Virus record (IMG/VR): IMGVR_UViG_3300025267_002170 | Reading direction: 5' to 3' (one strand) | DNA length: 64,000 nt | Source: a virus | Taxonomy: Duplodnaviria; Caudoviricetes | Shown: positions 1-64,000 of the stretch, one piece after another | Layout of the letters: every line of letters begins with the position of its first letter | Numbering within the stretch: position 1 is the stretch's first letter | Program-made: the position numbers and the translations under genes | The notes under the pieces: generated by a model | Database searches by the model: none | Told to the model about the DNA's origin: nothing | Seen by the model: only the letters and a program-made list of their open reading frames with translations

Positions 1-198
1 GGCTTGCATCGGAAGTACCTCTATGTTGAACACTTCCTTGGCGGCAAAGCTAAAATATTCTGGCTGCATAAACAGCCAAGCTAAACGTAACTCAAACTCA
101 TCCGGGTCTCCCGACCTGATGTAGTTTAATGGCTTGAACAAGCTGTCTTCATCGACATCTACATCCAGCCAAGCGTCTTTTATAACTCTGTCATTCAT
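1..198 (-). CDS. Probable terminase large subunit, N-terminal fragment (runs off window)
   Basis: Hand translation MNDRVIKDAWLD...YFSFAAKEVFNIEVLPMQA. The ending resembles the 'I.LLP.Q' motif that precedes Walker A in large terminases. ATG overlaps the stop of the ERCC4 gene. The ATPase motifs lie outside the window. Confidence 0.45.
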   Translation of the reverse strand, partial: MNDRVIKDAWLDVDVDEDSLFKPLNYIRSGDPDEFELRLAWLFMQPEYFSFAAKEVFNIEVLPMQA

Positions 199-676
199 CT
201 GCTTCTCTGCCTATCGTCTCAGTAATCTCTTTGAATATCTCTATCGCCTTATTTTCTGCGGATTCCCTTTCTCCACAAAAGACCACCTCTATGTCGTAGT
301 CTTCCTGATATCTAGAGAGAAGCTTTGCCATGAACTTACCATTCATACGTAAATACTTCCATCTGTAAGGTGGTATGCTTGAATTCTTTGGGAACTGCAT
401 GAGGTTCTCTAGACTGAACTCGCACAGGATATATGCCCAACGAAATTCAGCCATGCGTTCTAGCTCTGCTTCAAATCGTTTTCTGTGCTTCCCAAGATTC
501 ATGGAAAGCTCCCCTGTATTGGCCTTTCTTTCGATGCATAGAATCTCTTCAAGCCCTTCCAGTGTGTAGTCCCCGGTCTTAAGACCCCGCGACTCTATCG
601 CGCAGCTACTATAAAAATCGAAATCCCACCCTTCCTTTTCTCTGGTATCTCGTATAATAGAAAATTTATCTACCAT
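191..676 (-). CDS. ERCC4/XPF-family nuclease
   Basis: DTRE, L.TGDY and IERK motifs. Confidence 0.8.
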   Translation of the reverse strand: MVDKFSIIRDTREKEGWDFDFYSSCAIESRGLKTGDYTLEGLEEILCIERKANTGELSMNLGKHRKRFEAELERMAEFRWAYILCEFSLENLMQFPKNSSIPPYRWKYLRMNGKFMAKLLSRYQEDYDIEVVFCGERESAENKAIEIFKEITETIGREADE

Positions 677-941
677 TATGAATTATTTCGTAGAAAAGTC
701 TTTCATAGTGCTCCTCTTTTCCTGTAACTTCCTTGTGACACTCCCAGCATAAACATATACCATTACTAACTTCATATCGTAATGATGAAGCGCTAGACCA
801 CTTGCGTATATGATGAACCTGTATCCTCTTTCTTTTTTTACATCCGGGCATCTGGCACTTGCCTTTATCCCTAGCGTAAACTTTCCTTCTCCAATTAGCA
901 TATACTTCCGTATCGGCTTCCGGCCTAAATCTATTAGGCAT
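666..941 (-). CDS. HNH endonuclease
   Basis: RD..CQ..GC, HHI, NGICLC..CH. Confidence 0.85.
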   Translation of the reverse strand: MPNRFRPEADTEVYANWRRKVYARDKGKCQMPGCKKRKRIQVHHIRKWSSASSLRYEVSNGICLCWECHKEVTGKEEHYERLFYEIIHNGR

Positions 942-1189
942 TATTTCTTAATCCTCACGCTCTTGACAGAAACTGTTTTTGCTACCTTCTTTGCCAACTG
1001 CTTAATTCTAGTTGTATTTCTCTCGTGGAGTATCTCATTACATACTTTTCTAGTCCCCTTGGCGCAAGCGTCGTCGGGGCTTTTTGCTTCTACGTAAACT
1101 GTCGTGGTTTTGTAATTATGAGATTTAATACCCAACTGGGTCATCTCATCCATTACTTTTACCATGTTTATGACTACCCGGTATAGCAT
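941..1189 (-). CDS. Hypothetical protein
   Basis: Tightly packed in the minus-strand operon. Confidence 0.6.
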   Translation of the reverse strand: MLYRVVINMVKVMDEMTQLGIKSHNYKTTTVYVEAKSPDDACAKGTRKVCNEILHERNTTRIKQLAKKVAKTVSVKSVRIKK

Positions 1190-1547
1190 TGGGAGAACCG
1201 TTCTTTTTTTCTAGATACTGCTGCCACACAGTTTTCTCTCCCGGTTTTCTCTTTGGAAGTTCCAATCCCTCTCTTATAAGACTGTCACATTCTGGACATG
1301 CCGGTTGAGGAGTTTTGTGTGGCTTGGCATAATGGAAAACACGAATCATAGTATCCATAAGGACGTATGCCTTTGCTTCCTCCCTTGCCTTCATCCCGTA
1401 GATTTCATCCATTTCTTCTTTGATATATTCGATATCTTTTTTCATACTAGCCGTTAAATAATTTTGTTGTTCGGCTATGTATACTATACCTAGAACATTA
1501 GCACAAACGAGCGCTATAACACAGATATCCACCATCTTGCTTCTCAT
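1146..1547 (-). CDS. Membrane-anchored protein with H-x4-H-x6-CPxC motif
   Basis: N-terminal hydrophobic helix, GGAG RBS, HYAKPHKTPQPACPEC. Confidence 0.65.
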   Translation of the reverse strand: MRSKMVDICVIALVCANVLGIVYIAEQQNYLTASMKKDIEYIKEEMDEIYGMKAREEAKAYVLMDTMIRVFHYAKPHKTPQPACPECDSLIREGLELPKRKPGEKTVWQQYLEKKNGSPNAIPGSHKHGKSNG

Positions 1548-1556
1548 GTCTTCTCC

Positions 1557-2489
1557 TTATATCTTTAGTAAGTTTTCCTTCTTGTCGTAAATATATCTAG
1601 CGGTTGCAACATCCTCTATTGCCAACCCCGTAGCATCAAACAAAGTCTGATTTCCTTCTGTAGGAAGTTTTCCAGAAACTATATCAGCCAGCTGGAACCA
1701 GTCCTGTTTCTTTTCATAGTAGGGAGTATACTGAATTTCACCAGAATGAGAACATTGTTCCCAGTTGTCATAAACAACAAGGTCCACATTTTCCAAAACG
1801 CAAGGAGAAAGCTCGCGCTTTCCCTCGGCATCTGCACCGACAGCGTTTATATGTACCTTATCTTTAAGCCACTCGTGCTTTAGAAATCCAGTTCTTGAAG
1901 GCGTCAGAGTAGTAATTACGTCTGCATCTTTAATACAGTCAACCAAATCTGTATAGGGAACAACATCTACGCCATCCATAATAAGTGAAACTGCTACCTG
2001 CTTACATCTGTCCTCATCCAAGTCGAAAAGCCTTACTTGTTCTATGTCAAGCACGTGACATACGGCTTCCACTTGAGAGCGTGTCTGATTACCGCATCCA
2101 ACGAATGCTGCAATTTTTGAGTCCTGTCTTGCCATATATTTTGTAGCAACTCCAGTAACCGCCGCTGTTCGTATTGCAGTAATAGATTCACCATCCATAA
2201 TTGCCAGAAGCTCTCCGGTATCAACCTGATTGATTAAAACCTTGGCAAATATATTACACTTCCTTTTCTTCTTTGTACCATCTAAGTGAACGCCGCACCA
2301 TTTAATTCCCGCAGTATTCTCTACAATGGCTGGCATAGACCTAAAGTCTCCATCCGGTATTTCCATGTATACCTTTGGAGGCATTTTGGTTTTTTGTATA
2401 TTGGCAAATAGTTTTTCAATTACCCCAATACACTCTGTAACGCTAATCAAATCAATAACATCTTGGTTGGATAGAAAATATGTGTTCAT
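1557..2489 (-). CDS. Ornithine cyclodeaminase/mu-crystallin (AlaDH-like) family enzyme
   Basis: MPPK, DFRSMPA, TAIRTAA, GCGNQ Rossmann motif, HINAVGAD..GKREL, FDATGLAIED. Confidence 0.9.
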   Translation of the reverse strand: MNTYFLSNQDVIDLISVTECIGVIEKLFANIQKTKMPPKVYMEIPDGDFRSMPAIVENTAGIKWCGVHLDGTKKKRKCNIFAKVLINQVDTGELLAIMDGESITAIRTAAVTGVATKYMARQDSKIAAFVGCGNQTRSQVEAVCHVLDIEQVRLFDLDEDRCKQVAVSLIMDGVDVVPYTDLVDCIKDADVITTLTPSRTGFLKHEWLKDKVHINAVGADAEGKRELSPCVLENVDLVVYDNWEQCSHSGEIQYTPYYEKKQDWFQLADIVSGKLPTEGNQTLFDATGLAIEDVATARYIYDKKENLLKI

Positions 2490-3520
2490 TCTAGTCTCGC
2501 TATATCGTAATTAACCATGGTTTTTACCAAGTCCTCAAACGATATTTTATGATTCCATCCCAGTTTTTCCCGAGCTTTACTTGGTTCTCCTCTAAGATAT
2601 GGAACTTCTGAAGGTCTCATGAAACGTGGGTCTTGAACAACAAATGGTGTAAAGTCATCAATACCAATTTCTTTAAATGCAGCAATAAGGAAATCTCTTA
2701 CTGTATAGGTTTCTCCAGTAGCAACAACATAATCATCCGGCTCGTCTTGTTGCAACATGAGCCACATAGCCTCTACATAATCCCTTGCGTGTCCCCAATC
2801 CCGCTTGGCGTCAAGATTGCCCAAACCAAGAATTGGAGCATCCTTGTTAGAACCGCCATTTTTGAAATGATGGTCTAGTTCTGCGATATACTTCGTAATC
2901 TTCTTTGTAACGAATCTTGCTCCGCGTCGTTCGCTTTCGTGATTAAACAGGATTCCACAGCATCCAAATATGCCATACGCCTTTCTATACAAACCAGTAA
3001 GATGATGCGCTCCAAGCTTTGCCACGGCATATGGAGACTGTGGATTGAATCTGGTTTCCTCGTTCTGATAGGGGTTTGAATACGTGCGATAAAACCCTTC
3101 CGAATCGTACCCCCCATCATCAAGGGAGTCTCCAAACATCTCGCTTGAGCTTGCCTGATAAAACTTTGTATTCGGACTATGCTCTCTCAGTACTTCAAGA
3201 ATGTTTAAACATCCCTTGCACGTAACTTCGATTGACAATAGTGGTTGATTAAATGAAGTGCCAACATGGCTCATTGCTGCCAAATTGTACACCTCATCCG
3301 GCGAGGCCTCTTCGACAATTCGAAGAACACTACTATAGTCAGTAATATCGCCCTCTACTATCTCAAAATCCTCGTGGTCTAGCAGATGTCTAATTCTGCT
3401 GGTATTACCTGTACTTACTCTTCTAGTTACTCCAACTACCTTATAGTTCTTCTCCAATAGTAGCTCCAGTAAGTAGCTTCCGTCTTGTCCGGTTACGCCA
3501 AAAAGAACCGCCTTCTTCAT
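2486..3520 (-). CDS. gmd: GDP-mannose 4,6-dehydratase
   Basis: GVTGQDGSYL, YNLAAMSHV, FYQASSSEMFG, PQSPYAVAK, LGNLDAKRDWGHA. Confidence 0.97.
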   Translation of the reverse strand: MKKAVLFGVTGQDGSYLLELLLEKNYKVVGVTRRVSTGNTSRIRHLLDHEDFEIVEGDITDYSSVLRIVEEASPDEVYNLAAMSHVGTSFNQPLLSIEVTCKGCLNILEVLREHSPNTKFYQASSSEMFGDSLDDGGYDSEGFYRTYSNPYQNEETRFNPQSPYAVAKLGAHHLTGLYRKAYGIFGCCGILFNHESERRGARFVTKKITKYIAELDHHFKNGGSNKDAPILGLGNLDAKRDWGHARDYVEAMWLMLQQDEPDDYVVATGETYTVRDFLIAAFKEIGIDDFTPFVVQDPRFMRPSEVPYLRGEPSKAREKLGWNHKISFEDLVKTMVNYDIARLE

Positions 3521-3523
3521 CCT

Positions 3524-4132
3524 CTACTCTCCTTTGCTTGGTAATTTACTTGGCGGTAGTGGTTGAAATGATATTCCACCATTTCTGCTCAAGCTTCCGC
3601 CTCCTTCTCCATCGCCGCCTTCTCCATCACCGTCTCCTTCTCCACCTTCACCCTGACCGTCTCCTTGACCGTCTCCATCCTCTCCCTGTCCCTGTAATCC
3701 CTCGTTGGTCCCCATAACAGCCTGACCACCCATAATCATTCCTAGAGCCTTCTGGCCGTCTTCGTGGAGTTTCTTTGAATATTCTAGACGATAAGCCCTA
3801 GGCTTGTACATGTTTTCATTAGCAAAAGAGATAAAAAAGGAGCCATCATCCTTTTCCTTTGGGTTCATATCAGTGACCCAAACGTACACGTCTCCCTTGT
3901 CTCCGGTTTTTTTATTCGGTTCTTTTATAACAACCCAGTGAACCCTGAACTCTTTTGGAGGCTGTTGATTAGAAGGCCAGCCGAAAAGATTCTCTAAGGA
4001 GAAGTTAACAGATAAGCATAGATACAAAGTTAAAAGTATGGTAGCCGCTTTCAGTCCCCATAGACCCTTAGACCCAATAACAAACCAGAGTATCAAACTA
4101 GTTAAAAGAATAAAAGCTAAAGTAATCGACAT
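3524..4132 (-). CDS. Membrane protein with Gly/Asp/Glu-rich tail (third gene of ExbB/D-like module)
   Basis: Two N-terminal TM helices, GWP motif, low-complexity GEG repeats. Confidence 0.7.
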   Translation of the reverse strand: MSITLAFILLTSLILWFVIGSKGLWGLKAATILLTLYLCLSVNFSLENLFGWPSNQQPPKEFRVHWVVIKEPNKKTGDKGDVYVWVTDMNPKEKDDGSFFISFANENMYKPRAYRLEYSKKLHEDGQKALGMIMGGQAVMGTNEGLQGQGEDGDGQGDGQGEGGEGDGDGEGGDGEGGGSLSRNGGISFQPLPPSKLPSKGE

Positions 4133-4734
4133 TAGAGCGTTCCCGTACTTTCAGGAAGAAGGGTCTTTGGTAATTCGTTCACGTCTATCACCTCTCCAGC
4201 CCTATCGAGCGTAAACCTAAACGCGGTCTTTTCGTCTCCGGTTATTGTTAGCGTTCTTTCTTTGAGAGTTATCATTCTGTATGGATTAAGCTTTTCTAGC
4301 TGGATTGTTACGGGCGTGCTTTCGGAGGCTGCTCTTTCCATGTACATGTGAACGTTAACTACATATTCTCCGGGCACTATTCCTCGCAGGGTTACAATCT
4401 CCTTATTTTCATTAGACTCGACTGAACCAAACGGGGTTTGAATAATGTCATTTCGTTGGCCTAGGTCATCTCGGTCTAAATGCATCAATCCATCTTCTCT
4501 TCTCATGAAGGCGACAAGATGGCCTACAGGGTCTTCGACATATACGTCAACGTCATTGTCCATCCCCTCTGGCCAAGTAATCGTTATTAGAAATTCTGCT
4601 TTCGACTCGACGTTGTTCTGCTCCTGAGAAGGACTAATCAGAACGAAAGCCAATACGAACAGAGCCGCAAAACACAGAAGCGTATTGAACAACAGGTCCA
4701 GAAAAGCCAAGTTGGTATGATAATTACGCTTCAT
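4132..4734 (-). CDS. ExbD/MotB-like anchor fused to YfaP-like domain
   Basis: TM containing Asp (AFLDLLF), then DVDVYVEDP...LDRDD...PGEYVVNVHMY. Confidence 0.7.
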   Translation of the reverse strand: MKRNYHTNLAFLDLLFNTLLCFAALFVLAFVLISPSQEQNNVESKAEFLITITWPEGMDNDVDVYVEDPVGHLVAFMRREDGLMHLDRDDLGQRNDIIQTPFGSVESNENKEIVTLRGIVPGEYVVNVHMYMERAASESTPVTIQLEKLNPYRMITLKERTLTITGDEKTAFRFTLDRAGEVIDVNELPKTLLPESTGTL

Positions 4735-5245
4735 CTCTGACCCTGTCTAGCGCCTGACTCAAGTTGAAGTATTGAATCTTTAATAGCGAGCTACAGATTA
4801 GGCCCACAAGAGTGCTATACAGGGCCGTAGACATTCCCAGCCCCAGCTTTTTGATAAGGTCTTGTATTGTCTGTATGTCCCCGATGTCGACGCTGGTAAA
4901 GCCCGAGAGCATCATGATAAAACCAGTCACCGTGCCAATCATTCCGATGGTTAAACACAGGTCGCTGGTGAACCAGCCAACCTCGATAAGATGTTCTATT
5001 TTTTCTACAAGATGGTTTTCGGTCCTTCCATCATCAAGAAACTTACTCAGTCGAAAAGTCTTGTATCCGCACCATGTGGACATGCTCACAAACAGCGCTA
5101 CTAGTACGAAACTGAGCTTTGTTACATCCTTGTCCCATAGAACGTGGAAAAACTTCGACATGGTTAATGCTACGAACGTCATGGACATTAATACCGCAAA
5201 GAGCCACCATTTAAGGAAAAGGGTATGCTGGTAGTGCTTAGTCAT
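4724..5245 (-). CDS. MotA/TolQ/ExbB proton-channel family protein
   Basis: IGMIGTVTGF and GMSTALYSTLVGL helices. Confidence 0.8.
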   Translation of the reverse strand: MTKHYQHTLFLKWWLFAVLMSMTFVALTMSKFFHVLWDKDVTKLSFVLVALFVSMSTWCGYKTFRLSKFLDDGRTENHLVEKIEHLIEVGWFTSDLCLTIGMIGTVTGFIMMLSGFTSVDIGDIQTIQDLIKKLGLGMSTALYSTLVGLICSSLLKIQYFNLSQALDRVRDEA

Positions 5246-6026
5246 CTGAAAATGTCTCCGGTGTAAGCAATGGCTGGTCTATTACTCCATCATCATATTT
5301 ATGGTATCCTGCGAGGCGCGTGTACTCTTTCTCTACGGCGAGCCTCATCTTCTCCATGTTTATTGAGAGTTCTTCTCTGAAGGCGGGGTTTTGCATAACA
5401 CTCTTTATCCAACCTGTGAATGTTTGCTTTGAGTCCTCTAATCGTTTAATACGCTGCTCTCTAGTTGCCTTTAGGTCTTTAAGCATGCCGCTCTTCTTGC
5501 CCTGTAAATCCTTATAGTCTTTACTGAGGGCTTCTATGGCGGCGCGGTATAATGCTACCTGCCTTTCTAGGTTTATCAGGTACTCGCGGTCTTGGTCACC
5601 AATAAACTTCTCTTTTTCCGTAGATATGAGGGTCTCTGTTTCATCAATGCTATTCATAGTATTTTGCTGCTCTCTAAGAGCGCGATTCATTAGAATTTCG
5701 AGCTTGATGGCATCGACGATTTGGAGTTCCTCTGTTGGAAGAACGTCATCGCGGAACTGGCCGACGATGCGCTTCCAGTGGTAGACGAACATCTTCTGCT
5801 CGTCTGTTTTGAACTGCGACTTGATTTCTTCCCAGAACGGGCGAGTCTTTAAGTCGTAGGTGGCTTCTTCTTCTTTTTCTCTGCCCATATCGAGTTTTTT
5901 ATCTATGTGCTTGGCAATGCTGGTGGGGTCTCTATCCAAGTGGGCGGCTATATCGTTAACGGTTTTGTTGATATGGTGCTGTTTAATATAAAGCTGCTCA
6001 GACTTGGAGAGTCTACCCTTCTTCAT
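5238..6026 (-). CDS. Coiled-coil protein with N-terminal HTH-like region
   Basis: Start re-called at MKKGRLSK (AGGAG upstream); IAAHLDRDPTSI helix-turn-helix-like segment. Confidence 0.7.
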   Translation of the reverse strand: MKKGRLSKSEQLYIKQHHINKTVNDIAAHLDRDPTSIAKHIDKKLDMGREKEEEATYDLKTRPFWEEIKSQFKTDEQKMFVYHWKRIVGQFRDDVLPTEELQIVDAIKLEILMNRALREQQNTMNSIDETETLISTEKEKFIGDQDREYLINLERQVALYRAAIEALSKDYKDLQGKKSGMLKDLKATREQRIKRLEDSKQTFTGWIKSVMQNPAFREELSINMEKMRLAVEKEYTRLAGYHKYDDGVIDQPLLTPETFSDD

Positions 6027-6534
6027 CGCTGGACTCCTTGAGAATCTTCTGAATCTCATTGTAAATCTGCTGGCGGCGGGGCTTGGGGACGTACACGCCG
6101 TGTAGAATCTTGAGATAATCTTCCCTGAAAGAAACATCTAGGAATTTATCTATAAGATTTACGATTTCTTTTTGTTCTACTATCTCTATGAAATCATTTT
6201 CAACGCGCATGTTGCTCTCCAACTCGTCTTTTACGCTAGATAAGTCAATGGGGTCCATGATATTTTTTTTGGCTTCATGTTTTTCATTATCGAGCCTGTA
6301 AAAATGGTCTCGTTTAAAGTTCTTCAGCCGGTTGTTTACGTGAACTGCTAGGAAGTTTTCCAGCGGGCGGTTGCTATCGTAGCGGTCAAGCGCATCCATC
6401 GCTATTATGAATGCTTCCTGTTTCATATCTTCGGCTTCGTAGTAACCAAAACGAAACTTCGCGGCTTGACGTTCAACAACCTTGTTGATTATCTGAAGAA
6501 CTTCTTTCTCCGTCATTCCGTTCGGAATCTTCAT
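6013..6534 (-). CDS. Sigma70/ECF-like sigma factor
   Basis: Region-2-like EDMKQEAFIIAMDALDRYD..RPLENFL...VNNRLKN. Confidence 0.7.
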   Translation of the reverse strand: MKIPNGMTEKEVLQIINKVVERQAAKFRFGYYEAEDMKQEAFIIAMDALDRYDSNRPLENFLAVHVNNRLKNFKRDHFYRLDNEKHEAKKNIMDPIDLSSVKDELESNMRVENDFIEIVEQKEIVNLIDKFLDVSFREDYLKILHGVYVPKPRRQQIYNEIQKILKESSDEEG

Positions 6535-6728
6535 CATCATCATCCAGTATGGCCTTTGCTTTTTCTGGGGAAGGGTCTGGCTGATTAAGTTCAGCCTCTA
6601 CCTGCTTCTGCAAGCTCTCCGATGCTTTTGTTTCAAGTTTGCTATCGACTTTGCTAGATTTAACCAAGGTTCTTGCCTTTTTAAAGAAATGTGACTATAT
6701 TATACTATACCCGCAAACGGAGAAAAGC

Positions 6729-6917
6729 ATGCGATTAACGGTGGCTGAAAAGAAGTTTATTCGAGCGACATGGGAACTGTATAATGATACGTATATTGCC
6801 GTGGCCTTGAACAAGGTGCGGCAGGAGCGAGGAGAGAGGAATCTATCAGAGCGAACTATCGCATCTTTTAGACTAAGAGAGGGGCTGCGGAGGAACATGC
6901 GGCGCGAAGGAGGCTAG
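6729..6917 (+). CDS. Small basic HTH-like protein
   Basis: GGAG RBS then MRLTVAEKKFI...RLREGLRR; divergent from the left block. Confidence 0.55.
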   Translation: MRLTVAEKKFIRATWELYNDTYIAVALNKVRQERGERNLSERTIASFRLREGLRRNMRREGG

Positions 6918-7236
6918 TTTAGCTGATACTATCAAAAATATTTTTGTCAATTGCGTTTGAACCCCCCCGACTTTCTACCTATTTTACGCAAGTAATGCAC
7001 ATTGACAAAAAACTACCCTATAGTCTAGTCATAGTCTGTTTCCGAGTCGTAGTCCTAAGTCTAGTGTCACCAAGAGGTTATATCCTAGTACTACTGCCGC
7101 GACGTAACTCCTTTGATACCAACGACTTACGTCTATTTCGACAAAATTCTGGAATTCGTGGCCGTTGGGCTGTCATCTGCCGATACTAGTCAGTAGAATG
7201 GGGCAGTCAAGCAACAAGGTAGTAGAGGAACGACAC

Positions 7237-7296
7237 ATGGAGACGCTTTTCTTGGTGGCGCTGGTGGCAATCATTTACGAGGGACTCTTGTCATAG
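7237..7296 (+). CDS. 19-aa hydrophobic micropeptide METLFLVALVAIIYEGLLS
   Basis: GAGG RBS, downstream of the cassette promoter. Confidence 0.55.
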   Translation: METLFLVALVAIIYEGLLS

Positions 7297-7339
7297 GCGC
7301 CGATTGACCGGGACACAACAGACACGCAAGGGGCACGCA

Positions 7340-7438
7340 ATGCAGACCATTATCATCACCACCATGCTGGCCATGATTCTCGTTCCGATTATCACGCTGG
7401 GCGTAATGGACGCCATTAGGCATCCGTGGGGCAAGTGA
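7340..7438 (+). CDS. 32-aa membrane peptide (family e)
   Basis: AAGGGG RBS; paralog of the N-terminus of 13635..13886. Confidence 0.7.
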   Translation: MQTIIITTMLAMILVPIITLGVMDAIRHPWGK

Positions 7439-7636
7439 AGAGACGCGCGACGTAACTCCTTATCTGACAAGGGGTTAGGGCGCGGCCGTACTGCGCGAAC
7501 GTAACCCCTTTGATATCAACGACTTACGTCGATTCCAACAAAATTCCAGAATAGGTAGCCATCGGGCTATGCAAGCGTCGATACTAGTCGGTATACTGTA
7601 GCAGTCAAGCAGTCGTACTTACTAGGGAGACGAGAC

Positions 7637-7696
7637 ATGGACATCGTTACCATCGGGCTGGCAGCCGCTCTACTCTACCTCGCTCTCAGCCACTAG
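7637..7696 (+). CDS. 19-aa membrane peptide MDIVTIGLAAALLYLALSH (family a)
   Basis: GGGAG RBS; length and motif conserved in paralogs at 8672, 9702 and 12992. Confidence 0.7.
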   Translation: MDIVTIGLAAALLYLALSH

Positions 7697-7842
7697 GGGG
7701 CTACGCGACGTAACTCCTTATCTGACAAGGGGTTAGGGCGCGGCAGTACTGCTGCGACGTAACCTCTTACATAGCAACGACTTACATCGATTGAACGTAA
7801 CTCCTTATGTGGCAAGGGTTTACGTTCGTCATGTTATTCGGT

Positions 7843-7900
7843 GTAGTCTCATCCCAACTTGCCTGCTGAGCGTCTAAGATAGTCTACAGTCAGCGTCAGC
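7843..7900 (+). repeat. Repeat family B (GTC-rich, TAGTC...GATAGTCTRYAGTCAGC)
   Basis: Copies at about 7843, 8873, 9903, 12170, 15331 and 18821; related tandem TAGTCAGCA at 21592-21624; GGTAGTCAG at 23974, 24058 and 24076. Confidence 0.8.
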
Positions 7901-8093
7901 CGGGGGCCGAGACAAGCTGTTATCTGATAAGGGGTTACGACTACGCACTACCGCGCGAACGTAACTCCTTTGATACCAACGACTTACGTCGATTCCGACA
8001 AAATTCCAGAATAGGTGGCTTGTGGGCTTGTGCCCTGTCGATAAGTCACTATAGTAGAGGACATACAACACGCAACACACACAAGGGTAGCAC

Positions 8094-8309
8094 ATGACAC
8101 GCACACGCCAACTGACTCACACCGAAACAATCGTCGACACCAACAGCAAGGGACAGCAGTTGTGCCGTCCGAAGTACGGCTTCCGGTGGACAATCCAAGA
8201 CAGCGTTGTCGCGATTGGACGCAAGCAAGAGGGTTGGACAACCTGCATCTACATCGACTGCGAACGTCGCGTCCGGGCAATGTGGGATGCCCACTACGCT
8301 GGCAAGTAG
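8094..8309 (+). CDS. Cassette protein family b (TNSKGQxLCRPKYG)
   Basis: Promoter and AAGGG RBS; paralogs at 9124 and 13343. Confidence 0.8.
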   Translation: MTRTRQLTHTETIVDTNSKGQQLCRPKYGFRWTIQDSVVAIGRKQEGWTTCIYIDCERRVRAMWDAHYAGK

Positions 8310-8507
8310 GATTGACGGCGGCGGCGACCTAACTCCTTATCTGACAAGGGGTTACGTCGCGGCCGTACTGCGCGAACGTAACCCCTTACGTACCAACGAC
8401 TTACGTCGATTCCGACAAAATTCCAGAATGGGTGGCCCTTGGGCTTGTGCCCTGTCGATAGTCTTAGTATAGTCAGGGTCATACACAACACTACTGGAAG
8501 GGTAAGC

Positions 8508-8672
8508 ATGGACGACACGGGAGTCAAGGTAGTAGGGCCAAGCAGGGACACCGACTGGCATCATCAGGTGTGGCAGTTCGGTTGGGATGGCTGGGAGTTG
8601 GTTGGGTCGTTCCTGCCAATGGGTTCGGCGGTGGCCTATGCTGAGAAGCTGGTCGATGAGGGGGCACACTGA
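8508..8672 (+). CDS. Cassette protein family c (MDDTGVKVVGPS...)
   Basis: GGAAGGG RBS; paralogs at 9538 and 12828. Confidence 0.8.
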   Translation: MDDTGVKVVGPSRDTDWHHQVWQFGWDGWELVGSFLPMGSAVAYAEKLVDEGAH

Positions 8673-8731
8673 TGGACGTACTCACTTGCGTAACGGCGGC
8701 GGCGTTGCTATGGGTCGCTCTCTCTCACTGA
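8672..8731 (+). CDS. 19-aa membrane peptide MDVLTCVTAAALLWVALSH (family a)
   Basis: TGATG coupling to the family c gene. Confidence 0.7.
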   Translation: MDVLTCVTAAALLWVALSH

Positions 8732-9123
8732 GAATCGACCTAACTCCTTATCTGACAAGGGGTTACGGCAGCGCAGTACTGCTGCGACGTAACCTCTTTG
8801 ATACCAATGACTTACATCAATTGAACGTAACTCCTTACGTAGCAAGGGTTTACGTTCGTCCTATTATCCGGCGTAGTCTCATCCTAACTTACCTGCTGGC
8901 CGTCTAAGATAGTCTACAGTCAGCGTCAGCCGGGGGCCGAGACAAGCTGTTATCTGATAAGGGGTTACGACTACGCACTACCGCGCGAACGTAACTCCTT
9001 TGATACCAACGACTTACGTCGATTCCGACAAAATTCCAGAATAGGTGGCTTGTGGGCTTGTGCCCTGTCGATAAGTCACTATAGTAGAGGACATACAACA
9101 CGCAACACACACAAGGGTAGCAC

Positions 9124-9339
9124 ATGACACGCACACGCCAACTGACTCACACCGAAACAATCGTCGACACCAACAGCAAGGGACAGCAGTTGTGCCGTCC
9201 GAAGTACGGCTTCCGGTGGACAATCCAAGACAGCGTTGTCGCGATTGGACGCAAGCAAGAGGGTTGGACAACCTGCATCTACATCGACTGCGAACGTCGC
9301 GTCCGGGCAATGTGGGATGCCCACTACGCTGGCAAGTAG
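9124..9339 (+). CDS. Family b, duplicate copy
   Basis: Identical to 8094..8309. Confidence 0.8.
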   Translation: MTRTRQLTHTETIVDTNSKGQQLCRPKYGFRWTIQDSVVAIGRKQEGWTTCIYIDCERRVRAMWDAHYAGK

Positions 9340-9537
9340 GATTGACGGCGGCGGCGACCTAACTCCTTATCTGACAAGGGGTTACGTCGCGGCCGTACTG
9401 CGCGAACGTAACCCCTTACGTACCAACGACTTACGTCGATTCCGACAAAATTCCAGAATGGGTGGCCCTTGGGCTTGTGCCCTGTCGATAGTCTTAGTAT
9501 AGTCAGGGTCATACACAACACTACTGGAAGGGTAAGC

Positions 9538-18029: not shown

Positions 18030-18578
18030 TGAGAGACAAGGAACAAGAAATTGTAACTCGTCTCTCAAAGAGAAGGGTGGACGGCTCTAAGTGGTCGTTC
18101 CCACAAAGAGTATCCTTCTCGCAAAAGACGGTTGTCCAGTTAAAGCCTTCTTCGCACAACCAGAGATAACTTCGGTTATCAATGAACGTGACAGGATTGG
18201 TAAGACAGTTTAGGATTTACGGGGTAAGGCTTACCCCGCGACCGTTTTTCACTTTCTTTGACAACACGAAACAAACACTGACAGGGTAGCTCCCTGTTGG
18301 TAGGACGGTGGCCGAACACCAAAGCTAGGCAGAGGTGGTAAGGCACACATCTAACAGAGTATGTCCAAATGGATGAGGCTGTTAGAAGTGGTACAAAGTA
18401 GGGAAGCCCTTCACAGGGTGGACATATCTGTCCCCGAAAAGTTGTGGGTAATACATAAGTCCCACCCGTCCATATACAAAGCAAGTGGGTTTGGAGTTGC
18501 CCTTTCCTCAACCTCTTGCCTCAAAACCTCACTAAGTAGTATGATGCTAACGCATGGAAGCACTTAGTGGGGTTTTTT
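18030..18578 (+). ncRNA. Candidate structured ncRNA(s)
   Basis: Promoter at 17995, C(UUCG)G hairpin, several perfect stems, long-range stem, terminator. Confidence 0.5.
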
Positions 18579-18919
18579 CGTTGGACATAACTCCTTGTTT
18601 AGCAAGGGGTTATGACCGCGCGGTAGTGCGGCGACGTAACCTCTTGCCACACAACGACTTACGTAAAATGCCAAATGTAGCTAATGCTGCACTAGACATT
18701 TTGCCGATATAGAGTATAATGATAGGCATGACTTTGAAGGGGCGGCGAGCTTTGAGAGACGTTCTACCCCGCTCGCTCTCGGCTCGTCGCCCCTGTGTCT
18801 CACCTGTTCCAGTCGGCTGAAGGTCTGGGATGGTCTGTAGTCAGCGAAAACGTTAAAGTTAGGGGTTGACAAGGGCCGATAATACCTTATAATGGGGTAG
18901 ATTGAAAAGGGAAATTGAT

Positions 18920-19207
18920 ATGCTGCCGACTGTTGAAGAAAAGACCATCATCGCCACGCTTGGAAGGGCACAGGCTCGTCATAAGATTGATGAGTACACC
19001 CACGCGATGATGACGAAGATGCACAAGGAAAACCGGCCCCTGCTGGAAGCGTTGTGTCTCATTCTTAACGAGTTCAAGTTGGACGAGCGTTCCACCTGTC
19101 ATGCCATGACCATGATGAGCCTGATGTACGACTGCCTGAATACACAGGGTGAGACTAACGAATTGCACGAGATGTTCGGAGAAGAGGGCGAGACCGATGA
19201 CGCTTAA
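18920..19207 (+). CDS. Hypothetical protein
   Basis: Promoter at 18866, AAGGG RBS. Confidence 0.7.
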   Translation: MLPTVEEKTIIATLGRAQARHKIDEYTHAMMTKMHKENRPLLEALCLILNEFKLDERSTCHAMTMMSLMYDCLNTQGETNELHEMFGEEGETDDA

Positions 19208-19415
19208 CGAATTGTGGCAAACTGCCGTGGAACACTTCCCGGCATGTCATATCACAGAAGATATTGAGGGGGAAATCGTGATTAGTACGGGCTTGATGTG
19301 GGAAGCCCCGCCGGGGTATGCCGGAGTCGGACCACAGAATGTTCCGCTTCACGCAAGGGGAAATGTTGAACTTAGGGAAATGAACGAAGGGGATTTACCA
19401 GATGTTGAGAACTGA
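19197..19415 (+). CDS. Hypothetical protein
   Basis: Overlapping operon, GAGGG RBS. Confidence 0.65.
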   Translation: MTLNELWQTAVEHFPACHITEDIEGEIVISTGLMWEAPPGYAGVGPQNVPLHARGNVELREMNEGDLPDVEN

Positions 19416-19626
19416 AGACGTTGCACGGGTTGCTAGTGACATGGGGCTGGTGCTTGACAAGAGAGTGACCATTCAGGACGGCATTACCTATCGGTATACG
19501 CTGTATGACAATAACGAGTTTGTAGAGGACTTTTTCGAGACGTTGGCACAGGCGTGGAGTTACATCTACTATTACGATGAGGAACGGGAATATGAGAATC
19601 TCAGGCCCAACATTGAATCAGCTTAG
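19402..19626 (+). CDS. Hypothetical protein
   Basis: Operon packing. Confidence 0.65.
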   Translation: MLRTEDVARVASDMGLVLDKRVTIQDGITYRYTLYDNNEFVEDFFETLAQAWSYIYYYDEEREYENLRPNIESA

Positions 19627-19864
19627 ACCACTTTTGACTAAGGCGTTGCAAACTGGTGCGGAAGTTTCCTTTATGTACCACGACAAGCGACGTAGCGGCC
19701 CACTGAAGGATTTTGGTTGGGGTCCGCAAGGCCCGTTTATCACAATTCAGGATTCCAAGTATGTGAATTGTCCCGAGGGAGATATTCCCCATACCGAAAT
19801 CAAGAGCTTCTCACTTGTCAAGATGAGCGAGTTGCGAGTTGAGCAGTTTGTGGGGACTGAATAA
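19592..19864 (+). CDS. Hypothetical protein (possible WYL/Sm-like fold)
   Basis: VSFMY..K.R ... IKSFSL.KMSEL pattern. Confidence 0.55.
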   Translation: MRISGPTLNQLRPLLTKALQTGAEVSFMYHDKRRSGPLKDFGWGPQGPFITIQDSKYVNCPEGDIPHTEIKSFSLVKMSELRVEQFVGTE

Positions 19865-20106
19865 TGGATAATGTACGTATCCAGAACAAAGACATATATA
19901 TACAGGGCGGTACTAAGGGAACCAACAAGGATGCGAGGGGTTCTGCTGACGATGTTCTATCAAAAGAAAGAGCGCCCAATGTAGAACTTTACGCGGAAAG
20001 ATGGGAGCAGGGACTAAATATTTGGACGGGTGAACCAATGACAGACATAGCGTTGACAGATTGGAAAAACCAACAGAAGCGACAGCGACGTAAACGCTTG
20101 TCCTGA
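19864..20106 (+). CDS. Hypothetical protein
   Basis: TAATG coupling; C-terminus runs into a repeat. Confidence 0.6.
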   Translation: MDNVRIQNKDIYIQGGTKGTNKDARGSADDVLSKERAPNVELYAERWEQGLNIWTGEPMTDIALTDWKNQQKRQRRKRLS

Positions 20107-20268
20107 CAGAGGTTAGGGCGGCGGCCTACTGCGGCGACGTAACCTCTTGTTATATAAGGAGTTATGGCTACTTGGTCATAATTCCTTTTTTTGTGAAGTA
20201 CGTCGGTTGACATTGCCGATATATACAGTAGAATGGGAAGCGTAACACAGAAAAGAAGGGGTAACAGA

Positions 20269-21051
20269 ATGTTGAAGTGGTCGAAAGCAAACGCGAAAAC
20301 GGAACGGCTCAACGAGAGTTGCTGGGCAATCGCCAAGTATCTTGACGACGGGCGGAAGGTTTACAGCCTCGACCTGCTGTCGGGCTATTCGTGCCCGTTT
20401 GCGGAAGCGTGTCTCTCGAAAGCGGTTGTCGGTGACGACGGCAAGCGGACAATTAAAGACGGTCCCAAGAATGAGTTCCGTTGTTTCTCCGCATCGCAAG
20501 AGGTGCAGTACACCAACGTATACAATCTCCGCAAACACAATTACGACACCCTGAAGGAAAACCAAGACGACTGGCCGTTGATGTATCTGGAATTGTGGAA
20601 GTCGATGCCCGAGAATGCCGGGATTGTTCGGATTCACGTCGCCGGGGATTTCTTCAACGAAAACTATCTCAAGGCGTGGATTCACCTCGCGAATAATCGA
20701 CCGGACGTTCTGTTCTACGCCTACACCAAAAGCCTGAAATATTGGGATGCTCTGAGAAGTGAGATTCCCGAGAATCTGGTGCTGACGGCGTCATATGGTG
20801 GGCGGGATGACTGGATGATTGAGCATTTTGATTTCCGGTTCGCTCAAGTGGTGTTCTCCGAAGCGGAAGCGGTGGACCTCGGATTGTTCATCGACCACGA
20901 CGATTCCCATGCGGCGAATCCGACGTGGCGGGACGAGAGTTTCGCACTGTTGATTCACGGGACACAACCAAAGGGAACGGAAGCGGCGACGGCGTTGAAG
21001 GCTCTCAAGGGCAAGGGGAGTTATTCTAGAAAGCAAGGGGCGACGGTATGA
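20269..21051 (+). CDS. Gp88-like phage protein (radical-SAM-related family)
   Basis: L.SGYSCPFA..C, RIHVAGDFF...Y...W, FYAYTKS, NLVLTASYG. Confidence 0.75.
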   Translation: MLKWSKANAKTERLNESCWAIAKYLDDGRKVYSLDLLSGYSCPFAEACLSKAVVGDDGKRTIKDGPKNEFRCFSASQEVQYTNVYNLRKHNYDTLKENQDDWPLMYLELWKSMPENAGIVRIHVAGDFFNENYLKAWIHLANNRPDVLFYAYTKSLKYWDALRSEIPENLVLTASYGGRDDWMIEHFDFRFAQVVFSEAEAVDLGLFIDHDDSHAANPTWRDESFALLIHGTQPKGTEAATALKALKGKGSYSRKQGATV

Positions 21052-21467
21052 CCTGTATCAACTATGATAAGCGGCTCTATGTCTACTGGAATCTCCACAA
21101 ACAAACGTGGAGTGTGAGACAGAGCGGCAAGGTGTTGTGCCACACCGACTATATCCACCTGAAGGATTGTCGGTTTCTGGTAGGCAAGGCTGGACAGGCA
21201 CGGGTGCGGCGTGAGGGCAAGAAGAACGTCCACGCTGGCGTATCGGGCTACCTTGCAATGAATGCAGAGGTTCCCACCTTCAAAGCCGACCGCGATTGTT
21301 TTGTGATGTATAACCCGTACAAGCATAATACGTTCATTCAACGTACTGGCGTGTGTGATGACCAGTATCCTATCCCGGTGACGGAATCGGAATGGGCTAA
21401 GATGTATGTTCTGGAAGGTAAGCCCACGGTGCGAGCCATAAACCACAATATAACGCAACCCGTGTAA
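21048..21467 (+). CDS. Conserved phage hypothetical protein
   Basis: VYWNLHK..WSVR, REGKKNVHA, YNPYK. Confidence 0.75.
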   Translation: MTCINYDKRLYVYWNLHKQTWSVRQSGKVLCHTDYIHLKDCRFLVGKAGQARVRREGKKNVHAGVSGYLAMNAEVPTFKADRDCFVMYNPYKHNTFIQRTGVCDDQYPIPVTESEWAKMYVLEGKPTVRAINHNITQPV

Positions 21468-21768
21468 TAGCAAGGACTTAGGGCCGCGCCCTAGGGCGGC
21501 GACGTAACCTCTTGTCATATAACGAGTTACGTCGATTAGGGTAAATTAGGCCCAGGTTTCACCTTATCCAGCCGGGTCGGTGGACATGGTGGTAGTCAGC
21601 ATAGTCAGCATAGTCAGGTAGTCGGGCGAATCTGGAATTCTCAAAAAACCTTGCAGAAATGACCTTGACCCTGCCGATAACACTTGTATAATGGGAGCAT
21701 AAGCAGTTGAGGAATAAGCGGGCGAGTGACCCGCAAACATTTTGGCCCCTAACGGGAGAGTTGAGACC

Positions 21769-22125
21769 ATGGCAGATGCGAAGAAGAGTGGCGAGAAGCG
21801 TGTTCGGGTTGCGGACGAGAACTTTGTGGTTGAGTGGGTGCGAGTTGCCGCCCTCATGGACAACGATGGGAAGCGAATCGGAACGCATCAGATGATTGCC
21901 GAATCGCTTGGCCTGCAAGAGACCAGCGTCATCCAGCGGCAGTACGCTGTCAACCGCAAGCTGACCAGCGGCGGGTTTGAGAAGTTGCCGAAGTTGCCGA
22001 CCGAAGGACGGCAGAGCGTCAACATCGCGGAACTCGCCAAGCTCGCTGGACTGAAAGCACTGGCAAAGGCCGACGAGGCCGACGCCAAGGCCGAGGCCGA
22101 CGCCGAGGCCGAAGCCCAGTCGTAG
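21769..22125 (+). CDS. HTH-like protein with Ala/Glu tail
   Basis: Promoter at 21665, GGAG RBS, IAESLGLQETSV. Confidence 0.7.
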   Translation: MADAKKSGEKRVRVADENFVVEWVRVAALMDNDGKRIGTHQMIAESLGLQETSVIQRQYAVNRKLTSGGFEKLPKLPTEGRQSVNIAELAKLAGLKALAKADEADAKAEADAEAEAQS

Positions 22126-22145
22126 CGAGCGAAACGCTCCTACTG

Positions 22146-22194
22146 TCGGGGCGGTAGCAGGTTTCTCACGGCCTGTTACCGCCCCGATTTTTTT
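22146..22194 (+). terminator. Intrinsic terminator
   Basis: TCGGGGCGGTAGCAGG/CCTGTTACCGCCCCGA followed by T7. Confidence 0.8.
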
Positions 22195-22398
22195 GTCTTC
22201 CAAGCGATTGACGTAAGTCCTTGCGTGGCAAGGGGTTGCGTCCGCGCGGTAGGGCGCCGTCCTAACCCCTTATCTGACAACGGTTTACGTCTATTCTGAT
22301 AAACTTGGCGTTTCCTGTGAAGTGGGCGGTTGACTTTGGACGATATATAGAGTACACTGGGTGAGTTGACACACTTCTTTTTTTGAAAGGGTCAGAAC

Positions 22399-23622
22399 AT
22401 GACCGACTACACGACGCTGCGACCGACCGACGACACCAAGGACGAGGGGGCATTCGTGCAGACGCTGCAAGGGCAGACCGGCGCGGGATTCCAGAAAAAT
22501 ACGCACGTCCACAAAGACTGGTGGGCACAGACGGAATCGTTCGAGGATGGACTCGAAGCGTTGGAGCAGGGCATTGCAGAACGCGAGGACGTTATGGTTC
22601 CCCGTTCGCAGATTACTCCCGCCGTCAATCTGGCTGGTGAGTTCGTCATGCAGTTGGCAGACGGGCGTGAGTTCAAGCCAACGCAACACGCCGTGAACCA
22701 GTTTGGGGTGGCTACTTTCACAAGTACGTTCTTCCTCAACTCGCTGATGACCAACCCCGAGAAGAACAACGGGCAGGAGCGATTCCAGCGGGACGAACAG
22801 GATGCCGACACGCTGGTCGCCGTTTGCGAGAATGCGTTGCGGCGGGTGGATGCGGACAAGAATTTCCGTCTCCGCACTTATCAGGACGGAACGCTCCGTG
22901 CCTTCCTCACTGAGAAGTACGCTCCGATTGACAACCGCTGGTATCTTGAGCAGTTGAGCAACATCCTTCCGGGCGGTCGGCTTTCCCACTGGCGTGGTGA
23001 TGCTGACACCATTTTTGGCAACGTGCTTCTGCCTGATACGATTATCGACTACGGGCAGGATGACGACACCGATTACGGCGGGATGCTTTCAATCGGCAAT
23101 TGCGAAATCGGAACGCGGCGTGTCTCTCAGATGCCCAGCATCTTTCGGGCTATCTGCCTCAACGGTTGCATCTGGGGACAGACCAAAGGGAAATCTATCT
23201 CCAAGGTTCACCGTGGCACGATTGACCTTGACGGGCTGGCTTCCGATATCAGGAAGAATATCGAAGCTCAATTGCCGCTGCTGCCGGATGGCATCGAACG
23301 GTTCCTCGGCATCAAGGTTCATACCTGCGATGAGGTTTCCATGAAGAATCTCATCGGCGCGGTTTGCACCGACAGGAAGCTCCGCAAAAAGGAATCGACT
23401 GAGGTTCTGACTCAGTGGGTTCAGCATGAGCGGACTGACCGTAACCTGTTTGGAATCGTGAACGCGGTTACCCGCGCGGGTCAAACTCTGGACAACACCA
23501 GTTGGGTCAAGTTCGACGAGATTGGTGGCGACCTGATTGGAATGACCGAGAACCGTTGGGACGCTCTCAAGAAGCGTGCCGATACTTACACTGAGAAGGA
23601 AATCGAAGCGGTTTTCGTCTAA
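22399..23622 (+). CDS. DUF932-like protein
   Basis: RAFLTEKYAPIDN, ISIGNCEIG-like segment, IFRAICLNG, FGIVNAVT. Confidence 0.7.
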   Translation: MTDYTTLRPTDDTKDEGAFVQTLQGQTGAGFQKNTHVHKDWWAQTESFEDGLEALEQGIAEREDVMVPRSQITPAVNLAGEFVMQLADGREFKPTQHAVNQFGVATFTSTFFLNSLMTNPEKNNGQERFQRDEQDADTLVAVCENALRRVDADKNFRLRTYQDGTLRAFLTEKYAPIDNRWYLEQLSNILPGGRLSHWRGDADTIFGNVLLPDTIIDYGQDDDTDYGGMLSIGNCEIGTRRVSQMPSIFRAICLNGCIWGQTKGKSISKVHRGTIDLDGLASDIRKNIEAQLPLLPDGIERFLGIKVHTCDEVSMKNLIGAVCTDRKLRKKESTEVLTQWVQHERTDRNLFGIVNAVTRAGQTLDNTSWVKFDEIGGDLIGMTENRWDALKKRADTYTEKEIEAVFV

Positions 23623-23624
23623 AC

Positions 23625-23711
23625 GTGGACGGCACAGCATCGGAGGCTTTCGCCTTAGTATTGTGTGCGTGCTTTGTCATTAGTGGCTTAGTCGTACTTC
23701 TCAAAGACTGA
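23625..23711 (+). CDS. 28-aa membrane peptide
   Basis: GTG start just after the upstream stop; hydrophobic; followed by a terminator. Confidence 0.4.
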   Translation: MDGTASEAFALVLCACFVISGLVVLLKD

Positions 23712-23715
23712 CCCC

Positions 23716-23748
23716 AACCCCCCCGCAACGTGCGGGGGTTTTTCTTTT
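23716..23748 (+). terminator. Intrinsic terminator
   Basis: CCCCCGCA-ACG-TGCGGGGG followed by a T tract. Confidence 0.8.
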
Positions 23749-24099
23749 GGTATGTATAAGAGTTGACGTAAGTCCTTATCTGACAAGAGGTTACGTCCGC
23801 GCGCTACCGCGCCGACCTAACCCCTTTGACACCAACGACTTACGTCGATTCGCCGGAAAGCAAGCATCTTCCAGTAGCGAACTGTACTAACGCCCTATAC
23901 TAACGTAGTCTGGTCAGATTCGAGGCCGAGCAAGTAGTGTCTTTGCTAAGCAAACCAGATACGGTTAATTTAAGGTAGTCAGCACTTTCGCGTATCCGAG
24001 TGTATATTAGTGCATAGTCGGGGTATTTCCTAAGCCATCCAGATTGGTCTAATGTTGGGTAGTCAGCACTTTTACGGTAGTCAGTTATACTAACCTAAG

Positions 24100-24309
24100 T
24101 CACAGGACTTCTGGGGTCAGTATAGGACTGCATGGAGACCCGGCTACCTCCAGAGACAAGGCCCAGTTGACCTCTTTGCCACAAGCCTCAGTAAACCTCT
24201 TAGCGCGCTTATCAGCCTCTATATCAACGTCAGAAGTAGTAGTCGCACAGTATCGCCCGCCATTACGAACATCGCCCTCACTGTCTACGAGGATAATTTG
24301 GTAAAGCAT
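24100..24309 (-). CDS. Hypothetical protein, the only convincing minus-strand gene right of 7 kb
   Basis: GAAGGG RBS and a minus-strand TTGACC-16-TATAAT promoter at about 24375-24402. Confidence 0.6.
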   Translation of the reverse strand: MLYQIILVDSEGDVRNGGRYCATTTSDVDIEADKRAKRFTEACGKEVNWALSLEVAGSPCSPILTPEVL

Positions 24310-24506
24310 TATGTCCCTTCTTATTTAACCAGATTGTTCCAATGTAAGTCAGTCAGCAACTTTGGCCCGTGTATCATTATAGTCGGGACTATCCCCCGGT
24401 CAAGGGAATCTGGAAAATCTTGGGAAAAAGCGGAAACGGGGTATAGACTTATATGCCAATTGCCGATACAATAGGGTAGACAACGACTTAAAATAAAGGG
24501 GATGAA

Positions 24507-24776
24507 ATGCACCAGCCAGTAGATGATAGACTAATAGAAAAGATTCAGGTCAAGATACTAAACAGATTGGGAAAGCCGCCGGGCCTTATGTCTGTACATT
24601 GTGTCAACGTGTTTGATAACAACTGGAGAATTAACGTCTGGACTAAGGGGATGACTGACGCTGGTGTACCAACACATGAAATTACTCACAGTTTCTTCTG
24701 TGAAATGACCAAGGGGGGTACACTCAGGTGCAACCCGAAGATAGAAAAAATATACTATAGCAAAACAAAGGCGTAG
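24507..24776 (+). CDS. Hypothetical protein
   Basis: AAGGGG RBS; NVFDNNWRINVW motif. Confidence 0.7.
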   Translation: MHQPVDDRLIEKIQVKILNRLGKPPGLMSVHCVNVFDNNWRINVWTKGMTDAGVPTHEITHSFFCEMTKGGTLRCNPKIEKIYYSKTKA

Positions 24777-25192
24777 CCTGTAGGGACTATTGGGTACAAT
24801 TCCCACTAATCACTGCTGTTTTACAGGGTTTTTGGGCACATAGTCACTTGTTGTGGAGGGAAGTGGTTGACTAAAAAAACAGTGTCAGTCATTACTTCCC
24901 CTCTATGGGTTATTCATTGTATTCTTTATGTATGTTCTATAGGGATTATAAGGGGGTTTTTTGGTAGGAATAACAATCAACACAAGTTCTACAGTTAACT
25001 GGAGGTCTTATCATGCCTCACAAGCAAACGGGAGAAAATAAACAAAAACAAAGGAAACCAGAGAAAATGGAACTAAAAGAAAGCGAAGTTATACAATGGT
25101 TAGAGGATTTAGACTACGAGATGATTAGATGGATGACGGAGGGTACAAGCCCTAATAATACACCAAGGTCAGACTGTGGATAAGGGACAAGG

Positions 25193-25708
25193 ATGCCAGT
25201 CGAAAAAACACCAGATAACCCTCATGGTTGGGGTTACATTGAAAAAAGAATTGTAGAACCTCACTATCAATTGAGTCCTAGAATTCAGATAGTAATTGGG
25301 GATGAGATTAAGGTCAGCAAGGGTCCATATTGGATGAGTAAAGATGGGGTGAAGGTTAGTCTAGATAAGATGAAAGGCAAGTGGCAGGTTGAGGGTATAT
25401 TTGAAAACTTCTGTGGAGAAACTGAACTAGACATAATACAGATTTGGCCGGGAGGTTTGTCCGGTTCAACTACTACTATTGCAGTTACGGGTGATGAACA
25501 TCCTAGCCCAGTTGTTGAAACCATAACAAGACGACCATACAAAATTAGATTAGCAACATCAAGAATAAAAAGAAGGAGAAAGGTAAGTATTGAAACCACT
25601 CATATTGAACCTGTAAGAGCGCAGGAGGAGAAAGAAAAGAAGCCTGTTGCTAAGAAGGCCAGTTTGTCAGACCTTGCAAAAATCATTGAGGAATCGAAAA
25701 ATGACTAA
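25193..25708 (+). CDS. Hypothetical protein
   Basis: 171-aa ORF with RBS. Confidence 0.7.
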   Translation: MPVEKTPDNPHGWGYIEKRIVEPHYQLSPRIQIVIGDEIKVSKGPYWMSKDGVKVSLDKMKGKWQVEGIFENFCGETELDIIQIWPGGLSGSTTTIAVTGDEHPSPVVETITRRPYKIRLATSRIKRRRKVSIETTHIEPVRAQEEKEKKPVAKKASLSDLAKIIEESKND

Positions 25709-28700
25709 GACTAAAGTTGACAGTTACGTTAAAGTTGAGAAGCACTACAAGGAAGATAAGCCTTACTACCTTATCAAGCTGTTTGCTAAGAACCCAGACG
25801 AGGGACGTTTGGGTACACACAAGCACTTCCCCCTTCGTTATGAAACAGGAGACAAGATGGTTGCCGATACTTATGCCCATAAGGTTGGCAAGTGTCTGGA
25901 GATTCCAGTGGTACATTAAATGAGCGTAGATTATTATCGTATGGACCCAGCTTTTGATGGAAACAACTACCCCGAATCTGGTACTATTGGCTATGATGGC
26001 AGAGGCTGGTACTATTTTTATGGTGGTCAGTTGTGGGGTCCATTCAATAGCGAAGAAGAGGCTATTGCTAGAAAAAACGAAACCTCGTCAGACTAATTTC
26101 AAGTATGTTTACTCGCAGGCAGAAAATGTCTAGGCTAACGTACCCTTGTGTTTCTACTTAGTCTGGCGGGGTTTTTCTACATTGAAGGAGTTAATTATGG
26201 TTCACAAGACAAAAGTTGCACTTAGAGGTCTTAAGTCACAGGTTGTAACAACGGGGTACGGTATGCGAGAGATGAAGTCTAAGATTACTAACAGTCAAGG
26301 TAATTATGTGGGTTCTTTTACAACCAGTGGGGTTGGTCTTGAAGAGCATAGAAGAAGGCTAAAGGCTATTGCGAAAACTACGGTAAAGTCAATTAAGGGT
26401 GGCCACGAGAAGTAAAATGTCCTATATCGAAGTAACATGTATGGAATGCGCCTGTCAATATGTTCAGCAAACAGACCCTTTGGGCAACTACTACCCTATC
26501 AACGTATATATGTGTGGATATTGTAGCTCAAGAAACCTTCACAAAAGGGAACTAAGTGATGAACAGGCGAAAGAACTTATTGACGTACCATTACGAGAAG
26601 GCTATTAATTGCCTGTATGGGAAGAATAAGTTTATAGTGGTAAAAGGTAATCCAATTGAAGGATATAGGTTTGTGGGACCATTTAGCCACTTCGACGATG
26701 CTCTTAAGAGAAAAGGAGATGGCTATGTCGCTGAACTTTCTAAGGAAGATAATGATGAGTGAACCATTGTTTGATGATTGGGATGACTTTATGGATGCTG
26801 TTGATAAATTAGAGGACAAAGACATCGTTGAAAGATTTACTAACGAAGACGGAGAAATCAGTCTTAGGCTCACAGAGTCAGGTAAACAAATGGCTGAAAT
26901 GTTGGATATTAAAGAGTTAGCCAAAGAGGATATGGGTGTTGAGAAGTATCGTAAGTCTGAGAATGCAAGAGCTATACGTTACAAAAACAGGCTTGGTTAG
27001 AGGAGTTGATTATGCCTTTATCAAATGAAGAATTTAGAAGGAAGGGTTGGCGCGCCTGTCCTAAGTGCGGTTGTGAAGGAGACGTATCTTGGGTTCCATA
27101 TAACGATGACCCTAGAGATGTATTTCTTAGAGATGAAGAGTATGGCCACTGTGTAGATACATGTAAGGATTGTGGCGCAGAGTGGTTATGCCAATATGCT
27201 GTCACAGGCTATATTCTTATGCCAGAAGACTGGAAATAACTATGAGTGATAAAGGGTTTGGGCCAGTATTGACACGAAAACGCTATAAACAAATCTACGG
27301 AACTCTTAGTCTGCCACAAATCAATGCCATCTGTATCGCCTACGGAGAAGGTGGCGATAAGACTAAGAAAGAATTGAGCGATGCTTTTCCTTGGCTAGCG
27401 GTAACTTATTTTCTTATTGAAAAGGATTGAAGATGAGTAAGTATTACGAGATTCCATGCAGTTGGGAAGTTTATGGGACTCTTGAGGTTGAGGCTAATAG
27501 TCTGGAAGAGGCTATTGAACTGGCAGAAAGAGATGACTCTCCTATGCCTGATGATTCTGATTATGTTGATGGTAGCTTTCAGATTGATAGAGATATTGCA
27601 GAGGAGTTGAATAAAGATGAGTGAGTTAGACTACAAAACAGCACAGTGCGAAGTATGCGAAGAAGAAATGCACGAGGGCAGGACAATAGTTCTTAGTGTC
27701 CCCGGTGTACCTTGGTCTTCTAGGTTTTGTCATAGATGTAGAAAAACTGGTGCTATTCCATATCACCTACTGGTAGCTAATACTCAATGTATTGGTGGTT
27801 ATGACCAGTCTGCTGATTGGTGGAGAGTTATTATTGATGCTACCCTAAACCATTTGGGTATTACAATGAAACAGTTTTTGAAAGAAGTTGAAGATGACGA
27901 ATCCAAATAGGATAATGACTTTGATTAAAAAGCACCCTAATGTCCCCGGTAATGATGGTTGGTATCTCCAAATCCACCCAGATTTGATTAAAAAGCTAGG
28001 TTGGAATAAGCCTACAACTCTGGTGGTCATGGAAGTTAAGGATAATAAGCTGTTTGTGGAGAAGGTTCAAGATGGGCAATAAAGATGAGTCCAGAGTCTA
28101 TTATAGACAAGGCACAGAAGTTTATGTAGAAGGTAAAAGTCAACCGAAGTTTGTTTGTAGTTGCGATAACATTGAGATGGCTGATTATATTGTTAAGCGT
28201 TTAATGGGAGATTGAAGATGAGTGACACTCCAATGTGTACATGGTGTGCAAGTACGGAACATACTTTGGTTGACTGTCCAATAGCACCTAAACCGGGGGT
28301 AGATTTTGTTTTTGATGATGCTGCACATGCTGAAGGGTTGGAGTTGGTAGATAGATTTAGGAAGATGGAAAAGGGGATTAAAGATGAGTGACCACTCACC
28401 GAACACACCTCGCCTAACAAGTGAACAAGTTGATGCTATTACTTACGCCTATATGGATGTATGTGCAACCGACAAAGTTATCAATGATGACAGTTGGGAC
28501 CATAGAGCAATCGCAGAAGTAGGCGAAGCTGTTGTTCAAACTAAGGCTGACCTAGAGAAAGCGTTTCCATTTTTGATTGAGGGAGTTGAAGATGAGTGAT
28601 AGTGTTTATGGAACAAAGGTTATGTTAGGGTCTATTGACAAACTAATCTGTGATGCTCTGCAAGAAATTGCACCTGATGAAAGTACCACAGTAGAAGCAT

Positions 28701-28867
28701 ACGAAAAAGCTATCACACCTACAAGGAAGGCTGTTGTAGCTCTTAAGGATGCTCTAGCTTTTGTTAAGCAGATTAAAGAAAAGTATGCCCATGTTGAATG
28801 CCCACAGATAGGGTTCTCGGATGAGGACTATAACGAAATGCTTGGCTCTGATGATAACCGTCCATAG
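25701..28867 (+). other. Dense run of short co-oriented hypothetical phage ORFs
   Basis: Overlapping ATGA/TAATG junctions, e.g. 25701-25919, 25920-26096, 26197-26415, 26417-26608, 26752-27000, 27006-27239, 27242-27430, 27433-27624, 27617-27910, 27888-28082, 28384-28599, 28592-28867; several CxxC pairs. Confidence 0.7.
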
Positions 28868-29050
28868 AGGAAAATAGATATGAGTGTTAAAGAACCTATT
28901 TACGGTCAGACTGTGTGTGAAGAATGTGCTAAGTGGACACAAGTTGCTTATAAATGCTATGTTCCTGCGCCACATACAGACTACCTAGCATTTGTACCAG
29001 CAACTAACGTAGTCTATAAGTGTTACGAGTGTACGTTTGGAGATAGTTAG

Positions 29051-30037
29051 ATGATGCTTCACAAGGGAAATGCCCTCTATAATGTTTCATCATGGTCAGA
29101 CGATAGAGAAAATGTGTACCATGTACGCTTGAATCACCAAAAGAGACCATATAACATTCTCGATGCTCAAACAATGTCTGAGCTTGACTATATCTTAGAA
29201 AACTTTATTATAAACACAAAGTATAGTTATGGATATCCAGAAACGAAGGGGTATAGAGGTGTAATATTTAGCAGCGGTAAGTCAACATTTATCTCTGGGG
29301 CAGACGTTAAAGAAATTGCCGGGGCATATGAAGCACCAGAAGAACTAATTGACTACACGCTAAAGAGGGGGCAAAGTCTCTTTAACAGGATTGAAGACCT
29401 TAAGATTCCAACAGTAGCAATAATTAATGGTCTTACTATGGGTGGAGGTCTGGAACTTGCCCTCGCCTGTACCTCAAGAATTATGGTAGGGCAAGAAGCG
29501 TTTGTTGGTGAAGAGTATTCTCCAATTCCCAAACCTAAACTTGCCCTTCCAGAAGTAAAACTAGGAGTGGTTCCTTCTTGGGGAGGGACAACTCGCCTTC
29601 CTAGAATTATATCACCAATAAAAGCTATGGATATTATTTGTTCTGGTAGAAACGTGTATCCAGAGGAAGCACTAAAAATAGGTCTAGTAGATAAAATAAT
29701 ATCCAGACGATTAGCATATGAAGAGGCATATAATATAATAGACAGCATTGACCACGAAATGGTTAGAGAAAGTAAATTTCTGCCAGCAGAAATCTCTAAA
29801 TGGAAAATGTGTGCTGTTGGTAAGGTAATGAAGTTTTTGGTTGGCAGAAAACAAAAGAAGATGTTTGGTAGTCGAGACAAATACCCATCACCGTACAGGG
29901 CGATTGAATTACTTAAAAAGTCTTTGAGTCTAACCAGAGGTGGCTCATTAGACCTCGAAAGAGAGGCTTTTATAGAACTGGTTAAGACAGAAGAAAGCCG
30001 GGAGTTGGTGGGAAGGTTTTTAAGCGGAGAGAGATAG
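29051..30037 (+). CDS. Enoyl-CoA hydratase (FadB/FadJ N-terminal-like, stand-alone)
   Basis: FISGADV, GGGLELALAC, LPEVKLGVVPSWGGTTRLPR. Confidence 0.9.
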   Translation: MMLHKGNALYNVSSWSDDRENVYHVRLNHQKRPYNILDAQTMSELDYILENFIINTKYSYGYPETKGYRGVIFSSGKSTFISGADVKEIAGAYEAPEELIDYTLKRGQSLFNRIEDLKIPTVAIINGLTMGGGLELALACTSRIMVGQEAFVGEEYSPIPKPKLALPEVKLGVVPSWGGTTRLPRIISPIKAMDIICSGRNVYPEEALKIGLVDKIISRRLAYEEAYNIIDSIDHEMVRESKFLPAEISKWKMCAVGKVMKFLVGRKQKKMFGSRDKYPSPYRAIELLKKSLSLTRGGSLDLEREAFIELVKTEESRELVGRFLSGER

Positions 30038-30074
30038 TGCTAATACCGAAAGTTAAAAAAGAAACTGATGAGCT

Positions 30075-30425
30075 ATGAGTAGTCAGGCAACAAGAGAGTG
30101 CTGGTATAAATACATCAGACTAACTGAAGAAGAAAAGCAAGGCTTTAGGGATAAGTTAAACTTGATAGAGAAGAAAGAGTGGGACCATATTGAATACGCC
30201 ACAACAGAAGACAGAGAAGAAGGTTGGTACTTTTGGGATGAGGTTATGTATAACTCCTACGGACCATATAAAACAGAAGAAGAAGCAAGAAAAGAGATTA
30301 AAAAATACTGTGCAGAAGAATTAGGTATAGATATTCCTTCAAGCGACGGGGTTGCTGAAAAACCTAAGTTTACATTGGACGACTTAAAAGAATTGTCCAA
30401 GGAGATTCAGCAAAGTAGCGAATGA
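30075..30425 (+). CDS. Hypothetical protein (GWYFWDE...GPYKTEEEA)
   Basis: Operon packing. Confidence 0.65.
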   Translation: MSSQATRECWYKYIRLTEEEKQGFRDKLNLIEKKEWDHIEYATTEDREEGWYFWDEVMYNSYGPYKTEEEARKEIKKYCAEELGIDIPSSDGVAEKPKFTLDDLKELSKEIQQSSE

Positions 30426-31219
30426 GCATAATAAAGCCGATAGTTAAAAAACTATCACACAAATACATAGCAGGAGATTACTTTTCAGACGCCGAAGAAA
30501 TAGTAGAAAAGTTAAACTTTAAAGGCGTTTGGGGAATCTATAATCTTCTTGGAGAATCCTCTTCCAGTAGTGAAAGTCTACAAGGCTATATGGATTTGGT
30601 AAACCAATCGGGTTCGATGTTATCATCGATATCTATAAAACTATCCAATATAGACTGTAATAAAGATTTTCTGATACAGATTGCCGAAAGGGCAGACCAC
30701 TATTGTCAGCAATTAAGCGTAGACATGGAGGGGATGAGTAAGATTGACGAGACTATTCAAATAGTAAGAGAAGTAAACGAAAGTTATCCAGTTGGATGTG
30801 TTCTTCAAGCTAATATGAACAGTAGTCTGGAGTATTCTAAAACACTGGAAAATATGCACGTCAGAGTTTGTAAAGGTGCTTACTATGGCGACATACAAAG
30901 AGATAAGAAGATTAGACGTAATTTTAACAGAATAGCTAGTAGGCTCTTGAGAAATGGTTGCAGGGTTGCTTTAGCTACTCACGACCTAAGACTTGCAAAA
31001 CAGTGGTTGGGAGATGATGTAGAGTATCAATTTCTTTATGGTATAAAGCACGTTATTCCTTTCATCGAAAAAGTTAAGGAAGAACACAAAATCTCAGTGT
31101 ATATACCGTTCGGTAAAAATTGGTACGAATATTCCTTAAGGAGAATTGATGAAAATCCATTCTTAATGTTTACAGTTGCAAAAGACGTGATAAGAGAATG
31201 GTTGAAACAAAAGAAATAG
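30422..31219 (+). CDS. Monofunctional proline dehydrogenase
   Basis: YIAG, LLGE, SIKLS, VDME, VLQA, VRVCKGAY, ATHD, EYQFLYG, VYIPFG..WY.Y..RRI.ENP. Confidence 0.9.
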   Translation: MSIIKPIVKKLSHKYIAGDYFSDAEEIVEKLNFKGVWGIYNLLGESSSSSESLQGYMDLVNQSGSMLSSISIKLSNIDCNKDFLIQIAERADHYCQQLSVDMEGMSKIDETIQIVREVNESYPVGCVLQANMNSSLEYSKTLENMHVRVCKGAYYGDIQRDKKIRRNFNRIASRLLRNGCRVALATHDLRLAKQWLGDDVEYQFLYGIKHVIPFIEKVKEEHKISVYIPFGKNWYEYSLRRIDENPFLMFTVAKDVIREWLKQKK

Positions 31220-31409
31220 CAATAATACATTTAATGTATAGAAGAAACTTGGATGGAATTATATCATTCTACACTGTTCCTGTAGATATAAGAAGAAATT
31301 GGATAACAAAGTCTCTGGTATACTTTATGGCAGAGACCGTAAAGGAACTTAACAGCCTAGTAGGTTGGGAGTTTGTATGCTACTATTATAATGAATATAG
31401 GGATAAGAC

Positions 31410-32057
31410 ATGAGAAGCAAAATAAGATTAGATGAAATTAGTCAAGAGTCAGTAGATAGCGTAAAAGAATCTTTCAATAGGCTTCCTAAGACTAATCATT
31501 TGGATGGGCAATACAGGCTAAGAAGATACTCAAGAGTAAAGATAAACGAAACTTATGAGTTTTCTTATTTCAAACTTCCTCAACAGGAATTCAACCAGTC
31601 TAAAGATTACAATAAACATCAAGGGGGAATGTCTAGGACATTTGAAGACATAGAAGACGATGTAGTAAGAAGCGTGGGAATGTTAGAAATGTGCGATAAA
31701 TTTCTGGAGTCTGGAGGGTTTTCTGCCGATAATGAAATTGAGGTCCACCAGATGAGAATTATAACTTCAGGAGAAGTAACTCGAACTCAAGTTAGTCCAG
31801 AGGGAATACATCAGGATGGGTATGATTTTATCGCAATAGTGGGAATAGACAGATACAACATATCCGGGGGAAATGCTCTAGTATACAAAACTTATGGAGG
31901 AAAGCAGATATTTGATTGTCCTCTGCAACCAAAAGAAATGCTTATGATTAACGATAGACAGTTATGGCATAATGCAGGGACTATTGCGAAACTTGACCAA
32001 GACAAACAGGGTTACATGGACGCATTTATTCTAACCGCAAGGAATAATAATGGCTGA
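31410..32057 (+). CDS. 2OG-Fe(II) dioxygenase (2OG-Fe_Oxy_2-like)
   Basis: R.RRYS, HQMRI, PEGIHQDG, WH. Confidence 0.85.
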   Translation: MRSKIRLDEISQESVDSVKESFNRLPKTNHLDGQYRLRRYSRVKINETYEFSYFKLPQQEFNQSKDYNKHQGGMSRTFEDIEDDVVRSVGMLEMCDKFLESGGFSADNEIEVHQMRIITSGEVTRTQVSPEGIHQDGYDFIAIVGIDRYNISGGNALVYKTYGGKQIFDCPLQPKEMLMINDRQLWHNAGTIAKLDQDKQGYMDAFILTARNNNG

Positions 32058-32247
32058 CTTTTGTCAAGAATGCCACGACCAGTTGCTTGGACATGATATC
32101 GAGTGTGGATTAGCTGGATTAATTTCAGAAGAAAAAGTAAATCAGGGATATGTAGTAAATGTCCTGTGTGAAAGTTGTGGTTTTATTCAAGTAGACCACA
32201 ACGGTAAGAAAGTTCCTTGGTTAGATGAGAATAAAAGTAGGAAATAA
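32050..32247 (+). CDS. Small Cys-rich protein
   Basis: MADFCQEC...LCESCG..QVDHNG. Confidence 0.65.
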   Translation: MADFCQECHDQLLGHDIECGLAGLISEEKVNQGYVVNVLCESCGFIQVDHNGKKVPWLDENKSRK

Positions 32248-32497
32248 ATATTGGAACCTAGTATTCATTGAGCTAGATGAGACTACTGGTGGAGAGTGTG
32301 ACTCTCCAGACACTAAGGGAAAAGAGATAAGAATATCAACAGATTTGCAGCGTGAAGAAGAACTAGAGGTAGTCATTCATGAACTCCTACACGCATCAGA
32401 TTGGTCTAAGGACGAAGAGTGGGTTGAAGAAATAGCCCAAGACATATCTAATGTACTAATGAGACTAGGATGGAAAAAGAATGGAACCAAAACCTAA
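32225..32497 (+). CDS. HExxH metallopeptidase-like protein
   Basis: IHELLHA. Confidence 0.65.
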   Translation: MRIKVGNKYWNLVFIELDETTGGECDSPDTKGKEIRISTDLQREEELEVVIHELLHASDWSKDEEWVEEIAQDISNVLMRLGWKKNGTKT

Positions 32498-32900
32498 AAT
32501 CGGATTCACCTGCTCCTGTTTTGACTTGCTTCACGCAGGGCATGTCGCTATGCTGGAGGAGGCTAAGAACAATTGCGAACATTTGATAGTCGGGTTGCAA
32601 ATAGACCCGAGCCTAGAAAGGGATGGGAAAAGTAAACCCATACAGTCTCTAGTAGAAAGGCAGATACAGCTACGAGCCTGTAAATATGTTGACGAGATTA
32701 TAGTATACAAAACAGAAAAAGATTTAAAGACAATACTAAAAACGCTACCAATAAACATAAGATTCTTAGGAGAGGAATATACAATAGAGAACTTTACTGG
32801 AAAGAAACTGTGTAAAGAAAAAAGGATACGAATCTACTACAACAAGAGAAGGCATAAGTTTTCGTCTTCTGAATTGAAGGAAAGGATTAAAGATGTCTAG
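32481..32900 (+). CDS. Cytidylyltransferase (TagD-like)
   Basis: FDLLHAGH, KYVDEI, SSSELK. Confidence 0.9.
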   Translation: MEPKPKIGFTCSCFDLLHAGHVAMLEEAKNNCEHLIVGLQIDPSLERDGKSKPIQSLVERQIQLRACKYVDEIIVYKTEKDLKTILKTLPINIRFLGEEYTIENFTGKKLCKEKRIRIYYNKRRHKFSSSELKERIKDV

Positions 32901-33486
32901 ATTTGATGCTCCTGTTGAGGAAAGAACTCTCCATAATTACATTGACGAAGCTAGGTCAATGATTGGGAGGTGGGGTCAGATGTGGATGCTAACAGATGAT
33001 GACGTTATCGCAAACGTAGCAAATGCCATTATGAGAGCAGAACACGACTTCGACCCAACGAGAGGATGTAAGAGGGTGACGCTTAGGTGTACCTACGGAC
33101 GTAGGGCTATCATTAAAGAGTTTAGAACCCTTAACAGACTATCAAAAAGACCAACACATTTTTCTATAGATGTAGAACGGATTGGAAACGACGGTCGTGT
33201 ATATTCAAACGCAGCAAAAGAAATAGAAGACCACAGAGAATCGATAGAAGAGTACATCAACAAAAAGGAAGAGGCCACTAAACAGAAAAGAATAGCTCAA
33301 AAGGTTCTTAAGAACAAGTGTCTTACAGAAAAGCAGAGAAAATATCTAAAGATGCACTACCTTAAAGGAAAGAGCGTAAGAGAGATAGCTCAAATTAGGG
33401 GATGTAGCAAGCAGGCAGTTAGTCAGGTTCTTCAAGGGGGTCTATCTAGCCTGCAAAAAACATTCGTAGGAAAGGCGGTAGCATAA
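32893..33486 (+). CDS. Sigma70-like sigma factor
   Basis: FDPTRG in region 2; region-4 HTH LTEKQ...SVREIAQIRGCSKQAVSQ. Confidence 0.8.
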   Translation: MSRFDAPVEERTLHNYIDEARSMIGRWGQMWMLTDDDVIANVANAIMRAEHDFDPTRGCKRVTLRCTYGRRAIIKEFRTLNRLSKRPTHFSIDVERIGNDGRVYSNAAKEIEDHRESIEEYINKKEEATKQKRIAQKVLKNKCLTEKQRKYLKMHYLKGKSVREIAQIRGCSKQAVSQVLQGGLSSLQKTFVGKAVA

Positions 33487-33899
33487 TGAAAACCATAGCT
33501 TTGAGCGGTGGGTTCGACCCGGTACACATCGGACATTTGAGAATGATGCAGGAGGCGTCTACTTTTGGTAGAGTTATTATTATTCTCAATAGTGACGAGT
33601 GGTTAATTTCTAAGAAGGGGTATATGTTTATGACTTATGATGAGAGAAAGGAAATTCTTGAAGGACTTTCTTGCGTCTCGGAAGTAGTGTCAGTAGACGA
33701 CTCAGATAGCACAGTATGTGAAACAATTGAGAGACTAAGACCTGACTACTTCGGTAATGGTGGAGACAGAAAGAATGATAATGTTCCAGAAGTTGAGCTA
33801 TGTGAAAGGTTGGGAGTTAAATTAGTCTGGAACCTTGGTGGACCCAAGATTCAATCGTCTAGTGATTTAGTTGATTCACAACAAGAGCTAAAAAAGTGA
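33486..33899 (+). CDS. Cytidylyltransferase-like nucleotidyltransferase
   Basis: SGGFDPVHIGH, NGGDR, KIQSSS. Confidence 0.9.
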   Translation: MKTIALSGGFDPVHIGHLRMMQEASTFGRVIIILNSDEWLISKKGYMFMTYDERKEILEGLSCVSEVVSVDDSDSTVCETIERLRPDYFGNGGDRKNDNVPEVELCERLGVKLVWNLGGPKIQSSSDLVDSQQELKK

Positions 33900-33909
33900 A
33901 ATTTTGTTC

Positions 33910-33937
33910 TTGACACACGCCAACCCTCTGTTAAAAT
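33910..33937 (+). promoter_or_regulatory. Sigma70-type promoter of rIIA
   Basis: TTGACA-16-TAAAAT. Confidence 0.65.
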
Positions 33938-33975
33938 TGGTGCAGGACCGGATAACTCTTTGAAAGGATGGTACT

Positions 33976-36120
33976 ATGAAGTTGCAAGGCAAGGTCAACG
34001 TAATCGAAAGGTCGTCGGATTTTGAGCAGTCTAACTATACAATAGAAGCGACTGCCAAAGCATTCTCAATTCTTTCCGACCAATTATACTCGAACAAGGT
34101 TCGGGCAGTAGTTAGGGAGCTAAGTACAAATGCGTATGATTCTCATGTTGATGCTGGAAATGGGGACAAGCAATTTGAAGTCCATCTTCCCTCGAACATG
34201 GAACCTACTTTTTCAGTTAGAGACTACGGAACAGGACTCTCACATAGCGACTGTATGCACCTCTATACAACATACTTTCGCAGCAATCGAACCGATAGTA
34301 ACGAAGCAGTTGGATGTATGGGTCTAGGGAGCAAGTCTCCTTTCGCATACAGCGATAGCTTCACTGTCGAGTCATTCTTTAACGGTGAGCATCGAACCTA
34401 TACCGCTTATAAGAATGAAGAAGACGAACCCGTCTTTGCCCTTCTAAACACTCAGGCTACCTCTGAGCCTAATGGGTTGAAGGTTAGCTTCCCCGTTAAG
34501 TGTGAAGGTTACAACAACGATGTTCAGGAGTTTATAGACGAGGCAGAAGACCTCTATAAGTGGTTTAAGGTCGCTCCGAAGATTGCTGGTCAGTCTATCG
34601 AGATTGTGCCGGAAAGCTATATCATCGAAGGTGATGGTTGGGCTGTTCGTAAAATTGATAGGCATGCTGATTACCATGCCGTTGCTATTATGGGACAGGT
34701 TGCCTATCCTATTGACCGAGATAACTTTGACGACGACAAAAAAACTCGTGAAATCCTAAACACTAATATTACTATTCAGTTTGATATTGGCGAACTGAAT
34801 ATTACTCCGTCTCGTGAGTCTCTCAGTTACAACAAGCACACTAAAGAATCTATCGTTAGAAAGTGTGCTGAGATTAAAGAAAAGGCTCAACGTGTAGCTG
34901 AAGAATCTATCTCAGAGGCAGCTACTCTCTGGGATGCTAGAGTTGCTCATGTTAATCTTACTAGGCATAATGGGTTGCTTGGTGGACTCTCTAGTGTAAT
35001 TGAGGCTACAGATATTAAGTGGAACAGCACTGACCTGTTTGACAACCAGTTTAGTCAGATTTATATTGGGGACATTGAAGGTCTCGTTGTTAGAGTTTAC
35101 TACAGGGATGGTTGGAAGAAAGCAGTTCAAACAGACTCTGTTACAAAGCTGCGGATAGACCCTAGTGCCGTCATCTTTGTTGACGACCTTAAGCGCGGCG
35201 GAATCAGTCGCATTAAGAACCATGTTAAAGAGAATACCACTAGCGGTAGGTATGAACATGGTGATAGTAAGTTTAAGGTTTACAAGGTAAATGGTACTGA
35301 CGAGGCTATTGCTGAGTTCCGAGAACTGGTGGGGTGTGATGAAAGTCACATCAGTAAGACCTCAGACCTTGATAAACCCATTAGCAACAGGTATTACGAT
35401 TCGTCAGAAAGACGTACCAGCGTTGTCAGATGGAACGGTGGGACTCGTAGCTGGAAGAAGGGTGGCAACTGGTCTGATGTTGATATTGACCTTAACGACG
35501 GTGGTTATTTCGTAAGGATTGACCGCTACGAACTTAGCCAAACGCATGGAATGTATCCTGACCTCGATACTCTTGGTCAAGTCGTAGACCATCTTATTGC
35601 TCTTGGTTACGACATTGATAAGGATAAGATTTACGGCATCAAGAATGTCGTTGCTAATAGAGCCAGCTTCGATAAGCTGAGTCGCCTCGAAGGTAAGTGG
35701 GTTGATATTACTCAACTTGCCCAAAAAGTGGCTAACAGTATTAGCGAAGAAGATAAGCAACTTATTGAAGACAGGATGTCTGTCAGGGATATGTTTGACA
35801 ATCTTGAGGTAGACATTAAAGAGCTTAAGAAAGTTTCTCGAAAGACTGCTACCGAAAATAATGGTCTTAAACAGATTGTTGCTCTTAAAGATTACTATGA
35901 TAAGCAACAGGAAGAGAAGAAGGCAGAAGATATTTATCAACTGTGCAGGATTTATAGAACCCTGCCTGACAAGGTTGAGAATAAGCACTCGTCCCACCTT
36001 GAAGCGTGCCTTGATAAGTACCCCCTGATTAAAATCATGACCAAAAGATATTACGGAATTGAAGAGGATATGGTTGAAGAACTGGCTCGTTATGTTGACC
36101 TTGTTGAGGCTTCATTGTAG
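33976..36120 (+). CDS. rIIA: rIIA-like protein (GHKL ATPase N-terminus)
   Basis: LSDQLYSNK.RAVVRELSTNAYDSH, RDYGTG, GLGSKSPFAY, PSRESLSY. Confidence 0.9.
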   Translation: MKLQGKVNVIERSSDFEQSNYTIEATAKAFSILSDQLYSNKVRAVVRELSTNAYDSHVDAGNGDKQFEVHLPSNMEPTFSVRDYGTGLSHSDCMHLYTTYFRSNRTDSNEAVGCMGLGSKSPFAYSDSFTVESFFNGEHRTYTAYKNEEDEPVFALLNTQATSEPNGLKVSFPVKCEGYNNDVQEFIDEAEDLYKWFKVAPKIAGQSIEIVPESYIIEGDGWAVRKIDRHADYHAVAIMGQVAYPIDRDNFDDDKKTREILNTNITIQFDIGELNITPSRESLSYNKHTKESIVRKCAEIKEKAQRVAEESISEAATLWDARVAHVNLTRHNGLLGGLSSVIEATDIKWNSTDLFDNQFSQIYIGDIEGLVVRVYYRDGWKKAVQTDSVTKLRIDPSAVIFVDDLKRGGISRIKNHVKENTTSGRYEHGDSKFKVYKVNGTDEAIAEFRELVGCDESHISKTSDLDKPISNRYYDSSERRTSVVRWNGGTRSWKKGGNWSDVDIDLNDGGYFVRIDRYELSQTHGMYPDLDTLGQVVDHLIALGYDIDKDKIYGIKNVVANRASFDKLSRLEGKWVDITQLAQKVANSISEEDKQLIEDRMSVRDMFDNLEVDIKELKKVSRKTATENNGLKQIVALKDYYDKQQEEKKAEDIYQLCRIYRTLPDKVENKHSSHLEACLDKYPLIKIMTKRYYGIEEDMVEELARYVDLVEASL

Positions 36121-36176
36121 CTAAACCTGCTAAGTTGGTTGAAAAAAACACAGTGATATTTTGAAGGAGTGAACAA

Positions 36177-36443
36177 GTGGCTAGTTATGTTGCAGGGAAA
36201 GACCTTAAGAGTAACGAAGAACGAATGTTTAACACAAGCGATTCTGACCGCATGAGTAAAAAACGTGTAGTCGAAAAAGTAATAGAAAAAATTCATGGAG
36301 CAAACAGGAGAAGAAAATTAGAAAAGGCATTTAAAAAACTAAGTACAGAAGAACTTGTTACGCTAGGAATGCTTGTAGACCGAGCAATCAAAAAAGAACT
36401 GACGAAAACACTGGACTCTAATTGCAAGGATGTTATCGGATGA
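36177..36443 (+). CDS. Hypothetical protein
   Basis: AAGGAG RBS. Confidence 0.6.
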   Translation: MASYVAGKDLKSNEERMFNTSDSDRMSKKRVVEKVIEKIHGANRRRKLEKAFKKLSTEELVTLGMLVDRAIKKELTKTLDSNCKDVIG

Positions 36444-36883
36444 CCGTTAATTACACTAAAACAACAATCGCACTGGCCGCTGTTATTGCAACTCTGGTAA
36501 ACTATAATATTTACCTACAGTCCAAGACATCAAGGCTTGAACATATGGTTCAGATGTCTGATGCCCGTAGTGGTATCAACCAAGAGTGGGCTGATGAGGT
36601 TACCCACATTATGCTTAATAAGTTGAGCCAAGAAAACGAAGAAGGGATGAGAAATCAAGGTAGGATGGAAGGTATTGTTGAATACCTCACCAATCCGAAG
36701 GACTATCATTCCGTTTGGCACGAGGGCTACCAGCGCGGTCTTAACCAGACTGAAGAAATGGCTAAGATGGAAAAGGGAGAACTGTTCCCTACCGACAAGC
36801 CAATGCCGGTTAAGCCCGATGTTATCAAAAAGCCTGACTTCGATAAGAAAATCGAAAAGGCTCAATCTACTGGTGGTGAATAG
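36440..36883 (+). CDS. Membrane-anchored hypothetical protein
   Basis: N-terminal TM helix; ATGA coupling. Confidence 0.65.
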   Translation: MTVNYTKTTIALAAVIATLVNYNIYLQSKTSRLEHMVQMSDARSGINQEWADEVTHIMLNKLSQENEEGMRNQGRMEGIVEYLTNPKDYHSVWHEGYQRGLNQTEEMAKMEKGELFPTDKPMPVKPDVIKKPDFDKKIEKAQSTGGE

Positions 36884-36960
36884 TAAGTAGGGTGGGATTG
36901 GGAACCCTACTGGAATGTATCTGGTAGGGTTCCCTTTTCTAAATCTAAGAAAGGTTTGAG

Positions 36961-37779
36961 ATGAATTACATTGTCAGCGGAAACGGAACGATTACTATTG
37001 TTATTGATAACCAGAGTTTTACGGTTGGTTATGACCATCCTAACTACATGGCTATCAAGGAATGTATCGTTAACAACGATGCAGAAAACATTGTCGAACT
37101 GATTGACATTCCCTCTGCTATCGAAGATTATGCAGAAGGCAAGGTTACTGTTACTAATGGTATTCTTCGCTATGATGACGAAGAAATCCACAACAGTCTT
37201 ACCGAGCGCATTATGGGAATGATGCGTAATGGTTTCCCCTTCGAGCCTATGGTTAAGTTCTTGGCTAACGTCTTGGAGAACCATAGTAATCGTGCTGTTC
37301 AAGAACTGTATACGTTCCTTGAGCATAAGAACCTTCCTATCACAGAAGATGGTTGCTTCCTTGCTTACAAGGCTGTGACTAGTGACTATAAGGATAAGTG
37401 GTCTAATCAGATTGACAATAGTGTTGGTCAAACTGTTAGTATGCAGCGCCGTAAGGTTAATGATGACTGTGGCATTGGATGTAGTGATGGTCTTCACTGT
37501 GGCGCTTTGGAGTACGTCGAAAGCTATCGGTCTGAGCATAACGAAGACCGTGTAGTCATCGTTAAAGTAAACCCCAAGGATGTTGTGTCAGTCCCAACTG
37601 ATTGCGAGTGTCAGAAGGTTCGCACTTGTGAGTATCAGGTTATTGCTGACTATGAAGGTCCGCTTAAGAGTCTTCTTCATAGAGGAGAAGATGGCGAGGC
37701 TTGGACCGAAGAAGAGTTTGCTGAGTTTATGAACACTCTTATGCATGAAGACGATGAAAGTGAGGCAGAAGGTAATTAG
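36961..37779 (+). CDS. rIIB: rIIB-like protein
   Basis: ITEDGCFLAYK, DNSVG, CSDGLH, VKVNPKDVVSVP, K.RTCEY.V. Confidence 0.9.
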   Translation: MNYIVSGNGTITIVIDNQSFTVGYDHPNYMAIKECIVNNDAENIVELIDIPSAIEDYAEGKVTVTNGILRYDDEEIHNSLTERIMGMMRNGFPFEPMVKFLANVLENHSNRAVQELYTFLEHKNLPITEDGCFLAYKAVTSDYKDKWSNQIDNSVGQTVSMQRRKVNDDCGIGCSDGLHCGALEYVESYRSEHNEDRVVIVKVNPKDVVSVPTDCECQKVRTCEYQVIADYEGPLKSLLHRGEDGEAWTEEEFAEFMNTLMHEDDESEAEGN

Positions 37780-38303
37780 TGGAAAATACTGGCATGGACT
37801 TAGGTTTATGGCCTGAATTTCTAATATTTGCCTTAATTTTTGGTTTTATTACTAGAATAATGTATGGAACATTATGTTCAATTTTTGGATGGATTGCGAG
37901 ACCTATCACAGACGTAGTGTGCCAAGAAAATTTTAGCAAACCTACTAATTTAGAGCCAATAACAAAAATCGAAGGTACTATCGAAATAGGAGTTGAAGAA
38001 GATAAAGAGATGCTTTCCGAGAGTGATTGGGATACAATATGCGCTCAAGCAGTTGAACAAGCTAAACAGGGAAATGCCAGTGCGCGTAATTGGGTAACTA
38101 AGAACATTCTAGAAAAGGAATCTGAAAAGTTAGTTGCAGACGAATTGAAAACTGATGTAACTATAGTCTCCGAAACTGTTGAAGCCTTAGTATCTTTAGG
38201 ATGGAAAAAGGGAGATGCTACCAAAGAAGTTAAGGAGGCTGCCTGTGCAAAAGAATACAAATCAGTGGAAGACCTGTTAGTATTCATTCACAAGAAAAAA
38301 TAG
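37779..38303 (+). CDS. Membrane protein with RuvA domain III-like C-terminus
   Basis: N-terminal TM helix; ETVEALVSLGWKKGDA. Confidence 0.6.
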   Translation: MENTGMDLGLWPEFLIFALIFGFITRIMYGTLCSIFGWIARPITDVVCQENFSKPTNLEPITKIEGTIEIGVEEDKEMLSESDWDTICAQAVEQAKQGNASARNWVTKNILEKESEKLVADELKTDVTIVSETVEALVSLGWKKGDATKEVKEAACAKEYKSVEDLLVFIHKKK

Positions 38304-38311
38304 TTTTACTC

Positions 38312-38352
38312 GGGGCGCGAAGGTTATTATACTTTCGCGCCTCTTTTTTTTT
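38312..38352 (+). terminator. Intrinsic terminator
   Basis: GGCGCGAAG/TTTCGCGCC followed by T9. Confidence 0.75.
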
Positions 38353-38365
38353 AGAAAGTAAGAAA

Positions 38366-38926
38366 ATGAACAGACTAAAGGGGATGACCTGTTACCTATG
38401 CGGACCTATGGACAGGGTTAGCGATGGCGGGGTAAAGTGGAGACAGGACATAACCCCTCAACTAAAAGACATTGGGGTTGGCGTACTAGACCCATGCGAT
38501 AAACCAAGTAACTATGCAACAGAAGACCATAACACTAGACAAACAATTGACTCCTACAAGGAAGAAGGCGACTTTGATTCTATATCAAATATAATGAAAC
38601 CGATATGTGCAGTCGACCTTAGAATGGTTGACATAGCACACTTCCTAGTTGTTAATCTTGACATAGATGTTCATATGTGTGGGTCATATCATGAAATGTT
38701 TGTAGCTCTAGGACAGAAAAAACCAGTTCTAATAAGGTGTGTAGGAGGCAAAGAGATGTTGCCAAACTGGATGTTTGGGGTTCTTCCGCACGAAATGGTA
38801 TTTACTAACTGGTTTCAGTTAATGGATTACCTCTATCATGTAAATAATGACGAGGTAGTTGAGCATTACAACAGATGGAGGTTTTTCGACTTCGATAAGG
38901 TCTATGGAAAGAGGAGTATTACCTAA
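38366..38926 (+). CDS. Nucleoside 2-deoxyribosyltransferase-like protein
   Basis: YLCGPMD, WRQ, DLRMVD, GSYHE. Confidence 0.75.
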   Translation: MNRLKGMTCYLCGPMDRVSDGGVKWRQDITPQLKDIGVGVLDPCDKPSNYATEDHNTRQTIDSYKEEGDFDSISNIMKPICAVDLRMVDIAHFLVVNLDIDVHMCGSYHEMFVALGQKKPVLIRCVGGKEMLPNWMFGVLPHEMVFTNWFQLMDYLYHVNNDEVVEHYNRWRFFDFDKVYGKRSIT

Positions 38927-39171
38927 ATCGTCCAGCTTACACTTTCGAGTAGTCGGGAAAATGCTAAGACCGAGTGAAAAATAGCAAAAACAGATACTAC
39001 TATACAAAAGAGGATAGAAGTGGGTAATGAAACCAACATCGAGCCAGAAATGTGCAGAAACAAGAATCCAAGAAGGTACGACATCATTGACCTGATGTTA
39101 ATTTCTATATTTGAAATTCTTATTTTCTCTGCCGGTCTAGGCTTGGGGTGGCTACTGTGGGATAGGTAATA

Positions 39172-39399
39172 ATGTTTATCTACGAATCCGAATCAACCGA
39201 TGGAAATATAGATGTTCAAACAAGGGCTTTCTATATTGAGGAAGACGGAATCGTATCAGTTAATCAGTATCTATTCAGAGGTCAAGAAGTTCTATCTTGT
39301 TCTCAAATAGATATTACTATAGAACATTTAGATAAAATAGTAGCGATAGCAAACCATGCAAGATTAAAAGATTTCTATAAGAAATACAATGTTGAGTAG
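39172..39399 (+). CDS. Hypothetical protein
   Basis: Operon packing. Confidence 0.55.
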   Translation: MFIYESESTDGNIDVQTRAFYIEEDGIVSVNQYLFRGQEVLSCSQIDITIEHLDKIVAIANHARLKDFYKKYNVE

Positions 39400-39703
39400 G
39401 CAAACGGTTATATATGGGTTACTATGGCTGTTTATAGGAATGGCCTCATCTTTTGATTTATACTTAGCTGTTGCTAACTGTCACGAACTAAAAGACATAG
39501 AGCAAAACCCTGTTGGGACGTGGCTCATAGACCTCGACGACGGCGGGATAGGGCTATTCATGGGCCTGAAAATGGCCGGTACGGTAACGGCGCTGGGAAT
39601 TCTCGTACTTCTCTACCACCTAAAAAGAAAATGGGCGTGGATTATACTGTACACATTGTCTCTGGGGCAGGTTTTGCTGATACTATACCTAGTCCTTGCA
39701 TAA
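39389..39703 (+). CDS. Three-TM membrane protein (ExNP motif, DUF5658-like)
   Basis: EQNPVG, LKMAGT. Confidence 0.65.
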   Translation: MLSRQTVIYGLLWLFIGMASSFDLYLAVANCHELKDIEQNPVGTWLIDLDDGGIGLFMGLKMAGTVTALGILVLLYHLKRKWAWIILYTLSLGQVLLILYLVLA

Positions 39704-39789
39704 AAAAAATTCCGAAATTTTGGTTGACATCGGCCCGAAAATATGCTATATAATAGAGTATTACCACAGGTTCTCACGAGGAGGAACAA

Positions 39790-40110
39790 ATGATGACAGA
39801 AACTCTATTTCTAATGACGCTGGCTCAAACTAGAAAGGCTTATAACTGGTCTACGGAAGGAAAGACCATTGTTGGTGTAGCCAAGAACGGAAAGGCGAGG
39901 GGTGCAAAGTATGCTCCCATCACAGCCGTATGCAGGTATGCCGGGAAGGGAACAAACCCTTCGACCAAGCGCGGAGCAACTAAAGCTGGTAAGCAGTTGG
40001 GAATGACACCAACACTTACTAAGAATGTCTCAAATGCAACCGAAGCAACCTCGAACCGAGGCAACTCTCAAGTTTTGAGAGGTAAGATTAAGCAGGTTTT
40101 GGGTATATGA
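39790..40110 (+). CDS. Basic hypothetical protein
   Basis: TTGACA promoter at 39724, GAGG RBS. Confidence 0.7.
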   Translation: MMTETLFLMTLAQTRKAYNWSTEGKTIVGVAKNGKARGAKYAPITAVCRYAGKGTNPSTKRGATKAGKQLGMTPTLTKNVSNATEATSNRGNSQVLRGKIKQVLGI

Positions 40111-40236
40111 TACGGAGGCCAGTGTTCTAATTTTGAGACGGAGAAAAAGGGTGGTCAAACAATTGTTACTGTTTGATTATGAAGAAGAAGACTCAGATGA
40201 GTCGAAAGAGGAAACTAACGAAAGCGAGGAAGAAGA

Positions 40237-40608
40237 ATGAACATTAACAGTGTGGTCTTGGCTGGAAATCTTACTAAAGACCCAGACCTAAGAGAGACAA
40301 AGACAGGTACTAAGGTTTGTGGAATGAGAATGGCTACAAACCATAAGCGAGGGAAGAATGAGGAAACCTTGTTTATGGATGTGACTGTTTGGGGTCCACA
40401 AGCAGAAATCTGTGAGAGATATCTCAAGAAGGGTCGTAATATTGCAGTCAAGGGAAGATTGAAGATGGAAGAGTATACTGACAAAGACGATATTCGTCGT
40501 CAGTCAGTGTCAGTTGTTGCGGAGGATGTTCAATTCGGACCCAACACATCAGGCAGTAACTCTGAGACACCCGTAGAAGCAGCAACAGAAGAAGTGGCTC
40601 CTTTTTAA
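40237..40608 (+). CDS. ssb: Single-stranded DNA-binding protein
   Basis: INSVVLAGNLTKDPDLR, WG.QAE, acidic tail ending in PF. Confidence 0.95.
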   Translation: MNINSVVLAGNLTKDPDLRETKTGTKVCGMRMATNHKRGKNEETLFMDVTVWGPQAEICERYLKKGRNIAVKGRLKMEEYTDKDDIRRQSVSVVAEDVQFGPNTSGSNSETPVEAATEEVAPF

Positions 40609-40626
40609 TTGTTTAGGAGAAGGTTG

Positions 40627-40986
40627 ATGAATAAGTTTGTTGGTGTTTGTGTAGCTATTTTGTCACTCTCTGTTATTGGTGAGGCAACCGCCTGTGACGA
40701 ATGTTACGGAGAGTGGAGGGTAGTTTCTTCCCCACTTCTGGTGAGAAGCAATCATCGTGACTGCACTCTTACTTGGAGAAAGGGGAGAGTAAGTCTAGTA
40801 ACTATTGACGGATTCTGCCTCGTTAAGAAGGTGGGAAAAGGAGTCAATAGAGGGTTTAGAAAAGCAGGGAAAGCACTTCATGATAACTTCTGTCTGTGTC
40901 CACAGCATAGAAGGAAGGGACTGTTTAATCCCCCTGCTTTAAGGCGTGTTCCTATCATCGGTAGGATTCGTCTATTCCGCGACTAA
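40627..40986 (+). CDS. Secreted hypothetical protein
   Basis: AGGAG RBS; signal-peptide-like N-terminus. Confidence 0.55.
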   Translation: MNKFVGVCVAILSLSVIGEATACDECYGEWRVVSSPLLVRSNHRDCTLTWRKGRVSLVTIDGFCLVKKVGKGVNRGFRKAGKALHDNFCLCPQHRRKGLFNPPALRRVPIIGRIRLFRD

Positions 40987-41393
40987 CCTCGTGGAGCGGT
41001 CTGGGCAATTGGGTCGCTGGTTTACCAGAGATGTTCGAGTCATCACAGAGCGCTTTAGTTAGATGGTTGCTGTAGTATCCGGCTAAAAAACGGGTTCAGG
41101 GATATACTTTGAGTCACTGTCTCAGGTTTGACCGTTCACCAGAGCAGAGCTACAGGAACAAGGTAGGTAACAATAGTTACCGAAGGACTTGGCCATTACT
41201 CCCTATTGGGGTGCGCACGCAGTCTTTACCACCAGACTGTGCCATAGGTTTATGCTTAAGAAGCGAGTGCGTTGGTTATATTTAGCCAAATTAGCTTCTT
41301 TACAGGCGTAAATCGGTTCTGAATCTCATCCAGCTTGTCTCCTTCCGGTCCTTCCCCTCTCTTTGGGAACGCACCTAAAAGGGTGGGTCCGCA

Positions 41394-41846
41394 ATGTCGA
41401 AAATCCTAGACCGTTCTATCGAGATTGCCTATCAATTGTTCCCAACAGCGTATGAAAAGAAAAAAGGCTACCGGGCTTTCCACTTTGCTTTCGGATGGAA
41501 GAAGCGCAGGCTTCTAGCTATAGGCCAGAACGACACTTATAACCAAAGCGCGAAAGCTCTGTGGTTTGCTAAGAGGTTCAACAACAAAAAGCAAATCACC
41601 TACCCATTTCTACACGCTGAAGTAGACCTAGTCAGCAAACTGTGGGGAAAGATTTATGTTGATAATTCTGTTAAAGTTGTAGTATTAAGAATAAACAGTA
41701 GGGGAGAGTTGCAAAATAGCAAGCCGTGTAAGTCGTGTATGAATATGATTTCCGTTCTTGGGATTGATAAGGTCTGGTGGTCAGTCTCGACTGGAGATAT
41801 AGTTTCTTTACATGAGCAGGGGATTTATAACAATGGGGATGAGTGA
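41394..41846 (+). CDS. Cytidine/CMP deaminase-fold protein
   Basis: HAE and SKPCKSC. Confidence 0.75.
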   Translation: MSKILDRSIEIAYQLFPTAYEKKKGYRAFHFAFGWKKRRLLAIGQNDTYNQSAKALWFAKRFNNKKQITYPFLHAEVDLVSKLWGKIYVDNSVKVVVLRINSRGELQNSKPCKSCMNMISVLGIDKVWWSVSTGDIVSLHEQGIYNNGDE

Positions 41847-42801
41847 TATTATACTTAAGCTGGATGTTCTTGGAAAGGGAATATTGGCAGCGGACGAAAG
41901 CATTCCGACCATAAAGAGTCGGTTTGAATCAGTGAGTATAACCTCAACGCCAGAGACCAGACACGATTATCGTCATACAATCTTTTCAACTAAGGGACTG
42001 CAAGAGTTTATAAGCGGGGTAATTCTTTTTGATGAAACTATCAACAATGAAGCAACAATTAAACCCTTGATTGATTCCAAAATAGCGCTTGGAATCAAGG
42101 TTGACACCGGAGCGAAGCCATACAACTCTCACATGCAGGGGGAGAGGTTCACAGAGGGTCTTGACGGCCTCTCAGAGCGTCTCAGGGGCTACAAAAGGCT
42201 CGGAGCCGAGTTCGCCAAGTGGAGGACGGTTCTGGCCCCAAAGACAACTGTTAATTGCTTAAGAGCAAACGCTAACGCTCTTGCTATTTATGCAAAAAAG
42301 TGTCAGAAAGAGGGTATAGTTCCCATAATAGAACCAGAAATTCTAATGGATGGAAACCACGGCGCTCTTAAGTCCTTTAATATCACTGAACACTGTCTTC
42401 ACTGTGTTTTTCATGAACTATGGAAAGAGAGGGTAGAGCTTGAGAGTATTATACTCAAGCCGAACATGGTGGTTTCTGGTTACAAGAATGAAAAAAGAAT
42501 TCGACCGGAGGTTGTTGCGGAACTAACAATAGCTTGCTTTAAGAGAACGGTTCCGTCTGCTGTTCCTATTATTGCTTTTCTTAGTGGTGGACAACCAAAT
42601 GATGAGTCTGTACAAAACCTTAATGCTATGAATCAGGAGTCTCCTGATTTGTTTCATTCTTGGTATTTAACATTTTCGTTCGGTAGAGAGCTACAGAAAA
42701 GCGCTCTAAAACAATGGTCGCTTGGTCATAAAGACGAAGCACAAAAACAACTTTTAAAGAAGGCGAAAGATTGCAGTAACGCTACATGGGGTGAACTGTG
42801 A
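41839..42801 (+). CDS. fba: Fructose-bisphosphate aldolase class I (eukaryote-type family)
   Basis: GKGILAADES, KVDTG, GLDGL, FAKWR, PIIEPE, LKPNMV, FLSGGQ, FSFGRELQ. Confidence 0.95.
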   Translation: MSDIILKLDVLGKGILAADESIPTIKSRFESVSITSTPETRHDYRHTIFSTKGLQEFISGVILFDETINNEATIKPLIDSKIALGIKVDTGAKPYNSHMQGERFTEGLDGLSERLRGYKRLGAEFAKWRTVLAPKTTVNCLRANANALAIYAKKCQKEGIVPIIEPEILMDGNHGALKSFNITEHCLHCVFHELWKERVELESIILKPNMVVSGYKNEKRIRPEVVAELTIACFKRTVPSAVPIIAFLSGGQPNDESVQNLNAMNQESPDLFHSWYLTFSFGRELQKSALKQWSLGHKDEAQKQLLKKAKDCSNATWGEL

Positions 42802-42989
42802 GTCTTATTTATAAGTGTGACGAGAGTATGGGAGATTTCCATTGGGAAACTAAAGCCTATACATCTACGGGGAAAAAAGAAGTATCTATAATTCAAACTT
42901 GGTTTGATGGGACCGAGACTGTTTCTAAACAAACAGTAGTTCTTCTTTCTGATGAATTTATAGAAATAGCAAAGAAGCTATAGACAACT

Positions 42990-43061
42990 GCCCCCGTAGT
43001 TCAACGGTTAGAACGCCGTTCTTATAAAGCGGTAACGTGAGTTCGACTCTCACCGGGGGTA
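42990..43061 (+). tRNA. tRNA-Ile(UAU)
   Basis: Full cloverleaf; anticodon arm CCGTT-CTTATAA-AGCGG; T arm GTGAG-TTCGACT-CTCAC; CCA not encoded. Confidence 0.9.
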
Positions 43062-43217
43062 TTTAAAATGATGAAGACCTGTTTACATTTTGCTTATTGT
43101 TTGTGTTGGATTACGGCTGTGGTTAGCTTTATTTTCAATGGAAACGTATCAGAATCGAATTACTTCATACTTTGGGGTATAGTAAACTATCTACTATGGA
43201 GAGACGCTAAATAAAAT

Positions 43218-43552
<335 letters not shown>

Positions 43553-43600
43553 CTATGATTAATTTGTTGGACTGTTTGGAAATTTTGGAAGGACACCTAA

Positions 43601-43915
43601 ATGACTAACTACGTTTCACAGAACCAGAAAAATAGTGTCAAAAAGATTCACTTTAATTGCAAACTAGACGGGATATCTAGAACCAGTTTTAGGTTTACTG
43701 AGATTACACCCAGAACTCAAAGCAAAATTTTTGGCAAAGATGGCGGCACAGGTTGTGTGTTAGGAACAAACTTTACAACTATTGAAGATGTGATGCACGC
43801 AATTGGTTGCGATTTGTTTGGAGAAACAAGATACAAAGTAACAATTACAGCGGAAGAACTTCCAAATGCCAAAAAAAAGAGACCAAAAAAAGAAAGCCAG
43901 AGAGAAACGGGTTAG
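43601..43915 (+). CDS. Hypothetical protein
   Basis: AAGGA RBS. Confidence 0.6.
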   Translation: MTNYVSQNQKNSVKKIHFNCKLDGISRTSFRFTEITPRTQSKIFGKDGGTGCVLGTNFTTIEDVMHAIGCDLFGETRYKVTITAEELPNAKKKRPKKESQRETG

Positions 43916-44048
43916 ACAGAAGCTCCTTAAAAGAAGAACTCTCAAGAGAGAGGAGAGGAAACTTCAAAAGGAGATAGAAAAAATCCAGTGGGACAATAGA
44001 GAGCGGATTACTCCCATAAGGAACCCCGATAAGGATAAAGATGGCTAA
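43866..44048 (+). CDS. Small very basic protein
   Basis: K/R-rich; coupled to the next gene. Confidence 0.5.
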   Translation: MPKKRDQKKKAREKRVRQKLLKRRTLKREERKLQKEIEKIQWDNRERITPIRNPDKDKDG

Positions 44049-44295
44049 ATTTTACATCGAATCTGGCGACATTAAGATTATAACGGAATCAAAGACTCCT
44101 TTTGGCGCCTGTTTAAAAGTAATAAAAATTATATCGGCACAATTTGGTAATGACAGTATAAATAAGTCTGTTAATCTTAGCGATACTTTTATGGTTACTG
44201 AAACGGGATTTCCTTCTGAAAGAAGGCCGTATTCAGTTCATAGTGGGGAGCATATTTTTAAAACTGAGACCGTTTTGGGCAGAGGTAGCGCATAG
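44041..44295 (+). CDS. Hypothetical protein
   Basis: MAKFYIESG; operon packing. Confidence 0.6.
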   Translation: MAKFYIESGDIKIITESKTPFGACLKVIKIISAQFGNDSINKSVNLSDTFMVTETGFPSERRPYSVHSGEHIFKTETVLGRGSA

Positions 44296-44301
44296 AATTG
44301 C

Positions 44302-44375
44302 GCCCTCGTAGCTCAACAGGACAGAGCAACGGTCTTCTAAACCGTAGGTTGCAGGTTCGAGTCCTGCCGAGGGTA
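44302..44375 (+). tRNA. tRNA-Arg(UCU)
   Basis: Cloverleaf; ACGGT-CTTCTAA-ACCGT; GCAGG-TTCGAGT-CCTGC. Confidence 0.95.
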
Positions 44376-44392
44376 CTGAGAGAGGTTTTGTA

Positions 44393-44842
44393 ATGACTAC
44401 CAAGAGACTCATAGTAGATTGTGATGGGGTTATTGCCGACAAAAACAATGGTGGCAATTACGCAAATGCTGGACCTTTAAAACACGGCATAGAGCAAGTA
44501 AATAAGCTATACGATATGGGATATGAAATTATCCTGTATACTGCAAGGTATGGGGATAGAGAAACCGGAAATATACATCGTCAGTATGAACGTGGATATA
44601 GAGAATGGACCGATTGGTTAGAGAAATATGGTGTAAAATACACCTGCGCTTGGATGGGAAAGCCAGCCGGTGCTCTTTATATTGACGACAAAGCGGCCAG
44701 AGTTAGAGGAGATGATGAATCTGGCTGGGATGAAGTATGGAAAGAGGTTGACGCATTGAAGGATAAAGATAAATACGGAAATTTAATAATAGAAGAATTA
44801 GATACTGATGGCAAGGGAATTGCTTACAATATCAAGGCATAA
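44393..44842 (+). CDS. HAD-superfamily phosphatase (capsule-biosynthesis type)
   Basis: DCDGVI, YTAR, GKP, YIDDKA. Confidence 0.85.
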   Translation: MTTKRLIVDCDGVIADKNNGGNYANAGPLKHGIEQVNKLYDMGYEIILYTARYGDRETGNIHRQYERGYREWTDWLEKYGVKYTCAWMGKPAGALYIDDKAARVRGDDESGWDEVWKEVDALKDKDKYGNLIIEELDTDGKGIAYNIKA

Positions 44843-44844
44843 AG

Positions 44845-45369
44845 ATGAGACTAGACCATATAGCATACAGAGTAAAATCTAGAGAAGAGGCTGCTAGCTT
44901 TTTGTCCGCTATATTGGGATATAAAGTTGGGACCGAGTTTGAGATTGTCTTCGATGATAATTCTACTGCTAAATGTATTGCTATGGTTCCCCCGGAGAAA
45001 ATGTTTAATGTTATTAACATAGAACCGGGAGGTCTTAGGCATGTTGCCCCAGAAATATTTATATCTGACGGTGATGAGGACTCGATAGTCGGACAGTGGG
45101 TTGAAGCGAGGGATGGGGTTGGTGGTGTTCATCATATGGCATATCAGGTTGTAGAAATTGACAGCAGGGTTAAAGAATGGAGAGAGGCAGGAGTAGAATT
45201 TCTTACCGATGATGTTATAGATTGTCCAGAAGACAACCTGAGACAAATTTTTACCAAACCACTTAAAAACCTAGGCGAAATTATTATCGAATTGATTGAA
45301 AGAGGTGATAAGGGATTCTGTCAAAATTCTGTTAAACATCTCATGGAATCAAGCAAGGATTGCAAATGA
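44845..45369 (+). CDS. VOC-family metalloenzyme (HPPD C-domain-like)
   Basis: DHIAYRV, GGVHHMAYQV, LRQIFT, ELIER..KGF. Confidence 0.8.
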   Translation: MRLDHIAYRVKSREEAASFLSAILGYKVGTEFEIVFDDNSTAKCIAMVPPEKMFNVINIEPGGLRHVAPEIFISDGDEDSIVGQWVEARDGVGGVHHMAYQVVEIDSRVKEWREAGVEFLTDDVIDCPEDNLRQIFTKPLKNLGEIIIELIERGDKGFCQNSVKHLMESSKDCK

Positions 45370-46871
45370 CTACATATCAAGGAATTATCAGACAAAATAT
45401 GGTTGGAAATCATTATATTAATGGTTCCTTTATTTGCAATAAGAATTCAGAGTCTTTTGATAGTATTAACCCTGCTACTGGTGAAGTAGTCGGGACTTTT
45501 CCCGAGGCCAGCATTCCAGAGGTGGAATCTGCATACCAGTTTGCAAGAGACTCCTTTCAGGGATGGAGGAAATACAGCAGAGTAAAAAGGGCTGAATACT
45601 TCCTGACTCTAGCCAATTTGGTTGAACAAAGGCGTGAAGAAATTGCCGAAGCAATAACCCTTGAGACTGGAAAAGTTTTCAACGAGTCTATTGCCGAGGT
45701 AAATGAAGCTCTACACATGGCCCAGTACGCTTTCAGCACCGGGAAAATGCCTTATGGAGAAGCACTCGCGTCTGAGTTACCTGAAAAAGACGCCTATATG
45801 CTTCGCAAGCCAAAGGGTGTGGTCGCGATTGTTGCTCCTTTTAACTTTCCTTTTGCTATTGGCGGCTTCTGGTGCGCTGCACCCGCTCTGGTAGAAGGCA
45901 ACACTGTAATTCTAAAGCCAAGTGAAGACACTCCCTTGGTTGGAGAAATCACCGCCGAACTGTTTAACGATGCGGGATTTCCTCCCGGCGTATTTAATCT
46001 TGTTCACGGAGACGGAAGAGTTGGCAACGGTCTTATTAGACAAGACGTTGACCACGTTTGTTTTACTGGAAGTGCTGAGGTGGGAATGCACATAAGAAAG
46101 GTCTGTGCCGAAAGCTGGCATAAAACCTGCTCTTGTGAGATGGGGAGCAAGTCAGCGGTAATTATTCATGAGGACGCTAACTATGAGATGGCAATGGCTG
46201 CATGCTTGGCCAGCGCTTACAAACTATCTGGCCAACGCTGTGTGTCTGCTAGCAGACTGATTGTTCACAGAAGCCTGTATGATAAGTTTGCAGACGAATT
46301 TGCTAACAGGAGCGGAGACCTCAAAACCGGCAACCCATTTTTAAAAGACACTTTTTACGGTCCTCTAATCAACAAGAAACAACTTGATAGAGTTGTTTGG
46401 TTCAATAAGATGGTTGCCGCAGACCCAGAAGCAAATGTTCTACTCATGGGAGAGCAGGTAGAAGACAGCCTGTTCTTAACACCTACTGTATATCAAACGG
46501 AGTGGCGAGATGTTCCATATCTCAAACAAGAAGTGTTTGGACCTCATGTATCAATCATTCCTTACGATACAATTGATGATGCTATTAGGATTTACAACGA
46601 TACTGATTATGGACTTGCTCTAGGTGTGGTTACGGAGAACTTTAAAGTTGCTAGAAGAATTCGTAACGAGTGCGACTTTGGCCTTGGCTATTGGAATGGC
46701 GGTAGCATTGCTGCTGAAAGTCATCTTGGCTTTGGAGGAGTAAAGAAGTCTGGAAACGGACAGCCTAGCGCAGCCAGAACCTTTAGGGCGGTTACACACG
46801 AAGTTTCGTGGACCGTCAATCATGGTGACTCATTGAACTTTCCACAGGGAATGAAAGCTGGGACCGAGTAA
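45366..46871 (+). CDS. Aldehyde dehydrogenase (semialdehyde/P5C dehydrogenase candidate)
   Basis: PFNFP, KPSE, FTGS, EMGSK, SGQRC, EVFGP, FGGVKKSGNG. Confidence 0.95.
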   Translation: MTTYQGIIRQNMVGNHYINGSFICNKNSESFDSINPATGEVVGTFPEASIPEVESAYQFARDSFQGWRKYSRVKRAEYFLTLANLVEQRREEIAEAITLETGKVFNESIAEVNEALHMAQYAFSTGKMPYGEALASELPEKDAYMLRKPKGVVAIVAPFNFPFAIGGFWCAAPALVEGNTVILKPSEDTPLVGEITAELFNDAGFPPGVFNLVHGDGRVGNGLIRQDVDHVCFTGSAEVGMHIRKVCAESWHKTCSCEMGSKSAVIIHEDANYEMAMAACLASAYKLSGQRCVSASRLIVHRSLYDKFADEFANRSGDLKTGNPFLKDTFYGPLINKKQLDRVVWFNKMVAADPEANVLLMGEQVEDSLFLTPTVYQTEWRDVPYLKQEVFGPHVSIIPYDTIDDAIRIYNDTDYGLALGVVTENFKVARRIRNECDFGLGYWNGGSIAAESHLGFGGVKKSGNGQPSAARTFRAVTHEVSWTVNHGDSLNFPQGMKAGTE

Positions 46872-47236
46872 TGTTTTTCATGGAAGAAAAAGATTTTATT
46901 AACAGCGTTCTTCATGATAAAGTTACAATCAATAATAGCAAAATTCATGACAAGGGACTTTTTGCTGTATCAGATATTGAAAAAGACACCACTCTTCATG
47001 TGACACATGTGCATAAGGAATTAGTAGACTATGTAGGAGCCTTGTGCGGCTGGATTAATCTAACTCCAAACAATCAATACAATCACTCTAAGGAAAGAGA
47101 AAACTGTAAAATAGTTACGGATGGCCTTACCAAGGGCTTGGTAACTTTAAGGAATATAATTGCAGGAGAGGAGCTACTAGTAGACTATACAAAGGATTTA
47201 GAACTAGAGCAACCTGAACCCGGCTGGAAGCCATGA
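46871..47236 (+). CDS. SET-domain protein
   Basis: SKIHDKGLFA, YNHS, I.AGEELLVDY. Confidence 0.85.
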   Translation: MFFMEEKDFINSVLHDKVTINNSKIHDKGLFAVSDIEKDTTLHVTHVHKELVDYVGALCGWINLTPNNQYNHSKERENCKIVTDGLTKGLVTLRNIIAGEELLVDYTKDLELEQPEPGWKP

Positions 47237-48036
47237 GTAAAATACTTTTATGCAATCCATCATGCTACTCGATAGAGTATGAAATAAACCCTTGGATGGA
47301 TACAAACAATAAACCAGACCAACGAATCTCTGAAAAGCAATGGAATTTACTTCACGATACGCTTTTAAGATGCGGAGCAGAGCTTGTATATATAAGCTCT
47401 GAACCAAAAGTTCCAGACATGGTGTTTGTTGCCAACGCTGGAATAGTCAAGGGCAATACTGTTGTATTATCCAATTTTAAACACCCAGAGAGACAAAAAG
47501 AAAAACAGTATTACAAAGACTGGTTTCTAAAAAATAATTATAGAGTCATTGAAATCCCCGAGCATCTTAATTTTGAAGGTGCTGGGGATGCTTTATTTTT
47601 TAACGACATACTATTTATGGGGTATGGTTTTAGAACTGACCTAGCTGCTCACAAATTGGTGGCTACCGCACTAAATGTTGACTATACATCCTGTGAATTA
47701 ATAGACCCTCGATTTTATCATTTGGACACCTGTTTTCTACCAATACAAAACAGAGTAGTGTATTACAGAAAAGCTTTTTCTAATAGTTCTGCAAACAAGA
47801 TGTTAAAGACTCTTTTAAATGAATCACAGAGAACCAATCAGTATCTTGATATAGTTAATGTATGCGAAGGTCTTGCAAAACAATTTGTTTGCAATAGCAT
47901 TTGCATAGGTGAAAATATAATAACTCCCTCTAAAGATTGTGCTTCAGTATTTTATGATAACGTAATAAACTACTGCGACATGTCGGAGTTTATAAAAGCA
48001 GGAGGAGCGGTAAAATGTCTAACACTTCAGTTATAG
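47233..48036 (+). CDS. Amidinotransferase superfamily enzyme, arginine dihydrolase (ArgZ N-domain)/DDAH-like
   Basis: INPWMD, PDMVFVANAG, ER..E, FEGAGD, GYGFRT, FYHLDTCF, EFIKAGGAVKCLTL. Confidence 0.9.
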   Translation: MSKILLCNPSCYSIEYEINPWMDTNNKPDQRISEKQWNLLHDTLLRCGAELVYISSEPKVPDMVFVANAGIVKGNTVVLSNFKHPERQKEKQYYKDWFLKNNYRVIEIPEHLNFEGAGDALFFNDILFMGYGFRTDLAAHKLVATALNVDYTSCELIDPRFYHLDTCFLPIQNRVVYYRKAFSNSSANKMLKTLLNESQRTNQYLDIVNVCEGLAKQFVCNSICIGENIITPSKDCASVFYDNVINYCDMSEFIKAGGAVKCLTLQL

Positions 48037-49217
48037 ATAGATTATCAAAGCATATACTAGTCGACGGGTTTCATCTCGCTGTTGACCAGAAGAAAAGCTC
48101 TGGTTCTTGGATAGTAGACCTAGATGGAAACAAGTATCTAGATTGTTATTCACAGTTCGCTAGTCAGCCTCTTGGCTGGAATCATAAAGCGTTGGTAAAT
48201 GCAAAGCAGGAGCTTGGAGAAGTCGCCATGCATAAAATTGCCAACAGCGACATGTATACTGAGCAGTATGCTACATTTGTAGAAAAGTTTTCTAGCATCA
48301 CTCCAGACTTTAGTCACTATTTTTTCATTGATGGGGGTGCTTTAGCTGTAGAAAACGCACTAAAGGCAGCGTTCGACTGGAAAGCAAAAAAGCTAGGGAT
48401 AACCAGTGACGAAGACATTAACACCCTAGATGTTTTTCATTTGGGTAATGCCTTTCATGGCAGAACCGGATACACCCTCTCACTGACAAACACTACGCCG
48501 GAAAAAACAGACTTGTTTCCGAAGTTTCAGTGGAATAGAATATGGAGCATTGAGGACGCAGAGGAATTGATGCACGACAGAGTGGCCGCAATGGTAGTTG
48601 AGCCTATTCAGGGCGAAGGTGGAGACAACCATTTTGTCCCAGAACTTTTCCCCCTAATGAGGAAGTGGGCAGACGATAACGACGTTATTCTAATATTTGA
48701 TGAGGTTCAGACTGGCGTTGGCCTTACAGGGAAAATGTGGTGCTATGAACATTTTGGAATAGTTCCCGACATGATGTGTTTTGGTAAAAAGACGCAAGTC
48801 TGTGGATTCTGCTCAACTGACAGGATAGACGAGGTGGAACACAATGTATTCAATGATAGTGGTAGGATTAATTCTACTTGGGGTGGGAATATTGTTGATA
48901 TGGTTAGATTCGGACACATAATAGATGCTATTGAAAAAGAAAACCTTGTCGATAACGTACACGAGGTCGGAAGCCATCTTGAAAATGCTCTAAATAATCT
49001 GGATATTATTTCTAATGTTAGAGGCATGGGTCTAATGATTGCTTTTGATTTAGATACTCCTGACCTAAGAGACCAAATGGTTTCTTTATTGCAAGAAGAC
49101 ATGATTGTTCTTAAGTCTGGAACCCACTCAATTAGGCTTAGACCACCATTGACCTTTTCAAAGCAAGACGCGGACTCGGCGGTAGTCTTTATAGACAGAG
49201 CGGCAAACAAGCTATGA
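48015..49217 (+). CDS. lat: L-lysine 6-aminotransferase-like class III aminotransferase
   Basis: HILVDG, GALAVENALKAAFDWK, AFHGRTGYTLSLTNT, EPIQGEGGD, FGKKTQV, RINSTWGGN. Confidence 0.88.
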   Translation: MSNTSVIDRLSKHILVDGFHLAVDQKKSSGSWIVDLDGNKYLDCYSQFASQPLGWNHKALVNAKQELGEVAMHKIANSDMYTEQYATFVEKFSSITPDFSHYFFIDGGALAVENALKAAFDWKAKKLGITSDEDINTLDVFHLGNAFHGRTGYTLSLTNTTPEKTDLFPKFQWNRIWSIEDAEELMHDRVAAMVVEPIQGEGGDNHFVPELFPLMRKWADDNDVILIFDEVQTGVGLTGKMWCYEHFGIVPDMMCFGKKTQVCGFCSTDRIDEVEHNVFNDSGRINSTWGGNIVDMVRFGHIIDAIEKENLVDNVHEVGSHLENALNNLDIISNVRGMGLMIAFDLDTPDLRDQMVSLLQEDMIVLKSGTHSIRLRPPLTFSKQDADSAVVFIDRAANKL

Positions 49218-50074
49218 AAATACAAAATGTAGGAATAATAGGTCAGGGCTTTGTTGGAAGCGCTTTGCGTAATACGTTTGAAAATTATTATAATGTATAC
49301 ACTTACGATAAATTTCAAGTAGACAAGTCTACCCACACAAGCATTCAATCACTGTCTAGAGCCTGTGAAGTTATCTTTGTTTGTGTTCCTACGCCCATGA
49401 ATAAAGATGGCTCTTGTGACATATCAATAGTTACAGATGTTGTAAAAATAGCCTGTAGTACCGGAAGAAAAAATATAATAGCAATCAAGTCTACAGTACC
49501 CCCCAACACTACAAAATCTTTACAAGACCTATGCCAAGATTCTCACATAGTCTTCAATCCTGAATTCCTATTAGAGAGAAATGCAGAAGAAGACTTTAAG
49601 AATACCACTCGTGTTATCCTTGGTGGTCCGAGACCGGCAACAACATTACTAAAACAATTCTATTCAAGAATATTTCCTGACGCAGACATAGTAAAAACTG
49701 ATTCAACAATTGCTGAAATGATTAAATATTTAACCAATACATTTTTAGCAGTCAAAGTATCTTTTGCCAACGAAATTTATGCAATCTGTGAAAGTTTAGG
49801 TATAGATTACGATAAGGTACTGGAATACTCTCTCTACGACGATAGACTGGGACGTTCTCATTGGTCGGTTCCGGGTCCAGATGGACATTACGGATTCGGA
49901 GGAAGCTGTTTCCCCAAGGACTTAAATGCTTTAATGCATCTGACTCACTCTATGTGCATCCAAGCGAATACAATAAGTGGCGCATGGAATACCAACCTAA
50001 TGGTTAGGCCGGAGAAGGACTGGGAAAGCTTGAAGGGAAGGGCAGTAGTAGACAGTCCTGAAAATAACACCTAG
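49214..50074 (+). CDS. UDP-glucose/GDP-mannose 6-dehydrogenase family
   Basis: GQGFVG, CVPTP, KSTVPP, FNPEFL, GFGGSCFPKD. Confidence 0.92.
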   Translation: MKIQNVGIIGQGFVGSALRNTFENYYNVYTYDKFQVDKSTHTSIQSLSRACEVIFVCVPTPMNKDGSCDISIVTDVVKIACSTGRKNIIAIKSTVPPNTTKSLQDLCQDSHIVFNPEFLLERNAEEDFKNTTRVILGGPRPATTLLKQFYSRIFPDADIVKTDSTIAEMIKYLTNTFLAVKVSFANEIYAICESLGIDYDKVLEYSLYDDRLGRSHWSVPGPDGHYGFGGSCFPKDLNALMHLTHSMCIQANTISGAWNTNLMVRPEKDWESLKGRAVVDSPENNT

Positions 50075-50091
50075 TAAATAGGGATACAATA

Positions 50092-50559
50092 ATGCCCACT
50101 AGCAATAATGAAGCTCTCAATATAGTTGAAATACTTGATGAATACCTAGACGAAGAACAAGCTAGGGAACTAACAGCGCGTCTAGAACAAGAGATAGGGC
50201 AAAAAACCGAAAACGACTCTCTGAAAGTAAGCCTAGAAATGCTGAAGGCTTTATACGAGAGAAAGCCAAAGAGAGAAAATCTTTGCAAGAAAGCGATACT
50301 ATACTCAATTGTATCATTTCATATGTTTATTATAGTAGTAAATATAATGGCCTTCTTTGTTCTTCCCTTTATGTATCCTCTCTGGATGTGGGTTCCAGTT
50401 AATAGTTTTATTCTTACTGTTACATTCACAAGAGAGGTTTGCCCTCTTACGAGACTTGAGAACTATCTCAGAACATCACTTGGGATGTCTCGTATTGGAG
50501 GATTTATCGGTCACTATTTCGTAAAACCAGTTAAGAGGGCGATTAAGAATGCCGCCTAG
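50092..50559 (+). CDS. Membrane protein (CPLT.LE motif, DUF2784-like)
   Basis: Two TM helices plus CPLTRLENYLR. Confidence 0.65.
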   Translation: MPTSNNEALNIVEILDEYLDEEQARELTARLEQEIGQKTENDSLKVSLEMLKALYERKPKRENLCKKAILYSIVSFHMFIIVVNIMAFFVLPFMYPLWMWVPVNSFILTVTFTREVCPLTRLENYLRTSLGMSRIGGFIGHYFVKPVKRAIKNAA

Positions 50560-50794
50560 ACAGATTAGACGAAGAGTAGTACCACAAAAATCAGAAAAGT
50601 ATCCCTATCCCTCAAGATACGGCAGTCATTCTTCAATGATTGACGAGGAAAAAACCGAGGAACTTTCTGATAAAAATCTAGTTGTCTTAGAGGACGAACA
50701 CGGGTACTATATTACTAGCAGAAAAAAATTAGACAGCGGGTTTGCTGACCCTAAAAGGTACGAATTTTCCCGCTTGTCTTTCTATAAAAATTAG
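50549..50794 (+). CDS. Hypothetical protein
   Basis: Operon packing. Confidence 0.6.
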   Translation: MPPRQIRRRVVPQKSEKYPYPSRYGSHSSMIDEEKTEELSDKNLVVLEDEHGYYITSRKKLDSGFADPKRYEFSRLSFYKN

Positions 50795-50803
50795 GAGAAA
50801 ACA

Positions 50804-51280
50804 ATGGACAGAAGAAGCTTTTTAAAAACCGGCGTTTTGTCTGCTGCAATCGTTCCGTTTCTCTCGATTGAAGATACTCAAGCAGCAGATGTTCAGATTT
50901 TTATTAAAAATGTAGAAGAATCTATACAAACCAATCGCTTGCACACCTCTCAGCTTTACTTCAACCATTTCCACCAGCCAAACCAAATGTGCTGGGTTTG
51001 GACTCCGCATGGATGGACTATTCAGGCGTGTCCTGCTTACGTTCCTCACACCATGTCCTTTAGAAGTTCTCTTTATGGTTATCATCAGTTAACGCAAAGA
51101 AAAGAGAACGTAAAGCAAATAAATATTAATAACGCAGACTGTATCTATATTTTAGAAAACGGTAGTATTAAAATTTATGATGTAAGAGAGAAAGGAATAA
51201 CTTTCTCCTCTAATGTTCCAAGCTATGCCGCTGGTTTACGAATGGTTGATTCTCACTATAGAAACAGAACGGGAAAATGA
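50804..51280 (+). CDS. Tat-signal exported protein
   Basis: MDRRSFLK, h-region, TQA cleavage site; AGGAG RBS. Confidence 0.75.
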   Translation: MDRRSFLKTGVLSAAIVPFLSIEDTQAADVQIFIKNVEESIQTNRLHTSQLYFNHFHQPNQMCWVWTPHGWTIQACPAYVPHTMSFRSSLYGYHQLTQRKENVKQININNADCIYILENGSIKIYDVREKGITFSSNVPSYAAGLRMVDSHYRNRTGK

Positions 51281-51559
51281 TACCTAACGATTTATTTCCA
51301 AACAGACAAACAAGCATTGCGTATAATTATTTCAAATATAATCTTATAAAAGGAAATACTAAAGAACTCAAACAGCATATAAAAATGCTGTCGATAGAGG
51401 CCGGTAAGCAACACCCTTTTATTGGAAGCTGTGTACTTGAAGTTGTAAATAATATTGATTGGGATTTTATAGAGCTTTACTGCTCTTAATTCCCTTAAAC
51501 TATTTGACTGGCCCGGAGCTATCTAGTGTAGTCTCGGGCTAGTTTTATATGGAGACGAA

Positions 51560-52645
51560 ATGGAACACTTTAATTTAATAACTCCTATAAACCAGCTTGG
51601 ATATGGTGTTACTGGCCTTAATGTTGCAAAAAGCCTTTCTAAATTGGGGAGAGTTGCCCTTTGGCCACTGGGAAATGTAGATTGTCCTCAAGAGGACACG
51701 CAAAGCATAATACAATTAATAAAAAACAATCAACTGCCAAACTTTAACGCTCCCTGCTTAAGAATATGGCATCAAAATGATATGAGCCAGTTTGTTGGCC
51801 GGGGATTAAGGGCGGGGTTTCCTATATTTGAGCTAGACACATTCACTGAGATAGAGAAATCACATCTTTCCCAGTTAGATAGCTTGATTGTTTGCTCTGA
51901 TTGGGCAAGAAAGGTGTGTATAGAAAATGGAGTAGTCGGGGACAACTCCCGGCCAGTGGTTAGCGTTGCTCCACTCGGTGTTGACGGGCAAGTATTCAAA
52001 CCCCACTTGTCAAACAGAAAAACAACTGTCTTTTTCAATTGCGGGAAGTGGGAGATAAGAAAGGGGCATGATTTAATCGTAGATGCTTTCAATCAGGCCT
52101 TCGTGCCGGAAGACGACGTAGAACTGTGGATGATGTGCAGAAACCCTTTCTTTAGCGACAGCGAGAATGACGAATGGGAGCAGTTATATTTGAAATCTCC
52201 CCTTGGTTCAAAGGTAAAAATAATTTCCAGACAACCCACGCAAAAAGATGTGTATAATATAATGAGAGAGACAGATTGTGGGGTTTTTCCTGCCCGCGCA
52301 GAGGGCTGGAACTTGGAGTTGCTTGAGATGCTCTCTTGTGGTAAACATGTAATAGCCACAGATTATTCTGGGCACACTGAGTTTTGCAGCCATAAAAACA
52401 CCCTTCTCCTCAACGTGAAAAACACAGAAGAAGCTTTTGACGGTAAGTGGTTTCATGGACAGGGCCAATGGGCCAAGCTCACAGATAAAGAAACTGGTTA
52501 CGTTGCATCATTGATGAAATCTGTGCATAGAACAAAACAATCTGGCAGCCTTCCCATGAACGAAGAGGGAATAAAAACGGCCAATCAATTTTCATGGGAA
52601 AATACAGCGGAGAAAATTAGAGATGCCCTCACCACAAAAGAATGA
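51560..52645 (+). CDS. Glycosyltransferase (GT4-like)
   Basis: GKWEIRKGHD, FPARAEGWNL..LE, TDYSGHTEF. Confidence 0.9.
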   Translation: MEHFNLITPINQLGYGVTGLNVAKSLSKLGRVALWPLGNVDCPQEDTQSIIQLIKNNQLPNFNAPCLRIWHQNDMSQFVGRGLRAGFPIFELDTFTEIEKSHLSQLDSLIVCSDWARKVCIENGVVGDNSRPVVSVAPLGVDGQVFKPHLSNRKTTVFFNCGKWEIRKGHDLIVDAFNQAFVPEDDVELWMMCRNPFFSDSENDEWEQLYLKSPLGSKVKIISRQPTQKDVYNIMRETDCGVFPARAEGWNLELLEMLSCGKHVIATDYSGHTEFCSHKNTLLLNVKNTEEAFDGKWFHGQGQWAKLTDKETGYVASLMKSVHRTKQSGSLPMNEEGIKTANQFSWENTAEKIRDALTTKE

Positions 52646-53048
52646 AGAAAAAAGCGCCTTTGTTTCTAGGTGCATGTCCAGTGACGAATCTAAAAAAAGC
52701 TTTCCAGACCAAGACCAAAGGGTTGCATTTTGTCATAGTCAGTGGTCGAAAAGCAAAGGCCAATCTAAAATCACTGTGTATGTTTATAAAAATCCAAAAA
52801 CAAATGAGCTTCATTATTTTGATAGGCGGGGAGCTTACGAAAGAGACGGTGTTAACTTAGTATTTATTAGGAGAGATACAATGGGCAATGAACATATTTT
52901 AAACAAGGCTGCCAAACTCTACGCCGATGAAAAGGCTGGATATCCACCAAATTGTAACGAAGGATACGTTGAGAAGAATGGAAAATGTGTTCCTATGAAC
53001 GAAGCTGAATGGACTGAATATAAAAAGAACAAAAAGAAAAAACACTAA
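52623..53048 (+). CDS. Phage hypothetical protein (FVSRCM...QRVAFC motif)
   Basis: Recurrent phage N-terminal motif. Confidence 0.65.
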   Translation: MPSPQKNEEKSAFVSRCMSSDESKKSFPDQDQRVAFCHSQWSKSKGQSKITVYVYKNPKTNELHYFDRRGAYERDGVNLVFIRRDTMGNEHILNKAAKLYADEKAGYPPNCNEGYVEKNGKCVPMNEAEWTEYKKNKKKKH

Positions 53049-53059
53049 GGGAGTCAACA

Positions 53060-53272
53060 ATGTTAGACGTTATTAAGAATCACTGGATGTGTCTATTAGT
53101 AGGTATTGCGATGGGCTGGGGACTTCAGTTCTGTCCAATTTTTCATATGGGACATGCGTGTCCGGTTCTAAATGGCGAGAAGGTTTGTCAGTGCGAAACT
53201 TGCTGTGGCGCTTGTGATTGCGTCGAGGCTTGTACCGATGGTAACTGCCCCTGCTGCGCCGCTCACGATTAG
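53060..53272 (+). CDS. Membrane-anchored metallothionein-like Cys-rich peptide
   Basis: TM helix then CQCETCCGACDC...CPCC. Confidence 0.6.
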   Translation: MLDVIKNHWMCLLVGIAMGWGLQFCPIFHMGHACPVLNGEKVCQCETCCGACDCVEACTDGNCPCCAAHD

Positions 53273-53301
53273 TAGTCAGCAATAAATCGAGGAATACAAA
53301 G

Positions 53302-53598
53302 ATGGATAATCCAATTTTAGAAGCTATCAATCTACATTTTGCCGCAAAGAAAGCAGAGGCAATTGCTAGATTAAACATCTATGTAAGAAATCCTGTTGGT
53401 GTTGGGGAACATCCCAATATCGTAGAGGAGGCTATAAAAGCTGTTGAGGACTGTGAACATGCGGACAGTTGTATTTCAATGCTTGAAACCATAACTGCGC
53501 CAAATCAATCACAGTCTCCAGTTTCCCCAACTCCAGCAGGACCGCAGCCGTCACCACAGTACCCAAATAAGGGTGAGGCTGTAGAAGTTTCTTCTTAA
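53302..53598 (+). CDS. Conserved phage protein (NPVGVGEHP motif)
   Basis: Motif recognition; GAGG RBS. Confidence 0.7.
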   Translation: MDNPILEAINLHFAAKKAEAIARLNIYVRNPVGVGEHPNIVEEAIKAVEDCEHADSCISMLETITAPNQSQSPVSPTPAGPQPSPQYPNKGEAVEVSS

Positions 53599-53611
53599 GA
53601 TAGAATAAACA

Positions 53612-53986
53612 ATGAGCACATTTAAGGTCTGCGCGAGACTGGGAATAACCTCCTACTCTACTTCGGGAAAAGGACAGTTTAAACTTCTGGTTCCAGAAGA
53701 TAACGAAATTCCATCCATTAGAGTGTTTGGAAATTCTGACATAGACCATTCTTTGGAAAAAATTTCTAGACAATATCTAGGATATTCTTTTGATTGGTTA
53801 ACACTGGTTCTTTTGTCTGTAAATAAAACAGGGGAAGAGATTTATATAAATTATTGCTGCATGGTTCCACCAGAGTCTACGATTAAAAAAGGAAGGTGGG
53901 AGAACTATGTAACCATTTACCAGAATACTGAAGGAAAGTATCAAGGATATGAAGAAATCTTGGCAAACATTTCTAAAATTATTTAA
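53612..53986 (+). CDS. Hypothetical protein
   Basis: Operon packing. Confidence 0.6.
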   Translation: MSTFKVCARLGITSYSTSGKGQFKLLVPEDNEIPSIRVFGNSDIDHSLEKISRQYLGYSFDWLTLVLLSVNKTGEEIYINYCCMVPPESTIKKGRWENYVTIYQNTEGKYQGYEEILANISKII

Positions 53987-54356
53987 AAAAGAGGAGAGTC
54001 CTGAACCACCTGAAGAAATAACCGACGAATCTCTTGAAGAAGGCGACGTGAGTGAAGACGAGATTGCTGCCTCCCTAGAGTTTCAAGTCTTAAGAGATGG
54101 ATATACATATGTTGCCTGTTCTTTTGGCGACGGAGCAGAAGACATAGCCGCGTTCACCGAACTTCTAAATCAGGTTAATACTGGCATTTTACTACAAGAC
54201 ACCCTAAAGATTATTTTAGAAACATGTGTAGAACAAGAGCGCCTTGGTGTTTATCTCCTGATAGTAGCTGCCCTAGAAGCAGGGGAAAATTCTGCTGTAG
54301 TTAAACCAACAGATGCTCTAAATCCTAACTCAGATATCTTCCCAAACTCCCTATAG
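53949..54356 (+). CDS. Acidic hypothetical protein
   Basis: Operon packing. Confidence 0.6.
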   Translation: MKKSWQTFLKLFKKEESPEPPEEITDESLEEGDVSEDEIAASLEFQVLRDGYTYVACSFGDGAEDIAAFTELLNQVNTGILLQDTLKIILETCVEQERLGVYLLIVAALEAGENSAVVKPTDALNPNSDIFPNSL

Positions 54357-54366
54357 GAGTACGACC

Positions 54367-54978
54367 ATGTCAGAAAATTTAATAGCGTGGGAAAAATGGG
54401 ACGACGACATAATTGAACAGGAAGCAGCTTCCAACTACAACCTAGAAGGCTTAGATGAAGAAGAAATTATTGAAGCCATGGGTCTGGCTGAAAGAATTCC
54501 AAATCTTGTAGTTACACCCTTGGGTATGTACAAGCTTCACGATAAGCTAAGCCCGTCTAAGCAATTCGATTGTTGGGTTGGTCATACTAATTTTGACATA
54601 ACCCCGGCAATTATAAGCACCATAGAAGTAATAGACGGTGTTGAAGCCCTTAAGGCAATAACAAGGTATAAGTTTTTTCTAGGTATCGGAAATCTATTCG
54701 ATTTTAAAAAGATAAGGCTAGAAATAGAGAGGGAAATTTTAGGAAAGCACGAAAACGAAGAAGACGGTTTGGATTTAGATAACGATGTTCTTTTTGAGAT
54801 TAAAAGATTAAAGCTAGAACTATCAAAAAAGAACCACTGGGCAATATTTATTTTTCCAAATGGAGAAATTAGCTCAGTCTGCGCTGACACTCAGGACGAT
54901 GAAAACTACATGCAAAAGTTATCTATATATATCCACGCAAAGAGTTTGTCTGGAGGAATCTTACTAACAAATGACTGA
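54367..54978 (+). CDS. Hypothetical protein (WVGHTNFDIT motif)
   Basis: AGGAG RBS; 203 aa. Confidence 0.75.
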   Translation: MSENLIAWEKWDDDIIEQEAASNYNLEGLDEEEIIEAMGLAERIPNLVVTPLGMYKLHDKLSPSKQFDCWVGHTNFDITPAIISTIEVIDGVEALKAITRYKFFLGIGNLFDFKKIRLEIEREILGKHENEEDGLDLDNDVLFEIKRLKLELSKKNHWAIFIFPNGEISSVCADTQDDENYMQKLSIYIHAKSLSGGILLTND

Positions 54979-54987
54979 GGATTTAAA

Positions 54988-55476
54988 GTGGACACGGAAG
55001 TATCATCAGAAGATTTTGAAGTATCTCTTAATAAAGAGGATACCAAGAGGGTTTTCGGATTTTTGGCAAAGAAATATTACAGAAGCATGCCTATCGACGA
55101 GATAGAATCATGCCAGCTGATAGGACTTTGGAAAGCCCTTAAAAAATACGACATCGCAAAAAAGAGAAAGTTCTCAAACTTCCTATACGTCAGTATAGAC
55201 TGGGAATGTAAGCTCTACCTAAGAAGAAATCGTAGAAGGTATCTCACCTGCGATACTTTTCTAGGAGATAGCGGGGATTACGAGCTTGTAGAACTTTTAG
55301 ATATAGTGGACTCTCTAAGTCCAAGGCTAAAAAGGGTAGTAAAACAGAGGTTTTTTTATAATCTCACTATGGAAGAGATTGGCGATGCCAATGATTACAG
55401 TAGGGAAACCGCAAGAAGATACCTTAAGGAAGCTATGGAACAATTGCAATCCCACAGAAATAGAATCATCGACTAG
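54988..55476 (+). CDS. Sigma70-like sigma factor
   Basis: IGLWKALKKYD...KFSNFL; region 4 LTMEEIG...SRETARR. Confidence 0.85.
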   Translation: MDTEVSSEDFEVSLNKEDTKRVFGFLAKKYYRSMPIDEIESCQLIGLWKALKKYDIAKKRKFSNFLYVSIDWECKLYLRRNRRRYLTCDTFLGDSGDYELVELLDIVDSLSPRLKRVVKQRFFYNLTMEEIGDANDYSRETARRYLKEAMEQLQSHRNRIID

Positions 55477-55563
55477 TACAATTGGTGTATAATATACTAG
55501 GACTGGACTCTATATTATAGGAAAAAAAGGACCAATAAAGCGCCATATGAAAGGTGTTTTATC

Positions 55564-56235
55564 ATGTCAGTAGGTACAAAGTTTACGAGAGTTGTTTCCA
55601 CCACAGACAACACAGACACTGCTCCAGTACAAAAAGAAGGTGGAAGCGCAATTGGCGTCACAGATGCCAGCACGGTTACTACCGGTAACCCCATTACGAA
55701 GACCTTTAATCTTCGTGACAACGCCGACGACGGCGCGGTTAGACGCTCAAGAGTTTTAGCCATCAATGGCGGAACTCAGGCGACTCCGGTTGGCGTAACA
55801 GGCGTTCAGACTGCCAAGGGTAGCGGAACCATCGCATTTGAACCCGGCGTCGCTGGTCATTCCATCTCGAATGGCAACGGCTGGATTATTAGAGGCTGGT
55901 CTGACTATATCAACAATACCAGTAACACAGCCATCTACTTCCCGTCGTCCGACGATGGCACGCGCAAGGCTCTTAACACTACGTTTAGACAGCATGGCGC
56001 AGCAACCGCTACTGCTCATCGCGCTCGATACTGGAACCCAGTTGGCATTTCTGGGGAACGTGGCAACTGGTCAACCTATCCCTCTGCCGCCAACGAAGTT
56101 TACCGAGACTCGTCTGGTGGGTCAGCACTTACTGCCCTAGCAGAGTACCCGACCCTAGCGATTCCCGGCGAATTGACTTACCTCGAAACGGGCAAGACGC
56201 CTACTCAGGCAGACTACCCGGCAAAGAACGGCTAA
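55564..56235 (+). CDS. Thr/Gly-rich probable virion protein
   Basis: Composition; followed by a terminator. Confidence 0.6.
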   Translation: MSVGTKFTRVVSTTDNTDTAPVQKEGGSAIGVTDASTVTTGNPITKTFNLRDNADDGAVRRSRVLAINGGTQATPVGVTGVQTAKGSGTIAFEPGVAGHSISNGNGWIIRGWSDYINNTSNTAIYFPSSDDGTRKALNTTFRQHGAATATAHRARYWNPVGISGERGNWSTYPSAANEVYRDSSGGSALTALAEYPTLAIPGELTYLETGKTPTQADYPAKNG

Positions 56236-56262
56236 TTTTTTTAGCAGTCTAGCATGTCCAAG

Positions 56263-56299
56263 GAGGGGACTGGCCGCTTGACCGGTCCCCTCTTTTTTC
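56263..56299 (+). terminator. Intrinsic terminator
   Basis: GAGGGGACTGG/CCGGTCCCCTC followed by T6. Confidence 0.75.
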
Positions 56300-56320
56300 T
56301 TTGAAAAGAGAGAGTCTATC

Positions 56321-56641
56321 ATGGAATCCATTTTTTCCGTTCCAGTGTTGGCGACTATTGTTGTAGTGGTTGTAGGACTCGGAAAGATTATTGAAATTCT
56401 TGTCACTAAATCAATTCGAAAACAGTCAGTCCTAATGGACGAAGAAAGAGATTGGTTAAAAGATATGCATGAAGTCATGTCAAAATGTGATGTAGATGGA
56501 ACTCCATTAGTTTATGTTCCTAGAAGTTGGGCGGAAATTCAGAAGGATATGCAGCAGGTAATAACAAAATTGGTCGGTGACCAAAGAAGAATAGCGGATA
56601 TATTAGACAGGATTGACAAAAAATTAGAAGAGCCAAAGTAA
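56321..56641 (+). CDS. Single-TM protein
   Basis: N-terminal hydrophobic helix, coiled-coil tail. Confidence 0.7.
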   Translation: MESIFSVPVLATIVVVVVGLGKIIEILVTKSIRKQSVLMDEERDWLKDMHEVMSKCDVDGTPLVYVPRSWAEIQKDMQQVITKLVGDQRRIADILDRIDKKLEEPK

Positions 56642-57297
56642 TGATTAATCTAGTTCCCTACCACGAAGCAATCAACTATGTTCAAGAAGCTGATGTTTTA
56701 CTGTTTCGTGGTAGGGGTCTGATAAGCTGGCTAATAAAAAGATATGGAAGCGGGGTGCATAGTCACGCGGCTATGGCCCACTGGGATGGGGATAACATTG
56801 AATGCGTGGAGTTTAGGGAATTTCGCGGAGGTAGGTCGGTGTCTCTTAAAACACAAGTAGACACTCATCCAGATAACATAGATGTTTTTAGACCATCAAA
56901 TCTCATATCCTATAATCAATTTTCATCTTGGCCTGAAAACAACGAGAATCGTTCCGTAAAAGTTGAGTACGAAAATAAGCAACTCGAATATAAATTTGAT
57001 GCGGGAGTTGCAAAAAACGTTACGGATACGATGTTAAAGCTTACTGGTCTTCCTTATGGCTGGAAGAACTTTGTCAAGCTTGGAAAACACTATCTTCCTT
57101 TTTGCAGGCTCGCACCACAAAATATCAAAGATGATGAACCCAACGAGGTTTTTGTGTGTAGCACAGCCGTAACCTATGCTTACCGAATTAATTACTTAGA
57201 CCCATGTCCCTTTTTGGCAGACGCGGCCACAACGCCAGCCGATTTGGCTCGCTCTCCTTTGTTTAAGTATCAGTTCACCCTCGAAAAAGATTGGTAA
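56641..57297 (+). CDS. Permuted papain-like NlpC/P60 (YiiX/YebB-like) enzyme
   Basis: DVLLFRG, SHAAM, G.PY, FVCS..V..AY, TPADL. Confidence 0.8.
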   Translation: MINLVPYHEAINYVQEADVLLFRGRGLISWLIKRYGSGVHSHAAMAHWDGDNIECVEFREFRGGRSVSLKTQVDTHPDNIDVFRPSNLISYNQFSSWPENNENRSVKVEYENKQLEYKFDAGVAKNVTDTMLKLTGLPYGWKNFVKLGKHYLPFCRLAPQNIKDDEPNEVFVCSTAVTYAYRINYLDPCPFLADAATTPADLARSPLFKYQFTLEKDW

Positions 57298-57303
57298 GCT
57301 ATA

Positions 57304-59325
57304 ATGAATAAGCTAATATTCTCAATCGTTTTTGGATTGGGTGTGTTGCTTTCTAGCATCGCAGAAGCAAAACCCCTAACGATGGACCAAGCCCTAGAGG
57401 CTGTTTGTAGAGTCAGTACAAGTGGAGCTAGAGGAAGCGGTACAGTATTTGCAGAAGACGAAGATAAGTATTTTATTCTAACTAATGGACACGTTATAGA
57501 CCGCGCCAGAAGAGGGCATGTAGAATTTTTTCAGAGTGGCTACAAGTCTGCCATGCTACCGTTTAAGACTGAATATGTCGAATATAAAGATGGCACTGCT
57601 CTTGACCTAGCCGTAATTTCTGTAAAAAAGAAATACTTTGGTAGATATCCACCAAGAATTATCCCTCTTGCCCCAAAGGGTACAGAAATCAAGCCAAACG
57701 ATTATATTATGGCTGGCGGTTGTCCAAGCGGACAGTGGGCCATGGCTTGGTACGGTAGAGTTATAAGAAATACCGGTGCTGTCGTAAGCTTTAACGCTGC
57801 TCCAATAGGTGGTCAATCTGGTAGTGGCGTTCTCGTCCTAATCAAAGATGAAAAGGATGAACTTCAAACTCGCATAGGTGTTTTACTTGCTTGGCGAGTC
57901 GGAGATGGCGCTTGGACAGACGATGGACCAGATGACTACGGCGCTGGTCTATCTCTTAAACAAATCTATGAAATTATTGAAGGTAACGGTCATGGACATC
58001 CAATCGAAACTTCTTACAGAGTTGTCCGCGATGGCCACGACCACCCAAAAGAAAAAACTTCTAAGCCCCAACCGGAACGAATGAAAAAGGTTTGCCCTCA
58101 ATGCAAGCAAGGGATGGGTGAACATATCATAATTCCAGAAAAGGGTGGCCTAAGAAGAACCAAAAACGGCGAATTCATGTACTGCCCCATTGTAACTCTT
58201 GAAGATGGCAGCATGCGCAAGAGTCTAGATTTCTTTAAGGGCATAAAGATTAAAGAGCTATATAACGGAGAAGGTCTTTTCCCTTGGTGTCCATTCAACA
58301 ACCCGTGCCCACCACCAAACCCAAACCCACAGCCACCCGGAGGTGGTCCCCCAGATGGTGGAGGCGGGTTCAATGGTTGGCCGGGAAGACCAGACCCCGG
58401 TGGTCCTGTAGAACCGGGTCCAGACTTCGACAAAGAACGTCAAGAATATCTTGATATGATTGTAGAGCTTAAAGAGAAGCTAACAAATTTAGAAGCCCTG
58501 CATGAAAGTCTAAAGGCTGAATTGTCTGGGGTATCTGGGAACCTATCAAGTTCTCAAAACGAAATCAATGGACTGAAAGACCTTCTCGGAAGAGTTGAAG
58601 GCGAAAAGGGTTCGCTTTCTTCTAGGATAGAAAACCTGCTTGTTTTAATTGGCAAAAAGGATAAGTTAATCGAAGGCTCAGAACATTACCTTGATGATAT
58701 GACTGGCGGAAACGGTAACACTGTAGAAAACGTTAGTCTAACCCTAGGTGGCATGAGCCTTGGGGCGTTGGCTCTAAAATATGGAGTGCCTTTGGTACTA
58801 GGAAGAATTGGAAGAAGGCGTCGAAGGAAAGATGAAGAAGAAGAAGAAGAAGAAAATGAAGAAAATTGTGACAATGAGACAGAGGGATTGGGGTATAATA
58901 GTGATGATGGCTGTGATTGTGAATCTAAGAAACATGAGCATATTCATGAACATTTTCACAAATATGAACATCCCAATGGCGGGTTTGTCATGACGCCAGA
59001 TGAGCTTCCAAACCCTCAAACTACTTACGAGATAGATGAAAACTTGAAGAATCAAGTAGAGGGGAGCAGCGGACTCAATCCGGGCTTTGTTCCCTACGGT
59101 CTTCCAGTTTCTTCGCCATACTATCAACAACCAGTAGCTGCTCATGGCCTCCCGCCTCAGTTTATTAACATTCCTTTCGCTACAAGAAAGAAAGTTACCG
59201 CTGAGCAAATCATGACTATAATTGGAGAACTAGTCAACGAATATACTGATGACCAAACCATGACTGTTAATCAAATTAACACGCTACTTAGACAAAGATT
59301 GAAAGAAAAATTTAACGTCGACTAA
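57304..59325 (+). CDS. Exported trypsin-like serine protease with Pro-rich linker, coiled coil and hydrophobic segment
   Basis: Signal peptide; TNGHV, DLAVI and GGQSGS triad motifs. Confidence 0.8.
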   Translation: MNKLIFSIVFGLGVLLSSIAEAKPLTMDQALEAVCRVSTSGARGSGTVFAEDEDKYFILTNGHVIDRARRGHVEFFQSGYKSAMLPFKTEYVEYKDGTALDLAVISVKKKYFGRYPPRIIPLAPKGTEIKPNDYIMAGGCPSGQWAMAWYGRVIRNTGAVVSFNAAPIGGQSGSGVLVLIKDEKDELQTRIGVLLAWRVGDGAWTDDGPDDYGAGLSLKQIYEIIEGNGHGHPIETSYRVVRDGHDHPKEKTSKPQPERMKKVCPQCKQGMGEHIIIPEKGGLRRTKNGEFMYCPIVTLEDGSMRKSLDFFKGIKIKELYNGEGLFPWCPFNNPCPPPNPNPQPPGGGPPDGGGGFNGWPGRPDPGGPVEPGPDFDKERQEYLDMIVELKEKLTNLEALHESLKAELSGVSGNLSSSQNEINGLKDLLGRVEGEKGSLSSRIENLLVLIGKKDKLIEGSEHYLDDMTGGNGNTVENVSLTLGGMSLGALALKYGVPLVLGRIGRRRRRKDEEEEEEENEENCDNETEGLGYNSDDGCDCESKKHEHIHEHFHKYEHPNGGFVMTPDELPNPQTTYEIDENLKNQVEGSSGLNPGFVPYGLPVSSPYYQQPVAAHGLPPQFINIPFATRKKVTAEQIMTIIGELVNEYTDDQTMTVNQINTLLRQRLKEKFNVD

Positions 59326-59347
59326 TCCCATAAGGAGGGTATTAAAC

Positions 59348-60136
59348 ATGTCCGATAATTTAGTAATTCCAGTTCACGACGCCATTCTTCCCTATATGTT
59401 TCAGGGCGTGAAGTGGGCGATTCCCAATGTTGGCGACAACAAGGAAACCCACAACCTAGCTATGGCCAGACTTTTTGAAAAAGTTGGTGAGCATGTTCAG
59501 GCTTTCAGTGTTCGCACTGATTGCTTCGTTCCCGGTCCCCCGACGCTAGGCGCTGTAAAGCATCATCACAATATGTTTGTTCGTTTGTGCAACCTAATTG
59601 ATACAAACACCAAACGTGATAACATGGAGAGACTTGAAGCTCATCACATTACGCACGAGCGTAGAGCTTTCAAGATTTATCCCGTTCGATACTTTGATGT
59701 GAAGAACGACTACTGTCGTAGGTGGATTGAGCTTTGCCTACAGGCTATGAGCAACATTTCCCAGTTGACTGAAAACACTTGGGCAAATGACTGGTCAGAA
59801 GCCACTGGCAAGGAAATGAAAAAGCTTTTCCGAGAAGGCTATCGCCTAATGTGCGTAGAGCTATTCAACGTGCCAGTTATTGAAGCCGAAAAAGTTTTTG
59901 ATGAAAGCACCCCATTCTTCTTGACAAAGAACCATTTTGAAACTTATGATGTTGGACATATTCCAACAATCGAATGGATTAAGCATCCTGCTCTAGGTGG
60001 CGAATTTACTGAAGACGAACTTCGCCCAATCTCAACGACTAACGTTCCGGTTGCTCCCGGCGTTGCTGAGAATGATGGCAATACTCCACAGAGAGAGTTG
60101 GAAAGACGTATGCAGGGTGGTGAGGTTGTTGAATAA
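59348..60136 (+). CDS. Hypothetical protein
   Basis: AAGGAGG RBS; 262 aa. Confidence 0.8.
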   Translation: MSDNLVIPVHDAILPYMFQGVKWAIPNVGDNKETHNLAMARLFEKVGEHVQAFSVRTDCFVPGPPTLGAVKHHHNMFVRLCNLIDTNTKRDNMERLEAHHITHERRAFKIYPVRYFDVKNDYCRRWIELCLQAMSNISQLTENTWANDWSEATGKEMKKLFREGYRLMCVELFNVPVIEAEKVFDESTPFFLTKNHFETYDVGHIPTIEWIKHPALGGEFTEDELRPISTTNVPVAPGVAENDGNTPQRELERRMQGGEVVE

Positions 60137-60182
60137 GTAACTTCAACCCGTTATTAATTAAAGACACAGAGGAAGGATTCCG

Positions 60183-61163
60183 ATGAAGAAGATTTTTTGG
60201 ACAGGATTGCTATCTGTTTTTATCTTTGCCACGAGCGTCTTCGCTCAGGACAATCGACTGTATCAACATCTACAGGATGTTTCAGTTACGGTTAAGTCTG
60301 GGTTCGGTGAAGGCTCTGGCGTTATTATTACGCGAGATGTTGAAGTGGTCCCCAATGTTAAGCAGAAGGTCAACTTTGTATGGACCGCTGCGCACGTAGT
60401 AGACGGACTAAGGTCTGTCAGGGTAGAAATCAAGAATGGCAAACCTCAGACAGTTGTTGAGTTTAAAGATGCTCAGATTGTCAAGGAGTTAGTTGAAGAC
60501 GGTCGCCGTGTTGGCGAAATCAAGATGGAAGCCAAGGTCATTAAGTACTCGGATGCTGAAAACGGAGAAGACTTGGCTCTCTTGATGGTTAGAAAGAAAG
60601 GCTTTATCGATAAGACTGTTACTTTCTATAAGAATGAAGGCAAGCCAGTGGCTATTGGTACTGAGCTATATCATGTCGGCTCTTTACTAGGCCAAGTAGG
60701 CAGTAACTCGATGACGCGAGGAATTTGTTCTCAAGTTGGTAGAGTTCTTGATTTGGGCAATGGTGACGGAGTTGTGTTTGACCAAACAACAGTTACCGCA
60801 TTTCCGGGTTCTAGTGGCGGTGGAGTATTTCTAAGCGAAAGGTCTGGAGAAAAGGCTGGCCAGTATGTGGGGATGCTTGTTAGAGGAGCCGGTGAAACTT
60901 TCAACCTAATTGTACCGGTTAGAAGAATGAGAAAGTACGCCGAGGAAGAAGGGGTTCTGTGGGCTATTGACACAGATGCAAAGGTTCCCTCCCTGAAAGG
61001 AGTCCTCTCTCTAAGCCCAGAAGGAAGCTCATCAGTTTCCAATTCAAAAAACGAGAAGAACAACGCTCCCACAAAAGATGGTTTGAGATTCCCAGTTCTT
61101 CCAGTAACCAGAGATTCAAGTAACAATACTAGACTTCCAGACACAAAGAAGCCACTACGATGA
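60183..61163 (+). CDS. Exported trypsin-like serine protease
   Basis: Signal peptide; TAAHVV, DLALL, PGSSGGG. Confidence 0.88.
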   Translation: MKKIFWTGLLSVFIFATSVFAQDNRLYQHLQDVSVTVKSGFGEGSGVIITRDVEVVPNVKQKVNFVWTAAHVVDGLRSVRVEIKNGKPQTVVEFKDAQIVKELVEDGRRVGEIKMEAKVIKYSDAENGEDLALLMVRKKGFIDKTVTFYKNEGKPVAIGTELYHVGSLLGQVGSNSMTRGICSQVGRVLDLGNGDGVVFDQTTVTAFPGSSGGGVFLSERSGEKAGQYVGMLVRGAGETFNLIVPVRRMRKYAEEEGVLWAIDTDAKVPSLKGVLSLSPEGSSSVSNSKNEKNNAPTKDGLRFPVLPVTRDSSNNTRLPDTKKPLR

Positions 61164-61486
61164 AAACCACAACCAATCTCTTGCTGCTTTTTCTTTCTTG
61201 CACAGCGGCCAATATTGGGCTGTCTTTATATTATTTTGAATCAAAAAATAAAGAAGAAAACCCACCCCAAAAATCGGTCTCTGTTGCTGGACATGAAGCC
61301 GCAGCAATAACCTCTGCTTTAGCAAATGTACATAATCAAGCTATCTATAGAGATAGCGTTACGGTGCAAGAGGTTCTTAAACTTCAGCACCATCTCAATA
61401 TGCACGGGAAAAGAGTTCCGATGTGCCCCGATTGCAGAGTGGGGAATAGAACTACAGAATATAAATATACCATGGATGATTTTTAA
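61160..61486 (+). CDS. Membrane-anchored protein with H-x4-H-x6-CPxC motif
   Basis: TM helix plus HHLNMHGKRVPMCPDC. Confidence 0.65.
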   Translation: MKTTTNLLLLFLSCTAANIGLSLYYFESKNKEENPPQKSVSVAGHEAAAITSALANVHNQAIYRDSVTVQEVLKLQHHLNMHGKRVPMCPDCRVGNRTTEYKYTMDDF

Positions 61487-61526
61487 ATGAAACGGATTTT
61501 GTATTACCTTTTACTGAGGAGAAACA

Positions 61527-61700
61527 ATGTCTGAGAAGTTCGCACTACTACTAAAGTCTAGAAGATTCTGGGTCGCTGTTGGTGGCATTGTTGTCACTAC
61601 CACAAACATCTTCGGCCTAGACCTTAATCCAGAGCAAGTTAATAACATCGTTCTTATTGGCGGTGCTTGGATTGTTGGTGACAGTCTAAGAAGCTCTTAA
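61527..61700 (+). CDS. Holin-like 57-aa two-TM protein
   Basis: GAGGAG RBS; MSEKFALLLKSRRFWVAVGG...; below the ORF-track cutoff. Confidence 0.6.
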   Translation: MSEKFALLLKSRRFWVAVGGIVVTTTNIFGLDLNPEQVNNIVLIGGAWIVGDSLRSS

Positions 61701-61709
61701 AGGAAAAAA

Positions 61710-62051
61710 ATGTCTTTAGGAAATTGGGGAGAACCCCTAACAAGGATAGTTAATTATCTAGTCCCACCGGAAAGCCGAAAAAAGACACTGTCTTGCGCAG
61801 AGCTATTTAAAAGCCTGCACGATGAGTCAGGGGTCACCGTTTCAAACCTTGACAACATCGCAGAGGTGTGCAAAGATGGGGGAGATTCCCATTTTGCGGC
61901 GGCTGCAAAGTGTCTTGGCTTTCGGGGGGACTATGATATAGTCTCCGAAGCATCACAGCTTAAACAGGAATACGACCTCTGTCTTATTCCTAAAAACCTT
62001 AAGCCAAAACAGAAAGGCAGTATTGTAGCTAAGCACATACTAAAGAAGTAA
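61710..62051 (+). CDS. Hypothetical protein
   Basis: AAGGA RBS. Confidence 0.6.
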   Translation: MSLGNWGEPLTRIVNYLVPPESRKKTLSCAELFKSLHDESGVTVSNLDNIAEVCKDGGDSHFAAAAKCLGFRGDYDIVSEASQLKQEYDLCLIPKNLKPKQKGSIVAKHILKK

Positions 62052-62137
62052 AATGGGAAAAACAGTACGAAAGAAGAGCAAGCGCGATAAAAAGCGATTA
62101 AAAAGAGAAAACCGCAGCCGAAAGAATAAGCGAAGCA

Positions 62138-62602
62138 ATGACAGAGAGACCGTCATGGAATGAATACTTCATGGGCATGGCTCGCTACGCCTCCGTAAGA
62201 AGTCATGACTCTCAAACTAAAGTTGGTTGCGTTATAGTCGGTAGTCCTAACGTGGTTGTTGGAGTCGGGTACAACGGCTTCTGTTCTAATGTTAAAGAAG
62301 AAGGACTTCCCACAACCAGACCTGACAAATATCCATTTATTGTACACGCAGAAGCTAATGCTATAAGTAATCTAGTTGTGAAACAGATTGATTACTACAA
62401 GGCTTACATTACACATCTACCCTGTGCTAATTGTGCAAAGCTGTTGTGGCAAAGCGGTGTTCAAGAATGGTATGTTCCGAAAGGGTCTAAGGCTCATGGA
62501 GAAACAGAGGAAGACAAAATTGTCTATGAACATCTTACAGATAACGGATTAGAAATTACATATTTAGATATGTCAGGTCGCTGGAACGGTCTGTTCTTTT
62601 AA
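62138..62602 (+). CDS. dCMP deaminase
   Basis: RPSWNEYFM, VGCVIV, GYNG, HAEANA, PCANC. Confidence 0.92.
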   Translation: MTERPSWNEYFMGMARYASVRSHDSQTKVGCVIVGSPNVVVGVGYNGFCSNVKEEGLPTTRPDKYPFIVHAEANAISNLVVKQIDYYKAYITHLPCANCAKLLWQSGVQEWYVPKGSKAHGETEEDKIVYEHLTDNGLEITYLDMSGRWNGLFF

Positions 62603-62607
62603 GAGTA

Positions 62608-63051
62608 ATGGCAACTAGAATATTCCATAATGGACCACCCAAGCATTTAAGAAAAATGAAACAACCTCCAAATGGCTGGACCACAGAAGTAGAAATAAAA
62701 AGAGTGTATGACGGAGACACTCTTATAGTAGACGTACATAGAACCCTGACAGTTAGACTGAAAGATTGCTGGTGTTCAGAAATTAGAACTAGAGATAAAG
62801 AGGAAAAGAAAAAAGGAATCGCGGCTAGAAATCATTTAAGAGAAATTTTGTTAGAAGAGAAAAACGAAGACACCGGAAAACTGGAATACATAAAAGCTGT
62901 CCTCCACATACCTGCTAGTGAAGATTCCGAGCTTAAGGATGTGTTTACTTTCGGAAGGGTTTTGGGACATATCTTCATAGATGGTAAAGACGTATCAGAA
63001 ATCATGATAGAGTCTGGACATGCTACAAAAGAAAAAGACAGGAAAAACTGA
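62608..63051 (+). CDS. Thermonuclease (SNase-like)
   Basis: RVYDGDT, VRL, FGRVLG. Confidence 0.85.
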   Translation: MATRIFHNGPPKHLRKMKQPPNGWTTEVEIKRVYDGDTLIVDVHRTLTVRLKDCWCSEIRTRDKEEKKKGIAARNHLREILLEEKNEDTGKLEYIKAVLHIPASEDSELKDVFTFGRVLGHIFIDGKDVSEIMIESGHATKEKDRKN

Positions 63052-64000
63052 TGTCAGTAGCGGAGCTACAGAACTATACTTTTGTTGGTAAATACGCCAG
63101 ATGGATTCCCGAAAAGAAAAGAAGAGAAACGTGGAAGGAAAGTGTAGAACGTGTTGAAGGGATGATGCTTGAGTCCTACCCCTCTGTCCCAGAGGAAATT
63201 GAATGGGCTTATGACATGATGAATAGAAAGCGCGTTCTGGGTTCTCAACGTGCCCTCCAGTTTGGAGGCTCCCCCGTGCTAAAACACAACGCGAGAATTT
63301 ACAATTGTATAGCCTCCTATGTAGATAGGCCGAGGTTTTTTCAGGAATGCATGTATCTTCTTTTGTGTGGTTGCGGTACTGGATTCTCCGTCCAAAGACA
63401 TCATGTAGAAAAGTTACCCAAACTAGTTCAGAAGAAGGATGGTACTAAAAAATTTACCATTCCAGACACAATAGAAGGGTGGTCTGACGCCGTTGGCGTT
63501 TTAGTCAACAGCTATTTCCAGCAGGATGATTTTTTTCTAGACTACGTGGGCAAAACAGTATCATTTGACTACTCTGAAATCAGGCCCGCTGGTTCATATC
63601 TAAGCTCAAGCTCTGGCAAGGCGCCCGGTCCTGAACCATTGAAAAAAGCTCTGACAAATATTAAGAAAGTTTTAGATAAAGTATTGAAGGATGCGCTATT
63701 TTCAACTAGAAAACTGAGACCTATAGATGTTTATGACGTGGTCATGCATGCTGCCGATGCTGTTATTTCTGGCGGTGTACGTAGGAGTGCTACGATTTGT
63801 CTTTTTTCACCAGACGACAAAGAGATGGCACTGGCAAAAACTGGCAATTGGTTTCATGATAATCCTCAACGTGGTCGTTCTAATAACTCTGCTCTTTTAC
63901 TGCGTGGTGAGACCAGTCCTGAACAATTTACATCATTGATGGAGTCGGTTAAGGAGTTCGGAGAACCGGGATTTGTATGGGCAGATTCCACTGAGCTTAT
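63051..64000 (+). CDS. nrdJ: Ribonucleotide reductase, NrdJ/RTPR-like (runs off window)
   Basis: Hand translation: KYARW...RRETW, SQRALQFGG, IYNC, LLLCGCGTGFSVQ, DTIEGW, GGVRRSA, PQRGRSNNS. Class II versus a related class I clade cannot be settled from this fragment. Confidence 0.8.
   Translation, partial: MSVAELQNYTFVGKYARWIPEKKRRETWKESVERVEGMMLESYPSVPEEIEWAYDMMNRKRVLGSQRALQFGGSPVLKHNARIYNCIASYVDRPRFFQECMYLLLCGCGTGFSVQRHHVEKLPKLVQKKDGTKKFTIPDTIEGWSDAVGVLVNSYFQQDDFFLDYVGKTVSFDYSEIRPAGSYLSSSSGKAPGPEPLKKALTNIKKVLDKVLKDALFSTRKLRPIDVYDVVMHAADAVISGGVRRSATICLFSPDDKEMALAKTGNWFHDNPQRGRSNNSALLLRGETSPEQFTSLMESVKEFGEPGFVWADSTEL

Follow-up and report, generated by a model that had tools for sequence, protein, structure and literature searches.

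Paired-dyad elements repeated in an early-promoter array of an uncultured marine phage, and their resemblance to the PeSLs of T4-type phages

The PeSLs of T4-type phages, for which both the architecture and a proposed role in recombination have been described (PMC4122927), join a stem-loop, an A/T-rich tract, a strong sigma70-like early promoter, a Shine-Dalgarno sequence and a start codon. They recur between small genes, most of them unknown, within a plastic part of the genome, where they offer homology for recombinational gene gain, loss and exchange (PMC2839356, PMC4122927). These properties are shared by an array of repeats in the DNA analysed here, a 64-kb window from an uncultured marine phage with a genome of roughly 150-170 kb, in which the array lies in the early (host-takeover-type) region. 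The phage is not recognisable as a T4 relative; the closest terminase among cultured phages is ~25-27% identical. In contrast to the PeSLs, the upstream part of the repeat is a pair of 9-7-9 dyads set in fixed geometry around a GC core rather than a simple terminator hairpin, the dyads are conserved in sequence across distant relatives and common to bacterial mobile elements, terminators are separate, and all copies lie in one 17-kb block.

Other described systems resemble the locus in part. Sites for TF1, a phage HU-type protein, are found at early promoters in the host-takeover module of SPO1, and IHF sites lie upstream of lambda pL and Mu Pe. The locus has in common with these the dense, strong, host-RNA-polymerase early promoters serving small genes and the nearby, here putative, DNABII sites, but no DNABII protein is encoded in the phage relatives, and the sites differ from typical IHF sites in being symmetric, paired and much better conserved. 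The enterobacterial REP/BIME elements, some of them IHF-binding, are likewise intergenic palindromic units that follow genes, are often paired around a linker and have copies in host chromosomes, whereas the phage copies are clustered and syntenic and no link to a RAYT-type transposase was found at the loci examined. Integron attC arrays share the gene-site-gene layout and the imperfect four-arm palindromes, yet the cassettes described here carry their own promoters, lack an integrase, attI, Pc and attC core sequences, and display a mapped crossover driven by homology. The stoperators of mycobacteriophage L5, a temperate phage, are asymmetric repressor sites of 13 bp; they too are many intergenic copies of one (here putative) protein-binding site in a single orientation relative to transcription, and L5 also shares the gp82-like and GP88 cargo families, although neither a repressor nor an integrase was found here.

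An nhmmer profile built from the repeat family identified 26 full copies of the element on the + strand between 7055 and 23843 (E 1e-13 to 1e-26) and none elsewhere in the 64-kb window, confirming a sequence-only reading of this DNA that had counted 26 same-orientation copies confined to this zone. The same search revealed three additional single dyads at 7797, 8827 and 9857. The elements measure 76-88 nt, and all copies present the same geometry: arm of 10, spacer of 7, arm of 10, GC-rich core of 22, arm of 10, spacer of 7 and arm of 10. Their building block is the 9-7-9 dyad, of which there are one, two or three per promoter. A 22-base skeleton pattern gave 33 matches against 0.00 expected, and the bare dyad skeleton gave 44 against 0.28 expected, 43 of them within the array. 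The upstream stop codon precedes the element by 0-25 nt with one overlap, in which ORF 17438-17629 ends in the first arm, so that its stop codon at 17627 is indeed the TAA of the element, as had been claimed. The features are as follows (coordinates, strand, description).

6013-6543, -: divergent sigma-70 region-2-like gene, left bound of the array
7055-7130, +: element copy 1 (dyad A, GC core, dyad C)
7452-7527, +: element copy 2
7710-7785, +: element copy 3, without promoter; a third dyad and a TAGTC module come next
7797-7823, +: extra single dyad
7908-9967, +: two tandem 1030-bp units, cassettes 4-6 copied as 7-9
7912-7987, +: element copy 4, unusual first arm
8329-8404, +: element copy 5
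8740-8815, +: element copy 6, without promoter
8827-8853, +: extra single dyad
8901-8945, +: 45-nt tract of perfect identity containing the duplication crossover, ending short of the dyad spacer
8942-9017, +: element copy 7, at the tandem-duplication junction, identical to copy 4
9359-9434, +: element copy 8
9770-9845, +: element copy 9, without promoter
9857-9883, +: extra single dyad
9972-10047, +: element copy 10, left part like copies 4 and 7, right part like copy 17
10254-10329, +: element copy 11
10902-10977, +: element copy 12
11350-11425, +: element copy 13
11795-11870, +: element copy 14, preceded by intrinsic terminator 11761-11783
12058-12133, +: element copy 15, with a TAGTC module between it and the promoter at 12258
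12663-12738, +: element copy 16
13156-13231, +: element copy 17
14355-14430, +: element copy 18, head of a ~600-nt non-coding cassette
15120-15195, +: element copy 19, variant arms retained in the L202 orthologous copy, preceded by terminator 15082-15101
16787-16862, +: element copy 20
17175-17438, +: cargo gene, 87 aa, four-cysteine, in another operon in relatives
17626-17701, +: element copy 21, first arm holding the stop codon of ORF 17438-17629
18587-18662, +: element copy 22
20090-20165, +: element copy 23, most diverged
20269-21051, +: cargo gene, GP88 family (PF17338, E 3e-35)
21048-21467, +: cargo gene, mycobacteriophage L5 gp82-like (PF25735, E 6e-27)
21455-21530, +: element copy 24, with TAGTC repeats between it and the promoter at 21665
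22213-22288, +: element copy 25, preceded by 19-bp-stem terminator 22145-22188, syntenic with the relatives' copy upstream of the DUF932-like gene
22399-23622, +: cargo gene, DUF932-like, 407 aa, anchor for finding relatives
23768-23843, +: element copy 26, preceded by terminator 23720-23738, syntenic with the relatives' copy downstream of the DUF932-like gene
within 8028-22358, +: sixteen sigma70-type promoters linked to element copies, their spacers containing a CGATA box (-35 starts 8028, 8445, 9058, 9475, 10089, 10381, 11019, 11467, 11900, 14471, 15215, 16904, 17733, 18693, 20207, 22330)
12258-21692, +: at least seven strong promoters without an upstream element (-35 starts 12258, 13573, 13873, 15411, 17995, 18866, 21665)

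Some modules open with an intrinsic terminator. In each module there then come one, two or three 9-7-9 dyads placed about a GC-rich core, a UP-like linker rich in A/T, a strong CGATA-box sigma70 promoter and, last, an AC-rich leader with an AAGGG ribosome-binding site. The true repeated unit is an intergenic module of ~170 nt, comprising the element, the A/T-rich linker, the promoter and the start of the leader. The earlier statement that almost every copy precedes a sigma70-type promoter holds for 20 of the 26 and fails for six (7710, 8740, 9770, 12058, 21455 and 23768), each of which leads into a TAGTC-rich non-coding module; the copies at 7710, 8740 and 9770 have three dyads, not two. Since these six copies have no promoter and the distance from element to -35 hexamer varies by about 35-85 nt, the element is not a classical position-dependent activator site. 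Canonical terminators, separate from the element, lie 5' of it at 11761, 15082, 22145 and 23720. The description of a modular early region with self-promoted mini-cassettes and paralogous cargo is supported; the small candidate regulators within the window matched no family.

Of 48 distant relatives, 32 have the element 83-127 nt upstream of the DUF932-like operon, and 30 of 45 have it on the downstream side; its positions are syntenic even across relatives that share just 45-57% protein identity. In two complete relatives, which contain 10 and 12 copies, it is restricted to one GC-raised early region of ~17 kb. The orthologous copy in L202 has kept the odd arms, with spacer and core changed. 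The close relative L060 presents one dyad and a GC hairpin instead of two dyads, while L061, also close, has a different dyad at the same place before the same promoter, and dyad-free loci retain the CGATA promoter. The element is old and syntenic, and these comparisons show that the module passes vertically and keeps fixed positions within this phage lineage, where it is accessory, since the same promoter persists in relatives that lack it.

The same dyad was found in Planctomycetota/Latescibacterota genomes, in both orientations and upstream of promoters, including those of IS1595 and DDE_5 transposases, as well as between tyrosine integrase genes and tRNA-Glu 3' ends; in three Planctomycetota MAGs it separates the 3' end of a tyrosine integrase gene from a tRNA. 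One Latescibacterota chromosome contains a dispersed family of ~30 copies, a Rubripirellula genome has 6 and two Planctomycetota MAGs have at least 7 apiece; some of these copies lie downstream of housekeeping genes. The strict dyad is present in 13 of 201 sampled Planctomycetota genomes, against 3 of 201 for the reversed control; it is sparse and therefore not an abundant core-genome site. Each dyad-carrying bacterial genome has genes for two or three DNABII proteins.

Across 40 to 127 copies only TAA, TT, AA and TTA are invariant, and spacers and core are free to vary. This gives the skeleton TAA-N4-TT-N7-AA-N4-TTA, which amounts to the IHF core (CAA-N4-TTR) made symmetric; its putative kink steps, TT and AA, are separated by exactly 9 bp. 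In IHF the two kink steps are ~9 bp apart and TTR lies 6 bp from the nearer kink (PMC5829579). The bacterial mobile-element dyads appear to occupy classic IHF-type places, which would support an IHF-like reading, as would the C that stands before AA in 23/26 copies (second arm) and 22/26 (fourth arm). The arms, which favour GTC/GAC beside TAA/TTA and extend over ~13 bp, are nevertheless more specific than the IHF core, and an ordinary sequence-specific dimer would suit them at least as well. With a probability of about 55%, we favour a composite early-promoter module of the PeSL kind, in which a dimeric and possibly IHF/HU-type protein binds the dyads and the array grows by homologous recombination. 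The 26 repeats would form the upstream half of this module, the dyads being putative targets, as double-stranded DNA, of a dimeric protein that binds or bends DNA and may tune, insulate or shut off the early promoters; a host IHF/HU-type (DNABII) protein is the leading candidate.

Cargo order differs between relatives, in keeping with the sequence-only reading. A tyrosine recombinase acting in trans, for example from host integrative islands, could use the dyad (9-7-9, or 13-7-13 with flanks) as its core site and make the early region an integron-like platform. The dyad geometry equals that of lambda-type core sites, the position between integrase gene and tRNA in the three MAGs would suit such a site, cargo varies, and copy 10 is a mosaic of two other copies. 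However, the sole datable event, the 1030-bp tandem duplication, had its crossover left of the dyad spacer, in the 45-nt identical tract, and single genes such as 17175-17438 and 19197-19415 have been relocated within operons in the relatives compared, with the element at neither breakpoint. None of the five near-complete element-carrying relatives encodes a tyrosine recombinase, a serine recombinase or a Y1 transposase, while all five encode RecA/UvsX. Most dyad spacers are unique, especially from 15120 onward, and as tyrosine recombinase sites the dyads would therefore be incompatible partners. The cassettes are also self-promoted and without an attC-type core, and the same dyad adjoins unrelated DDE transposases, leaving this explanation highly improbable. 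The crossover outside the spacer, the element-free gene moves, the lack of a recombinase in those five relatives, the unique spacers and the conserved synteny all count against a dedicated, undescribed shuffling system acting at the dyads. The proposed recombinase-driven cassette shuffling thus finds no support, and breakpoints are not tied to the element, the outcome under which the earlier reading would have regarded it as a regulatory operator; its alternative, homologous recombination, fits the one datable event.

Two further explanations concern what the repeat itself is. The dyad, or dyad-core-dyad, might be a small non-autonomous REP/BIME- or MITE-type repeat that has spread among phages, IS elements, islands and intergenic regions of Planctomycetota-type bacteria, with regulatory effects secondary. 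The genome-specific dispersed bacterial families with the same dyad, the inverted ends reaching ~12 nt and the many Y1 transposases of the dyad-carrying genomes point this way. Nevertheless, the phage copies are syntenic in one region and not dispersed, target-site duplications were not seen at element copies, all six Y1 transposase loci inspected were flanked by other palindromes and none by this dyad, and the large bacterial families consist of IS copies or of entire paralogous units (gene plus upstream region) rather than free dyads, so that we consider this origin quite doubtful. An action in read-through RNA, although unlikely, has a structural basis. The element is predicted to form a long hairpin, with a 7x7 internal loop between the paired outer arms and the paired inner arms and with the GC core at its top, that could serve as a 3' stabiliser, an RNase III-type processing site, a weak terminator or a cassette insulator. 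RNase III-type sites are known between the early genes of T7. The close spacing to the upstream stop codon and the uniform sense orientation are consistent with such a role, as are minimum-free-energy folds of -31 to -40 kcal/mol (single copies z -1.4 to -5.2), with the long hairpin adopted by three of five window copies folded. Pairing plus covariation for this hairpin is slightly above shuffles (observed value reached in 1/500 and 2/500), and in the inner helix pairing reaches 87%, with changes between clades that compensate each other. Conversely, the outer helix is just 73% paired, the fourth arm is out of step with a clade-wide change seen in the other three, the third and fourth arms are conserved despite poor pairing, and a two-hairpin model displays covariation no better than shuffles. 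None of the 26 elements scores as a terminator, a U-tract is absent, no Rfam match to the element was found, and the bacterial dyads occur in both orientations and before promoters. At least four copies would rarely be transcribed, because real terminators lie upstream of them.

Under the favoured reading, a composite early-promoter module with protein-bound dyads, cargo duplication, loss and reordering would proceed by homologous recombination between ~170-bp modules and other short identities, using the RecA/UvsX of the lineage, in line with the proposal made for the PeSLs of T4-type phages. The reshuffling of cargo looks like ordinary homologous recombination and not a new cassette-shuffling machine, and the layout of the array shows that, through the module, nearly every small early gene or gene group of this phage is its own transcription unit.

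The repeated element is present in 26 same-strand copies between positions 7055 and 23843, as revealed by repeat finding and by an nhmmer profile over the 64-kb window. Neither method located a copy outside this zone, and the number, common orientation and confinement claimed by the sequence-only reading were thus reproduced; the profile additionally identified three single dyads beyond the 26 elements. All copies display the same layout, comprising an arm of 10 nt, a spacer of 7, an arm of 10, a GC-rich core of 22, and a second dyad with an arm of 10, a spacer of 7 and an arm of 10. Skeleton patterns gave 33 and 44 matches in the window versus 0.00 and 0.28, respectively, in shuffles. Homology between copies generally extends over ~150-180 nt, taking in an A/T-rich linker, a promoter and the first part of an AC-rich leader, which has an AAGGG ribosome-binding site. 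The G+C content of the array is 49-55%, compared with ~40% in the remaining window, and five paralogue families recur within it. An early array 10-12 points higher in G+C than the rest of the genome is observed at 8000-24000 of the window and in the two complete phage relatives, G001 (140-160 kb) and G002 (155-161 kb and 1-12 kb). Hydrophobic mini-ORFs of 19-48 residues with good ribosome-binding sites are numerous among the first 17 cassettes (7237-14349), several of them forming paralogous pairs. The DNA of the ORF-poor cassettes 14504-15118 and 18028-18580 is conserved in metagenome contigs (92% in L210; 84% and 88% in L202), and these cassettes are likely structured RNAs, since their DNA identity equals or exceeds the 84.5% of the DUF932-like gene carried by that L202 contig.

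Promoters with an upstream A/T-rich tract and a downstream Shine-Dalgarno sequence and start codon were found at 20 of the 26 element copies. They are of the sigma70 type, with hexamers matching 9-12 of 12 positions and a conserved CGATA box in the spacer. The earlier claim that a promoter follows almost every copy therefore stands for these 20 and fails for the other six, where a TAGTC-rich non-coding module comes next instead. The spacing between element and -35 hexamer varies, at least seven strong promoters have no element, and promoter-like sites in total number 39 versus 15.9 expected. The CGATA-box promoter class, in which the box lies within a 16-17-bp spacer and a G-run follows past the -10 (window 10381-22358, loci L008-L062 of the relatives), is kept clade-wide, also at loci without the dyad element, and this conservation suggests an additional specificity determinant. 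The TAGTC/AGTC-rich repeats constitute a second, strand-polar family, located after promoterless elements or between two promoters, at the following positions:

7858-7909, TAGTC/AGTC-rich repeat
8888-8939, TAGTC/AGTC-rich repeat
9918-9969, TAGTC/AGTC-rich repeat
12151-12226, TAGTC/AGTC-rich repeat
15312-15387, TAGTC/AGTC-rich repeat
18785-18849, TAGTC/AGTC-rich repeat
21540-21600, TAGTC/AGTC-rich repeat
23939-24362, TAGTC/AGTC-rich repeat

This repeat may be a site or a promoter for a phage sigma-like factor. The array is flanked by three sigma-like/HTH genes:

6013-6543, minus strand, sigma-like/HTH gene with a sigma-70 region 2 match, transcribed away from the array
5238-6137, minus strand, sigma-like/HTH gene
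32893-33486, plus strand, sigma-like/HTH gene

No DNA-binding family was identified by Pfam in the candidate regulators 6729-6917, 21769-22125, 17175-17438 and 24507-24776.

Homologues of the DUF932-like gene (22399-23622, plus strand) are carried by 48 IMG/VR contigs at 45-57% identity. The sequence-only reading had proposed scans of related phage contigs and candidate hosts; a profile search of the contigs revealed diverged elements, and a scan of prokaryote genomes revealed dyads. No copy of the exact window-type full element turned up in IMG/VR or in 185,579 prokaryote genomes. Of the first 62 loci, the profile search detected diverged copies at 39, most of them oriented like the gene, and they present the two-dyad layout, a core 4 nt longer, a UP-like A/T tract and the same CGATA promoter. 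The element ends 83-127 nt upstream of the DUF932-like operon start in 32 of 48 loci, and an element lies downstream of the gene in 30 of 45, fixed positions which indicate that the element sites are old and syntenic. The complete relatives, of 166.6 kb and 161.1 kb, have 10 and 12 copies, respectively, every one of them within one ~17-kb stretch of raised GC. At loci without the element the same promoter and UP tract are retained, right after the upstream gene or a plain GC hairpin, so the element is an accessory to the promoter. The closer relatives show the dyad to be the basic unit, as L060 carries a GC hairpin plus the right dyad alone, and in L061 the promoter is the same but is preceded by another module, which has a different small dyad. 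Over 1545-9311 of L061, a close relative whose GP88 is 88% identical, this ~180-nt module replaces the paired dyads; it combines a small 7-5-7 dyad with a GC hairpin that carries a T-run, and the locus also makes use of a second, extended -10 promoter type.

Among 40 aligned copies the only invariant positions in each dyad are TAA, TT, AA and TTA, and the profiles derived from the 26 window copies and from 101 copies of the relatives are concordant. In the window's clade three of the four arms were altered in concert and the fourth was not, so that arms 3 and 4 pair poorly yet remain conserved, while the orthologous copy in L202 keeps the unusual arms and has changed in spacer and core. Covariation under a two-hairpin RNA model was not above shuffles. 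Canonical terminators lie immediately upstream of at least four element copies, and the elements themselves have no U-tract and do not resemble terminators. Collectively, these comparisons of arms, covariation, terminators and the L202 copy favour recognition of double-stranded DNA by a dimer. A role at the RNA level is retained as the main rival, because a long-hairpin RNA model scores slightly above shuffles and single copies of this structure-prone DNA fold well; against it, covariation for an element RNA structure is weak or absent and Rfam has no match at the elements, its only matches in the window being the tmRNA and two tRNAs. Membership of an Rfam structured RNA family was not supported, on these same two grounds, and neither was identity with an intrinsic terminator, all 26 elements being absent from the 17 terminator-like sites detected in the window. 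A strand test based on G-U versus A-C mismatches gave opposite signs for different arm pairs and is uninformative.

A scan of the 185,579 prokaryote genomes with the right dyad of the relatives returned 79 stretches, where an arithmetic estimate for 19 fixed bases gives a chance expectation of ~4. Ten of the 79 are phage-type contigs in assorted MAG bins and are the sole stretches sharing cargo genes with the window. The others are bacterial, mostly from Planctomycetota together with one Latescibacterota chromosome (G006), and Rfam gave no match at the bacterial dyad. In Planctomycetota MAGs (loci L098, L122, L126, L116 and L119) the dyad is located 0-5 nt past the 3' end of tRNA-Glu, tRNA-SeC and tmRNA genes, and at several of these sites the 3' end of a tyrosine integrase gene lies on the opposite side, an arrangement that points to an integrative-element family with the motif at the integrase end. 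A tyrosine integrase gene confirmed by Pfam converges on the dyad in L098 and L126, and a C-terminal motif suggests a converging one in L122 as well. Further bacterial copies of the dyad precede the promoters of an IS1595 transposase and of a DDE_5 IS present in six copies, or fall within intergenic repeats downstream of housekeeping genes. The dyad also occurs, accompanied by a poly-C tract, in a conserved region ahead of ~30 paralogous LRR/YWTD surface-protein genes. In this last family, found in G006 (L088 and 14 further loci), the ~30 LRR plus YWTD-propeller paralogues have a common ~800-nt upstream region, where a C13-C20 tract that varies in length comes directly after the dyad; the family could be a phase-variable surface-protein one. 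A reversed-pattern control had no match in four genomes, and a literature search with the arm sequences retrieved unrelated primers only. The strict dyad was present in 13 of 201 sampled Planctomycetota genomes versus 3 of 201 for the control; it is thus sparse and patchy in this phylum, as expected of mobile-element cargo.

The sequence AA-N4-TTA is invariant in arms 2 and 4, preceded by C in 23 and 22 of the 26 copies, respectively, and both arms match the IHF core CAA-N4-TTR, the WAT part of the E. coli consensus being absent. AA-N4-TTA is mirrored on the left arm, and exactly 9 bp separate the TT and AA steps. In the IHF-DNA structure the two kinked steps are ~9 bp from each other, and TTR is 6 bp away from the closer one (PMC5829579). 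The invariant skeleton corresponds to a symmetrised IHF core whose geometry fits the IHF kinks, a fit and not a measurement. IHF-type sites are classically found upstream of phage early promoters, within attP arms and some BIMEs and at the ends of IS elements, and these are the contexts where the dyad occurs here. Each dyad-bearing bacterial genome encodes two or three DNABII proteins, and no DNABII gene was found in the phage relatives. Geometry and context make an IHF/DNABII protein a candidate for reading the dyad. Since the arms exceed a minimal IHF site in specificity, an ordinary sequence-specific dimer has about the same likelihood.

The sequence-only reading had proposed that cargo is shuffled at the repeats, by a recombinase or by homologous recombination. 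Its suggested comparison of cassette order supports rearrangement as such, since the order in the window differs from that in L061, L060, L046 and L202. Homologues of 19197-19415 and 17175-17438 lie within other operons in three relatives, and the flanking genes adjoin each other directly in the window, so no element was present at the donor or recipient breakpoint of these moves. A 1030-bp tandem duplication, the one recent event open to mapping, ends at the module (element, linker, promoter and leader start), and its middle junction follows the downstream parent as far as 8900 and is identical to the upstream parent from 8946 onward. This places the crossover within the 45-nt perfect-identity tract 8901-8945, which lies to the left of the dyad spacer and ends before it. 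Judged from this junction, the position is the one predicted by homology-driven unequal crossing-over, which fits the homologous-recombination option, and it excludes exchange in the spacer for this event. The dyad spacers are mostly unique, above all from 15120 onward, so most dyads would have no compatible partner for a tyrosine recombinase. The recombinase search, also suggested earlier, gave no tyrosine recombinase, serine recombinase or Y1 transposase in five relatives 94-100% complete; PF00589 was matched in none of these five versus 14 of 14 control genomes, the window's own phage being covered by 64 kb only. A RecA/UvsX homologue is present in all five. A dedicated shuffling machine, the part of the proposal that was not supported, is very unlikely. 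In its most explicit form, tyrosine recombinases provided in trans from host integrative islands, which have the same dyad between integrase gene and tRNA, would use the dyads as core sites, and a virulent phage without the enzyme gene would run an integron-like platform of self-promoted cassettes; we consider this highly improbable. The array is a natural example of gene-accordion evolution of early genes, based on repeated promoter modules and plain homologous recombination.

The closest described system is the PeSL of T4-type phages, in which a stem-loop and an A/T tract precede an early promoter, with a Shine-Dalgarno sequence and start codon after it; PeSLs cluster in plastic regions and were proposed to mediate modular shuffling via recombination (PMC4122927). 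The array displays the same architecture and evolutionary behaviour, with modules placed among small variable genes and cargo differing from that of L060, L061, L046 and L202. In contrast with PeSLs, its upstream part is a fixed-geometry, sequence-conserved dyad pair that also occurs on bacterial mobile elements. Structure-prone DNA lies at the place of the PeSL stem-loop, which ends upstream transcription in PeSLs; it lacks a U-tract, and four copies have a separate canonical terminator before them. The phage is also outside the T4-like group, with no cultured relative for the array at near-identity or protein level; rIIA and rIIB are present. Integrons differ in having an adjacent tyrosine integrase, which was not found here (PF00589, 0/5 near-complete relatives), promoterless cassettes expressed from a common promoter rather than self-promoted ones, and exchange at a fixed point in the site rather than to the left of the spacer as at 8901-8945. 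REP/REPIN membership, which calls for dispersed copies and a repeat-flanked RAYT transposase, was not supported, as the phage copies are clustered and not dispersed, and none of six inspected Y1 transposase loci of dyad-bearing bacteria carries the dyad, other palindromes flanking them. The array is accordingly filed as a PeSL-kind variant, neither an integron-like system nor a categorically new mechanism.

The window encodes rIIA, rIIB, sigma-like genes, sugar-modification genes, ribonucleotide reductase, two tRNAs and a tmRNA. Searches of a cultured phage collection gave no near-identity match for the window or array and no protein match for the DUF932-like gene, and the terminase of a relative shares no more than 27% identity with any cultured-phage terminase. 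Most of the array is present in 18 marine metagenome DNA runs. Contigs from public marine runs are short and interrupted at repeats, with many joints having short sides and most joints representing repeated modules mapped to their best copy, while RNA contigs touch the array and are uninformative on transcript ends or strands. The RNA genes are as follows:

42989-43062, tRNA-Ile(tat)
43218-43553, tmRNA with the nine-residue tag AEKQFALAA
44302-44376, tRNA-Arg(tct)

Similar tags occur in Planctomycetota (AEENLVLAA in a Pirellulaceae MAG and ADESLALAA in Rubripirellula). Together with the shared dyad and the AAGGG ribosome-binding site, this resemblance hints at a planctomycete host, and these hints are suggestive only. 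Host inference from MAG bins holding phage-type contigs was rejected, because the bins are scattered across many phyla.

The element provides an entire clade of large, uncultured phages from marine and fresh waters with a recognisable early-region signature, composed of the CGATA-box promoter, the paired dyad and raised GC. It also links these phages to a cis element of Planctomycetota and Latescibacterota, carried there by IS elements, integrative islands and surface-protein gene families; to our knowledge, almost no phage biology has been described for these groups. If the dyad is the site of one conserved protein, it would represent a new and easily scanned regulatory code common to phages and other mobile elements of these bacteria, and would offer a handle for host prediction as well.

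Follow-up and report, generated by a model that had tools for sequence, protein, structure and literature searches.

Why would a phage carry a run of adjoining genes that look as if they degrade amino acids? The locus in question lies in 64,000 nucleotides of DNA from an uncultured marine phage (the window), where genes for a VOC protein, an aldehyde dehydrogenase (ALDH), a SET protein, an ArgZ-N-like hydrolase, and a LAT-family aminotransferase follow one another on the plus strand (44845-49217) with overlapping starts and stops. Open reading frames and domains match this coupled operon as it was originally predicted. The co-directional order holds too, and the reported extent does not: a HAD-like gene upstream and UGDH-like and DUF2784 genes downstream had been missed, and the whole unit comprises eight genes from 44393 to 50559. 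We read the operon, at a probability of about 0.5, as a phage auxiliary module for basic-amino-acid breakdown that is centered on an aldehyde hub and that most likely degrades lysine and arginine to release nitrogen.

A conserved eight-gene unit in phage genomes

The unit contains the following genes:

44393-44842, plus strand: HAD-IIIA-like small phosphatase (TIGR01689, 54 bits; cut-off 162, not reached), optional within the module
44845-45369, plus strand: single-domain VOC protein (PF13669/PF00903; TIGR01263)
45366-46871, plus strand: NAD(P)-dependent aldehyde dehydrogenase, 501 aa (PF00171, 430 bits)
46871-47236, plus strand: minimal SET-domain protein, 121 aa (PF00856, 28 bits)
47233-48036, plus strand: stand-alone ArgZ-N/DDAH-like enzyme of the guanidino-group-modifying fold (NF052232, 238 bits; NF045659, 215 bits)
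48015-49217, plus strand: LAT-family class III aminotransferase (TIGR03251, 478 bits)
49214-50074, plus strand: UGDH-family dehydrogenase (TIGR03026, 199 bits, above the cut-off of 190)
50092-50559, plus strand: DUF2784 protein (PF10861)

Successive genes from VOC through ALDH, SET, and ArgZ-N to LAT overlap by 4, 1, 4, and 22 nt, and the UGDH-like gene overlaps LAT by 4 nt. The listed start of ALDH is a TTG at 45360; the ATG at 45366, which overlaps the VOC stop as ATGA, gives the 501-aa gene-caller product. Gene overlap is almost universal in these phage genomes, so such starts and stops are a weak sign of common function. Strong purifying selection acts on all eight genes (dN/dS of 0.03-0.10 between the window and L001, a relative that is 88-95% identical; 0.05 for the HAD-like and 0.04 for the DUF2784 gene). 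The gene order is shared by ~20 IMG/VR contigs and many ENA/JGI contigs, the co-occurrence in related phages that had been proposed as a check, and the arrangement is not due to chance. The locus is securely viral, with genes for SSB, rIIB, and sigma factors, a tmRNA, and tRNAs on the flanks of the operon, and the exact LAT protein is present on 43 blocks of contigs (50-200 kb). At the edges of the unit, the HAD-like gene is found in 26-31 of 80 viral loci carrying VOC, and the DUF2784 gene, syntenic with the operon in L001, L002, L007, L010, L012-14, and L092, is co-inherited with it in the window's lineage. A class I fructose-bisphosphate aldolase gene lies further upstream (41812-42801, plus strand; NF033379, 370 bits, above the cut-off of 250), and such genes also occur near the module in L091, L094, L119, and L214.

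LAT, ArgZ-N, and ALDH retain their key residues

The identities of the aminotransferase and the hydrolase are firm assignments by sequence. LAT scores 478 bits with TIGR03251 (cut-off 521, not reached) versus 213 bits for the next family, and 349 bits with M. tuberculosis LAT versus 150; it is a close member of the LAT family, in line with the Lat-like assignment made originally. It keeps the equivalents of Phe167, Arg170, Glu243, Lys300, Asn328, Thr330, and Arg422. The hydrolase was likewise classified correctly, being nearest to the N-domains of ArgZ (198 bits) and AgrE (186 bits) versus 34 bits for DDAH1, and it falls below the cut-offs of the Arg_dihydro (238 versus 450) and Rv2323c (215 versus 300) models. 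It keeps the FEGAGD, FYHLDTCF, and KCLTL motifs with the catalytic Cys, His, and Asp, as well as the Asn71 equivalent. In trees, the module copies of LAT are monophyletic, and so are those of ArgZ-N. These features suggest that LAT is an L-lysine 6-transaminase forming aminoadipate semialdehyde/P6C, with ornithine as a possible second substrate, and that the hydrolase is an arginine dihydrolase converting arginine to ornithine, CO2, and two NH3.

ALDH has intact motifs for its catalytic Asn, Glu, and Cys. Key residues are kept in LAT, ArgZ-N, and ALDH, none of which reaches its curated equivalog cut-off. For ALDH the scores are 269 bits with the P6C dehydrogenase model (cut-off 730) and 305 bits with that for P5C dehydrogenase (cut-off 648), and about equal for hydroxymuconic semialdehyde, KGSA, betaine aldehyde, and other dehydrogenase models. 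Its GQRC motif plus Glu at GK+4 is common to bona fide P6C dehydrogenases and is also present in ALDHs adjoining LAT in bacteria; GQRC occurs too in an unrelated ALDH paralog. Many bacterial genomes have an ALDH gene immediately before LAT, some of these ALDHs pass the P6C dehydrogenase model, and ALDH-LAT is the usual lysine-catabolic pair in bacteria. In the tree, the phage ALDHs form a phage-only clade (support 100/99), with no resolved placement beside any characterized subfamily. The proposed phylogeny with Pcd and RocA groups the enzyme with neither. The candidate identity as a RocA/PutA-type P5C dehydrogenase was not upheld by any test run. We infer that ALDH is the hub enzyme, oxidizing 2-aminoadipate semialdehyde and possibly also glutamate semialdehyde.

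The operon is a variant of a three-gene phage module

A VOC-centered survey covered 80 viral loci. ALDH adjoins VOC in 57 of them, and 42 carry a downstream SDH-like gene whose nearest relative is archaeal L-lysine 6-dehydrogenase (by profile, 138 bits with 3ABI, 72 with AASS-SDH, 64 with saccharopine reductase, and only 24 with CASDH). 3ABI is an L-lysine 6-dehydrogenase (PMC10413350). This LysDH-like gene was found neither in the window nor in G001, a complete relative that has LAT. In sister phages it sits at the position of LAT, and it is therefore an independent pointer to an aminoadipate semialdehyde hub. ALDHs from trio loci and from ArgZ-N/LAT loci fall in one clade. Gene order varies among lineages and the gene set is retained. 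Glycan genes often lie by the module, which has glycosyltransferases on both sides in L114 and GMD or epimerase genes nearby in L091 and L290.

ArgZ-N and LAT occur as a pair only next to VOC-ALDH, and this pair is a single insertion into the VOC-ALDH-LysDH-like trio. In the history that we propose, a widespread marine-phage trio (mini-HPPD-like VOC, ALDH, and lysine-6-dehydrogenase-like enzyme) would have gained ArgZ-N and LAT once, and the window's lineage would subsequently have lost the dehydrogenase, LAT apparently taking its place. Some lineages hold both LAT and the LysDH-like gene, and these need an additional assumption under this explanation. As far as we found, the three-gene module of which the operon is a variant, present in many marine phages, is undescribed in the literature.

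A proposed route from lysine and arginine to glutamate and ammonium

In the lysine arm, LAT would pass the epsilon-amino group of L-lysine to 2-oxoglutarate, giving glutamate and 2-aminoadipate semialdehyde (in equilibrium with P6C), and ALDH would turn the semialdehyde into 2-aminoadipate, yielding NAD(P)H. In the arginine arm, the ArgZ-N-like enzyme would hydrolyze arginine, releasing CO2 and two ammonium and leaving ornithine, which may become glutamate via the same LAT and ALDH, or pass to host enzymes or to an OCD homolog encoded elsewhere in the window. Net, lysine and arginine nitrogen would end up in ammonium and glutamate during infection, with degraded host protein a plausible source. 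The trio context and the ArgZ-N/LAT insertion make the predicted conversion of lysine to aminoadipate semialdehyde and aminoadipate well supported, and that of arginine to ornithine reasonably supported; a full Arg-Orn-Pro-P5C-Glu route is weaker. Gene content, conservation, selection, residue conservation, closest characterized relatives, and co-occurrence are direct observations; from these we infer every substrate, which way flux runs, and how the phage benefits. A whole nitrogen-mobilizing pathway had been predicted: the conserved, selected multi-enzyme unit, rather than single auxiliary genes, stands, and the complete route through proline is weaker.

VOC (174 aa, one domain) always comes first in the module. 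H5, H96/H97, and E149, a 2-His-1-Glu set, are invariant, and its sequence motifs (QIFTKP, ELIER, and GF) resemble the catalytic C-terminal domain of HPPD and hydroxymandelate synthase; Foldseek matches are MMCE, HMS, and HPPD. Its putative substrate is a 2-oxo acid. HglS, which converts 2-oxoadipate to 2-hydroxyglutarate, uses HPPD-like chemistry in lysine catabolism. Speculatively, VOC may be a 2-oxo-acid oxidative decarboxylase further down the route, acting for example on 2-oxoadipate as HglS does; VOC has no HGLS/DUF1338 Pfam match, and a weak language-model lead is the sole link.

The SET protein (NHS and ELLVDY motifs; weak best match PBCV-1 vSET) is probably a protein-lysine methyltransferase. 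Few lineages have SET; besides the window, only L001 and L006 carry it next to the module, and it is probably an accessory gene and not a pathway step. The UGDH-like protein aligns with the N-terminal and central domains alone, the C-terminal UDP-binding domain being absent; its catalytic Cys motif (GFGGSCFPKD) and the remaining UGDH catalytic positions are invariant. Homologs elsewhere lie among glycosyltransferases, NeuB, and an OCD gene, and the gene is possibly glycan related rather than a pathway member. VOC and the UGDH-like gene are conserved and have no place in a simple lysine/arginine scheme, and the UGDH-like, SET, HAD-like, and DUF2784 genes have no assigned step in our explanation.

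Alternative readings of the locus

The original prediction also drew on two dispersed genes:

1557-2489, minus strand: OCD/mu-crystallin family enzyme (PF02423, 257 bits)
30422-31219, plus strand: short monofunctional proline dehydrogenase (ProDH) homolog (PF01619, 39.5 bits)

With these, arginine would pass through ornithine (ArgZ-N), proline (OCD), and P5C (ProDH) to glutamate (ALDH), in parallel with lysine to aminoadipate. We consider this full scheme unlikely. The window holds all four enzyme families, and both genes exist, that for OCD on the strand opposite to the operon. ProDH is real (71 bits to the monofunctional ProDH structures 4H6Q and 2EKG, in addition to the PF01619 match) and keeps the C-terminal YxxRRxxE motif as YSLRRIDE; in the only other phage group in which this short type was found in IMG/VR, it abuts an ArgZ-N gene. 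However, G001, CheckV-complete and carrying the same operon, has no ProDH, and in the window the gene lies 13 kb from the operon in a separate group with crotonase and a PF10014 2OG oxygenase. ProDH is lineage specific and its tie to the operon is weak. OCD homologs are present in G001 and, in three further phage lineages, adjoin the module or sit close to it, but the window's copy best matches archaeal alanine dehydrogenase (TIGR02371, 242 bits; 1OMO, 196 bits) and Pyr2C reductase (150 bits), with 84 bits to true OCD, and it is coupled to a GDP-mannose dehydratase (GMD) gene in a synteny kept in G001. The earlier caveat that it could be an alanine dehydrogenase fits its nearest relatives, of which Pyr2C reductase is another; the enzyme, encoded away from the operon, is a candidate for a cyclodeaminase or imine-reductase step. 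With ProDH missing from the complete relative, an alanine-dehydrogenase-like OCD homolog, and an ALDH that no test placed with RocA/PutA-type enzymes, the complete route is the weaker reading.

Less probable still is a biosynthetic role, in which lysine, ornithine, or arginine is turned into a dedicated building block (for example 2-aminoadipate, pipecolate, a modified sugar substituent, or an opine-like N-carboxyalkyl amino acid) for the large glycan machinery of the phage or for another of its processes. The OCD-GMD coupling in the window and G001, the glycosyltransferases on both sides of ALDH-ArgZ-N-LAT in L114, the GMD or epimerase genes adjoining the module (L091 and L290; 9 of the 80 VOC loci), and the glycosyltransferase, NeuB, and OCD neighbors of UGDH-like homologs are consistent with it. 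So are the weak resemblance of the HAD-like gene to a capsule phosphatase and the reductive condensing enzymes and imine reductases within the SDH/LysDH and OCD families. Yet the commonest form, VOC-ALDH-LysDH-like, sits between replication genes and needs no adjacent glycan gene, an aldehyde-oxidizing ALDH would compete with reductive use of the aldehyde, bacterial ALDH-LAT pairs are catabolic, and we found no amino-acid-attaching ligase or transferase conserved with the module.

Least probable is that independent auxiliary genes share one early/middle region, ArgZ-N and LAT acting separately on host pools and VOC-ALDH serving, for example, aldehyde/2-oxo-acid detoxification or as a ring-cleavage-type dioxygenase with its semialdehyde dehydrogenase: ArgZ-N stands alone in most viral loci (giant-virus-like contigs included) and in bacteria, LAT stands alone on other viral contigs, ALDH scores evenly across models, small single-domain VOC enzymes span many chemistries, and overlap is the norm in the window's genome, but the pair occurs only beside VOC-ALDH with each gene forming one clade, the set persists despite changed order, and LAT and the LysDH-like gene share the slot after the same ALDH clade, both pointing to one aldehyde.

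Comparison with known systems

HPPD and hydroxymandelate synthase share with VOC the 2-His-1-Glu set and the C-terminal catalytic-domain motifs. HPPD has two domains, whereas VOC has one of 174 aa, scores 45 bits with the HPPD model (far under the cut-off of 277), and is matched by Foldseek as highly to methylmalonyl-CoA epimerase as to HPPD-type proteins.

The best structural-database match of the hydrolase is the N-terminal domain of ArgZ/AgrE from the cyanobacterial ornithine-ammonia cycle (PDB 6JUY and 6LRF). The C-terminal domain of AgrE carries a second activity, and the 267-aa phage enzyme lacks that domain. It is about equally close to the mycobacterial Rv2323c model, staying under its cut-off (215 versus 300). 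Rv2323c, whose own biochemistry is incompletely defined, is needed to grow on arginine, and its gene clusters with rocD, which encodes a class III aminotransferase (PMC4569260). In this roc cluster, as in the phage operon, the same-fold gene adjoins a class III omega-aminotransferase, of the RocD/OAT family there and of the LAT family here.

Bacterial LAT-Pcd lysine catabolism, which pairs L-lysine 6-transaminase with P6C/aminoadipate-semialdehyde dehydrogenase (M. tuberculosis Rv3290c; lat/pcd of Streptomyces and Flavobacterium), also uses an operon with ALDH upstream of LAT. That system is bacterial, whereas this one is carried by a phage, has an arginine-hydrolase gene between ALDH and LAT, and adds VOC, UGDH-like, and SET genes; its ALDH belongs to a separate phage-only clade and is not the NF050084 P6C dehydrogenase. 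The likeness of the third gene of the phage trio to the 3ABI/saccharopine dehydrogenase family is remote, with no NCBIfam match, and the P. horikoshii L-lysine 6-dehydrogenase (3ABI) matches it over nearly its full length, and a dehydrogenase of this type would, like LAT, yield aminoadipate semialdehyde from lysine.

Layout and conservation of the gene run

Five genes were originally predicted to form a coupled operon: VOC, aldehyde dehydrogenase (ALDH), SET, an ArgZ-N/DDAH-like hydrolase, and a LAT-like aminotransferase. All five are real, but the true unit extends further at both ends, taking in a HAD-like gene upstream and UGDH-like and DUF2784 genes downstream.

Genes of the packed run in the window
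44393-44842, + strand: HAD-like, first gene of the run
44845-45369, + strand: VOC
45366-46871, + strand: ALDH
46871-47236, + strand: SET
47233-48036, + strand: ArgZ-N/DDAH-like
48015-49217, + strand: LAT-like
49214-50074, + strand: UGDH-like
50092-50559, + strand: DUF2784, last gene of the run

From VOC through UGDH-like, successive genes overlap by 4, 1, 4, 22, and 4 nt. The source is an uncultured marine phage, and the operon is flanked by SSB, rIIB, sigma factors, a tmRNA, and two tRNAs. The RNA genes lie just upstream: tRNA-Ile(TAT) at 42989-43062, a one-piece tmRNA at 43218-43553 with the tag peptide AEKQFALAA, and tRNA-Arg(TCT) at 44302-44376. Elsewhere in the window are a Trypsin_2-domain protein of 673 aa (57304-59325) and a MotA/ExbB-like small protein (4724-5245, - strand). 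A scan for promoters and terminators across 41-53 kb of the window yielded nothing exceeding shuffled controls.

The arrangement of the genes is more than chance. An identical LAT protein recurs across many samples, on dozens of long contigs, and VOC-ALDH-ArgZ-N-LAT is found on ~20 IMG/VR contigs, with identities ranging from 52-57% for ArgZ-N to 77-82% for ALDH. All eight genes have dN/dS values of 0.03-0.10 in comparison with L001, the closest relative. The order is VOC-UGDH-like-ALDH-ArgZ-N-LAT in a second phage group and VOC-ALDH-ArgZ-N-LAT-x-FBA-SDH-like-OCD in a third. Hence, the gene set survives rearrangement.

LAT and the ArgZ-N-like hydrolase

The predicted identity of LAT as an L-lysine 6-transaminase is the firmest enzyme call. 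The protein has a class III aminotransferase fold with a PLP-binding lysine (PF00202, 285 bits), and its FGKKTQVCG motif aligned to Lys300 of M. tuberculosis LAT. It scored 349 bits against M. tuberculosis lysine epsilon-aminotransferase versus ~150 bits against acetylornithine aminotransferases; with TIGR03251, it reached 478.4 bits, which is under the cut-off of 520.8 and 265 bits above every other model. In an alignment to 2CIN, equivalents of Phe167, Arg170, Glu243 (the switch), Lys300, Asn328, Thr330, and Arg422 are conserved, and their roles, including that of the Glu243 switch, are those described in structure papers on the M. tuberculosis enzyme. Catalytic residues are thus not lost from LAT, which keeps both its LAT-specific residues and the PLP lysine.

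The hydrolase encoded just upstream scored 198 bits against the ArgZ N-domain and 186 against the AgrE N-domain versus 34 against DDAH1 structures, so that the ArgZ half of its first label stands and the DDAH half does not. We also rejected a DDAH identity on the DDAH models themselves (NF045658, 33 bits; NF045660, 48 bits). The KCLTL, FYHLDTCF, FEGAGD, and FVANAG motifs align with ArgZ, and the protein retains the catalytic Cys-His-Asp set together with an equivalent of Asn71. Scores are below the curated cut-offs for both the domain model (NF052232, 237.6 versus 450) and the bifunctional model (NF052231, 230.7 versus 1025). At 267 aa, the protein matches only residues 6-268 of a 696-position model. 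It lacks the fused C-terminal domain to which AgrE owes its ornithine cyclodeaminase activity, and LAT follows as the next gene. A mycobacterial Rv2323c model scored 215 bits, about as close as ArgZ. Rv2323c is needed for growth on arginine and adjoins the class III aminotransferase gene rocD (PMC4569260). With ArgZ/AgrE and Rv2323c as the nearest characterized relatives, both nearest relatives therefore act in arginine breakdown.

The neighborhoods of stand-alone bacterial ArgZ-N homologs were uninformative. Among bacterial genome loci, none had ArgZ-N, VOC, or UGDH-like genes adjoining LAT, with the one apparent exception of L127, a 3.7-kb contig (CAYUCO010000084.1) labeled as a Dehalococcoidia MAG. 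It carries ArgZ-N (50% identity), LAT (65%), UGDH-like (78%), and DUF2784 (78%) in phage order and probably represents phage DNA that was binned with a bacterial MAG.

The aldehyde dehydrogenase

The catalytic and NAD-binding set of ALDH is intact (PF00171), with C294 (GQRC), E260 (CEMGSKS), N162 (PFNFP), and the KPSE and FTGSAEVG motifs. Scores are nearly level across a dozen subfamilies and below the curated cut-offs for P6CDH (NF050084, 269 < 730) and P5CDH (RocA/PutA, 305 < 648). In a tree that included bacterial LAT-adjacent ALDHs and paralogs, the phage clade was separate, and no sister group was resolved. The original prediction had looked to Pcd and RocA as points of comparison; with those cut-offs missed and the phage clade apart in the tree, placement with either failed.

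In many bacterial genomes, an ALDH lies immediately upstream of LAT; in some it is a bona fide P6C dehydrogenase, in others a GucD-like ALDH. The phage ALDH and both bacterial types have in common an Arg preceding the catalytic Cys and a Glu at GK+4, although the Arg also occurs outside that ALDH group. In ALDH7A1, these two residues bind aminoadipate.

VOC, UGDH-like, and SET proteins

VOC is a single-domain protein of 174 aa that matches only the C-terminal domain of HPPD (TIGR01263, 44.6 bits versus a cut-off of 277). Its 2-His-1-Glu metal site (H5, H96/H97, and E149) is invariant in 10 homologs, and its C-terminal motifs QIFTKP, ELIER, and GF..N are typical of the HPPD/hydroxymandelate synthase catalytic domain. 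Foldseek placed a moderate-confidence VOC model among methylmalonyl-CoA epimerases, hydroxymandelate synthases, and HPPDs. Two further leads, a weak language-model link to a viral HGLS cluster and a structural likeness to chorismate-mutase-fused VOC proteins, are compatible with a 2-oxo-acid substrate. By analogy with HglS, VOC might act on a 2-oxo acid further down, e.g., 2-oxoadipate; we put this at about one chance in three. The VOC and HglS families probably belong to one clan, so that similarity between their profiles would say little about function. The HGLS/DUF1338 cluster in the ESM Atlas contains 110 proteins of ~226 aa, labeled '2-oxoadipate dioxygenase/decarboxylase' and recorded only from giant viruses, which suggests lysine-catabolic chemistry in eukaryotic viruses too.

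The UGDH-like protein scored 199 bits with TIGR03026 (cut-off 189.8), and the catalytic motif GFGGSCFPKD and other family positions are invariant. It has 286 aa and is without the C-terminal nucleotide-binding domain: matches stop at model position 293/413, ~residue 300 of solved structures. UGDH-family proteins of ~280 aa without the UDP-binding domain (window 49214-50074; L211:7001-7855; L213:6012-6863) are very abundant in marine metagenomes, with single clusters on >100 contigs. Genes beside them in other phages encode glycosyltransferases, NeuB, a PALP-family enzyme, or an OCD homolog. NHS and ELLVDY motifs are present in the SET protein, which is a minimal SET domain.

A wider viral module in which LAT and a LysDH-like enzyme replace each other

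We scanned IMG/VR with a VOC alignment and tabulated neighbors to 10 kb at 80 loci. ALDH lies directly 3' of VOC at 57 of the 80, and an SDH-like gene (here also LysDH-like, after its resemblance to L-lysine 6-dehydrogenase) follows 2-5 kb downstream at 42. A HAD-like gene is present at 26-31 of the 80 loci, UGDH-like at 18, ArgZ-N at 15, and LAT at 14. In many phages, VOC-ALDH-(HAD)-SDH-like forms a compact unit amid replication genes. Unbiased clustering of all ORFs at the VOC loci revealed no further metabolic gene traveling with the module.

A profile of 20 SDH-like proteins matched the L-lysine 6-dehydrogenase of P. horikoshii (3ABI; PMC10413350) over nearly its full length at 138 bits. 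The saccharopine dehydrogenase domain of aminoadipate semialdehyde synthase scored 72 bits, saccharopine reductase 64, and carboxyspermidine dehydrogenase (CASDH) 24. The close relatives of the SDH-like gene all make or use 2-aminoadipate semialdehyde. A CASDH, or polyamine, reading was rejected, as CASDH matches the Rossmann part only; a viral polyamine survey did not mention the module genes.

Module ArgZ-N and module LAT are each monophyletic, and the sole apparent outsiders are truncated module contigs. ALDHs of the VOC-ALDH-SDH-like loci and of the ArgZ-N/LAT loci form a single clade (support 100/99). As this single clade has either LAT or a LysDH-like gene downstream, it would work with either of two unrelated enzymes. 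The LysDH-like gene was not found in the window, nor, with a positive control run, in the CheckV-complete 161-kb relative that has the window's operon type. From their relatives, LAT and the LysDH-like enzyme are both predicted to form aminoadipate semialdehyde from lysine, with the window's lineage using LAT; the two replace each other in one operon slot.

Several loci showed further arrangements. The 103-kb phage contig G002, the record to which L091 belongs, has two LysDH-like genes (18045-19130 and 95817-96893) ~77 kb apart, one of them in the module. In the L003/L116 group, a VOC-ALDH-ArgZ-N-LAT-UGDH-like-LysDH-like block and an RNase T gene lie inside a split DNA polymerase III alpha gene, whose parts in L116 (5850-7769 and 14563-16248) encode PHP and core, then finger and HHH. 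The window also encodes a class I fructose-bisphosphate aldolase (FBA; 41812-42801; NF033379, 370 bits, above cut-off), and in at least four phage lineages an FBA gene is located no more than a few kb from VOC-ALDH (window; L091:9649-10713; L119:12436-13404; L214:11577-12551). In L091 and L119, it comes after a conserved 140-aa ORF that itself follows LAT.

Dispersed OCD and proline dehydrogenase homologs

Two dispersed genes had been proposed to complete a route from arginine through ornithine, proline, and P5C to glutamate, with the caveat that the OCD homolog could be an alanine dehydrogenase.

Dispersed metabolic genes in the window
1557-2489, - strand: OCD homolog
29051-30037: FadB-like enoyl-CoA hydratase, second metabolic gene group (29051-33899)
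30422-31219, + strand: proline dehydrogenase (ProDH) homolog, PF01619 39.5 bits versus a cut-off of 27
31410-32057: PF10014 2OG-Fe oxygenase, second metabolic gene group (29051-33899)

The best matches of the OCD homolog were archaeal AlaDH at 196 bits and Pyr2C reductase at 150 bits, versus 84 bits for true OCD (P. putida 1U7H), and every OCD model was below cut-off. A link to the module is nonetheless plausible because OCD homologs lie near it in other lineages (3.5 kb upstream in L003/L116, directly after the LysDH-like gene in L091, and nearby in L214) and the gene is retained in the complete relative. The homolog overlaps a GDP-mannose 4,6-dehydratase (GMD) gene by 4 nt (window 1557-3520, - strand; L295:404-2397), and the order w3524-GMD-OCD-w1146-HNH-w191 is kept in the complete 161-kb relative.

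ProDH has the YxxRRxxE motif as YSLRRIDE at residue 237 and scored 95 bits with NF045947, below the cut-off of 500. It lies between the FadB-like crotonase and the PF10014 oxygenase, a member of a family of free amino-acid hydroxylases; the same group includes a 116-aa ORF and a sigma-like gene with a CTP_transf_like gene on either side. Reading crotonase, ProDH, and oxygenase as a carbapenem-like CarB/CarD/CarC set was unsupported, the crotonase being FadB-like. ProDH was found in only one other phage group, in which its gene directly adjoins ArgZ-N and has genes for an M19 dipeptidase and an Ldh_2-family dehydrogenase nearby; the crotonase and oxygenase were not found adjoining it there. A single-sequence scan of IMG/VR found no ProDH relatives, and an alignment scan found only three contigs already known. 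The recurrence of ProDH with ArgZ-N hints at an arginine/proline theme in marine phages. ProDH was not found in the complete relative, and the OCD homolog is nearest AlaDH; the case for the full route to glutamate is weaker than that for the lysine and arginine arms.

Proposed working of the module

In the lysine arm, LAT would turn lysine into aminoadipate semialdehyde/P6C, which ALDH would then oxidize to 2-aminoadipate. In the arginine arm, ArgZ-N would turn arginine into ornithine and ammonium, and, as the mycobacterial roc cluster suggests by analogy, LAT and ALDH might process the ornithine as well. Such handling of ornithine would explain both the paired arrival of ArgZ-N and LAT and the lineages that keep LAT together with a LysDH-like gene. 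The output during infection would be ammonium, glutamate, and reduced cofactors. These phages encode peptidases too, which fits a protein-to-nitrogen reading.

A bolder reading, with a probability of roughly one in five, is that a self-contained trio for lysine oxidation is common to many marine phages: LAT or a LysDH-like enzyme, an aminoadipate-semialdehyde dehydrogenase specific to phages, and a mini-HPPD-like iron enzyme that would oxidatively decarboxylate 2-oxoadipate in the manner of HglS, taking lysine carbon to 2-oxoglutarate. ArgZ-N and LAT would have been added in some lineages, including the window's, and nitrogen from the lysine and arginine of the degraded host proteome would feed nucleotide synthesis. 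On this reading, the module would represent a multi-step catabolic auxiliary pathway of a new class, and its iron enzyme a new minimal form of the HPPD fold. Alternatively, the module may serve biosynthesis or be linked to glycans. In L114, the core has glycosyltransferases on its flanks, GMD and epimerase genes are often found nearby, and UGDH-like homologs elsewhere lie in glycan clusters. Against this role, replication genes surround the module in its commonest form, and no attaching enzyme is kept together with it. The view that these are independent genes serving no single pathway is weakened, since the ArgZ-N-LAT pair is exclusively associated, each of its genes is monophyletic, and LAT and the LysDH-like gene are swapped for each other.

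Comparison with known systems

In a tblastn search with LAT, ALDH, and VOC against 50,697 phage records, the uncultured huge phages LR756511 and LR756504 were the only two with close matches, and no cultured phage relative carrying the module was found among those records. Literature searches turned up nothing relevant on phage arginine dihydrolase, ArgZ-like, DDAH, LAT, or lysine-degradation auxiliary genes or on the module. The enzyme families are known; as far as the records and literature searched show, what is new is their combination, its distribution among marine phages, and the minimal forms of VOC and the UGDH-like protein. Three families are largely or wholly viral in their matches: the mini-HPPD-like VOC, the phage ALDH clade, and the UGDH-like protein without a nucleotide-binding domain.

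Lysine and arginine have the highest nitrogen content of the common amino acids. Should the inferred chemistry be correct, both are converted into ammonium and glutamate in infected cells, which would bear on how viruses acquire the nitrogen to replicate their genomes in nutrient-poor water and on the compounds released from infected cells. Most known phage auxiliary genes provide single steps in photosynthesis or in the metabolism of nucleotides, sulfur, or phosphate; the unit described here comprises several amino-acid catabolic enzymes, is conserved and under selection, and has been rearranged as a set in several groups of large marine phages. Its pairing of ArgZ-N with an omega-aminotransferase is mirrored by that of Rv2323c with rocD in the mycobacterial roc cluster.
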